Below, in pieces: positions 1-64,000 of a DNA stretch of 64,000 nt. The DNA comes from Paraspadella gotoi (taxonomy: Eukaryota > Animalia > Chaetognatha). The position numbers and the translations under genes are program-made. The first letter of the stretch is position 1; each line of letters starts with the position of its first letter. Under the pieces are notes generated by a model, which saw only the letters and a program-made list of their open reading frames with translations, ran no database searches and was not told the DNA's origin. The DNA lies in the NCBI GenBank assembly GCA_051294375.1, contig CM119268.1, positions 4,082,404-4,146,403 on the forward strand, given 5' to 3'.

Positions 1-292
1 GTCGTTGTTCCCAGAAAGAACCGATAGGTTTCGCCAGCATGCACCGTTTCCTCATCATTTCTCCTCATCCTCCTCCCCCTCCTCCCGGAGACCCAGGCTC
101 GAGTCCAGGGTTTAGGTTTTTCATTCACACTCTTTCCTCTCTTTCTCTCTCACCGTCCCTCTCCCGTTCAGTCTCTGTTACCATTTTTTTTACCGCCGAT
201 TTAGCCGCTTACATTATATTTTCCTTTCCCACCATTTTCCCCCGTCTTTACTTACCTAGATTTCAGTCACACTTACCCGACCTTAGTTAGAG

Positions 293-368
293 TGGCGCCC
301 AATGTGGGGCTCGAACCCACGACCCCAGGATTAAGAGTCCTGTGCTCTACCGACTGAGCTAACCGGTT
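293..368 (-). tRNA. tRNA-Lys-CTT: tRNA-Lys(CUU)-like sequence with genome-encoded CCA; probably a retrocopy or extended PBS rather than a canonical gene
   Basis: Reverse complement reads AACCGGTTAGCTCAGTCGGTAGAGCACAGGACTCTTAATCCTGGGGTCGTGGGTTCGAGCCCCACATTGGGCGCCA (76 nt). Intact D arm, anticodon arm CAGGA-CT-CTT-AA-TCCTG and T arm GGTTCGAGCC. Positions 1-2 (AA) cannot pair with C72/G71, and there is no downstream oligo-T. Confidence 0.9.
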
Positions 369-645
369 CCATCTCTTCATCATCGTCGTCTTTTTTTGTC
401 GTCGTCGTCGCCTTCCTTCTTTTGTGTTGATGGGAGAAAAAGCGACAATAGAGAACAACCATGGACTTTGACCCAAAATCTGTCAGGTAACTTGTAACGT
501 TTGATGATTGAGGACCTTTAACGTTTCTATTCTCATTTAAGTAAATAAAAAAATAAATTTGTTTAATTTTTAAACTTTCTTTTCACTTTTTGTTCGGAAC
601 CCAAATTTTCGTCTCAAAGTCAAAACTTCACTGCCTATCCGTTTT

Positions 646-646
<1 letters not shown>

Positions 647-716
<70 letters not shown>

Positions 717-786
717 ATGGTTTCTGCGGGGATGTTTACGAGGGGCTCCGCTTTTTCTTCTTGAGCCGACGGTTTCCGCCATAAAC

Positions 787-872
<86 letters not shown>
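647..872. repeat. (GA)n tract facing a (TC)n tract across a ~75 bp spacer
   Basis: Pure GA repeat at ~647-712 and pure TC repeat at ~788-872. Confidence 0.95.
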
Positions 873-874
<2 letters not shown>

Positions 875-2948
875 CAACGCTGCTGTTTCCATTTCTTTTA
901 TTATTTCCCAAGATTCATCCTTACTTGATTCATTTCTCTAGTAACGCTCTGTTGTTAATTAGTCATCATCCACCAGGAGAATCCATTAAAAATCATTTTT
1001 CACTTTGAATTTCTTTCGATCGATCAAAAGAGGTGGGCCCTTTATGATTGGACCCTCAATCACCGTCATTTTTCAATATTTAGGGTTTAGTAATATTATT
1101 ATTTTTGTTTATATTCATCTATCATGACTTCTAAAAATAAATTGGTACAACTAATCACCATAACTTACCCAGACAATCTTAAAAGATACGAAAATATTAG
1201 TTCTTAGAGTCTATACGACGCAATGTGCAGTCTCATACCAAAAAAAATATGCAGTCGAAAAAATGTCCCTATTGATTATATTGTTTTTTATTGTATCTCA
1301 TCCTTGGTCATTATTTCCTGAATGTTATGTCGCAAAGTTAATGCAAAATCTGAATGTTATGTAGCAAAGTTAATGCAAAATCTATTAAAGCTCTCTAGAT
1401 ACAGTTAAATACATAAATGCAAACAGAATTTGAACTAAAAATAAAATTGGTTTAATATGTATTAAGCTGTCGTTTAATATAAAAAAAATTCAAATATTGG
1501 TCTGTCCATCAGTCTGTCTGTTCGTGTTCGTCCTTCTACGTTTAGCTTTAAATTTTTATTTTCATAAAGAAACGAATCACTGGCGATGTACATTAGAGTT
1601 TCCTTAACCGTAAACTTTTCTAAAACGTCGGTAAACCGTTAAAAATCGACATTTTTAGCCGTTAACGGTTAAAATAAGTTAATTTAGTAACTTTAGTAAT
1701 AAGTAATAAGTAAATGGCTAAAAGAAGGAAAACAATTAAAACTTTGTATTCAAATCCTATTTCAATACTTAGGATGCAATAATAAAATAAAGGAAGGAAG
1801 AATATACACTGAATTAATGGTAATAAACAAATCAATTATAGTGATTATGAGCTTTTATCATTTTTTAAATTCAATAACTATCTTTAAAGAGCATCAACAC
1901 TGTTGATTCAACAGTTAATGTTTGAAGTTAAGAGATAAAAAGTCTTGATGCACTTCTCAGCTTAGACTGAAGTTGGCGATAAATCATAGGTAGTGATTGC
2001 TCAGCTGTTACGTCCAAAATAGTATTTTTTTAACTCATGAGGCGTTTTAAACTTTTTTTCTCAAGAAGAAAACTTTTTAATTCGTTCATTTTTTTAATTG
2101 GTGGTATTAAAGAGGCATCCTCCAATGTATACCCTGATTCCGATTGACCGCGTTCCCTTTCTTTGATGTTTGGCTTAAAGATTCAACAATATATGTCACT
2201 GCTTTAAACAGATATTTGACAGCTTTGGAATACAAGTAACTGGGTAGTCCTTTTTATGAAAATTTGCAAATTACTTGTTTCACTATTTTTCATTTTTCTA
2301 TTTTAATATTTTAATATTTTTATGAAGGATTTAGTATTTAATCTATATTATTTATTCTTGGAATTATTTATTTTCTTTTACACTTTCATAAAGATTTTTG
2401 CTGAACTCATTTCAGCCCACAAATTTTCATAATTTACTAGACATCTAATCACAACTTTTTTAGTCGGAATGACTATGCTGAAACTCTGTCAGGAAAGGCC
2501 TGTGACCATCATTATACTGTGGCGACATATTATTATATAACCAAGCTGAAAAAATTTAAAAAGATTTGAATTCCATTATTTGCATCTAACATTATATTCC
2601 GAATCATAGCATACTAAATTTATAGCATTTCACAGTTTCTTGAAGGTAAACTTAATGAGCGTCCATGAAAGCAAATTTTATTCATAACCATTCTTAACAT
2701 CTTCTTCTCTGAAATCATTATCATTATCATCAATAATTCCTAATCTACAAAAATCTTAGGCAAGGGCTAAATAAACATAGTGGCCTACTTTATCAACATT
2801 GTGAAACATGTCCGTTATTAATAAAAATAAATCGTTGTTGAAAATTAATTTCAAACTCTTCTAAGTTTATCAACAAAAAAGAATAATGGTAATAACTCAA
2901 ATTACTTAAGTTTTGGATTTGAAGTGAATTCACTTAATTGTTTAAACT

Positions 2949-4278
2949 TTAATTAGTGCAGTAAGAAAGGAAAGCCACAAACGTTGAAAATTTAAAAAAA
3001 AGGATAGTAATCAAATCGTAATTAGTTGGAAATTCATTGTCAATCCATGACAGATACTGGTCAAAAACCCGAGTGATGTTTCGTCCTTTTATCAAATCCT
3101 GGCGCATTTTCTTCAAGTTAAACAGAATGGGCGAATAGGCCGGCAAATTTGCGCTGAAAAATACACGATATTGTGAATTACTGAGGTACTTGGGAAAGTC
3201 AACTTTAAAATCTTTAGCCGGGATACTGAATCGAATGTAAAGACAAAAGTAACTGATCGCAAATATAGTTCCCACAAAAAGTTTTTGAAAAAAGTGACCC
3301 TTCAAAATTCTTACAAGTCTAATTTGTAAAAAGACCCCGATATACATCAAAAATGGTATTAGAGATGAATTAAAAGACAAGAAAAATGTTTCAGACATCG
3401 TTTGTAAGTTAGTAATTTTATTATAAGAGTATCCTGAATGTAGACTCGAGAGATTACTCGAGAGAAAATTCTTCACCTCAATTCCAGTCCCGCTCAAGAC
3501 CCTCATCAGCAACGGACCAAAGGGTAAATTTAAACAAAAGATTCCTATGATCCTTTTAACGAACCTTGGTGACTTTTGCCCTCTACTGAACAACTCCAAA
3601 AACGAAAAGAGGAATAATAAAGTCGCAATTATAATAGGAAACTGAGTAAAAACCGTGAAAGATCTGTACAGGTTTTGCTTAGAGACGATGATCTCGCTCA
3701 TATTTGATTTTTTGATGAAGTGGCTTTCGATATCCAACAAATCGAATATATTACTTACAGATTCATGACTTAAGCTAGCGAACGTGATGAGGCCAATGAT
3801 GGCTATTGGGGTCATCCAAGCCGCTATGAACTTTGCCGCTTCGGCCCTTTTCTTACGAAAAAAAAAACGCGGGCCAATGTACAAGGCGGCCAAAGTTAAA
3901 TCGAAGAGCAACAATAAATAGATGGTCGATTTTTTTGGATTAAGAAATTTGTAATTTCCCAATTCAACTCTATAATCCAGAGTAAGATAGTTCTTGAAGG
4001 CGGGCCTTTCCATTTTGAATAATTTGCAAGGCCTTGCTCCAGATTTGATTGGAATCATATTTTTCCACCTTTCCACATCCACGATTCCCTTTGGCTCATA
4101 ACAAGCATTCCTCCAAATTATTCCATTATTGAAAAATATGTCGTAATAATAGAGTTTTGGGGTCCATGAATTCATGAATACAGGGGATGGGTCAATGGCA
4201 TTTTGTTTGTCAGAATAGGAGAGAAGGGAGACGATGAGCACAGTCCATGATGACATCAGGACGAACTGGGTGACGGAG
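2949..4278 (-). CDS. Terminal exon 3 of XK-related multipass membrane protein
   Basis: 1.3 kb open frame with many hydrophobic segments. Acceptor ttttttcag|C TCC GTC at 4279/4278 lies 22 nt upstream of the track's ATG and its phase matches the upstream donor. Stop TAA at 2951-2949. Confidence 0.85.
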
Positions 4279-5121
4279 CTGAAAAAATGATAAAATGCGT
4301 AATTTAAAAATGGGGCATCTCACTGTTGGCTTTGGGGGCTTCCGACCATCAGTGATGCCTTTCACTAGGGTGTGTCAAAAATTTCAAAATGATGGTAGCT
4401 AATTTGGCATCTGACACAATGGTAATGGGTATAAAAAAGGATGTTTGCCCAAATCTTATTGTAATTGCTTCAACACCCTAGGCTCTACATTTGCTTAAAG
4501 AATTTTTGGCACAATTTTTGACTAAAAAGTCCATAGATGTAAAAGTATTAATTAAATCATCCAATTTTATTATTTGAATTAAACCTTAAAAATTATATTA
4601 CATCAATTTCAAATCAAAATTCCATCCACAGCCCTTACAACAGCCTCCACAGCATGCTGGAGGATGTGGAGTGGACAACATTAATGCTTATAACTTTTAT
4701 CATTTTAGGGTAGAATCTATAAATTTAGCAAAGATTTATAACCAATAAGGACCTCTAAGTTTATCATCAACTTTTATTTAAATCAAGTGGTGTGTTTTTT
4801 CAAAGTCCTTAAAAATTTTCACTTAAAATGTTAGATTTTCATAGATTTTACTACAGACTGATGCTAAATGATCAATAGAAAGGTCAAAGAAAAAAAATGT
4901 CCGACTAATTTCATCAGTCTCAATATAGCAGAGCCTCTCTTGAAGGTTCAGAGAGCTTGCTCAACACTCTCTTTAACTGGGCCAACCTAATAGCTTTAAA
5001 TCAATCTAAAAGGTTTGTTTAGTTCATATTTGATAAATAAAAATATTCTTTTGGTTTGAACTTTGAACTCATTTAACCATTCTTGAAACTTTTTAATATT
5101 GCAATATGCAAAAAGGATTTT

Positions 5122-6951
5122 TGTATCATATATTCTTCATTGGAGAAGCATTGCTGGAGGAAGATATCAACAAAGATGACAGCTCAGGCAATAAATGATG
5201 ATGATGATTGAAGATGTTGCAGAATTTTAAATTTTTTTATCTCACACATATGGAAATGTTTGAAAAATCCTTAAAAAAATTGATTCATGATATAAAAATA
5301 TGGAGAGAGTGGCTTGGAGAAGAGTCAATAATCACTTTTTCATATATTTTAATATACACACAATTATTTTCTCCCTTGAAAAAAACAAATGGGTTATTTT
5401 TTTAAAATTTAACTTTAATTAAAATTTTAAAAGTGAGGAATGAACAACATTATACTAATGAACATTTATGTAATAAAAAATTTTATAATAAATTTTACAA
5501 TTTACGCAGTAGGCCATATTTTTACTAGTACTAAACCAATAAATGTTAAAATTTATAAACAGTTTTTTCTAAGATTTTTTTGCAGATTTGGATTCGTCAT
5601 AAAAAGTTTATAAAAAGAAATATAACTCTTTTTTGAAAAATTCCTTCATTAAATGGGTCAAAAATTAAAAAAAGCTATATTTTAAGCTGAAAATAAATTT
5701 TTATTATATTAAATATAGTTTTTGTAATTTTTAACCCACTTAATGAAAGAATTTTTAAAAATGATTTATATTTTCTTTTATTAACTTTTGACGTGGAATT
5801 CAAATCTGCAATCCAAATTAAGAAAAGCCTTTTTAAAATTTTTTTATTTTATAAGGATAGTACTAAATATAATATAGCCTACTGCAAAAATTAAAAAACA
5901 TAAAATTAATATTTTTTACAAATTAATGTTCACTGATGGCATGTTGTTCATAATTAACTTTTAGAATTTTCGTATGTAACTTTCACTACGCCTTATTCTT
6001 CATTATAATAAAAAAAGAGACTTACCAGTTCTTTTTTTCAAATACTATCAGGAGCACTATGAACTAATGATTTTTTGATAATTCCATTGATGGAAACATT
6101 TTACAAAAATTATTTCCACTATTTCCCAATCCATATATGTCAAACAAAGCCACAAACTTTTTTGGAGGTGAAGATGGATTTGATTTGTTTCCAACATTTT
6201 TTTCTCTCCTGAGAAGTTCAATTCATCACCCTCTGACATGTCAAATAATTTTTTTCCTCCTTTGAAATCTTTTACTTCTTCTCCATTTGATAAATTTAAT
6301 AAGGATAAAGATTTTCAAAAGGCCAAACCACATGTAAATCAAGATATTCCTCAAAAAAAATTTTTTCCCTCTACTGGGAATTCTAAATCATCTCTGTTGG
6401 ATCAATTTAAGAAATCTACTGATATCAGTGATTCATGAATCACAATATCACTAATCAACAAGAGTTTTCTCCTTTAAAACCATATTCTTCCTCCACCTTA
6501 ATTGATAAAATTAACGATTTTCAAAACACCAATCCACATTTGAACAAAAAATATGATTCCTCTAGTGAGAATTCAAAAATAATTTCTCCCAGATAAATTA
6601 AAGAGATCTAATGATATCATTGATTCACATGAGATTCCTCCTTTTTCTCCCATCTCATTGATAAATCAAAGAATTAAAAAAACAATGAAAAATGTAAAAA
6701 ACACCAAAATTCAAGAAATGGAAAAAAGGTCATTATAAATGTGATAATATTTGTATGTGGAAAATTGTTCTAAGAAATTTTCAAATATTAATGCAAAGTT
6801 GATTCATCACTGGAAGAAATTTACTCCATTTTAAATTTGTTTGATAATTTCATAATATATGAGTGCTGCCTCAATTTAATTTTCACTAGTAAGATGGAAA
6901 AAATGAAACATTTTACCAAATCTCATGCCTTATTGACGGATATTTATTGCA
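5122..6951 (+). repeat. Near-identical duplicate of 8767-10636
   Basis: About 1.8 kb colinear match differing mostly by 1-nt indels. This copy ends next to the N gap at ~6967. Confidence 0.9.
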
Positions 6952-9066
6952 TACTCTCTCTCTTTTNNNNNNNNNNNNNNNNNNNNNNNNNTTAGTCGGA
7001 GTTCTGGAAAAAAAAATATATTTCACTATTACTCATGAGTGATGGGGAGGGATTGACTTGAAATTTTGTAGTGTGGGTAGAAAAAGTGTGTGATATTAAA
7101 CTGGAAATCAAGTTTCGATGGAATCGTTTGAGTGGAAATGCAGTTTAAATGAAAAAAAAAAGTGTTTCACTAATTGATTATGCTTTTAAAATTAAATGTT
7201 AAATGCAAATGTATTAATTAATCAAATAATTAATAAGTTAATTAAAACAATAAGTCAATTAATTAATCCAATAATTAATTAATCAGTCAATTAATCAAAA
7301 CAAAATTTTGGATCAAAATAATTAATTAATTGCCTAATTAATTAATTAACTTGAATTAATTTATTAATTAATTACGATAATGATAGTTGGCAGATCCGTC
7401 ATTGTTTGCTCAAACTTGTTGTTACAACGTGTTATGATCTGTTAAGATCACAAATTGAAAGTCAGAAAACATTACCGAAGAATTATTCATCGTATTAGCT
7501 TATTACCGCTTAATTATTGTAGGCAGATCCGACATTGTTTGTCCAAACTTAGATTATTCTTTTCTCGAAACAATTTCATTCTTTCATTCTGCTCAATCAT
7601 TAGCCTATTTATTAATATTGATACAATAAGCAACTAGTTAAAAACACTTAATTGAAACACCTTAAAGGCAAGGAGAAATGTTAATTGTCGCGGCTTAAAG
7701 ATAGCGGGTGCCGACCAAATTCAAATTTTAATGGGAACAGTATGTAAACTAATCCATTATTGCTATGTAATATTTGTATTTAAAATATTTTTTGTCAAAA
7801 ATGTTCCGAACCGAGAGTAATTCGCTAATTGAATATTATGTAATATTGCTCTATATAATCGTCAAAATTTTTTTGGATATTTTAAGTTTTTTTAATTGAT
7901 TCTGATAGAGCTAAAAAGTTAAGCAAAAAATAATTACAGACTTTTTAAAATCGCTGTTTTATTACTAAAAATTAATAAAAACTGCTAAAATCATTGGATG
8001 TGATGATGATGTTTTTAAAGTTTTTCCCAATTTTGACCCACTAATCATCAAAATATTGAAAAAAGAATTATACTTTGTTAGACAACTTTTATAAGCTATT
8101 CTGAATCTGCTTTTAAAATCAAATTTGAAAAAAATTTTTGACATTTCCTATCTATAAATAAATATCGAAAAATTAATTACTAATGCTTCTAGCCATTTAG
8201 AAAATTTTGCGTCATTGAAAGTTTTCTCAGAATATGTTGAAGTTTCATTTTGGAAAGGTTCCCAAATCAAACTTCTGACCCACCCCATTGACAAAGTTTG
8301 GCTCTATTAAAGAGGCAACTGACTTTTCCTCAATTTCAAACATTAAAAATAAGCCAGATATTCGCTTTCTGTCATGAATCGGGAAACTTGGGACTCAGAT
8401 GTCGAATCTCTGCCTTCGAACGTTGTTTTGTCTCCCAAAAAAATTAAAAGCAAAAAACCTACAGCTTTATATAATTTAATTTGTACTAAATTTTTTGTTG
8501 AAATCATTTTGGCCGAGTGCTTAGCGCGCCGAATTTCAATGTTACGAAAAGGTTTCAGTTCAAATCTGGCTGAAGCATCTTTTTACAATAAGTTCTGATT
8601 GTCCCAAAATTGCGTCGTAGAGCAATGGCTTACGAAGGGGAGTAGCCATATTTCTTGACTCGATAACAAGGACAAAAACCTCCTCTTTAAAATTCTCATT
8701 TGTACTCGAGTTACAGAGCTTTGCCGTCTCAGAAAATTCTAGACGGATGCTACTGTATCTAGTATATGTATCATATATTCTTCATTGGAGAAGCATTGCT
8801 GGAGGAAGATATCAACAAAGATGACAGCTCAGGCAATAATGATGATGATGATTGAAGATGTTGCAGAATTTTAAATTTTTTTATCTCACACATATGGAAA
8901 TGTTTGAAAAAATCCTTAAAAAAAATTGATTCATGATATAAAAATATGGAGAGAGTGGCTTGGAGAAGAGTCAATAATCACTTTTTCATATATCTTTAAT
9001 ATACACACAATTATTTTCTCCCTTGAAAAAACAAATGGGGTTGTTGTAATTCAAAGCATTCTTCAT

Positions 9067-9678
9067 TAAGGCGTAGTAAATTTTTTAAATTTAACTTTAA
9101 TTAAAATTTTAAAAGTGAGGAATGAACAACATTATACTAATGAACATTTATGTAATAAAAAATTTTATAATAAATTTTACAATTTACGCAGTAGGCCATA
9201 TTTTTACTAGTACTAAACCAATAAATGTTAAAATTTTAAAACAGTTTTTTCTAAGATTTTTTTGCAGATTTGGATTCGTCATAAAAAGTTTATAAAAAGA
9301 AATATAACTCTTTTTGAAAAATTCCTTCATTAAATGGGTCAAAAATTAAAAAAAGCTATATTTTAAGCTGAAAATAAATTTTTTATATATTAAATATAGT
9401 TTTTGTAATTTTTAACCCACTTAATGAAAGAATTTTTAAAAATGATTTATATTTTCTTTTATTAACTTTTGACGTGGAATTCAAATCTGCAATCAAAATT
9501 AAGAAAAGCCTATTTTAAAATTTTTTTATTTTATAAGGATAGTACTAAATATAAATATAGCCTACTGCAAAAATTAAAAAACATAAAATTAATATTTTTT
9601 ACAAATTAATGTTCACTGATGGCATGTTGTTCATAATTAACTTTTAGAATTTTCGTATGTAACTTTCACTACGCCTTA
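9067..9678. mobile_element. Palindromic MITE / fold-back DNA element (left-truncated copy at ~5400-5995)
   Basis: Termini TAAGGCGTAGT...ACTACGCCTTA. Internal inverted matches such as atgaacaacat/atgttgttcat, gcagtaggc/gcctactgc and tttgcagatttg/caaatctgcaa. Confidence 0.7.
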
Positions 9679-9749
9679 TTCTTCATTATAATAAAAAAAG
9701 AGACTTACCAGTTCTTTTTTTCAAATACTATCAGGAGCACTATGAACTA

Positions 9750-10700
9750 ATGATTTTTGATAATTCCATTGATGGAAACATTTTACAAAAATTATTTCCA
9801 CTATTTCCCAATCCATATATGTCAAACAAAGCCACAAACTTTTTTGGAGGTGAAGATGGATTTGATTTGTTTTCCAACATTTTTTTCTCTCCTGAGAAGT
9901 TCAATTCATCACCCTCTGACATGTCAAATAATTTTTTTCCTCCTTTGAAATCTTTTACTTCTTCTCCATTTGATAAATTTAATAAGGATAAAGATTTTCA
10001 AAAGGCCAAACCACATGTAAATCAAGATATTCCTCAAAAAAAATTTTTTCCCTCTACTGGGAATTCTAAATCATCTCTGTTGGATCAATTTAAGAAATCT
10101 ACTGATATCAGTGATTCATTGAATCACAATATCACTAATCAACAAGAGTTTTCTCCTTTAAAACCATATTCTTCCTCCACCTTAATTGATAAAATTAACG
10201 ATTTTCAAAACACCAATCCACATTTGAACAAAAAATATGATTCCTCTAGTGAGAATTCAAAATAATTTCTCCCAGATAAATTAAAGAGATCTAATGATAT
10301 CATTGATTCACATGAGATTCCTCCTTTTTCTCCCATCTCATTTGATAAATCAAAGAATTAAAAAAACAATGAAAAATGTAAAAAACACCAAAATTCAAGA
10401 AATGGAAAAAAGGTCATTATAAATGTGATAATATTTGATGTGGAAAATTGTTCTAAGAAATTTTCAAATATTAATGCAAAGTTGATTCATCACTGGAAGA
10501 AATTTACTCCATTTTAAATTGATTTTGATAATTTCATAATATATGAGTGCTGCCTCAATTTAATTTTCACTAGTAAGATGGAAAAAATGAAACATTTTAC
10601 CAAATCTCATGCCTTATTGACGGATATTTATTGCATTTCATGTAAATCTATTAAATTTTTAAATATGAATTTTAAAAGTAGAAATAAAGACATGGAGAGC
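9750..10700 (+). pseudogene. Degenerate gene with S/P/F/N/K-rich repeats followed by C2H2-like zinc fingers, antisense within XKR intron 2
   Basis: 171-aa ORF with recurring FSP/FFP-LK-S-SS-L-DK motifs. Across frameshifts it continues as YKC-DVENCSKKFSNINAKLIHHWKK and YECCLNLIFTSKMEKMKHFTKSH. Confidence 0.45.
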
Positions 10701-10828
10701 AATTGCAATCTAAAATGGAAAATTGGTATGAAAATGTATACAAGGTGTATAAAAAAGAAATGAAATATGGGGATAAAAATTGAGAAGATGACGGATACAA
10801 GGGGAAGGATTTTCAAGAAAATAAATGT

Positions 10829-11482
10829 TGAAGAGACAGTAATTATTGTTGTGTTAGTGACAGAACTGTTCAATGTAAGCAGTCCCTGAGCTTCGGATCA
10901 GGCAGTAACACCGTGTTACAGGCGGGTTAAGCGCCCCGTCTCTCTTAACTGCTAGGCGGCCACCGGTCTAGAACCCCAGACCTTTGGATTGGGAGGCAAA
11001 TGACTTGCATCCGGCACCAAAGGCCGCTGATGAATGGTTGGTGGATTTTAGTCCAGCATACATCCCCCCCCTCCCGTAGGGAGAAGTCTGTTGCGTCTCT
11101 TCAGTGAATTGTTGTTGGTGGAAAGTTTGTTACCAAGTTGAGGCATGTCACCTGATGTGTTGTTGGCAGAAAGTAGATTGCCAGGTTGAGGCATGTTGCC
11201 TAAAATTGTTGTTGTTGCTGTTTTGTTCAGAAGTCGGGCTCACCAATGAAGAGACAGTAATTATTGTTATGTGTTAGTGACAGAACCATTCAATGTAAGC
11301 AGTCCCTGAGCTTTGGATCAGGCAGTAACACCGTGTTACAGGCAGGTTAAGCGCCCCGTCCCTCTTAACTGCTAGGTGACCACCGAGCTCGAACCCCCGG
11401 ACCTTTGGGTTGGGAGGCGAATGACTTGCCTCCAGCACCAATGGCCGCTGATGAACGGTCGGTGCATTTTAGTCCACCATAA
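10829..11482 (-). mobile_element. TRIM (non-autonomous LTR retrotransposon) with a tRNA-like module in each LTR (Helenus/TRIMp3-like)
   Basis: Direct repeats 11247-~11482 and 10829-11062 (minus strand TGTATG...TCTTCA). PBS TGGTGAGCCCGAC at 11245-11233, 1 nt after the 5' LTR. PPT GGGAGGGGGGGGA at 11075-11063 abuts the 3' LTR. Flanking ATGT/ATGT is a candidate TSD. Confidence 0.88.
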
Positions 11483-12110
11483 TGTCAACATTGTTTTAAA
11501 GAAATAGGTGATGATAAAGAAAGTGTATTGGTTAAGAAAAAGATGGAGATTCTCATGAGTTTGAACAAATCTTGATCACAGAAAGAACAACACAGAAGGG
11601 GAAGAATATAGAAATACGTTTTCAAGAAAAAGAAATGTAACAACATATTAAAAGTCTTTTTCTAATGTTCAAGGAAAGATGAAAGAAAGATTGAGTACTC
11701 AGTCGCCTTGGCCGCCGCCGCCGCCACCGCCGCCACTCCGGTCATTGACGCTGTGTTCTCAAGACTTAGTCATAAACAAATTCGTTGTGAAAATCTAAAT
11801 TCTCTGTTTCATCTAAGCAAAATTTATCATAATTTGATGTTCTGACATAATATAAGGGAATGTCCAACAAGATTGGGGGAGCGGACCGACGAACCGACAA
11901 AGTAAGCAGATCCGGCTAAAAATTCTTTTTGCACCTGAAAGTAGACTTCAATACCAAATTTTGAATCCCTGCCAATGTTGCTTTTAATTTTATAGTAGAT
12001 ATCTAGTTAAAGAAATAGAAACTATGCAATTCATTAACTATTAGATTGATTATTTGTTCTCTACAAGTATTAACTTATCGAATAATGGTGTCTCAAAAAA
12101 ATATCCATAC

Positions 12111-12509
12111 CTTGTTGCCTTGTTTCGGTTCCCCAAACCAAAAAAGAATTCTTTCAATTCAGGGAGAGTGACAATTCTCAACAGAACAAAAGGCGTGAGA
12201 AGAACAATCCAAAGAGAACTTTTGAATGACCAAATGTAGATAATGCAAATGTTGACGACGATGCCGACGACGCTCTGAACGACGCCAATAACCCCAATTG
12301 GGCTCGCCAGAACGTCACGAATCTTGACCGCCGAGGAGGCTAAGCTCACGGACGAAAGTGTAAAAGATAGTATGGTAGAGGAGTCGCTCAATTGCCAAGA
12401 GCAAGAAATGAAATTGACTTTTTCATAGTGGACATTCATCGTGCAATAACATGGTTTTGGCAAAAATATCATGGTTCCGTTGTTGCTTAATCGATATACT
12501 TTGAATCCT
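12111..12509 (-). CDS. Exon 2 of XK-related protein (399 nt, phase 2-2)
   Basis: Acceptor ctctctcgcag|A GGA TTC and donor AAG|GTATGG. Open frame GFKVYRLSNNGTMIFLPKPCYC...TILSFTLSSVSLASSAVKIR..., which includes the S-rich helix that follows ES.PQ in XK proteins. In frame with both neighbouring exons. Confidence 0.85.
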
Positions 12510-12609
12510 CTGCGAGAGAGACAATTAACCCGAGTTTAGCACTCATTTTCAAATAAATATGCGAAAAAAAAATACCGAAGTGATACATATGACACAATTT
12601 TTTTAATAT

Positions 12610-13142
12610 TGAGGCGACTTACTAGAACCTTCCTTTCTCCTCTCCTTCAGTCCAATTGTTCACCACAGTCACTTTGCCCTAGATTTGGCAATGACCTTAG
12701 ACCTGACTGGACATAGTTATAGGACAATGGCAAACGTAAGGTCAAGCTGGTTCGGGCATTGATTGTGGATCTGGAGAGAGCCTGTCTCACTCCTTTTTCC
12801 ACCTCTTTACAATGTCATAATATTTCTCCTTCATCTTGTTTTTTTATTTTTGGTATTTTTTCTCTTCAAAATTGGTGAACCCTGACGTGATCCAATGTAG
12901 AAGATAAAAAATACAGAAAATAAAAGACGGGATGAAGGAGAAATATTGTGATGTTGTAAAGAGATAGAAAAAGGAGTGAGACGAGCTCTCTCCAGATCCA
13001 CAAACAACTCCCGGACCAACTTGACCTATTACTCTGTCCGGTCAATGTCAAATCTAGGGCAAAGTGACCGAGGTGACGGTCTGGCCTGAAGGAGAGGAAA
13101 GAGGAAGGTTCTATGAAGAGAGACCGGTCTTAAGTCACCTAA
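12610..13142. mobile_element. Inverted pair of LTR-like repeats around a tRNA-Trp PBS
   Basis: Arm 12610-~12870 (starts TGAGGCGACTTA) is the diverged reverse complement of 12896-13142. The spacer contains TGGTGAACCCTGACGTGAT (12873-12891). ATAT on both flanks. A further fragment of the arm lies at ~16193-16245. Confidence 0.75.
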
Positions 13143-14094
13143 ATATGTGTGGTGAACGGGTCGATTCTCGGAATTGACGTCGGGACCGGAAATGGTTCAC
13201 CACGCGCATTGACGCCGCTTGACCGGAGACGTAGGCGTTGCAGATCGGCGTCGTCAGATCGGCGTCTTAAGCGCGAGTTTATAGCTTGCTTTAGAGCTTG
13301 GTAAAATGTCTTGAACAAAGCTTGTTTTGTTCTTAATTAAAAATAAGACCTTAATAAAATAATCAAAGCATATAGATATTCTATATGCATATAAAAAGGC
13401 AAAACACAAGCAATAGCAAGCAAATACTTATTTCACAATAACAAGCATTAATAGTAATCATTTGTTAAAACAGTGACTCCATGACAATAAGTTTCTTTTA
13501 TGACTGAATAAGCATAGTGAAAAGTTTCACTTAACAAAGTAAAATAGTTACCACTAGTTAGAGCTACTGAGCTATAAATGTTTCCTTTGTTCATTTGTTT
13601 TAGAATAGGTATTTAAATAGGCTACAATAATTAATAATAATCATGTTGGAATATCTGCAATTCTACATGGTACAATATATAATGGCGCTTGCTACTAATC
13701 ATCAACACATGGTGCAAAGGTGCAAGGATGGAATCTCGATCCTTCCTATTTTGATTTAGTTTAATTTGATTGTTTTAATATAAATTAGTTTGATATGGAA
13801 GAATCCTTCGTGGCCTTAATTGAGGATCAGACTCCGTCTGAGCCTGGACATCGGAAGAATCCGGGAACGAATCCCACAGTTACATCAAAAGAAAGCTCCT
13901 GAAATTGACCTTGCAACTTCTATATTTTCAATGCAGTAATATATAAAATATCTAAAAAAATATTCATTTATACTTTAAAAAGTCTATATTACTATCTAAG
14001 AAAAAAGTATATATCATTTTTAATAAAGGATTTCTATACGAAAACTTGTTTGATTTAAAAAAAATCATAATATTTCCGGATCTACATTTAATTC

Positions 14095-14820
14095 GGGAAC
14101 GAATCCCACATCCCCCCCAGACGAGTTGACGGGAGGAAATGAGGAATTAAATTGACCTTCGACCTCACGATTGGGCTCCACATCTTTTGTTTGAGAAAGT
14201 AAGTGTCGAAGGACTGCTCCATAATCGGGTCGCGTCGCTCCATTGACGTTTGTAAATGGGCGGAAACCGGATCGTAATTGGCGCCCTGGAACTTCCGGCT
14301 CCCGCAGCGGCGGCGGAGGAGAAAGAGAAGTGGTCGAATTCTCGTTTTGCTCCTCAGTGTCCTGAATAACTGGCGCCGGGATGGGTGTGGCGTCGTCAAT
14401 GTTGGAGCGCCGGAGGGATGTTGCTCTGGTGCACATTTGTATTGACGAAGGGGGCAGGCTGCGGTTCCTTGTAAACGAGTGTCGGCCTTGTCGGGGTGGC
14501 GCCGGGGAGTCGCGATCCTGCTGTTGCGCGTCGTCTTCTCTGGAGTTGTTCCAGACGTTGGCCGGTTTGATACGGGAGTTTGCAATGACTTCGACGCTTT
14601 TTCCCGGAATTTCGACTCTGAAGTTGAGGTCGTCCCGGCTGACTACTTTAAAAGGTCCTTGGTAGGGCGCCGTCAAAGTCGGATTAATTCCTCCGCATCT
14701 GATAAATAAGTGTGTTGACGTTGCCAAGTTGCTCGGGAGATGTATCTGAGGGTTGCGATGTCTACTGGTTGGCGCCGGCTGCAAGCGCTCGACCTCGAGT
14801 CGCAACTCATCTCGGAGGTG
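14095..14820 (-). mobile_element. Ty3/Gypsy 3' fragment: integrase C-terminus, PPT and start of 3' LTR
   Basis: ORF contains the GPY/F-type motif LTAPYQGPFKVV...VIANSRIKPA. It is followed by purine tract GGGGGGA immediately before TGTGGGATTCGTTCCCG. The same LTR start recurs at ~13862-13878. Confidence 0.85.
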
Positions 14821-15278
14821 CCAGATAAAATTTTTTAAATTATTATTTTTTAACTTTAGCCTAATTTTTATTCATAATTATTAATAAATATAGCTTACTA
14901 ACTTTTAATAAAGCATAAAATTGAGAAATAAATTTACCAAAATATTTTTATAGGTCTTTATTTTTATATTTCAAAAGCTCATGTAAATTTAAAAAAAAAT
15001 AATAATTTGATTTATCATAACTTATAATGCTTGCCCTATTTTATTAACATTTTATATATATTTAAAATTGTTATTTCCGACAAGAAAGATGAAATTATAA
15101 AAAAAGGTCATCACCATCGAATTCTTCAGACCTTATTACAGTAAAATAATTATGAATGGAATTTAATATCTTATATTTTGTTATATTTGAACGCTCTAGT
15201 GTACAACACAAAAGGTCGGCCCTCTAGCCATGGGTGAAAATGTCTAACGGCCCTGAAGGCACTGTCAAAAGGTGGCCA

Positions 15279-15870
15279 TTATCGCTGGGTGTTGCTCAGC
15301 TTGGCAGAGAAAAATGCAAGTGGTTCCCATCCAAGAGTTCCTCGCTGCTCCAGCACCGCTCCTACGGCGTGGTCCGATGCATCCGTAGTAAGTGTAAGGG
15401 CGGCGCCGGTTTTGGGATGGCGTAAAAGAACGGTTTTCACCAGCGCCTCCTTGACTGCTTCAAATCCTTGTTGGCAGCTGTCGGTCCACTCCAGGCGCCG
15501 TGGCTTCCCTTTGAGGGCGTCATACAGGGGGGTGGCGTGGTGGGCGACCCTCCGTATGAATCGTCGATAGTAGTTGATCATACCAAGGAAACGCTGGAGT
15601 TCCTTCACTGTTGTCGGTGCTGCTGTCTCTCTGAATGCGTCAACTCGCTGCGGAAGAGGTTTGACGCCGCTGGCGTCCACTTGATAGCCGAGAAACTCCT
15701 GCAAAGCTTGCCCAAGGACGCACTTCTTCCGGTTGACCAGGAAGCCGTTTTCTTGGAGTGACTCGAAAACTTGTTCCAGGTCCTCTAGGTGCTGGGCTTC
15801 GTCCTCGCTTGTGACTAGTATGTCGTCTAGATATACGTAGACCCATGGTAAGCTGCCCAGGACTTCATCG
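15279..15870 (-). mobile_element. Ty3/Gypsy pol fragment (RT C-terminal half, start of RNase H)
   Basis: Motifs YVYLDDILV, KKCVLGQ..EFLGY, LQRFLGMINYYRRFI and LTTDASDHAVGAVLEQ...PLAFFS. Truncated at both ends. Confidence 0.95.
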
Positions 15871-16121
15871 ATCACGTCGGGCTCACCAGTGTGGATAAGG
15901 CGCTAAGTGGGCTGAAGATGACTATCGGTAACTTCTATAACCCCCTTTAGTAGCCATGGAACGGGTCCTGGGTTTGGAGCCAGGCTTGAGGGTTTGCCAC
16001 GCCCTCAAGGCGGCTTACGGCCGTCCTCACACTTCCCGCAGGGTAGGTACTGGGTTGGGATTGAACCCGGTACCTAGTGGTCATGAGCTGATGGCTTTAC
16101 TCAATGAGCCACCGGGTCACA
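15871..16121 (-). mobile_element. 232-bp LTR (TGTG...CACA) with tRNA-Met-like head, followed by an 18-nt tRNA-Trp PBS
   Basis: Minus strand TGTGACCCGGTGGCTCATTGAGTAAAGCCATCAGCTCATGACCACTAGGTACCGGGTTCAATCCC...TTATCCACA (16121-15890), a 1-nt spacer, then TGGTGAGCCCGACGTGAT (15888-15871). Confidence 0.75.
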
Positions 16122-16583
16122 ACTGAAAGTGTCATGCTTATTGGCGGGGGGAACCTAGGCAATGCCCGACTACATATGTATCAATACAAATTGAGACCCG
16201 TCTCTCTTACAAGAACCTTCCTTTCTCCTCTCCTTCGGGCCAGTTGGGCACATTCTATGTAAAAGAACTACAAAGCTGGAACATGAGATAAGTTTTTCTT
16301 GCACCGGATTATTGATGGAAAAACTTAAAGTTACTCTTTCAGTATCAGTTTCTCAGCCTATCGAAATGGCTCAGTGGCTTAAAAATCTTTTACAATCATT
16401 ACTTTGCATTCTATTTGGTTGCTTGTGGGAGCCACTGAGGATACAAAACCCCTAAAGTTTGTTGGATTTATAAAAATGCTCCAGATGCTCCAAGCCTCAA
16501 GCAATGACGGTGTTCCCTGCTATTTCCTAATAATACATATATAAACCATGACTTTACATTTCCCAACTCGGGTTAAAACTCAC

Positions 16584-17062
16584 AATGGATCTGCCATGCA
16601 CTGCTCATGCGTGCCACTAGTCAAGGAAACTACACTCGCTGCGGCTTGAACAATTAATTGGGGAAATGACTCCAGCAGAATGTGAAGCTGCTCCAATGAT
16701 CCCAGGCTGAGTAACTTGGTTGGCAATGACGCTGCCAATTCAGCACGCCGTGTGTCCAGATAATGATCGATCATAAAGATCGAATTACCCAAACCAAAAA
16801 AAGTGACAGTTATGGTTGCCATCTTCCGCCAGGCGCCATTCCATATGCGTGTATACATCGGCGCTTCTTTCATAAGGTGGCGCCAGACCCAAATGCCAGA
16901 AATAATACTGTGCGTTATCAGAATGCCGCTCATTATGACACCAAGATATTGCTCGACATAAAAAGGTTTATTTAAAAATGTTATCGTTGTCTGAATGTCA
17001 GTAAAAACGTCGGCGACATTGAGCGAGACCAAGAAGATCAAGAATATCGGAGAGGCATCCAT
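16584..17062 (-). CDS. First coding exon of XK-related (XKR family) membrane protein
   Basis: ATG at 17062 (MDASPIFLIFLVSLNVADVFTD...). XK hallmarks D-V-x-T-D in TM1 and LLESFPQLIVQ. Donor CCATT|GTGAGT at 16584/16583, phase 2. Confidence 0.88.
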
Positions 17063-17142
17063 TTTTTTTAATCTGCGGACACTCTTCAAACTTAAATTGC
17101 GCACATTCTACGCACAGTACAATAACTACAATAATGATCTGC

Positions 17143-17772
17143 AAGGTGACACACGACAGCCCGCCACTAAAAAAAATTATCATTTGCAAACTTGTGAAGA
17201 TTTTTTTAATCTGAACGATTTTTTCTGTAGTACGATCCTAAATCATTTATATATCCAAATTTTATATTGATTTGTTTTGATTTGACTTGGCAATGAGAGG
17301 AGAAAAGTTGCCTTCAAAATCGTGTTTCATTTTAAAACTCCATTTTTTTCTTCAATCTGTTTGTCTAACTTTTTAAACATTAAAAAAAATTGTATAAAAA
17401 GGTATCAATATTAATATCTTTTGAAAGAATTGCAAAAATATTTTTACTATTCTGTCAAAACACTGATGAAGACTCGAACAAGAGTCAAAACATGTCTATT
17501 TCTACTAATTAAAAATTGTTGTAGTACAACTTCAAACTTTGTTTTCGCTAAAGACAAAAAGATTGAAAAAAAGATTTGTTTTAAAATGAAAAACAATTTT
17601 TAAAGCAACTTTTTACGGTCATTGATAAGTCAAATCATAACCTTCAATAAGAAATTTTGATATATAAATGATTTAGGTTTTTATTACAGAAAAAATCTTT
17701 CAGATTAAAAAAATCTTCAAAAGTTTGCAAATGACGATTTTTTGTTAGCGGCGGGCTGTCATGTGTCACCTT
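17143..17772. mobile_element. Fold-back MITE ~80 bp upstream of the XKR start codon
   Basis: Termini AAGGTGACACACGACAGCCCGCC / GGCGGGCTGTCATGTGTCACCTT, with inverted similarity continuing for more than 200 bp. Confidence 0.85.
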
Positions 17773-18399
17773 CTTTCTTACAATTGAAACATTCTTTAAA
17801 ATATTATACCACTTCATAGAGAAGGAAGCCATCAGGTACTTAGGGAGTGAATAAACAAGACTGTTAGAGAGCTTTCAGGGACCTCTTATGTCATTATCTT
17901 GTAAGAGTGATGGAGGCCTTAAACCACCAAATCCTGTCCAAAGTCAGGGGAAAGATTGCTTATTTATTAAATGAATGGATAATTTTTATATTGGTTGTAC
18001 ATATTATAAAAAATTATGAATGATAAATATAGATTTTGAAATCGGAAATCCACAATGGTCAGAAAGAAAATGGAGAAGAAACTTATTTTTGAAGATCTGC
18101 AAAAAACCGAGGATACTTCTTTGCCTTAATTTATGGGCATTGTAATTATATTTTTTTAAAACAAGAATGGTAATTTAAATGCGTTGCGCCGCAGTGTCTG
18201 CCTTATCAGGTGTATTTCTTGTGACTTAACATGAAACAATGTGACATGACTACAATAACTTTCTTAGCCCGTATATTTCTGACATGCGCTGCATCAAAAT
18301 TTTGTTTTTCATTCTTTAGTTTCCTGAAGGCGGCGCGAACAATCCCTTAGATTTGATGTTTTATTCTGTCTTTAGCAACCTACCATATGCAAGTTATGA

Positions 18400-18527
18400 G
18401 CATTTTTAATGTAAGTGGGACAGAACAACGGACAGACATACCGACCAATGGACCAACAGATCGACCGACCAACCAAAAAGTGACTCATAGAGTTGCTCCA
18501 CGATTACTCGTGGCGCAACTAAAAATA
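18400..18527 (-). mobile_element. HINE/DINE-1-like (Helentron-associated) element end; related pieces at ~11865-11922, 30343-30420, 54980-55065
   Basis: GAC(A/C/G) tetranucleotide-like tract followed by a short hairpin and a (cg)actaaaaa terminus, recurring at several sites. Confidence 0.4.
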
Positions 18528-19818
18528 TGACTAGGTAATAAGGACTTTTGGGTGTCCTTATTTTTTTGCACAAGTCTGTTGATGATGCGCATAAATTGGT
18601 ACGTAATTCGGCCCGGTTAATAAGAAGAAAAAAGTGATTTTTGATTAATTCTGAGTTTGGAACTTAATCATTGACGCGCCTAAACTTATTTCCTAAATTA
18701 GCAACAAAATCATTAGACAGTAGAAATCCCCGAGTTATATCATGTTATATCATGACACTTTCGGGTCGGTGAAACAAAATTGTTACTACGTCGATCTGTC
18801 TGTGAGTCTGTGAGGATATATCATTTTAGCTTTATGCAAAATAGTATTAAATATTTTTTAACATTGAATACGAATTGCATTTGATTATAGCTTTTTAGTA
18901 ATTTAATCTAAATTTATTCTATTATTAATTTTTAAAAAAATTTAAAAATATTTACCAACTAGGATTTTTCACTATGTTTAATAATTTACTTACAAGTTAT
19001 AACTACTTTCCTAATTAATTTTTCTTCGCCATTAGCAAATTATCAACATGGATTCTGGCCTCACTTTTCAGCTCTCTCTCGTTGCGTCAATTCTAAGGAA
19101 ATTATACCAAACTAATAAGTACTAAAAAATTTTACATCCAAAAGTCTGCAATCTACATATATATATTTGATCAAAGTAATACTTTTAAAACGTTTAATTA
19201 CAAAATATGAAATTAATTTAATGAAGCTGGTGTTGAGAGAAATTTTATATAATTCATTTTATCAATTTCTTTGACTTGATTGATCTCACCGACTTGATTT
19301 ATTGAATAAATTTTATTGATTTAATTGACTGACAAATGATTTTATGACATAACATAAACGGGCTACATTTCCATTTTGGAATTTTAATCTATTATTATAC
19401 ATAGATATAGCTTACTGGTGCCCAGTATTGTATAAAAAAAAGATTTACCAATAATTTTTATGAGTTTTTACTTTAGGGATCGAAATATGTTCAACAGAAA
19501 ACCAGAGGTAAGATGAGAATTTGTTACGTGATAAAGGGAGACGGAGTGAACGAGTGTCGAAGCATCGAACTCAACGATGAAGCCAGTATAAGCCTTGGAT
19601 CTAAGAGGTCCTAGGGGTAGCGGAGAAGACAAAGGAAAGAAATCTGGCAAAGAGAAAAAAAAAGGGAGGAAGGAAGGAAGGAAAAGGAAAGGAAGGAAAA
19701 CAGGAAAAGAGAAAAAGCAAGGGATGAGTCTTGGAGGATGGGATTTAAGCCCTCCCGGATGTTGAGGTCTTTCGAGGTCAGTCGATTCTTCGGATCGAAC
19801 GAGTTTCACGAGCGGAGG

Positions 19819-20270
19819 AGGAAACAGAGTGGAAAAGACAAAGAAATAAAAAAAAGGAAATATGGAGGAAAATGGAGGAAAGAAAAGGGGGAAAAGAGGA
19901 AACAGAATGGAAGAGACAAAGAAATAAAAAAAAGAAATATGGAGGAAAAGGGAGAAAAGGGAAGAGTGAAAAGAGGAAACAGAGTGGAGAAGACAAAGGA
20001 ATAAAAAAAAAGAAATATGGAGGAAAATGGAGGAAATAAAAGGGGGAAAAGAGGAAACAGAGTGGAGAAGTCAAAGGAATAAAAAAAAGGAAATATGGAG
20101 GAAAATGGAGGAAAGAAAAGGGGGAAAAGAGGAAACAGAATGGAAGAGACAAAGAAATAAAAAAAAGAAATATGGAGGAAAAGGGAGAAAAGGGAAGAGT
20201 GAAAAGAGGAAACAGAGTGGAGAAGACAAAGGAATAAAAAAAAAGGAAAGATGGTGGAAAAGGGAGAAAA
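19819..20270 (+). repeat. Purine-rich ~78-bp minisatellite (about 6 units)
   Basis: Units begin AGGAAACAGA(G/A)TGG at ~19819, 19897, 19974, 20052, 20130 and 20207. Confidence 0.85.
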
Positions 20271-20305
20271 ATTAGAGGAGAGGATAAGAAAAAGGGGAAG
20301 GATGA

Positions 20306-20576
20306 TAAATTATTTCTTTTTAAATTTTTAACATTTTTCTTTTTCTCTTATAGTACGTACAACTTGTTTTTTCTCATTTTCCCCTTTTTTTAACTTTCCT
20401 CCAATTTTTCTTATTTATAATTCAATTGTCTTTTCCAAAAGTAGTGGAAAAGATAATTGAAAATTATATAAGAAAGAGTGTAGGAAAGTTAAAAAAAGGG
20501 GAAAATGAGAAAAAACAAGCTGTACGTACAATAAGAGAAATAGAAAAATGTTAAAAATTTAAAAAGAAATAATTTA
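20306..20576. repeat. Near-perfect inverted repeat, ~130-bp arms, loop under 10 nt (second copy ~33207-33477)
   Basis: aaattatttctttttaaatttttaacatttttct...ttttcca / tggaaaa...agaaaaatgttaaaaatttaaaaagaaataattt. Confidence 0.9.
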
Positions 20577-23080
20577 AAAAGTGAAAAAAATAGGGAAACG
20601 AAAATATAAACAAATGCTAATGCATTTTAAATACGGAAAAAAGAAGTAAAATATATAAAAAAAATATAAAGAAACAAAGAACATAAAAAATAAATAACTA
20701 AGAACCATGTCAAATTAAAAATCCCACTGATTCTTAATTACCTTTCATTTTTCACGTTTCCGAGTCGTCGCTCAAACTTATAATATTATTCTTTTCTTTG
20801 GCTAATTATCTTTTTTTCGTTTTTCCTATTTAAGCGTCGGATCTCCCATCGGCATAGGACGGGGCGTCAGAGCGAGGAAAAAGAAAAGAAAAGAAAACAA
20901 GAAAAGATCGAAAAGGGAGGAAAAAGAAAGAAAATAAAGGGAAAAAAAGGAAGAAAGAAAAAAAAAGAAAATAAAAAAGGAAGGTAAATGAAAAATGAAA
21001 AAAAGAAAAAAATAAGTAAAGAAAGAAATTAATAAATAAAAAAGAAAAGAGGAAAAAAAAAAGAAAGAAAGATTAGAAAGAAAAGAAATAAAAAAAAACC
21101 AAATGAAGAAGGAAAAGAAAAAAAAAGAAAATGTGACGAAAGAAAGAAGAAAAATAAGAAAATAATGATAAAAAAAATAAAGAAAGCAAGCGGAAAATTA
21201 AAATAAAGAGAGAGAAAGAGAAAAACGTCTTTTAACAAGTGTGAAGAGACAGAAAAAAAAAAAAGAAACCGAAAAGAAAGAAAAAAAAAGGAAAGAGAAA
21301 GGTTGTGATGGAATCGCGAACTGGGGACGAAAATGAGAATGAAAATGAAGATTAAAATGATGATGAGCGGAAAAAAAATGAAATGAGGAAAAAAAAAAAG
21401 ATCAGAGATGCAGAAAAATTCAGGCGCAGGCCTGGGATTGATGGCGGGAAACGAGACTCCTTTCCTTTTCTATTTTTAAATTTTATTTTATGAAACAAGG
21501 GGTTTTTGAAAAACGTGAGGGGAGTAAGGGGTTTTTTTTTGAAAGTAGGGGAAAGTGTTTTTCATTTTTATGATTTCAACAAGGTGAGGCTATGTTTTTA
21601 TGCTCATTGGGGGTCGAGAAAGACGATTAAAATTGAGAAAGAATTGCGCGAAGTGTAGTTAGAGATTAAAAGATTTGAAATGAACATGAGAAAAAAAGAA
21701 AAACAAAGAGAGAGAGAGAGAGACGGAGAGATAGAAGAGAAGACGAGAGATGAATGATGAGAGTAGAGATGAGAGAAGTGTCAAATGGCCTTTATGATAT
21801 GGCAAGAGATAAGATGATGTTTGATTGGGTGACACTAATCGGCAGGCTTAGGAAAGGAGTAAGTAAATGAGGAGAAAAAATGTGGCAAAGGTCAGGAGCG
21901 TGAGAACGAGTGAGTGGCGTGAGTAGCGTGAGTGGCGTGATCGATCACGGGAAAATACGCAATTAATAAAGTCTATATGTGATCAGATTAGAGAGAGAAA
22001 ATAAAGAAACCGTGGCGCGTGGTTAGTTCTAAGGCGCGTGGTAAGTTCTAAGGTGCGAAAGGTCAGTCGGCCTCAGCGGGAGAGAGAGAGAAACTACCTC
22101 GGGTCGATAGGTGAAGAGATGAGACGGAAAAAGGAAAAGCCGCTTCAGTCGAACGGAAAGGGTAAGTGAGATCGCGGGTGAGCAAGTTTATCGGGGTAAG
22201 TCTCGCTTCGTTTGTCGCTCGACGTTATAGGGCCTGACGAGGCGATCAGGCGTTAACAGGCGATGACTGAACAATCAGTGGCCAGAGAGAAAAAGGAGAA
22301 AATGTGATACGACGTCGAGAAAATCTGTAGCCGACAGGCGTTGATCTGACAAAATTAGAAGGTGACAGGCATCCCCCTGACCAAATGATAAGCCGTGATA
22401 AAGCATGACAGCTGACAGGCGCGGCCCCGACAAAATTCATAGCTGACATTCGTTGCCCCAACAAAATGAGGTTTCGTTCCGACAAAATAGGTAGCCAACA
22501 GGCCCTGACAAATAGGTAGCCAACAGGCCCTGACAAAGTTCATAGCGGATGTAATCAGTCGCCAACAACTGAACCGAGAAGAATTTAATATTCAAAAAAT
22601 AGTTGTAAGCTGACCTCACTAATTAATCAAAAATAAATGGCAGATTTTTCTGTCATCTTTTTAAATAAATCACTCGATTCTTTTTTAAATGAAAAATAAA
22701 AGTTTTCCCAACGTCTCTCTCTCTCTCTCTTTCTCTTTCTCTCTCTCTCTCTCTTTTTTCGGTGACCGTCTCCATCTCCATCTCGCACGCGCGTTGAAAT
22801 TTCTTATTCACTCGAAATGATGGATGGCTTTGTCCGCTTTTTTTATCAAAGAGGGATGTAAATAGGAAAGAGTCAAGCCACCCGGATGAAATAGAGAATC
22901 GAAGGAGACCTTATCCCTCCATATCCAGGCGTAGTCTGTCCAGTATACTGAATACATTCAAAAAGCGGAGTCAGGATTGTTCAAAACTTATTAATTGAAC
23001 GAATCGATATTTGTACCCATTTATCGTTTGAATGTTGTCAAAAACGGAATTGATCAAGAATATGTGTACGAACAATTACA

Positions 23081-23377
23081 AGGGCTCTCTTTTCCTACAG
23101 TGCCCCAAATGTAAAAATATATTTATATTTACAACACAATCCCTAGACCTATCCCTAACCATAATCCTTACAACTAACCTACTCCTGGAATATTGAACCC
23201 TAACATCTAACCTTAATACCTAATCACTAACCCAAATACCTAACCCTAATCATTAACCAAATCCGTAATCTTAATCACTAATCTAATCATTAACCTCAAA
23301 CCTAATTTATAATTTAAAAAAAATTAATCTAAATCCGAATTTGAAATAAAATGGGCGTTCTGGTAAAATAATGCCAA
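23081..23377 (+). mobile_element. Dispersed element with short inverted termini and a degenerate telomere-like (TAACCY)n core; copies ~35943-36243, 47309-47573, 55271-55760
   Basis: Left end GCTC(TC)TTTTCC..A.TGCC(C)A and right end CCGAATTT...GGCGTTCTGG.AAAA are shared by all copies, with taaccc/taacct/taatct repeats between them. Confidence 0.7.
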
Positions 23378-23707
23378 AAATGGAACGAAAATCTGTTCGA
23401 ATTTAGTCTAATGTAGTAAATCAAGTTATTTTTGCAATTTTCATACTCAACATATATAAGTATTGAGAAAAAAAAAAAGAAAAATAACACAAAATCCCGG
23501 ATGTAATAGAAAAGAAGTAGAAACCCGGATGTAATTGAATCAAGAAAGACAAAAACAACGGGGAAAACGAATTAGCTTTTTTTTTTCCTTTTCCTCTTTT
23601 AGCGATAATATCTCTAAAAGAGGGAAAAAAAGAGGAAAGAGAAAAAAAATGCTCGAGGGTGAAAAACGTAGTAATGGAGTGGAAACCACAGAAAGAGAGA
23701 CGTAGAT

Positions 23708-23779
<72 letters not shown>

Positions 23780-24320
23780 AGAGTAAATGACGAAGCAAAA
23801 ATAGAAAAAAAAACACTTTTTTTTTCAAGTTTAGTTAATTTTTTTCTCCTTTTGGCTTTTGAGTTGTTCTTTGCCTTTTTTTTTTCAAAGTGAGAAATTA
23901 GTTTCACACCTTGTCCAATGTCAACGCCCTCATCCTCTTCTCCCCTTTCCATCTTTATCTCGCGTCTACACAGTGAGAAACATAGAAATGTACAATTGCA
24001 CAAATGTAACATTGTACTCGGGGGGATATTGTCTAAGATGAATGTTTATTTTTTAAGTTTAATTTGTCATCTTTACTTTTATACTTTGGTTAAACTAATC
24101 AGAGTTACAAATGTTTTACCTTAGACCTAATCTAACCATGTACTCGGGGGGGGGGGATTCTCCATGACGAAGGTTTAATTTTTAAGTTCAATTTGTCATT
24201 TTATCATTAATTTAATATTTTGGTTTAACTAATGAAAGAAAAGCCAATCGGGATGGAGAGAAGAAAATTAGTTGGCATCTCTCGGAAAATAATCAACTAC
24301 GAACGATCCTGACGATAGAA

Positions 24321-24361
<41 letters not shown>

Positions 24362-25901
24362 AACGACCCCTACAATGTTAATTCTTTATAAATAATTGCA
24401 ACGACATATCACGCCTATTACTTTAGAATCTCGAGAAAGTGCAAACCTAATTATAAATTTTAAAAATGAAAATAAACGAAATTGTTGCTGTTTTAACTTA
24501 AGCGACGAACAAAAACATTGACAACATGAACGACAACGACTACGACGACGACGACGACGACGACGTTAATATCGGGGACAACAACAACAACAACAACGAC
24601 AAGCCTCGCAGGTGAAACAACGACCGAGTTTTAATTTTCTTGTTAACTCCTCTCTTTTCCTTTGACGTTCGTTTCCCGCGGGGAATTTTCATTCATTGGC
24701 TTCCATTAGCGTCTCTCTCTCTCTCTCTNNNNNNNNNNNNNNNNNNNNNNNNNNNNNNNNNNNNNNNNNNNNNNNNNNNNNNNNNNNNNNNNNNNNNNNN
24801 NNNNNNNNNNNNNNNNNNNNNNNNNNNNNNNNNNNNNNNNNNNNNNNNNNNNNNNNNNNNNNNNNNNNNNNNNNNNNNNNNNNNNNNNNNNNNNNNNNNN
24901 NNNNNNNNNNNNNNNNNNNNNNNNNNNNNNNNNNNNNAAGTCGATCTGCGGCGTCGAAGTCATTTTACGTTCGATCGATCGATGAGTCGAAGACCGCGAG
25001 AGTGAGCCACGCCCACGCCGCCACCTCAATGACGCGCGAGACTTTTCATTCATTCATTCATTCATTCATNNNNNNNNNNNNNNNNNNNNNNNNNNNNNNN
25101 NNNNNNNNNNNNNNNNNNNNNNNNNNNNNNNNNNNNNNNNNNNNNNNNNNNNNNNNNNNNNNNNNNNNNNNNNNNNNNNNNNNNNNNNNNNNNNNNNNNN
25201 NNNNNNNNNNNNNNNNNNNNNNNNNNNNNNNNNNNNNNNNNNNNNNNNNNNNNNNNNNNNNNNNNNNNNNNNNNNNNNNNNNNNNNNNNNNNNNNNNNNN
25301 NNNNNNNNNNNNNTCATTCATTCATTCATTCATTCATTCATTCATTCAATAATACATATATTTATTAATTTATTTTTTCGTTTATTATTTCATTAATGCA
25401 TAGCATACAGTTATGCATTATTTTATATTCATTGTAATTTTTTTTGCCAAACCATCGATATTTCTTTTTTTTAAAGACTTTTTATCTAACTTTGTTAGTC
25501 ATTTAACTTCCATGTTTAGTAATTAAATTTTCGATACAAAACGGAAATAATCAATTCCTTATCGCTTTACCTTCCACTCGACGCCATTTTTTTCTTTCTT
25601 TTCAATTTCGCCTTCGAGTTGTGATTCTCCAGCGAATTCCATCTCGACTAAAACTTTCCTAAGTCTTCTCTCCATCGCTTTCACTTAATCTTTTTTTTTT
25701 GGTCCTCTTTTCCGATAGCGCCTCGTTTCAACTTAAATTCGGAAATAAATTTCTTTTTAGGTTAAATGATTAGAAATTGGATAGGTCGGTCAAAGTAAGA
25801 TGTTGGTCGTAGAATAGAGTGAATCTCGATTGGGATTCATGATTTGAGGTCCTGGCATATCTTTATGCTTACAACAAGGTATACTATATGACATAATAAA
25901 G

Positions 25902-25948
<47 letters not shown>

Positions 25949-26844
25949 AGAGATAACAATAAAGAAAATGTAAAAGCTCTAATTGCCAGTGATTTATAGT
26001 AAAAGTAAAAAACAAAAAAGATGAGAGCAGAGGAGAATAAACAATAGATGAAACCAATTTTACTAGTTTTTCTGAATATTATCAGTAATGGGAAATATTT
26101 ATAAAACTCATACTCATTTCCAGATAGTTTTAACAACAGACTAGACGCAAGACATGATATAAAAAACTATAAATATTCAGGATATCATCTCGGCTGAATT
26201 AAAATAAAGTCGCATAAATTAAAATTAAGTTAAGTTTCAGCTTGTGATCCTCCTTTATTTCCCCCATCTACTTCACGAAACGGACACTGCTTGCTCAAGA
26301 GCTTTTTCGTGGACCGCTGAGGGTGGCCGGTGAGGAATCCTTTTCGTTGCGTGGGAGTTGGTCAAAGAAAGTGACGGATAGTAAAATCTTCATGTCACTT
26401 AGCACTAGAAAATCACGTCTTAGTTCCTTTGTCGATTATGAATCTGCGTACGTGAAGAAGTTGATTTGTTTCTTCTGATGATACTTGTGTTTGGTGTTTC
26501 AACGTTCTCTCAACATATTAGTTTGTAATTACATTTGCGGCGTTTCGACCACAAGACGTCCAAAAATCGCATATTCTCCCATTGTCACGACCAAGGAACT
26601 AAGAATAAAACGATTTCTTCCTCATGGCAACACTCCAACCCCAACCACCGCGTGAAAAGCACAATCTTGATTTCACGAGATTCACAAAAATCTCCACAAA
26701 TTTCTTTTTCTTTTTTCGAAAACAAAACTTGTTTGATAAAATTTTATATCGCTTCCATAGCAGACAGCGTGAGTCGCCCAGAACATTGAACGCATAATAA
26801 TTCAAAGGGTTTGTTCTAAATGAACTCAATTTTTTATCACAATA

Positions 26845-29130
26845 GCATCGCAGAAAATAACAAATCCTAACTCAAAGTAAGAAACGGATCGGAGGATCGG
26901 GAATCTCCGCGCCGTATGGATTCGCCGAATCATGAATTGGTCGAGACGGAATCGGAACTCGACCAATCAGCTTGCGAAACATAGAAATTGTAAAATAGCC
27001 CATGCCTCTGATCCTCTTCTCCAGATATAAATAAGACATAGCTTTCTTTAGAATATATCAGTAGAAATTGATCTGACTCCTGTGTGTGTCTCACCGTCAT
27101 TGTAAGTTATTACTCAAGATAAAATCCCGTTTGATTTCGACCATAGAAATCCATGAGTTTTTTCCTTCGATGTGGTGGGACAGGACTTCTGGCAAGACTC
27201 ACCACTCCTACCGAAAAGCCGAAGCAACAACAACGACCACAGCCACCCACCAATGGACCCCGTACCTTCCACCTCCAACTTTCCGCCGACGCCGGAAAAG
27301 ATATACCCACCCATCCCGGCACCCAAAGGGAAACTGGATGGATTGGAGGGACCCAAACAAAACGAAGCCAAAACTCTTAACGACGATGACGGGTAGCAGT
27401 GAGGAAGAAGATGATTTAATCGCACTTTCAAACTGCCACGCGAACTGGCCAACACTGCAGACTAAACCCACGAAAGAAGAGAGTCAATCGCAAAAACAGA
27501 TGATGCAAATCGTAACATATGATCGGCAACATCAAAAATCAAAATAAAATTGATGCTCTCGGCAAAAAGAAATGCAAGCCAATGGATGCACAATAAACTC
27601 CATGACGCGACACATGTCCGGGGGACACAAAATTAATGCCATCCTCGCCAAAACTGGATATTAAGACGGAAGGAACGCCCCCACCGACCAGCGTCAATCT
27701 ACCCTACATTAACCGTGCAGCGCTCCACATGTCGTGATGCCCGCGCAACGAAGTGTCCTCGACCGACCAATCCGTGGCGCAGATCAAAGCCCCCGACGAC
27801 GCGGATCGGAAAGGCGGCGTCAGCGAACGCCCGGCTACAACCGCCGTCGCGAATCGCCGATCAAATTGGAAAAAAGGACGAAGAACGAACCCCTGAACAA
27901 TACACTCAGAATTTATACCAGGCCTAACAAAACTCAGCGGCGCCACCCCAACAAGATCGACTGAAAACAACTCCGAGCCATCCCTCGCCAAGACAAGGAA
28001 GCAACGAGATTCACGATCGAATAAACAACAGCCGCTGGCTTGGATTAGAGCCATCTTCGAGGCTTCATCCCCTAATCCGATAGCCGAGGCGGACAAACTG
28101 GCGACTCTCTCTGTCGATCCTTCAAATCACTCCAGATATGGAATTGGCCCCATCGTACAACGAAGGACTCTCGAGAAGTACGAGAAGATCCGAGAAAAAG
28201 ATAAGGCTTCCATCCCCGATTATGCCGCACACTCCCTTGTAAGGGCCTTGGAACCCTCATGCACGGCCATAACCACCAAGAACCCTGGAAATGGAACTTA
28301 CCTGCTGGAACGCCAACAGTTCTCCGAGCTAGGCAGAAGAAGATTTGATACAGGCTCAAAGGAATACTTGACCAAAAAGTGACGCCACCAAAGGACTTGA
28401 AAGAGCAAGGAAAACTGTCAGTACGGTGCTCTGGTGGATGAACAAAGAAAAGCTTGGTCAGCGCCCTCGTCAACCAAAGAAGAGGCCTCCCGACCAGGAT
28501 TCAACGACGCCAGCGGCAACAGCATTCTATCCAAGGAACCATGCTCCAAGAATTGAACATGTTAACGAGTTCAAATAAAGGGAATTAAGCGCCACAATAG
28601 GAAAACCTATTTACGCGTTTTCAACGAGCGATCGCGCGAACGCGCCGGAACGACCACCGCTACGACGATGCCGACACGAACGAACCGGCGCTAACGATAA
28701 CCGCCGCGGACGATCGCCCCAGGACAGCATCGCCGCTACGATGGAAAGAAATTCGAAAAGAATACTACATCGAAGGGGAACTTGGAAAAACGAAAGGGGC
28801 CGTTATTATGGCAAAAACGACGACAAGAAGGAAAGAGAGATTTTCAAAGATTCGGAAAAAGGCGAGATTTTGGTTTATGTAAATGATAAATTGGAAAATG
28901 ATTCCACTGACGATGCTCTTTTGTTGTAATAATAAGAAAATTTGTATTATATACCCTTTGTATTCATAAAAGAAAGAAAACAGTCATATAGTCAATCGCC
29001 TAGCAAGCTTATCAGACGCTGGGCCATAAGATAAACTCAAAGAAAGCAAAAATTGAAAAACAAACAGGACATCATTAGAATAAAAAGCTTGGCAGAGAAT
29101 TGTAACAGTTTTTAAAGGTAAATCCACCCG
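26845..29130 (+). mobile_element. GC-richer degenerate coding segment, possibly a retroelement ORF1/gag remnant
   Basis: Composition shift. Absent from the paralogous block, which diverges at ~46031. Broken frames include C-K-x-NGC-TINSMTRHMSGGHK (zinc-finger-like) and ITTKNPGNGTYLLE. Confidence 0.3.
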
Positions 29131-29202
29131 GCAAGGATGCACAGCTACTCAAATACATCACACGAGATGAAATTAGTNNNNNNNNNNNNNNNNNNNNNNN
29201 NN

Positions 29203-29286
29203 CCAATTTTCTCTCGCGCCAGACTTACCTCTGACAAACTGACCTTTTACACTTCGTTTTCTGACCTGATTAACCCCGAACGCTCG

Positions 29287-29345
<59 letters not shown>

Positions 29346-29669
29346 CATCCCCATCAATTCCACTATGTTGTGAACTATGGCATTCATTCATTCATTCCTT
29401 CATTCCTTCATTCATTCATTCATTCATTCATTCATTCATTCATTCATTCATTCATTCATTCATTCATTCATTCATTATGTTAATAAAAATATCACGATGA
29501 ACGAATATTAGTTAATTAATTATTAAACAATCTTTTGTTTTTAAATTTCTTCCTTTCTTCGGCAGAGGGACGCCGTCTTCCCCTAATCTTAGGCGAGATT
29601 CTCGTAAAAACAAAAACAAAAGGATTTTTTTTCCTTCTCATTTAGAAGAAACCAATTTTCTCTCCGCGA

Positions 29670-29701
<32 letters not shown>

Positions 29702-30690
29702 ACAGTGACGAAAGCGACGACGACGACGGTGACGACGACGACGACAAGGACCCATGACGAAAGATGACGGCGATGACGACGAAAATAACGACATCGACGA
29801 CGACGACAAAAACAAAGTTGATGTCGACAACTGCGACGATGACGAAAACGATGACAGCGACGATGACGATGGTGAAGATGACGACGAAAAATACGAAGTT
29901 TTGGACGACGATGACAAGGATGATGACCACAAAGACGAAGATGACGACAACTACGACAATGAGGACCACAGCAGCGGCGACGACAAATACGACGACGACG
30001 AAAATAACAACGACGACAATTGTTCTACTACGTCGGAAAAGACAACGATAAACAAGGAGGAAAGGAAACGATTAAAAAGGAAAACAAATCTGGAATAATT
30101 TAATTTAAAAAAAAAGAGAGAAATGGAACCGAGAAAATTCATGGTTTTTCTTTCATGTCTTCAGGAATGTTTTAGTATTTATTAGCCTCGTTCATAAGCG
30201 TTCAACCGTAATCTCTTTTCACTCTCTCTCTCTCTTTGACTCTCTATTGCAATTAACACCTGAGATGATTCATCCCAATTTTCATTCCTTGACGTTTCCA
30301 TTTCTTTCGATTTTCTGTCATTTTCTGTTTTTTTTCATACATTTTTTTAGTTGCGTCGATTTGTCGGTATATCTTTCTATCTCTCCGTCGGTCTGACCCA
30401 CTCACGTTAAAAATGCTCATAACTAGGTTAATATTTCATTAATTATGTTCATATTTGGTAAGAAGTTAAGGTCACATAGGATCTTTAACTTGCACATATA
30501 TAATACTTTCGAAGCCACTTGAACACTAAAAAGCGATGACATGACCCCAAATTTACTGCAACCTAATTTTCGTGGCTCTTTTGTTATTTTCACAGACTCA
30601 AATCTAAGTGACTACCAGAACTCCCTTGTGTTTTTAAATCGTATAAAAATAAAGAATAAGGACGTATTCTGATTCTGTGTGTGTCGAACC
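29203..30690 (+). repeat. Block duplicated at ~39062-40630; contains (TC)n, (ATTC)n and decayed (GAC)n
   Basis: Colinear match with indel noise. Confidence 0.9.
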
Positions 30691-33600
30691 ACAGAGAGAG
30701 ATTGAATAACAAGACTGTTAGAGAGCTTTCAGGGAGCTCTTCTGGTCATTATCTTGTAAGAGTGATGGAGGCTTAAACCACCAATCTGTCAAAGTCAGGG
30801 AAAGATAGTTATTTATTAAATGAATGGATAATTTTATATGGTTTGTAGCTATTATAAATTAGTGAAATGATTAAATACTACGATTTTGAAATGCGGAATC
30901 CGAAACTGGTCAGAAATGAAACTGGAGAAGAAATTATTTTGAAGATCTGCAAAACGAGGATATCTGTCTTTGCCTTAAATTGGGCATTGTAAGATATTTT
31001 AAAAAGCAAGATGGTATATTTAAGATTGGCGTTTGCCGGCGCAGTGTCTGCTTATCAGGGTTTTCTTTGACTTAACATGAACAACTTGAATGACTATAAA
31101 TAACTTTCTTAGCCGTAATATTTCTGACATGCGCTGGCATTCGAAAAATTTTGTTTTTCATTCTTAGTTTCCTGTAGAAGGCGGCGCGAAGATCCTTAGA
31201 TTTGATGTTTTAAATTCTGTCTTTGACTACATATGCAAGTTTATGAAGCTTTTTAAATGTAGTGGGACAGAACAACGGACAGACAGTACCGAAATGGACC
31301 AACAGATCGCCGACCAACCAAAGTGACTCATTGATGTTGCCCACGATTACTCGTGGCGCAACTAAAATGATGACTAGGTAATGAAGGAAGTTGCTTTGGG
31401 TGTCTTGATTTTTTTTGCACAGTCTGTTGATCTTTGATGCGCATTAAATTGGTACGTAATTCGGCCACGGTTAATAAGGAAGGAAAAGTGATTTTTGATT
31501 AATTCTGAGTTTGAATTAATCTTGACGCGCTAAACTTATTTCCTAAATTAGCAACAAAAATCATAGACGTATGAAATGCCGCGAAGTTATATCATGTTAA
31601 TCATGACACTTTTCGGGCGGTGAAACAATTGTTTACTACGGTCGATCTGTTGTGAGTCTGTGAGGAATATAATCATTTTAGCTTATGCAAATAGTATTAA
31701 ATATTTTTTAGACATTGGAAGTACGAATGCATTTGATTATAGCTTTTAGTAATTAATTCTAATTTTTTTAATTTTCTATTATTATTTTTAAAAGAAATTT
31801 AAATATTTACACGTAGGATTTTCACTATGTTTAAATAATTTACTTACAGAGTTATAACTACTTCCTAATTACTTTTTTCTTCGCCATTAGCAATATCAGC
31901 AATGGATTTCTGGCCTGCACTTTTCAACTCTCTCGTTGCGGTCAACATTAAGCAAATTTACAAACTAATAATTACTAAAAAATCTTTACATCCAAAGTCC
32001 TGCAATCTACATTATATTAATAATTTATCAAAAGTATACTTTTAAAACGGTTTAATTACAAAAATATGAAATTAATTTTCATGAAGCTGGTGTTGAGAGA
32101 TAATTTATAATAATTCATTTTAATCGATTTCTTTTGACTTGATTGATCTCACCGACTTGATTATTGAATAAATTTTATTGATTTAGATTGACTGACAAAT
32201 GAATTTTGATGACAAACATAAACGGGCTACATTTCATTTTGGGAATTTTTAATCTATTATTAGTACAGTAGATATAGCTTACTGTGCCCAGATTGTATAA
32301 AACAAGATTTACCAATAATTTTTATTTGAGTTTTTGATCTTTAGGGAATCGAAATATGTTCAGCAGAAAACCAGAGGTTAAGATGGATTTGTTAACGTGA
32401 TAAAGGGAGACGGAGTGAACGAGTGTCGAATCATGAACTCAACGATGAAGCCAGTATTAAGCCTTGATCTAAGAGTCCTAGGGTAGCGGAGAAGACAAAG
32501 GAAAGAAATTGGCAAGAGAAAAAAAGGGAGGAAGGAAGGAAGGAAAAGGAAAGGAAGGAAAACCAGGAAAGAGAAAAAGTCAAGGATGAGTCTTGGAGGA
32601 TGGGATTTAGCCTCCCGGATGTGAGGCTTTCGAGGTCAAGTCGATGTCGGATGGAACGAGTTCACGAGCGGAGGAGGAAACAGAGTGGAAAAGACACAAG
32701 AATAAAACAAAGAATAGGAGGAAAATGAGGAAAGAAAGGGGGAAAGAAGGAAACAGAGGAGAAGACAAAGAATAAAAAGGAATATGGGATGAAAGGGAGA
32801 AAAGGAAAGGGGAAAGAGAAGACAGAGTGGAGAGACAAGGAATAAAAAAAAAGGAAGATGGTGAAAGGGAGAAAGGAAAGGGGGAAAAGGAAGAACAGAG
32901 TGGAGAAGAAAAGGCATAAAAAAAAAGGAATAGGAGGAAAATGGAGGAAATAAACGGGGAAAGAGGAAACAGAGTGGAGAAGTCAAAGGAATAAAAAAAG
33001 GAATATGAGAAAATGGGAGAAGAAAAGGGAAAAGAGGAAACAGATGGAGAGACAAGAAAAAAAAAGAAAATATGGAGGAAAAGGGAGAAAGGAAGAGTGA
33101 AAAGAGGAAAAAGAGTGGAGAAGAACAAAGGAATAAAAGAAAAGGAAAGAATGTGGAAGAGGGAGAAAAATTAGAAGGAGAGGATAAGAAAAGAGGGGAA
33201 GGATGATAAATTATTTCTTTTTTAAATTTTTAACGATTTTCTTTTCTCTTATAGTACGTACAACTTGTTTTTTCTCATTTTTCCCCTTTTTTTAACTTTC
33301 CTCCATTTTCTCTATTTATATATTCAATGTCTTTTCAAAAGTAGTGAAGAAAGATAATTGAAATTATAGTAAGAAGAGTGTAGGAAAGTTAAAAAAAGGG
33401 AAAAGAAAGAAAAAACAAGCTGTACGTACAATAAGAGAAATAGCAAAAATGTAGAAAATTTAAAAAGCAAAAATTTAAAAAGTGAAAATAAGGGAAACGA
33501 AAATTAAACAAATGGCTAATGCATTTAAATACGAAACAAAGAAGTAAAAATATATAAAAAATATAAAAGAACAAGAAATAAAAAATAAATACTAAAGACC

Positions 33601-34589
33601 GATTGTCAAATTTAAATCCACTGGATTCTTAATACTTCCATTTTTTTCCACGTTTCCGAGTCGCGCTCCACACTTATAAACTAATTATTCTTTCTTTGCT
33701 AATTATCTTTTTTTCGTTTTTCCTATTTAAGCGTCGGATCTCCATCGGCATAGGACGGGCGTCAGAAGCGAGAAAAAAGAAAAGAAAAGAAAAACAAGAA
33801 AAGATCGAAAAGGGAGAGAAATAGAAAGAAAATAAAGGGAACAAAAAAAGGAAGAAAGAAAAAAAAGAAATAAAAAGGAAGGTAATGAAAATGAAAAAAG
33901 AAAAAAATAAGTAAAGAAAGAAATTAATAAATAAAAAAGAAAAGAGGAAAAAAAGAAAGAAAGATAGAAGAAAGAATAAAAAAAAACCAATGAAGAAGAA
34001 AAGAAAAAAAAAAAATGTGACGAAAAAGAAGAAAAATAAGAAAATAATGAATAAAAAAAATAAAGAAAGCAAGCGCAAATTAAATACGAGAGAGAAAGAG
34101 AAAAACGTCTTTAACAAGTGTGAAGAGACAGAAAAAAAAAAAAAAAGAGAACCGAAAAGAAAAGAAAAAAAAGGAAGAGAAAGGTTGTGATGGAATCGCG
34201 ACTGGGGAACGAAAAATGAGAAGAAAAGTGAATGAATAAAAATGATGATGAGCGGAAAAAAAATGAAATGAGGAAAAAAAAAAAAGATCAGAGATGCAGA
34301 AAAATTCAGGCGCAAGGCTGGGATTGATGGCGGAAACGAGACTCCTTTCCTTTTCTATTTTAAATTTATTTATGAAACAAGGGGTTTTGAAAAACGTGAG
34401 GGGAGTAAGGGGTTTTTTTTGAAAGTAGGGGAAAGTGTTTTCCATTTTATGATTTCACAGGTGAGGCTATGTTTTTTATGCTCAATGGGGGTCGAGAAAG
34501 ACGATTAAAATTTAGAAAGAATTGCGCGAAAGTGTAGTTAGAGATAAAAGATTTTGAAATGAACATGAGAAAAAAAGAAAAACAAAGAG

Positions 34590-34625
<36 letters not shown>

Positions 34626-36579
34626 GAGAGAGAGAGAGAGAGAGAGAGATGTGTTCATGGCCTTTATGATATGGCAAGAGATAGATGAGGTTTGATTTGG
34701 GTGATACCTGAATGCAGGCTTAGGAAAGGAGTAAGTAAATGAGGAGAAAATGTGTGGCAAAAGGTCAGGAGCGTGAGAAACGAGTGAGTGGCGTGAGTAG
34801 CGTGAGTGCGTGATCGATCGGAAAATAGCAATTAATAAAGTCTATATGTTGATCAGATTAGAGAGAGAAAATAAAGGAAACCGTGGCGCGTGGGTTATTC
34901 TATACGCGCGCGTGGTAAAGTTCTAAAGGTGCGAGAGTCAGTCGCCTCAGCGGGAGAGAGAGAGAAACTACCTCGGTCGATAGGTGAAGAGATGAGACGG
35001 AAAAGGAAAGGCTTCAGTCGAACGGAAAGGGTAAGTGAGATCGCGGTGCGAAGTTTATCGGGGTAAGTTCTCGCTTCGTGTTTGTCGCTCGACGTTATAG
35101 GGGGGCCTCGACGAGGCGATGCAGCGTTTAACAGGCGATGACTGAACAAATCGTGGCCAGAGAGAAAAAGGAGAAAGATGTGATACGAGTCGAAGAAAAA
35201 TCCTGTAGCCGACAGGCGTTGATCTGACAAAATTAGAAGGTGACAGCACCCCCATGACCAAATGAATTAAGCGTGATAGAGCATGACAGTTGACAGGCGC
35301 GCCCGAAAAATTCATAGCTGAAATTCGTTGCCCCACAAATAGGTTCGTTCCGACTAAATAGGTGCTCAACAGGGCCCTGACAAATAGTAGCCAAAGGCCC
35401 TGCAAGTTCATAGCGGATGTATCATCGCCAACAACGAAGCGAGGAAGAATTTAATATTCAATAAATAGTTGTACAGCTTGACTCACTAATTATCATAAAT
35501 AAAATGGCAGATTTTTTCTGTCATCTTTAAATTAAAATCATGATTCTTTTTTTAAATGAAAAATAAAAGTTTCCCACGTCTCTCTCTCTCTCTTTTCTTT
35601 CCCTCTCTCTCTCGTCTCTTTTTTTCGGGTGACCGTGCCATCTCCATCTTCGCACTGCGCGTTGAATTCCTTATTCACATCGAATGATGGATGGCTTTGG
35701 TCGCTTTTTTTATAAAGAGGGATGTAAATAGGATGAGTCAAGCACCCGATGAATAGAGAACGAAGAGACCTTATCTCCCATATCGCAGCGTAGTCTGTCG
35801 CAGTATATGAATAACATTCATAAAAGCGGGTCAGGATTGTCAAAACTTATTAATTGAACGAATCGATATTTGTCCGCATTTATCGTTTGAATATGGTGTC
35901 AAAGACGGAATTGATCAAAGAAATATGTGTGAACAATTACAAGGGGTTCTCTTTTCAATACAGGCCCCAAATGTAAAAGTATATTATATTTACACACAAT
36001 CCCTAGACCTATTCTAACCATAATCCTTACAACTAACCTAATTCTCCTGGAATATTTGAACCCTAACATCTAACCTTTTAAACCTAAGCACTAACCCAAA
36101 TACCTAACCTAATGAATTAACGAAATCCGTAATCTTAATCAATAATCTAATCATTAACCTCAAACCTAATTTTGTAATTTAACAAAAAGATTAATCTAAA
36201 TGCGATTTGAAATAACATGGGCGTTCTGTAAATATAAGTGCCAAGATATGGAACGAAAATCTGTTCGATTTAGTTAATGTAGTAAATCAAGTATTTTTTG
36301 GCAATTTCATACTCAACATATATAAGTATTGAGAAAAAAACAAACGAAAAATAACACACACAAATCCCGGGTATAGAAAGAAGTAGAAAACCGGATAGTA
36401 ATTGAATCAAGAAAGACAAAACAACGGGGAAAAAGACGAATTAGCCTTTTTTTTTTCCTTTTCCTCTTTGCGATAATATCTCTAAAAAGAGGGAAAAAAA
36501 GAGGAAAGAGAAAAAAATGCTCGAGGGTGAAAAACTGTAGTATGAGTGGAACCACAGAGAGAGACAGAGCGAGAGAGAG

Positions 36580-36636
<57 letters not shown>

Positions 36637-38897
36637 CGAGAGAGAGAGAGAGTAATGACGAAGCAAAATAGAAAAAAAAACAACTTTTTTTTTCAAGTTT
36701 AGTTAATTTTTTTCCTCCTTTTGGCTTTGAGAGGCTGTTCTTTGCCTTTTTTGTTCAAAGTGGAGAATTAGTTTCACAACCTTGTGCCAATGTAACGCCC
36801 GCCCACGCTCTTTCTCCCTTACATCTTTATCTGCGTCTTACACAGTGAGAAACATAAGGAAATGTACAATTGCACTAAATGTAAGCATTGTACTCGGGGG
36901 GGGGATCTTTGTCTGAGATAAATGTTTTATTTTTTTAAGTTAATTTTCATTTTACTTTTATAGCTTTGGTTAAACTAATTCAGAGTTAATAAAATGTTTT
37001 TTAACCTTAGACCCTATTCTAACCATTTACTCGGGGGGGGGGATTCTCCAATATGAAGGTTTAATTTTTAAGTTCAATTTGTCATTTTATCATTAATTTA
37101 ATATTTTGGTTTAACTAATGAAAGAAAAGCCAAGTCGGGATGGAGAGAAGAAATTAGTTTGGCATCCTCTGGAAAGATAATGAACTACGACGATCCTGAG
37201 ATAGAAACGACGAGCGACGACGAATGACGACCGACGACGACGACGACGAAACGACGACAACGAGCGACGACGCGGACGACGACAACGACCCTACAATGTA
37301 ATTCCTTATAAATAATTGCAACGACATATCACACGCCTATTACTTTAGAATCCGAGAAAGTGCAACCTAATTATAGAATTTAAAAAGATGAAAATAAAAC
37401 GGAATTTGTTGCTGTTTTAACTTATAGCGACGAAAAAAACAATTACAACATGAACGACCAACGACTACGAGACGCCGACGACGACGAACGTTAAATATCG
37501 GGGACAACAACAACATACAAAACGACAACCTCGCAGGTGAACAAAGACCGAGGTTTTTAATTTTCTTGTTAAACTCCTCTCTTTTCCTTTGACGTTTCGT
37601 CCCCGCGGGGAATTTTCATTCATTGGCTTCCAGTTAGCGTCTCTCTCTCTCTCATCTCTCCTCTCTCTCTCTCTCTCTCTCTCCTCTTCAATCTCTCTCC
37701 TCTCCTCTCCTCCTCTTCTCCCTTCTCTCTCATTCTCGGTGGGGCTTCTCGGAAAGAGCGCGCGGCCAAAGGAGGCCGGAAAAGTCGATGCTGCGGCGTC
37801 GAAGTCATTTCGTTCGATCGCATCCGATGATCGAAGACCGCGAGAGTGACCACGCCCACGCCGCCACCTTCAATGACGCGCGAGACTTTTTCAATTCATT
37901 CAATTCATTATTCATTCATTTATTCAGTCATCTTATTCATTCAATTTATTCATTCATTTATCATCATTTATTCATTTATTCATTCATTCATTCATTTCGT
38001 TCATATCATTTATTCACTTTATTCAATTCATTCATTCATTCATGCTCATTCATCTCATTCATTAATTCATTCATTCATGCATTCATGTCATTATTCCATT
38101 TCATTCATTCATCAATCATTCCTTCTTCATCATTCATTCATCATTATTTATTCAGTTCATTCCATTCATTCATTCAGTCATTCATTATTCATTCATATCA
38201 TAATACATATAATTATTGATTATTTTTTCGTTTAATTTATTTCATTAAGCGATAGCATACAGTTATGGCATTATTTTATATTGCATTGTAATTTTTTTTT
38301 TTGCAACCATCGATATTCCTTTTTTTTTTAAAAAGACTCTTTTATTCTAACTTTGTTAGTCTTTTAACTTCCATGTTTAGTAAATATAATTTCGATACAA
38401 AACGGGAAGCAATATCAGATTCCTTAATCGCTTTAAACCTTCCATCTTCGACGGGGTCCATTTTTTTCTTTCTTTTCAATTTCGGCTTCGAGTTGTGATT
38501 CTCCCCCAGCGAATTCCAACTCGACTAAAACTTTCCTTAAGTCTTCTCTCCATCGCTTTCCACCTTAATCTTTTTTTTTTGGTCTCTTTCGATCAGCGGA
38601 CTCGTTCAACTTACAATTTCGGAAAGAAATTTTCTTTTTAAGGTTAAATGATCTAGAATTAGGCATTAGGGATTTGGTTAGAGTTTTGTTTCAGGACTCA
38701 CCACCCCATCTCCCACCTCATCTCATCCTCACTTCACGACTCATACATTAACGTCTGGTCTCTTGTTTCCATCAGATGGCATCTCTTTCGGTTACCAGCG
38801 CCAACGAACTCCCGGTTAAGCCTCATTCGTCAACCGACACTCTCTCTCTCACCCACTTCTTCTCTCTCTCTCTCTCCCTCTTCTCTTCTCTCTCTCT

Positions 38898-38937
<40 letters not shown>

Positions 38938-40623
38938 CTCTGTGAATGTTACATCTAGTATCCTTGTTGTAGCATAAGAATATGCCGGCTCTGAATCATG
39001 ACAATCCCATCGAGATTTCATCGTTAATTCTACGACCAACATCTTATTTGACCGACCTCTACCAATTTTCCTCGCGCCAAGACTTACCTCTGACAAACGA
39101 CTTTTACACTTCGTTTTCTGACGCTGATTTACACCGCGAACGCGTCGGTCCTCTTCTCTCTCTCCTCCTCTCTCTCTCATCTCATCTCTCTCTCTCTCTC
39201 CGATCTCTCTCTCTCCTCTCTCTCTCTCATTCTCTCTCTCTTTTCATCCCCATCACTTCCACTATGTTGTGAACATGGCATTCATTTATCATTCCTTATC
39301 CATTCATTCATCATGATTCATCATCATTCATTCATTCATTATCATCCTTCATCCATTCATCAGCATTATTTCATTAGTTAATAAAAATATCACGACGAAC
39401 GAATATTAGTTAATTAATATATTAAAACAATCTTTTGTTTTTAATTTCTCCTTTCTTCGGCAGAGGACGCCGTCTTCCCCTAATCTTAGGCGAGATTCTC
39501 GTAAAACAAAAACAAAAGAAGATTTTTTTTCGCATTCTCATTAGAAGAAACCAATTTTCTCTTCCGCGACGACAGACGGACGACCCGACGACGGCGAACG
39601 CGACAGTGGACCGAAAGCGACGGACGACGACGGTGGACGACGACGACGAACAAGGACCCCATGAACGAAAGATGACGGCGATGACGAGACGAAATAACGA
39701 CATCGACGACGACGACAAAAACAAAGTTGATGTCGAACAACTTGCGACGATGAACGAACGATGGACAGCTGACGATGACGATGGTGAAGATGACGAACGA
39801 AAAATATCGAAGTTTTGGACGACGATGACAGGATGATGACCACAAAGACGAGATGACACAATACGACAATGAGGACCACAGCAGCGGCGACGACAATACG
39901 AACGACGACGAAAATAACAGAACGACGACAATGTGTTCTACTACGTCGGAACAGACAACGATAAAAGGAGGAAAGAAACGATATAAAAGGAAACATTGTG
40001 AACTAAATTAATTTAAAAAAAAAAGAGAGAAATTGAACCGAGAAAAATTCCCAAATTGGGATAAATATTTTGCTTTCATGATTCTCAGGATGTTTTAGTA
40101 TTTATTAGCACTGCGTTCATGAGCGTTCAACCGTAATCTCTTTTTCACTTCTCTCTCTCTCTTTGACTCTCTATGCAATTAACACTGAGATGATTCTATC
40201 CCAATTTTCATTCTTGACGTTTTCCTTTCTTTCGATTTTTCTGTCATTTTTCCTGTTTTTATTCATACATTTTATTTTAGTTCGTCGATTTGTCGTATAG
40301 TCTTATCTATCTCTCCGTCGGTCTGACCCACTCACGTTAAAATGCTGCATAACTAGGTTAATATTTCATTAATATATGTTCATATTGGGTAAGAAGTTAA
40401 GGTCACATAGGACTCTTTAACTGCACATATTAATACTTTCGAAGACCACTTGAACACTAAAAAGTCGTGACATACCCCCAATTTACTGCAACCTAATTTT
40501 CGTGGCTCTTTTTGTTATTTTCAGAGACTTCAAATCTTAAGTGACTAACCAGAAATCTCCCTTGTGTTTTTAAATCGTATAAAAATAAAGATAAGGGACG
40601 TATTCTGAATTCTGTGTGTGTCG

Positions 40624-40677
<54 letters not shown>

Positions 40678-40739
40678 GAGAGAAGAGAGAGAGAGAGAGC
40701 TCAGAAGAAGAGAANNNNNNNNNNNNNNNNNNNNNNNNN

Positions 40740-40787
<48 letters not shown>

Positions 40788-41117
40788 GAGAAGAGAGAGA
40801 GAGATGAGAGAGAAGAGAGAGAGAGGCTCAGAGAGAGGAAACAGAAAGAGAGAGAGAAGAGATTATACTCTTTCATGTGTCAACCTTCTTAAACCAAAGT
40901 CAAACTATAGATGGCACTTCCACTACCATAATCCTTAATATTGAGTTTTTTTATTTTCTCTTCTTTCCCAGTTTTAAATCTTTATCATTTTTTTGATCTT
41001 CCGTCATCCCACGTGGGTCCACCCGCCCTAAATATTTCCTTACCCTTTCTTTTCCTACTTTCTCTGACCCAAAAAAAGTGGGCGGAGTCGGTTCAGCCGA
41101 TACCTCCACTTGAGGAG

Positions 41118-41199
<82 letters not shown>

Positions 41200-41325
41200 T
41201 TAAAGCCTCTTCTTGGCATTTCTCTGGCTAAAACCAAACTTTTTTTATTATTCTTTCCGTCTTGCATTTTAAGGAGAAGGGTGTGAGAGAAAGAAAAAAG
41301 AGAGAGAAAAGAGAGAGAGAGAGAG

Positions 41326-41367
<42 letters not shown>

Positions 41368-41714
41368 AGGTAACACGGATGCCTTGTCTGTACTCAAGGA
41401 ACCCGCACTCGCACGCCAGGGGAAGCTGATCTTTGAATGAAGAAATTGAGATGAATTGAGATTGGCGCCAAAGCATACTGTACCAAGAAGAGAAAAACTT
41501 TGTAATAATAGGCATTAATATTACCGGAAATATCTAAAAATAACTCAATTTCCAAAATATATTATAGAGTAATCATATAAAAGTGAATAAAGACCGACCG
41601 ACCAAAACCACTCATATGGAGTCGCCACAAAATGAATCTCCGCCTTGGCTTTTGGCGACCTGTACTCTCTCTCTCTTCAAGACGCGAACGATTTACCAGC
41701 TTCTGTTACTCGGT

Positions 41715-41780
41715 CCCTTCCTCCCGTTAGGCGCGTTGACCTCGGTAGCCCGAAGGTCCGGGTTCGAATCCATCCAATTC
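41715..41780 (+). mobile_element. tRNA-derived SINE-like head (copy at ~43895-43950)
   Basis: B box GGTTCGAATCC preceded by GAAGGTCC. No complete cloverleaf. Confidence 0.4.
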
Positions 41781-42230
41781 TAGATTAAGGAGGTCCGCTC
41801 GAGGAAGGGGGTGAGGGAGTGTCGAGGGGGTTGGTGAGAAGAAAGGGAAGTTGCACCCGCCGCGGCTAAAATCGTTTACTCTTCGTTTGTCACACACTAC
41901 AGAATCTTCCTTGTTTTATTTTAATTCATTATTAAAAGTAATACATATTTTATGTATATAATTAATGGTATATATTTCTCTTCAACTGTATTAATTTTTC
42001 AAATTTGTCTCGAATCAAGTTTCGTTGTTTTTCTCGAACGACCTTCGTTCATCTTAATTTCCTTTTCCCACTTACCCTCTTTTTTCAATAGAAGAAATCT
42101 GTTTGGTCTCACATTTTGACCTCTTCGATGGGAGACGCTGACTTACAAGCAAAACTTAACCTCCAAAAGTCTCAAGGACTCATCTGCTTAGAAACAGAGA
42201 CAAGAAACAAGCCTCATTCTCCGAAAACGA

Positions 42231-42282
42231 AAGTAAAGCCATAAGCTCATGACCACTGGGTAGCGACTTCAATTCCAACCCG
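42231..42282 (+). mobile_element. Fragment of the tRNA-Met-like head seen in the 15890-16121 LTR (copy ~44397-44447)
   Basis: AGTAAAGCCATAAGCTCATGACCACTGGGTA..GACTTCAATTCCAACCC matches AGTAAAGCCATCAGCTCATGACCACTAGGTACCGGGTTCAATCCCAACCC. Confidence 0.75.
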
Positions 42283-42522
42283 AAAAATCGAAAAAAAATA
42301 TGGAAATTAAAGAATTAAAAATAATAAATTTAAAATTTTAAAATGAGGAAAAAAAAGGAAAAGTTTCTTGAACAACTTTACGCGTTTACGCCGATTGAAA
42401 TTGGATGCTACATTCAACAAAGTCCAAATCTCGTCCAATAAACAAACTTGAAGACTCAAAAAGTTGAATTCTCTGCTTCGATCAGTTTGGTTGGAATCTA
42501 TCGACTGACGCAGAGGCGAATG

Positions 42523-42554
<32 letters not shown>

Positions 42555-42670
42555 GCAGGCGGAAGCGGGCTATAAGGAAACAGTGTCTCAACGGTGTTTC
42601 TCATCCTGCTTAATTTTCTTCTCCGTTCGATTTCAATGAAAGAGAACGACAGTTTTGGTTTTCTGCCTTG

Positions 42671-42709
<39 letters not shown>

Positions 42710-43286
42710 CTCTCTACCTCTTCTCTCTCTCTCTCTCTCAGACTATTGAGATCGTGATTTATGGAGTTTTTCGCTAAGTGGAGCATATTAGAAATCTAAA
42801 CAGGGAAGAAATTAAGCGGGAACGGAAACCCCATAAAATATGGAAAAATTAGACAAACCTTGGCAACCTTTTCCTCCCTCTCCTCTTCTCCTCTACTTCT
42901 CTCTCTCTCTCTCTTCTCGTCTCCTCTCTCTCACATTCTCTCCGCTTTCTCCTGTGAAAGAATATTTGTGCCTGGGATGAGAGAGAGAAACAGAAAGAGA
43001 GAGAGAAGAGATTTTACTCTTTCTCAGTGTCAACTTTAACCAAAGTCAAACTATAGATGGCACTTCCACTACCATAACTCCTTAATTCAATTGAAGTTTT
43101 TATTTTCTCTTCTTTTCCCAGATTTTAAATCTTTATCATTTTTTTGATCTTCCGTCAATCCCACGTGGGTCCACCCGCCCTAAATATTCCTTACCCTTTT
43201 CTTTTCCTACTTTCTTCTGACCCAAAGAAAAGTGGGCGGAGTCGGTTCAGCCGATACCTCCCACTTGAGGAGAAGAGAGAGAGAGA

Positions 43287-43342
<56 letters not shown>

Positions 43343-43491
43343 CAGAGAGAGACGAGTTAAAGCTCTTCTTGGCATTTCGGCTAAAACCAAACTTTTTTTA
43401 TTATCTTTCCGCTTGCATTTTAAGGAGAAGGGTGTGAGAGAAAGAAAAAGAGAAGAAAAGAGAGAGACGAGGAGAGAGAGAGAGAAAAGGA

Positions 43492-43535
<44 letters not shown>

Positions 43536-44684
43536 ACACGGATGCCTTGTCTGTACTCAAGGAACCCGCACTCGCAACGCCAGGGGAAGCTGATCTTTGA
43601 ATGAAGAAATTGAGATGAATTTGAAATTTGGCGCAAAGCATATCTGTTACCAAGAAGAGAAAAACTTTTGTAATAAATAGGCATTTAACCGGAAATTATC
43701 TTTAAAAATAACCTCAATTTCCAAAATAATATAAGATGTAAGATCATTATAAAAGTGATAAAAGACCGACCGACCAAAAAACCCACTCTATGGAGTCGCC
43801 ACAAAATGAATCTCCGCCTTGGCTTTTGGCGACCTTGACTCTTCTTCCAAGACGCGAACGATTTACCAGCGACTCTGTTACTCGGAATCCCTTCCCTCCC
43901 GTAGGCGCGTTGACCTCGGTAGCCCGAAGGTCCCGGGTTCGAATCCATCCAATTCTGATTAAGGAGTCGCTCGAGGAAGGGGGTGAGGGAGTGTCGAGGG
44001 GGTTGGTGAAGAAAAGGGAAGTTGCACCCCCGCGGCTAAAATCGTTTTACTCTTCGTTCTGTCACACTACAGAATCTTCCTTGTTTTATTTTAATTCATT
44101 ATTAAAAGTAATACATATTTTATGTATATTAATGTATATTGTAATTTATCTTTCAACTGTATTATTTTTCAAATTTGTCTCGATCAAGTTTCGTTGTTTT
44201 TCTCGAACGACCTTCGTTTTCTCTTAATTTCCTTTTCCCACTTACCCTCTTTTTCAATAGAAGAAATCTGTTTGGTCTCACATTTGACCTCTTCGATGGG
44301 AGACGCTGACTTACCAAGCAAAACTTAACCTCCAAAAGTCTCAAGGACTCATCTTGCTTGAGAAACAGAGACAAGAAACAAGCCTCATTCTCCGAAAAGT
44401 AAAGCCATAAGCTCATGACCACTGGGTACCGACTTCAATTCCAACCCGAAAAATCGAAAAAAATATGGAAATTAAAGAATTAAAATAATAAATTTAAAAT
44501 TTAAAATGAGGAAAAAAAAGGAAAAGTTTCTTGAACAACTTTACGCGTTTACGCCGATTGAAATTGGATGCTACATTCAAACAAAGTCCAAATCTCGTCA
44601 ATAAACAAACTTGAGACTCAAAAAGTTGAATTCTCTGCTTCGATCAGTTTTGGTTGGAATCTATCGACTGAGCAGAGGGAACTG

Positions 44685-44734
<50 letters not shown>

Positions 44735-45092
44735 AGCGGGCTAAGGAAACAGTGTCTCAACGGTTTCTCTCTCGCTTAATTTTCTTCTCCGTTCGATTTC
44801 AATGAAAGAGNNNNNNNNNNNNNNNNNNNNNNNNNNNNNNNNNNNNNNNNNNNNNNNNNNNNNNNNNNNNNNNNNNNNNNNNNNNNNNNNNNNNNNNNNN
44901 NNNNNNNNNNNNNNNNNNNNNNNNNNNNNNNNNNNNNNNNNNNNNNNNNNNNNNNNNNNNNNNNNNNNNNNNNNNNNNNNNNNNNNNNNNNNNNNNNNNN
45001 NNNNNNNNNNNNNNNNNNNNNNNNNNNNNNNNNNNNNNNNNNNNGAACGACAGTTTGGTTTTCTCTGCCCTTCTTGCCCTTGTTTCTCTTCT

Positions 45093-45174
<82 letters not shown>

Positions 45175-45179
45175 AGACT

Positions 45180-45216
<37 letters not shown>

Positions 45217-45222
<6 letters not shown>

Positions 45223-46031
45223 ATAAAGAAAATGTAAAGCTCTAATTGCCAGTGATATAGAGTCAAAACAAAAAAGATGAGAGCAGAGGAGAAATAAACA
45301 ATAGTGAAACCAATTTTACTAGTTTTCTGAATAATCAGTAATGGGAAAATATTTTACTCATACTCATTTCCAGATAGTTTAAACAACAGACTAGACGCAG
45401 ACATGTATAAGAACTTCAATATTCAGATATCATCTCGGCTGAATTAAAATAAAGTCGCAATAAATTAAATATTAAGTTAAGTTTCAGCTTGTGATCTCTC
45501 CATCTACTTCACGAAAACGGACACTGCTTGCTCAAGAGCTTATTCGTGACCCGCTGAGGGTGGCCGGTGAGGAAAATCCCTTTTCCGTTGCCCGTGGGAG
45601 TTGTCAAGAAAGTGACGGATAGTAATCTTCAGTTCACTTAGCACCTAGAAAATCACGTCTTAGTTCCTTTGTCGATTATGAATCGCGTCACGTGAAGAAG
45701 TTGATTTGTTTCTTCTGATGATACTTGTGTTTGTGTTTCACGTTCTCAACATAGTAGTTTGTAATTACATTTGCGCGTTTTCGCCAAGACGCAAAATCGC
45801 AATTCTCACCATTGTCACGACCGATTTCTTCCTCATGCACTCCACCCCCCGCGTGAAAAAGCAATTTGATGCACGAGATTCACAAATCTCCACGAAATTT
45901 CTTTTCTTTTTTCGAAAACAAACATTGTTATAAATTTTATATCGCTTCATAGCGCAGCGTGAGTCGCCCAGAACATTGACGCATAATAATTCAAAGGGTT
46001 TGTTCTAATGAACTCAATTTTTATCACAATA
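45217..46031 (+). repeat. Duplicate of ~25950-26843
   Basis: Colinear match with indels. Confidence 0.9.
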
Positions 46032-46063
46032 GGTATTATAAATATAAACATCTCTTCATTCTC

Positions 46064-46108
<45 letters not shown>

Positions 46109-46267
46109 TCTCTATCTGTCTCTCTCTCTCTTTCCCTTTAGCATCTTCGGCTTTAAAAAAATATTGGTTCACCAGAGCAAAAGTCAAGAATCCATCTTCG
46201 CCTCTGCTGATAAAATTTCAGCCTATTTTCACCGCCGCGTCTGCATTAAATCTTATCGTGGAAAAAA

Positions 46268-46362
<95 letters not shown>

Positions 46363-49300
46363 AGAACACGTGCAGGATTGATAAAAAAATGATAAAAAAA
46401 GAAGAAAAAACAGGAAAAAAAAACATAAAAAAGTAAAGAAAGAAAGAAAGAAAATAATTGAGAAGGAAGAAAAAAAAGTAAACAAACAAACATGGATGCA
46501 TATTTAAAAAAAAAACATTGTCTAAACAAAAACATGTTACAATGCAATTGTGTATTACTCTTTCCCTCGACCAAGGAAGCAGTTTGGTTTGGCAAGGACT
46601 TACAACTTACGAGGGATCTCTTTAAGACTCCCAAGCTTTAGGGAATTGAAGGAAGAAAATAAGGGAGGAAGGAAAAGAAAAAGGGAAAAAAGGAAATGAA
46701 AAAAGAAAAGGAAGGGTAAAAAAAAGGAGGCAAAGCTTTCCTAGGAAGGAAAGGAAGCGTTCGCAGCCCCAAATCTCAGAAACTCAGACTCAAAAATCCA
46801 ATTTCAGTGGCTTCTTTTTTGCGAGAGAGAGGAGAGAGAGAGAGAGAGAGAGAGCAGAGAGAGAGAGAGGGAGAGAGAGAGACGAGGGAGAGAGAGGAAG
46901 GGAGAGAAAGAGAGAGAGAGAGAGAGGCACGAAACTTACAATCTGAACAACAAAAATTTTACAAAACAAAGACGCAACATAAAAGAAAAGAGCAAATAAA
47001 AGCAGAAGCGGAGGCAAAGGAATCTTTAAAGAGCAGGCGAATCGAGGGTGGAAAAGGCATATGTACGCGCGAGTCCGATATTTACAGTCGGTTTCTCTCA
47101 AAACGAAACTGGAGGCGGCGTTTCTTCTTTCCAGATTCTTACTTGTTTCTTTAGGAGAATCCGAGTTGGCGGGGTGTACACTGTACACTGTACACTGTAC
47201 AGTGGGCGAGGTAATTACCGGACGTTTCTTTTTGATTTCTTCTTCGTTTCGAGATTAGCTTTAACCGAGTCTCACAGGAATATGTATTCGCTAACAATTT
47301 CCAAATTTGTGCTCTCTTTTTCGAGTATGCCCCATTTCTGTTCTTTTATCCCAGAATTTAATTTTAATAACTCTAATCTCTAACCTATATGACATTTATG
47401 TATAAACCAATATAAACCAAATCTCTAACCCATTTCACAAACAAACAAACAACATCCATAATCATTAACCTCATCGCTGGCCTAATCCTTAACCCTGACC
47501 TCGTCTTTAACTAAAAAAATGAACCTAATTCCGAATTTAAAACAAAATCGGGCGTTCTGGGAAAACAAGGCCATAATACCTTTGTTTAGAAGATTTTAAA
47601 TAATGATGAGTAAATAGTAATAAACTATTAAAAAGGTGAAGGATGTAGCTGGTAAACAGTTAACCCGGTTAATTGGTCGGTTCCAACTGGCTCGAATCCC
47701 TGTCTTTTTGTTTGCCTCCGTCTCCCATCGCAAATGTGTGGCCGATGTTGGTTTTACGCGATTCCGACCAAATATGTTTTGTAAACAGCGTTGTTAATCA
47801 TTACAGTTCAGTTGGGGTCTGGTTACGTCTTCCGGATTGTGGCATGCAGAAAGATGAATGAGTCCTTTAAATATTTAATCGCAAGCACAATCAATGAAAT
47901 TATTTAAAATTTTACTTTCATAATAAAGTAACGGTTACAGTTAGGACAAATATCCACCCCACCTAATTTTTTGGTCATTGTAATTCAACGTTAGAAGATG
48001 ACAGGAATTTATGACAAAAACAATTTTATGCTTTTTTTTGCTTCCTATACTGTAACTCCATTTCAAAAGTTCAATTTTAGTGTAATTTTAGTGTAATTTT
48101 AGCTAACAGTGATTTATTGGCAACTCTATATCATAAGTTATAATGAGAAATTATTCTCATGCTCGCGGACAGACTGATATCTCTGAATTCGGCGCTCTCA
48201 AAAAATGAAAATAATCAGTCAGTCTTTTAAAAAATAAATTGGAAGGAAAACTGTGAAGAAATCGATTGTGAAAAGTTGGGAAAACGGAGTCTCTTCATCT
48301 TGTTACCGACATGTCCGTTTTTAATAAAAAAAACGGTTGTTTTTTTTTCTAAAACTAAAACTTGGTAACTTTTTAAAATTTTAAAATTGTATAATAAGAG
48401 AGAAAATCGGTTTTGTAAAAAAGCGTAACAAATAGAAAAAAAAAAAAAAAAAAAAAAACTATACGTTACTGTTAGTTACAAAAGAGTCTTAACAATATAA
48501 TCACGAAAACTTTCCGACATTTTGTTTAACCAAACTGAAGGGGGAGGAAAGGAAAAGAGATGCTAAGAAAAATAACCACGCGAGCGTGATGAAAAAGATA
48601 TGTTACATGTACGTTAAATTTCCTAAATGACATAATCCTATGAAGGTTAATAGCCCAGAAAAAAAATCGCCTCAATTCAAATCCGATCAACTTCTTAAAT
48701 GAAAAAAAAGATAGAAGCGAAGATCTTGTTGAATGAAAGTGAAAGATTCGGAGAACATTTAACGACCAGTTGCTGCATCCAGGGATATCCCAGTTGACCA
48801 TATGGATAAATTTTCAATTGTTTCCTTTCTGAACTCCCAAAATTAAGTCGAGATATTTAAAAAACTACCCAAAAAGTGTTAAAAAAAAAATCCTTAAACT
48901 AAAATTAAAAAAAAAAAAGAATAAATTAATTTAGTCTGTGATTTTGATTGACTTCCGCTTTCTCTCTTTACAATTTAATAAAAAGAAATTTGCATTCGAA
49001 AGGAAAAAAGCGGATGTGCGATTACATTCATCCTTTTCAAACAACAACCAAACCAAAACAAACCACCCGGACCCCGACGTACGAATACCAACTTCAGATT
49101 TTCCCACCCTTTTTTTAATCTTAGTGCCAAAGCGAAATTTAAAAATTTTTTTTTTTTCCCGGTGTGTCGTCACAGCTGGCTTATCTTAATTTTTGTTGGT
49201 TCCTGCCCAGAAGCAAATCTTCCAAGCCAAAATGATTCTGAGCTAAAAGGGGGCGGAAGGAGAAAGGAGAAAGAAAGAGGACAAGACGAGGAAGAAGACC

Positions 49301-51749
49301 AGAAAGAGAGATTAGAGATAGAGAAGAGAGAGACGCGAGAGAGAGAGACGAGACCTGGAGAGAGGAGAGAAGAGAGAGAAGAGAAGAGACGAGGAGTGAG
49401 AGAGAGAGAGAGAGAAGAGGAGAGATTATTCCTACGCGAATGGAAATGATTTTAGAGAAGCGCATTCGATTTTCTCAGAATCCATTGTCATCGCGTATCC
49501 GAAAAAAAAATGTTTTCTCAGTTTTTTCGTCGCTCGATTTAGTTGAGATCGGAGAGGAAAAACAAAAACATCTTGAGGTTCGAGAAAGAATAAAAAAAGG
49601 GACTGGGGTGTAATTGAATATTTTTATTCTAAAATTTGAAAAAAATATACTAAGAAGTTAGTAATATTACATATGTTTGTATCTTTGACAAACAAGTTTA
49701 AACTCTTCGTAAAAAATGTCATACAGAAAGAAATGGCAAGAAAACCAATCAGAAACCGCAAAACCGAGTTTGAAAGGACCAAGAAAGAAGGTCATCTCAG
49801 ATATTTGGTTACATGGAGTTAACAGAGAGTTTTTCAATACGTTAAAACATTGACGTACCAAAAAAATTAAAAATACTTATAATTTTAATTCAAATTTAAT
49901 TAATTTAAATAACACTCAATTTTATTGTTACTCAAGATTCATAGAAATATTTCAACCCCTGGATCGGTCTAACTTTTGAGTCTTATCGGGACATGCAACT
50001 TAAAGAATTCAGACCAATGATGCATTTGAAGCAGGCGCCAAGCATAAATCGAATTTTAATGAACGCCCTTGAGAAACGTACAAGGTCACCAGAAGGGATA
50101 TTTTTAAAAGGGAAAAAATGTTTATTTACGTCGTCAATTCCTTGTATAGAAATTCTCTTCATAAACCAAGTAAAAATATTCATTTAAAAAAAACATTATT
50201 CACCTGTCTTCAAAAAAAAAAAAAACTGTTACTTTTAATATTTTACATTTACAAAACATTTTAATAAAACACATATTATTATAATTTCATCACGGATTCC
50301 ATCACAAATATTTCTTTGGCATTCCTCCGCATTTTCACCCGTTCTGTTTTGCTTGCGGAATTTGGTCCAGCAGTCACAAGCGACAAGCTTCCGGCAGGGA
50401 AAAGCTGATAGATAAAATTAAATATATCAACTACTCTAAACTAACATTTTAAACTTTAAAATCCTCCAAGTCGTTTTTACCCAGAGTAGCGCCCTCATCC
50501 GGCGCAGCAGCGACATGAGAGAGAGAAAAAAATGCCAAATGATTCGTGGAGAATCTTAATAGGAGAGAAGGACGCCAGTCTTTGTTATGTGGTTTCTTTT
50601 AATTTTGAGAATTTGAGATTACAATTAAAAATTATTCAAAATGACATTCGTTTGAAATTTTTTATGAAATTATTAAAAGAATTCATTCTCTGCAAATTGA
50701 GCCAAGACTACTGGGTCTTTAAATTTCAAAGCAGAAATTTAACTTTAATTTGAAATTTTGGTCACTGAAAAAAATCAATTTCAAATTTATCTTCTGTTCC
50801 CGGAAATCTGTCTGTCATGCTAACCAATCCCGCATGACTATTTTCCGCAATGGTTTTTTTTTTTTGTTAATGTCTTAATCAACATAATCGGATAAAATAT
50901 ACAACGACAAGCTAGATCTCATCTTATCGTTGGACTTAAAAAAAAAAAATCCCCACAACAACAACAACAAAATCGGTTCCCAAACCACCAACCTAATTGG
51001 GCCGGGCCGAGAGAGTTGCGTGTGCGGTGTGTGCGGATATCCCTCGTCCGAAAAAATAGAATAGCGCCCCGCCAGAAAAGACGCCGAGAAAACACAAGAT
51101 TAAAAAAGGAAAATGGCGCCAAAAAAAGGCCGCCGTTCTTGACTCTTTCCGTGGATCTTGTAGGAAGAGAATCTGCGGCAATGGCGAATCTCGCCCCGCG
51201 AAAACAAGGTTAAGATGGTCGACGCCGATGACGGCGTCCATAAGATCGTAAGTCGTCCAACAATTCTGTGGCGAAAGCTGACGGCGATTAGAAGCCTGAG
51301 AGAGAAGAGAGAGAATAGACGAAGAGAGAGAGAGAGAGACGAAGAGGATGGAGAGAGAGGAGGAGAAGATGAGAGAGAGAGAGAAGAAACAGACGGAGAA
51401 GCAGAGAAGAGGAGAGAGAGAGAGGAGACGAGAGAGAGAGAGAGAGGAAGAGAACAGGCGAATGGAACTGATAAACAAAACAGATTAAAAGTTTTACTTT
51501 TATTTAAAAACATTAATTATAAATTGAATTAAAACCTATTGCCAAAATGACCGCGACGTAGCAAAGGTGCGTGAAGTTGTTATGATCATTTGACTTTCTC
51601 GTCCGTGTCATCGTCATCATTCATTTATCTCACTCCTCTCTTCGCCGACACAAACTTTTTACATGCCAGATATAAATAAAATCCGGTTCCTTCTCGCCGC
51701 TCCAACCAAGGAGAATGACGAACCAAATCAGACAAGACCAAACTAGTCG

Positions 51750-53250
51750 AAATCTTTATATACACCGCCATTTTCCAAAATGCTTCAGTCAGAACTGAAC
51801 GTCTCGTAATGATCGATGCTCGATCGCCGGATCCGAGAAAGTTAAGAATGATCAAGGAGGAAACAAAGAAATTCCCAAGAAGAGCCGAAGAGCCTCATCG
51901 CTTTCCAGTATTCTCGAGTCGTACGGTTTTGCGAATCGGACGTCGGAGACCAAACGAAGAATTTCCTCAGCTTCCGTATCCTGGCCTAGTCGAATCTCCA
52001 AAGTTGCCTCCTCGACGCTGGAGGCCAGCCCCTTCGGAACACGGAGACGCAAATTACGAGCGAATGCGAGAAGAATATTCCGATTTTTGTCCCAATGGAA
52101 GAGAGTCTTCGACGGACAAATGATGATAAATCAATTGAGAAGATCCACGGAACGAGAGAAGGCGACGGCTTGACTCGTCCGTAATCAAATGTAGGTGAGG
52201 TGGTTCATTTTGTAGCACCTTTGCTGCATACAGACCAGCTGGAGAAGGAGACACATCCCGGTTGTACCATGAAGGGTACCTTGGAAGAGATTGCATTTGT
52301 CGGGAATGTCTAACCGGCATTCCAGTAGGAAGGAGAATAGCATTTGTCGTTGGACAGAAGCAAATGTCTTTATTTTCCCGTTGAGCTGCGAGAGAAAATA
52401 TTAGCCCAAACGGATTGAAAGCTGGGATGCGAAGACCTATGTTCATTAATATCGTTAAAGGAAGAAGGCGTTCCAATTCCAATGTGGAACATTCGCGAAT
52501 TCTTCGTGATTATCGAAGTCTTTCCGTAGTGTTCACATTATCAAGATGTTATCTCGGCGGACCGAGTCAATCTACAAAACGTTGACTTGGTAGATTAGAG
52601 TCATAAGGGTTCCCGTGAGGAAGAGGAAATAAAAACATGAATCCCGTAACTGGATCTAAATGTGACTATCGTAGATGTCCAGGCGAAAAGTCTCCTTGGC
52701 AGATCTGAAGAAGTTCCTCTTGGCGTAGATGGCGACGAACCAATTTGCATTCGCCATTCGGGGTTCCCGATCGTTTTGACAGAGAAAAACGTCGCCCTCT
52801 TCAGAAAAGTTTTGTACGCGCTAACTCTTGTGAATTTTCATTGACGCATCGAAATCCTTTAACGTTCCGGACAATTTATGGGGGTCCACCATAACATTTT
52901 CTGTAACGGCCGTTCTCGAGTCCGCCGTCGTTTCGTATCGATCGAAATTCGTAGATAATGAGTCTTCGTTCGAATTGCTCGATCAAGATTTCGTTTGAGT
53001 TCAGCGCGAGTTCTCCGAAAACTAACTTCTCCTCGCAATTGATTCTACTGAATGGTGAGACAGAGTAAGTTTTCGCTCCGTTTGAGGAATAATTGTAAAA
53101 GTTTTTGACCTCGCGTCGATGCATAGATGTTCGGCTGCTGCCAGTTGCTCGATCGAATGTTTTATCTTTTTTGTCGTTGACGCAATTCGAACGCCAGCCG
53201 ACACGGAAGCGGCGGCGAAAGGACAAAGCGAGGCCGAGTGGGAATTTCAT
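51750..53250 (-). pseudogene. Frameshifted, apparently intronless gene for a signal-peptide membrane protein (pseudogene or sequencing errors)
   Basis: ~1.5 kb non-repetitive, coding-like composition. ATG at 53250 gives MKFPLGLALSF/AAASVSAG across a frameshift. Hydrophobic stretches CFYFLFLTGTLMTLIYQV, FGLIFSLAAQ and LLGNFFVSSLIILNFLG lie in shifting frames. Confidence 0.4.
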
Positions 53251-53443
53251 TTTAGAAATAAAAGAGCAACGGATGGCGCCCTTAGTATTCTTGTGTTCGT
53301 AAGAGGAGTTCTTCTTAAAAGATCGTTCGCTTTTATATTTAGCTATTAGAAATTTATATCACGACGATTTGTTTAATGTTTAACGACTGATGATGTGGGA
53401 AGAAAAGCGTAAAAACTGATAATTATAAAGATAAAAGACGGAA

Positions 53444-54374
53444 TTTTGATGCAAAATCTTTTTTATTCATGTCATGTCATGGACATGTCATTATCAATGT
53501 ATCACCGTAAAAATAAAGTCCACATAGGAATTACCGTTCTTGTTTTTTTATTTTATTTTCAAAAAAGAATTATGGACTTATGAAGTTTATTTTATCAAAT
53601 GGAAAAAAAAAATTATTTTTTAACTCGGTTTAATCCATTTTTTATTTGACCTTTTATGTTAATATTTATTCGGATTATTATTGGGAGGAGGAAATTAAAA
53701 TTAAGGTATTTGACTATTTCATGAAAATTAATTAATTGTCAGATGAGTATTTTTTTTTTCTCAATCCATCCAATTTTTTTTTTATTAATAAACAAAAACG
53801 ATATCAACACAATAAAAAAAAGTAACGAAACGATAACACCGTAAAAAACATCTAGAACCCCGGTAACAATAAAAATACTACAAAGATTACCAATTAAAAA
53901 ACCAACAACATCAATAACAATATAACACTACGGAATGTATATAAAATGTTTAAAAACGACAATATATATTTATCATGAATCAATTAAAATAAACGTCATG
54001 AACTAATTCATGAGTTAAAAAACATTAAAACGTTCTCCAATATTATAATAAGCCGTCGCTTTGAAGCTTTTATCGTTCGTTCTCACAATTTGCATCAAGT
54101 TTTTTAAACTAATTTAATTCCTGATTCCGATGCGGGATTTTGGAGTCACGACGATAACAATAAAGACAACCAAATACTCGGGGTTTTTTTGGGTATCCGG
54201 TTCAAATTGTAAAGAAAAACAAACTAATTTCCAAGAGTTACGAAATACTTATCACCGTTATCATTAAACTAAAGAAAAGCAATTATATACTTTTTAGTTC
54301 ATTTGCGAAAAAGATCGCTTTCCCTATGAGGAAGTTTTCCAAGAAAATGATAACCATGGCCGCATGAAAATCAA

Positions 54375-54408
<34 letters not shown>

Positions 54409-54760
54409 CTAATGAAGCATGACAAACTTGGGAAAAAAAAACATAAACCCAAAGAAGCCCCAGAGGAAGAGACGCGAAGGATACTAATTCCTTGTTTGAT
54501 AATTCAACATTTTAAAACACAAAACAAGTTTGAACAAAAAAAATTGTCGGATCTCCCCCCACGAGTTTCAAGTTAATTACATTAATTAATTAGGTTAAAT
54601 AATTGATGATCCAAATGTTTGTTTTGATTGATAATTGACTGATTAATTAAGTATTGATTAATTAAATACTTCTTGCATTTACAGTTTAATATAAAAAGAA
54701 AAAAGAAGCCGGTAAAACCAATAAGTGAAACAGGTTTTTGTTTTTTTTCCATTTAAAACT
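53444..54760 (+). repeat. Block duplicated at ~62700-64000; its right part belongs to an AT-rich (TTAA-rich) repeat family also inverted at ~7040-7420
   Basis: Colinear match. Shared ggcagatccg / ttaattaatcagtcaatt / gtttcact motifs. Confidence 0.85.
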
Positions 54761-57700
54761 TCATCCACTTTAAACGATCCATCGAAAACTCTTCATATTC
54801 CCAACTCAATCATACATTTCCACCCGACACACCCAAATCAGCCAATCCATCTATCCAATCACGAGTAATTGGAGGGCTATAATCTTAAGGGGTAGGAAAA
54901 CGGACGGCAAGGACGGACACCAATTTTTTTTGCATAATTTATCATTATTTGAGGTTCTGAGATGATCGAAGTGAATGACCAACAAGATTGGGGGGTGGAC
55001 AGACGGGAACCGACAAAGTAAATTATAGAGTCGGAATGCTGCGATATGCCAGATCCGACTAAAAATTTAAAAAAAAAAAACAAAAGGCTGTCAAGGCGTG
55101 TTTAAAGCGGGCAAACGTGTTTCGCTTCAAAAAAAACGCGGGTTTCTTTATTTTTTTGTTTTTATTGTTTGGTTTTAAATTATATTGATTAAAAGAGTTT
55201 CTACTGAATAATTCGAAGATAATTTAAAAAGAAAACATAAACAAATGTTTATGTAAACAAGTTTGAGCAAACGCTCTTTTCCCAGAATGCCATATTTCTG
55301 TAACTTTTTCCCCGGAATTACTTTTACTTTAGTATATAACCAAAGTATATTGCTAAAATTTATAATCTAATCCCAAACCCTATTCTTAAAGCTTTAAACC
55401 TAAACCTTGAACCCTAACCTGTTTTTCTATTTTCTAACACCTAAACCCCTAACCCTTAACCCTAATCCACTACCAGAATCTCTTAACTTAATTTTTATTA
55501 TTTAACCTCTAAACCTTAATTATCTCTAACTAAAATTATCTTTCTAACTAATAAATTATTCTCTAACCTAAATTATTTTCTAACTAATTATCTCTAAAGC
55601 TTAATTATCTCTAACTAATTATTATTAATTATATCCTAGAATTACCAAGCCTAATCTCTAACCTAATCCAAAGCTTTTCCCCGAACGTTAAGCTTGGACT
55701 TGAAAAATTAATCTAATTCCGAATTTAAGTAATAAATGGCGTTTTTGAAAAATAAGTCCAATTCCTTATGATATTCTGCCATACAAATTTTTTCTTATTA
55801 TGACGGTGAATGCAATATTAGCGTCACGAGCTAAGGTGGGTGGGTCGAGACGAGATTTTATGTGCGAAGGGAGAGAAGAGAGAGATGAGAAAGACGAGAC
55901 AGACAGAGAGAAGAGAGAGAGAGGAAGAGCCGAACCGAGATGAAGAGAGAGAGAGTAGTTACGCAAAATAATCCATGCCATGTAATATAATTATTTGTGT
56001 GTCTGTTTGTTTTTTTGCTTACTTTATGGAAATCGTTTCCAGTAAGACAATATCTTATTTATGTGTTTTGACAAACAAGTTTCTTGAACATGAAAAATCC
56101 CGGATGGAGGCTTTGAAAGAAAAGGAAAAAAAAGAAAAGAAAAAAAAAACGAAAAAGGAAAATGGAAGACAAAGAAAAAAAGAAAGAACAACAAAATATA
56201 CTTAGAAATAAAGAAAGAAAGTAACAAAGAAAGAGAAACAAAAGCAACCAAAGAAAGAAAAGAAATAAAGATACAGAGAAAAAAGAAAGAAAGAAAAGAA
56301 AAGGAAAAGAAAAGAAAAGAAAAAAAAAAGAAAAAGAAAAGAAAAGGAAAAGAAAAGGGGGGGAAAAGGAAAAGAAAAGAAAAAGAAAAGGAAAGGAAAA
56401 AGGAAAGAAAAGAAAAAAAATGAAAATAAAAGAAAGAGAGACAAGTGACGCCGCCAAAAGCTTATTCTCCCATTCAGCCCCGACGATCGCAGAGAGAAAA
56501 AAAAGTATATTCTTTGAATGGATCCTTGCCCCTAGAAGCCCAGAGTCAGAAACAACACACACACCACACCTCAGACACACACACCAAAACCCCGAACTTT
56601 CGCTGCGATTTTTTCCCTTTTCGCCTTTTTTTTCCTCCACCAGTCTTTCCACAAGAAGCGGGTCCACATTTTGCTGAGGCCCTTAATCGTCTTATTTCTG
56701 CCCAAGTCTTCCGCCAAAGAAAACTTCTTATATTTTCTCCGCGTCTTATAATTCTTTTTTTTTTCTTTAAGGGTTTTGATATTTATTCGCGAGCGAGGTT
56801 TTATAACGTCTTAAAAAATATTGTTTTATTCACTAAAATGTTGAAAGATGTAAATTCTATATTATATTGGTTACTTAGGGTTCTAGGGGACTAACTATTT
56901 CATTTTATAAGCAAAGCAAGAAAAAGGTAATTTGCCTTCCTTTTTTCTCTCCTTATTCTCTTTATAGCCAAACGAACATATAATCATAAATTTTCCCTTA
57001 AAACTTAAATTCATTCTCGTATTCTTTTTCTTACCACTTTCTTTCTCGTTTTTCGCGCCTCATCCTGTATGAGCGCCGAGACATTTCTGCCGGATTGAAC
57101 AAGATGTAATGTAGCAGAGAGGCTTTATTAGAATACTAAGACAGTCCGGGCGCCCTAAACAGTTACTAAGGTACTTAACAATGAAATCGAGAGGTCCAAT
57201 AGCTATGGGAGATTTTCAACATACGTATTATTTTTTTTTTTTTTGAATCACTTGAAATTAAATGTTATTCGGTTAAACTAATGAAGATTTATTGGAGCTG
57301 GGGAAAGAAAAGGTGTTTGAGTGAAGCTTGTGGGAGGAAAATAAACTAAAAAATTTAAAAAAAGAGGAAGAAAGAGAGAAAAAAAGAAAGACAAGAGGAA
57401 AGAATGGAAAAAAGGGGAAAGAAAGGAACAGAAAAGAAAAGAAAGAAAGAAAGCAGAAAAGTAAGAAAGAAAGGAGAAAGAACAAAAGAAAGAGAGAAAA
57501 AGATAGAAAATAGAGAAAGGAAAACGAAAGAAACAAGAATACAAAGATTACAAAAAGAAACACAGAAAACAAAGTAAGAGATAAGTCAAAAGGAATCGAG
57601 TCTCCAGACGGAGAGGACTTTCCCCGTTTGCGAGAGAAACCAAAATCGCGCTCATGATTACTCTCTCCTTCGCCTCATGACTTCCCCCCTCGAGCCTCTA

Positions 57701-57839
57701 CTTCACTATTATGTACATTTGACCCCCCCCCGCCATAACTAACTTCTAAGAGTGTAACGTTATAATTCTTTCCGCTTATAACTCTGTTCTCTCTCTTTCC
57801 GATTTCTTCACCTCCCCTCCCGCCCCCCGACCCTCGTCC

Positions 57840-58580
57840 CGAAATCCATCGTCTGAAACATGCTCGGTTCTGGTTTATGGGTGGCATCTCGCTGTTTAAG
57901 TTGGTTAACCCCAATTTATGGTAATGGTAATGGGGTTCCAGCTGAGCCGCCCGAGCCGACGACACATATAATGACGGGAGCGGGAAACGGCGCGAATAAA
58001 AAAGATGGGCAAAACGGACGGCAATGACGAGAAAACGCTGTGGCATTGCCGGTCCAAACGCCGCCGGCGGGGTGGCGAGTGAAATGGCAAAGAGACTCGC
58101 GGGATCGATGGAAGAACAATGGCAATCGAGAGAGAAGAGAGAGAGAGAGAGTGAGAGAGCAGAGAAGAAGAGAGACGGAATGGAGAGCGAACGAGAGATT
58201 GCTGAGAGGAGAAGGAGAGAGAGAGAGAAAGAGGAGAGAGAGAAAGAGAGAAGGATGAGAGAGAGAGAGAGGAGAGCGGAAGAGAGAGGAGGGAAGGCAT
58301 TCATTTGAGAAAAGAAAAAAAGTCTCTCCGATCAGGAGGTGAATGAAATGAAATGTGGCTTCAGGGCGCATATTTTGATAAACGTAAGATTCGAAAATTA
58401 TTGATGTGTGACTCACAACTACAACACGCAACATCAATTTACTACTGTATTATTTATGGCCAAACATAACAACGGAATTTAAACTAATAGACTATTGATG
58501 AAATATTTTATATGAAAAAAATTACTTTTCAAATAACATTCGTTTATCAATCTATGACGTCAGAGACCTATTAATTATTA

Positions 58581-58618
<38 letters not shown>

Positions 58619-59369
58619 CCAACCAAAAAATTTTCTAATTTTTTATCCAGAAAAAAAAAGGCTTGATCTTCTTTCTGCCACCTAGCCGCACAACCAATCC
58701 CGCGCCACCAAGCAGCCGTACCAAGCAGCGCCACCATCGGCATTGTCCGCCAGAAAATATCGGTCTAATTCTGCAATGCCGTAGATTTTACGAGTTTTTT
58801 TTCTTTTTTTGGGGGGGGGCAACGAGTTTTGGCGGCAGTTAGGCTTTTATTGAGTCGGCCTTGAATGCCACCTAGTTGGTGACGACGTGTTGGTCGTGTC
58901 GTCGTCGTCGTCTCGTCGTTATTGTCCTTGTCGTGTCGTTTTCGTCATCTTATTGTCCCTGTCGTCATCGTCGTCGTTGTCATCGCATTCGTCGTTGACG
59001 TCGTCATCGTCATCGTCTCTTGGCGCCTCTGTCGTCGATCGTGGTCGTCGTGTCAACGTCTTTGTCGTTATCGTCGTTTTCCTCGTCGTCGTCTGCGCCG
59101 AGAAACGACAAATTGCATTGAATTCGACTAATTAGAAGAAGAAACAATTTGACAAAATGGACTGACAATCTTTTTTTCCCAAAACGTTTGACAGAATCGC
59201 GTTTAGAAAAAAATGGTTCAATCCCGAAAAAAGTTTGGAGAGACAGAATTTTGGCGTTGCTGTGTGAAAAAAAAAAACTAGTGATTTTTGCCACTCTGTC
59301 TTCTCTTTCTCTCTCTCTCTATCTCTCTCTATCTCTTCTCTCTCTCTCTCTCGGCTCTCTCTCTCTTCT

Positions 59370-59420
<51 letters not shown>

Positions 59421-59574
59421 CTCTCTCAGTGGCAAAAAAGGCAAAGTCCCCAGGTGAATCGCTGGAATGCCACCTTGAAGTTGAGAAACCAGAGATAAAA
59501 AAATGTGAAACCTAACAAGAGAGAAAGGGAGAGAGAGAGAGAGAGAGAGATAGGAGAGAGAGACGAAGAGAGAG

Positions 59575-59608
<34 letters not shown>

Positions 59609-61398
59609 TAGAGAGAAGAAGAGAGAGAGAGTATGCTATACAGAAGGTCCCCTTGTATTCACGCATTCTCCGATGCAGCGACAGCTGCGCTTAGCGGCTG
59701 TCCCTGCCTTCGGACTTACTTCGCTCGGCTCATCTTACCCCTCTTCCTCTCTCCTTTTCTTATCTCCGGATCGCCGCGACTGCAAAGTCGATCCGAACCG
59801 CAGCTACTACTTACTCTTTTCTCTCTCTCTTACGCAATTATGTAAAATCGTTTTGAATATGAAACTATTTCTATGGACGCCAAAAATATTGTTTCAACTA
59901 AAAAGTGACCTCGGAAAAATAAAGGGAGAGAGAAAGACAAAGTCAAAAAATTATACAAGTTTGAATTGTTTTAAACATCCGTTTGTTTCCTATATCTATT
60001 TTAGCTGACCGACAATCAAAGATTTTTATTTATATTAAAAGAAATTTGTAAAAAAAATGTTTAATAACAATTTAAGAATAAGTCAAAATAGTGAATAAAT
60101 TAAACACCGTTAATATTGCTGTTGTCGATATTACAATAAAAAAAGTTTGTGCTAAAAAGTCTACAACAGTTTTTAACTTGTCTTTTGTCTAAGAAAGCTC
60201 CTATCTCCGTACTGTTTTTAGAGGTTGCCCTATAGCTATACCAGGCCACCAGATTGTTTTTAAATCATTTTAAATCATTTAATCATTTTTAAATCATTTA
60301 ATATAAATTTCAAATTAATTTTTTTTGGTTTGTTCAGTTGAAAAAATATTATATACCCAAAGAAAGAAATAAAAGTAGAAGAAAAAAGAAATCAAGAAAT
60401 TAAAAATCATTGAAAAAAGATTAATTTCCAAAAAAATTTAAAAAAATAAATAAATAAATGTCTCGATAAGAAAGAAAATAAATAAAGAAATTAGTACTAG
60501 TTGTGACGCTCTAAATAAACCGGAAAAACAAACACAACAAAAAACATAAATAAAAATATCATAAGTTTGAAAATTTTTTTTAAAATATGTTTCATTTTAG
60601 TTTATTTGTAATAAATAGTTAAAAGATGATAAAGTAAAGAGTTGATGATTGAAAAAATATTATATTAAAAAAAAAATAAAAGAAAAAGAAAGAGCAAGAA
60701 AGCAACGGATAAGAGAGAGCAAGAGAAAGAGTGATAGAGAGAGAGGAGATCCAGAACCCACCGCGCGGACATCGACCGAAAAAAGCCCGACTCACCATCG
60801 AGAAGAGAAATCTCCCCGATCGAGGGAAAAGCCCGGAAGGAGAAGTGAAGTCGGTCGGAAGCCGCGCGCCGCTGCTCGGTGGGGACGCTGCTCCGGGGAG
60901 TGAAGATATGACTCAGAGAAGAAGAGAGAGGAAGAGAGAGAGATATACCGTGGAATGTTATCTTCAAAAGCAGTTCCCTTTTTCAATTTTCACATGGACC
61001 TCTCTTTCCCCAGTCTCTCTCTTTATTTCGGTTTTCCCCCCTTTTATTTCATTCCTCTCTCTCTCTCTCTCTCTCCTCTCTCTCTGCTCTCTCTCTCTCT
61101 CTCGTCTCTCTCCTCTCTCTCTCTTCTCCACTCTCTCTCTCTCCTCCTCTCTCTCTATGCCGCAGAACACTTCTCCAATTTTTTCCCTTGTTCCTCCAAT
61201 GGCTGTCGTANNNNNNNNNNNNNNNNNNNNNNNNNATCTACGGCATTGCAGAATTAGACCGATATTTCTGGCGGACATGCCGATTGGTGGCGCTGCTTGG
61301 TACGGCTGCTTGGTGGCGCGGATTGGTTGTGCGGCTAGGTGGCAGAAAGAAGATCAAGCCTTTTTTTCTGGATAAAAATTAGAAATTTTTTTGGTTGG

Positions 61399-61459
<61 letters not shown>

Positions 61460-62690
61460 CTCTGACTCAATAGATGAGTAACGAATGTTAATTTTTGAAA
61501 AGTATTTTTTTTTTAAATATAAAAAATTCCCAATCAATATGTTTTGAAAATTCTGGATTGAATGGNNNNNNNNNNGAATGACCCTTTTTCTAAACGCGAT
61601 TCTGTCAAACTTTTTGGAAAAAAGATCGTCAGTCCATTTTGTCAAATTGTTTCTTCTTAATTCAGTCGGAATTCAATGCAATTTGTCGTTTTCTCGGCAG
61701 CAGACGACGACGAAGAAAACGACGATAACAACAAAGACGATGACAACGTCGACGACGACCACAGAGACGACGACAACGAGGGCGCCAACGACGACGACGA
61801 CGACATCGTCACCAACTCAGGTGGCATTCAAGGCCGATTCAATAAAAGCCTAACTGCCGCCAAAACTCGTCCACCCCCAAAAAAAGAAAAGAAAAAAAAA
61901 AAACTCGTAAATCTACGCTTGGCAAGAATTAGACCGATATTTCTGGCGGACAGCCGATTGTGGCGCTGTTTGTACGGCTGACTTGGTGGGCGGTTGGCTT
62001 GTCGCGCAAAAGACGTGCAGAGAGATCCAAGCCTTTCTTTTGGATAAAAATAAAAAAAAACTAGCAAATTTTTTTGGTTGATTATATAATACTAATATAT
62101 ATATATCATAGCCTAGACTCCAATAGCATGATGTAATAATGTTAATTTTTTAAAAGTTTTTTTTTTTTAAATATAAAAAATTCCCAATAAATATGTTTTG
62201 AAAATTCTGGATTGAGTTGTAGTCTAATTACCGTTTAAAACGTATGTATGTTTGCCATNNNNNNNNNNNNNNNNNNNNNNNNNNNNNNNNNNNNNNNNNN
62301 NNNNNNNNNNNNNNNNNNNNNNNNNNNNNNNNNNNNNNNNNNNNNNNNNNNNNNNNNNNNNNNNNNNNNNNNNNNNNNNNNNNNNNNNNNNNNNNNNNNN
62401 NNNNNNNNNNNNNNNNNNNNNNNNNNNNNNNNNNNNNNNNNNNNNNNNNNNNNNNNNNNNNNNNNNNNNNNNNNNNNNNNNNNNNNNNNNNNNNNNNNNN
62501 NNNNNNNNNNNNNNNNNNNNNNNNNNTTTTTCGCGCCGTTTCCCTCCCGTCCTTATATGTCGTCGGCGGCTCGGGCGGCTCCAGCTGGAACCCATTACCA
62601 TTACCATAAATTGGGGTTAACCAAACTTAAACACGCGAGATGCCACCCATAAACCAGAACCGAGATCGTTTCAGACGATGGATTTCGCGA
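57840..62690. repeat. Inverted duplication: ~57840-59210 mirrored at ~61237-62690, with internal re-duplication and N gaps
   Basis: For example 58620-58790 is the reverse complement of 61237-61400 and again of ~61910-62080, and 57840-57995 is the reverse complement of 62527-62686. Confidence 0.85.
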
Positions 62691-63628
62691 GGAGAGATAA
62701 TTTTGATGCAAAAGTCTTATTTTATTCATGTCAATGTCATGACATGTCATTATAATGTATCACAGAAAAAATAAAGTCCACATAGGAATTACCGTTCTTG
62801 TTTTTTTAATTTTATTTTCAAAAAAGAATTATGGACTTATGAAGTTTATTTTTCAAATGGAAAAAAAATTATTTTTTAAGCTCGGCTTTGAATCCATTTT
62901 GTTTATTTGACCTTTTATGTTAATATTATTCGGATTGTATTGAAGGATACAAGAATTAAATTGAGAGTATGCGATTATTTCATTAAGAGTAGAAATTTAA
63001 ATTTAATTGTACATGAGTATTTTTTTTCTCAATTCCACCAATTTTTTTTTTATATAATAACAAAACGATATACAACACAATAAAAAAAAGTAACGAAATC
63101 GATAACACCGTAAAAGAAATCATGGAACCCCGGTAAACAAATAAAATACTACAAAGATCCAAAAATAAAAAAAACCAACTAACATCAATAACAATATAAC
63201 ACTACTGGAATGTTATAAAATGTTTAAAAACGAAAATTTTTTATTCATGAAATCATTAATAAACGTCATGAACTAATTCATGAGTAAAAACATTAAAACG
63301 TTTCTCCATATTATATAAGCCGTCGCTTTGAGCTTTTATCGTCGTTCTCACAATTTGCATCAAGTTTTTAACTAATTTAATCCTGATTCGATGCGGGATT
63401 TTGGAGTCACGACGATAACAATAACAACAACCAAATACTCGGGGTTTTTTTTGTCCGGTTTAAATGTAAAGAAAAACAAACTAATTTCCAAGAGTACGAA
63501 ATACTTATCACGTTATCATTTTAACTAGAAAAAGCAATTATATACTTTTAATTCATTTGGAAAAAGATCGCTTGTCCCTATGAGGAAGTTTTCCAAGAAA
63601 ATGATAACCTGGCCGTGACATAAATCAA

Positions 63629-63668
<40 letters not shown>

Positions 63669-64000
63669 ATCCTTAATGAAGATGACAACTTGGAAAAACA
63701 TAAACCAAGAGAAGCAGAGGAGAGAGATACTAATTCCTTTGTGATTAATTCAACAATTAAAAACAAAAAGTTTGAACAAAAAATGTCGGATCTGCCCACG
63801 ATTCAAGTTAATTAATTAATTAATTAGGTTAATTAATGGATTTGATCCAAAATGTTTGTTTTGATTGATTAATTGACTGATTAATTAATTATTGATTAAT
63901 TAAATACTTCTTGCATTTACAGTTAATATAAAAAGAAAAAAGAAGCGATAAACAAATAAGTGAAACAGGTTTTTTGTTTTTTTTCCATTTAAAACTCATT

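Follow-up and report, generated by a model that had tools for sequence, protein, structure and literature searches.

A candidate twister-type LTR retrozyme with tRNA-like heads in the chaetognath Paraspadella gotoi

The described elements with the closest layout are those of the Helenus/TRIMp3 group (PMC10886601): like the element described here, they are shorter than 1 kb, consist of two LTRs with no ORF, carry one tRNA-like A/B module in sense direction in each LTR and have a PBS for a tRNA 3' end, a PPT and, in the animal families, a 4-bp TSD. The Trp primer is common to the chaetognath element, Helenus-2_SyJa and Helenus-2_SyUm (PMC10886601). In comparison with Helenus, our element has a more degenerate tRNA module, TA...CA ends and a twister fold, and it has no T-run behind the tRNA module, whereas most Helenus LTRs inspected by eye have one (PMC10886601). 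Pol III transcription of Helenus is expected but not validated, and a string search of the paper's text for a mention of ribozymes found none (PMC10886601). The two wasp sequences Helenus-2_SyJa-LTR and Helenus-2_SyUm-LTR (PMC10886601, Data S1) have, by eye, a type III hammerhead core behind the tRNA head, with three helices and complementary loops.

Closest in predicted behaviour are the LTR retrozymes of plants (PMC4918200), which share with our element the non-autonomous nature, the dependence on Gypsy, one ribozyme motif per LTR, a PBS, a PPT, the 4-bp TSD and a non-coding interior, as well as a unit RNA (predicted in our case) that has no terminal repeat. Plant LTR retrozymes have a type III hammerhead, a tRNA-Met primer and circles of 600-1000 nt (PMC4918200), whereas our element combines a twister fold with a Trp primer and a tRNA-like head, and its predicted unit measures 420 nt. 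The described animal retrozymes have neither PBS nor PPT and consist of non-LTR tandem repeats (PMC7761336, PMC11722881, 10.64898/2026.07.22.740005). No animal LTR retrozyme and no twister LTR retrozyme was found in the literature searched, with most subscription papers and Repbase reports lying outside it.

With respect to the ribozyme-like fold, two systems are relevant. The type-P5 twister (RF02684; phage L001-L107) has the permuted order, UAA, GC, 8-nt L4 loop, two pseudoknots, P2, optional P3 and P4 in common with the fold described here; in contrast to the phage type-P5 twisters, our element has a 6-nt self-complementary link in the place of P1, a P5 helix of 7 bp and changed pseudoknot and P4-closing pairs. 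The T-variant twisters of Schistosoma Perere-3 (PMC8501958) share the presence in an animal retroelement, a weak P1 and a similar P3, but there the ribozyme is single and of type P1, and the non-LTR element that carries it at its 5' end is autonomous, with no LTR, PBS or circle. As for possible helpers, Gypsy elements of the CsRn1 clade are characterised by a tRNA-Trp PBS and a 4-bp TSD (PMC2582038), and both features are common to this clade and our element. The Gypsy type, the primer and the TSD make an animal host likely.

Architecture and family of the element

The element is a non-coding LTR retrotransposon of 653 bp. It is read on the minus strand of the window (the whole stretch of 64,000 nucleotides, or 64 kb, that was analysed), from 11481 to 10829, and 11481-11247 is therefore the 5' LTR. 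In this direction, the order is 5' LTR, one base, PBS, interior, PPT, two bases and 3' LTR, with ATGT on both sides (Table 1). Much of this agrees with the original prediction: the two LTRs of about 234 bp are direct repeats of very similar lengths, the PBS is of the tRNA-Trp type, and the PPT as well as the candidate 4-bp TSD are present at this copy. The interior is non-coding as proposed (there are no ORFs of at least 120 aa over the element), but its length is 186 rather than 184 bp if the LTR begins with TA. Two further details had to be corrected. The element ends at 11481 and not at 11482, because the ATGT copies occupy 10825-10828 and 11482-11485, and instead of the expected TG...CA termini, the loose ends of contigs in four public runs indicate that the family ends in TA...CA. 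The reference for the PBS match was the 3' end of the honeybee tRNA-Trp as printed by Kojima (PMC10886601); the PBS 13-mer recurs once elsewhere in the window, at 15888-15876.

Table 1. Window positions of the features found in the element and in the second LTR family
Feature	Position	Strand	Remarks
TSD, left copy	10825..10828	.	ATGT, from the sequence
TSD, right copy	11482..11485	.	ATGT, from the sequence
5' LTR	11247..11481	-	235 bp, TA...CA; ends from contig loose ends
5' LTR, tRNA-like module	11376..11448	-	acceptor-like arms 11448-11442 and 11382-11376; weak statistics
5' LTR, boxes	A-box-like 11440-11429; B box 11395-11385	-
5' LTR, type-P5 twister-like fold	11298..11373	-	P5 arms 11373-11367 and 11304-11298
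5' LTR, twister parts	L1' 11360-11356; linker 11355-11350; P3 11341-11323; P4/L4 11322-11305	-	linker 6 nt, palindromic
5' LTR, predicted cut	between 11349 and 11348	-	one pseudoknot pair broken at 11314
PBS	11233..11245	-	12 of 13 bases complementary to tRNA-Trp 3' end (PMC10886601, Fig. S2)
Non-coding interior	11076..11232	-	degenerate 48-nt tandem duplication at 11105-11200
PPT	11063..11075	-	13-purine tract, two bases ahead of 3' LTR
3' LTR	10829..11060	-	232 bp
3' LTR, tRNA-like module	10956..11027	-	acceptor-like span of 7 bp, 6 of them paired; B box at 10975-10965
3' LTR, type-P5 twister-like fold	10878..10953	-	two intact pseudoknots; cut predicted at 10929/10928
Predicted unit RNA	10929..11348	-	420 nt between the predicted cut sites
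Second-family LTR	15890..16174	-	TG...CA, high-copy; A box 16111-16100, B box 16067-16057
Second-family twister-like fold	16039-15961	-	predicted cut after 16017
Second-family Trp-type PBS	15871..15888	-	18 nt; first 13 bases identical to TRIM PBS; joined to Gypsy RT

An alignment of the LTR pair has 212 identical columns, 20 substitutions (13 of these transitions) and 3 internal gap columns, and the K2P distance is 0.092; this divergence may overstate the age of the copy, because many of the differences are, by eye, transitions at CpG sites. The differences are concentrated: 12 lie within the 73 bp of the tRNA-like module, and only 3 within 78 bp of the twister region.

Ten public runs of four studies contain part of the element. 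The family was surveyed in the assembled contigs of four public runs, using a 1.3-kb stretch around the element: 14,532, 2,650, 11,423 and 981 contigs match this stretch, and the summed contig depth, which is not a copy number, is about two to four orders of magnitude higher than at the flanks. At position 11247, 189, 86, 188 and 43 contigs of the four runs switch to unrelated AT-rich flanks, and at 11481-11483, 77+38+43 contigs of run X1 switch to unrelated flanks; since the counts of loose ends at both ends roughly balance, the outer ends of the family are assigned as TA...CA. The contigs of the family also cover the tRNA-like part, at lower depth and with more variation than the rest, and the one-off SINE insertion that the original prediction had considered as an alternative can be discarded. 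The element is almost certainly a member of a very large TRIM family. The 4-bp TSD was read at this copy, with none of the listed contigs spanning the whole element, and a search for the exact LTR-end/PBS pattern in metagenome contigs returned 0 loci.

Promoter-like head and twister-like fold of the LTRs

The A box, the B box and an acceptor-like stem are found in the LTRs where the original prediction had placed them, but the likeness to a tRNA is weak (ARAGORN and Rfam are both blank): ARAGORN detects only one tRNA in the whole window, the intact tRNA-Lys(CTT) gene at 293-368 (minus strand), and none in the element, and Rfam scans of the element find no tRNA either. A profile of 51 prokaryotic tRNAs matches the modules with E-values of 0.14 (5' module) and 0.037 (3' module), the training set being prokaryotic, and when each LTR is shuffled 2000 times, the combined score of A and B box is reached 37 times (5' LTR) and 124 times (3' LTR). 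GGTTC of box B is present in both LTRs, while box A (TRGCY and YGG in Helenus) is partial and degenerate. In predicted folds the outer acceptor-like stem is retained, and there is no cloverleaf. The CCC (Gly-like) anticodon loop of the original prediction is not borne out, as CCC does not form a loop in the predicted folds. A Gly identity was also considered and rejected as unsupported: none of eight Gly tRNAs is among the top five matches and CCC lies outside any loop. More than 90% of the contig depth has a base that improves the acceptor stem or the T-stem at positions 11021, 11377, 11386 and 10967, and about 94% has a non-canonical B-box base at 11390. The module is a worn promoter-like head rather than a tRNA, and, judging from its A and B boxes, it is likely to be a Pol III promoter.

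Elsewhere in the window, tRNA 3'-halves with a perfect B box are found at 43887-43949 and 41746-41774 (profile E-values 0.0013 and 0.068); they lie within a duplicated segment and are possibly the remnant of a SINE.

The earlier description of the LTRs named the tRNA-like module, and is incomplete in that it lacked the twister-like fold that sits directly behind this module in each LTR. The order in both LTRs is P5 arm, P2', G-A-N-G-G strand, 6-nt link, UAA, 3-nt P2 strand, GC, P3 hairpin, P4 with an 8-nt loop ending in AAGC and second P5 arm, and this order agrees with Table 1 of Liu 2021 (PMC8501958) and with Rfam Twister-P5 (RF02684). This table and natural phage twisters, fetched by a core motif, served as references; as a control, 20 of the 46 phage loci of an initial scan were submitted to Rfam, and 17 of these are Twister-P5. 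A strict descriptor of the fold recovers 40 of the 46 phage loci and neither LTR of this copy, because each LTR has one broken core pair. When one deviation is allowed, there are exactly three matches in 64 kb, at 11349, 10929 and 16017 of the minus strand: these are both LTRs of the TRIM and the LTR of a second family that is 4.4 kb away. All three have a 6-nt link, and the lengths of P3/P4/P5 are 6/5/7, 6/5/7 and 8/5/5 bp. With P3, P4 and P5 of at least 4 bp each, the descriptor, whose tolerance was chosen after the sequences had been seen, matches 0 of 4000 shuffles per LTR and on average 0.034 times in 204 shuffled windows; this average rises to 1.35 matches without the helix-length requirement. 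Allowing two deviations gives no further matches.

A covariance model built from nine phage twisters ranks the same three motifs first, with scores of 17.9, 12.0 and 7.8 bits (E-values 0.024, 0.49 and 4), compared with 43-48 bits for phage twisters and 8-9.5 bits for chance. Rfam scans of the element and the second LTR with E-values up to 10 returned only chance matches and no twister, the motifs being below the gathering score of RF02684; no hammerhead family was found in the element at this threshold. In MFE folds, P3, P4 and P5 are formed and the 8-nt loop is open.

Several defects of the fold belong to this copy. P2 of the 3' LTR is imperfect at 10941, and pairing bases at 10941 (P2) and at 10904 and 11324 (P3) are present in more than 90% of the summed contig depth; the unpaired bases at these three positions are private to this copy. 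The third P2 pair (11344), by contrast, is mismatched in about 85% of the contig depth. In phage, the 3-nt P2 strand is frequent, with full pairing in 66 of 71 distinct matches. Natural twisters tolerate defects in P1, P2 and P4 (PMC11662667, PMC5408937), and P1 is reported to be dispensable (PMC11662667, PMC5408937), while pseudoknot defects are harmful in high-throughput tests (PMC11662667); the 3' ribozyme could therefore still work, and the 5' ribozyme, with its broken pseudoknot pair, may be impaired. Taken as a family, the LTRs very probably contain a conserved twister-type fold, and it is quite likely that this predicted ribozyme actively cleaves.

A degenerate core pattern was found at four metagenome and three genome loci. 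Two of these seven loci (one sequence) fit a loose descriptor, none was scored at the match site by the twister model, and the six that were checked are without a long direct repeat; all seven were therefore treated as chance. Among the phage contigs, L095, L102, L092 and L093 each contain two to five type-P5 twisters in an array, and in most of these twisters P2 has three pairs.

A second LTR family and its Gypsy neighbour

The LTR with the third descriptor match has sharp ends: 103, 61, 119 and 25 contigs of the four runs end at 15890. Its tRNA head is clearer than that of the TRIM, with a profile E-value of 0.0011 and a score reached by only 2 of 2000 shuffles. The LTRs of the two families barely align (p 0.011 and 0.12), and of 13 core pairs, 4 have both partners altered between the families, among these 2 of 3 in the longer pseudoknot (a comparison of three sequences from two families). 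The pairing in P3 and P5 is kept with unrelated sequence.

The second LTR is joined through its 18-nt PBS to fragments of a Gypsy element, namely RT, RNase H and integrase end at 15902-14065. The whole arrangement at 16174-13554 (minus strand) is a chimera that consists of the second LTR, the Trp PBS, a Gypsy element that has neither gag nor protease and starts in mid-RT, its RNase H, an AT-rich insertion, the integrase end, a PPT and a different LTR from near 14110. The AT-rich insertion (14093-13879) is high-copy and lies within the Gypsy LTR, with a stretch of about 20 bp duplicated on its two sides (14110-14090/13878-13858). No TSD that closes the chimera was found; it could have arisen by plus-strand transfer from a small element onto helper DNA or by a later deletion. 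Common LTR or interior sequence of the Gypsy neighbour and the TRIM was considered too, and is unsupported beyond the PBS and a G-rich PPT.

Of the original interpretation, a non-autonomous, multi-copy LTR element that has the Helenus layout and depends on a Trp-primed Gypsy is supported. A CHCC Gag motif is present in 0 of 120 homologues; the three that were inspected begin at Pol, and the fragment in the window is likewise without gag.

Smaller pieces of the second family are present at other positions of the window: two 50-bp fragments (42232-42281 and 44398-44447) are 88-90% like the tRNA head and lie in a duplicated segment, and a 36-bp match (83%) to the LTR end at 45610-45645 has no detectable twister core.

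Predicted route of transposition and its alternatives

Double cutting would remove the terminal repeat that is needed for reverse transcription of LTR elements, a problem that plant retrozymes solve by circularising (PMC4918200); with a twister-like fold in each LTR, the likely route shifts from that of a linear TRIM RNA to that of a retrozyme. Our preferred reading, held with modest confidence, is a Pol III-driven LTR retrozyme: a doubly cut RNA of 420 nt that circularises and is copied by a Trp-primed Gypsy element; the circle route itself is predicted with the same modest confidence. Transcription by Pol III would start near 11448 from the internal A and B boxes and read through both LTRs. 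The single T4 run of the sense strand (11205-11202) is interrupted in more than 99% of the contig depth and private to this copy, and Pol III would therefore read through in the family form. The twister folds would cut U^A at the two predicted sites, which are 420 nt apart, and thereby remove the terminal repeat of a linear template. The resulting unit would circularise before reverse transcription; in folding predictions its ends are joined by P5, with a modest overall stability (z -1.7). Both double cutting and circles have been found in plant LTR retrozymes (PMC4918200) and there is a precedent for circularisation by RtcB (PMC7229834). The RT of the helper, primed by tRNA-Trp at the PBS, would pass more than once round the circle and so rebuild two LTRs, the PPT would prime the second strand, and the integrase of the helper would make the 4-bp TSD. 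The weakest step is that the stunted, palindromic P1 may limit efficient cutting to paired ribozymes, which would spare the monomeric circle.

The basis for this step is the 6-nt link that replaces P1, which is self-complementary in both families. None of 108 phage matches has a 6-nt link, the P1 link being 12-30 nt long in one set of phage matches and 8-26 nt in another, and about 5% of random 6-mers are self-complementary. The link could close as a single pair with a four-base loop, or it could form a duplex with its counterpart in the other LTR. In the axolotl, hammerheads with one pair closed by a palindromic tetraloop are far more efficient when they cut as dimers (PMC7229834). When the precursor is folded in a nested model, which leaves pseudoknots uncounted, an arrangement with swapped P5 is preferred (0.71, 0.88), only by 2.5 kcal/mol, and the palindrome duplex is disfavoured (probability below 1e-6, 11.6 kcal/mol above the MFE); a competing hairpin occupies the L1' strand in the predicted folds. 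Because the duplex is disfavoured and the gain from swapping P5 is so small, we propose only tentatively, and with some doubt, that the two LTR copies are an obligate ribozyme dimer that cuts out the 420-nt RNA and spares the monomeric circle. A natural dimeric twister, if true, would be a new ribozyme architecture.

Three other readings have to be weighed. The ribozyme could be active merely as a 3'-end former of a linear RNA. Pol III would start this RNA at the tRNA-like head of the 5' LTR, and transcripts that are left uncut there but are cut in the 3' LTR would have a terminal repeat of about 100 nt and transpose as an ordinary TRIM, with no circle. The family form has no T-run terminator, so that the RNA must be ended in some other way; Cassandra does move via a linear RNA that is made by Pol III and has a short repeat (PMC10886601); and a stunted P1 together with the competing hairpin could make cutting partial. 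We nevertheless consider this unlikely: the LTRs have the same sequence and the 5' copy, which is made first, should cut at least equally, and plant LTR retrozymes show both double cutting and circles (PMC4918200). Still less probable is a plain Helenus-type TRIM with an LTR derived from a SINE or from the twister-carrying 5' end of an RTE element, the fold now being an inactive relic. Two barely alignable families that keep the fold with compensatory changes in the pseudoknot speak against a relic, as do the breaks checked against the contig depth, which are private to this copy, and the type of the RTE twisters, which are P1, while the LTR fold here is permuted. The idea of a relic has some attraction, since Kojima proposes that Helenus arose when a SINE inserted into an LTR (PMC10886601), twisters do occur at the 5' end of RTE elements and P3 here resembles, by eye, the P3 arms of the S. 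mansoni twisters in Table 1 of Liu (PMC8501958); moreover, Rfam misses the motif and each of the three copies in the window has one broken core pair.

Finally, the element could be an ordinary Pol II TRIM with both the tRNA likeness and the twister likeness caused by chance. The blank results of ARAGORN and Rfam and the weak tRNA likeness in the shuffling test would fit, but three of three descriptor matches fall in LTRs behind a B box, at a background of 0.034 per shuffled window, and the tRNA head of the second family is significant in both the profile search and the shuffles; coincidence on both counts is highly improbable.

If the preferred reading is correct, the element would join the Helenus layout and the predicted behaviour of an LTR retrozyme, the tRNA origin of its head being weakly shown. 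A twister LTR retrozyme in an animal would add another class of ribozyme and another kingdom to transposition via RNA circles. It would also provide twisters with a defined natural role, tie Helenus to the retrozymes and explain how RNA ends are formed in a Pol III LTR element that lacks a terminator. Together with the wasp Helenus elements, the combination of tRNA head, interchangeable ribozyme and Trp primer would be a recurring animal design.

The surroundings of the element are microsatellite-rich and gapped. The window has four pairs of large local duplications with 85-97% identity: 5122-6952 / 8767-10636, 17842-24725 / 30697-37653, 40831-42644 / 42979-44810 and 53442-54760 / 62699-63996; some of these may be assembly artefacts. 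The pair closest to the TRIM (5122-6952 / 8767-10636) ends 190 bp short of it and therefore provides no empty site. Among the open frames, one of 456 aa has no homologue that could be found, and one at 16580-17107 (minus strand) has a weak XK-related Pfam match (E-value 0.0007) that is below the cut-off. Long palindromic elements of about 500-550 bp, of the foldback or MITE-like type, are present at 5421-5970, 9103-9653 and 12618-13118.
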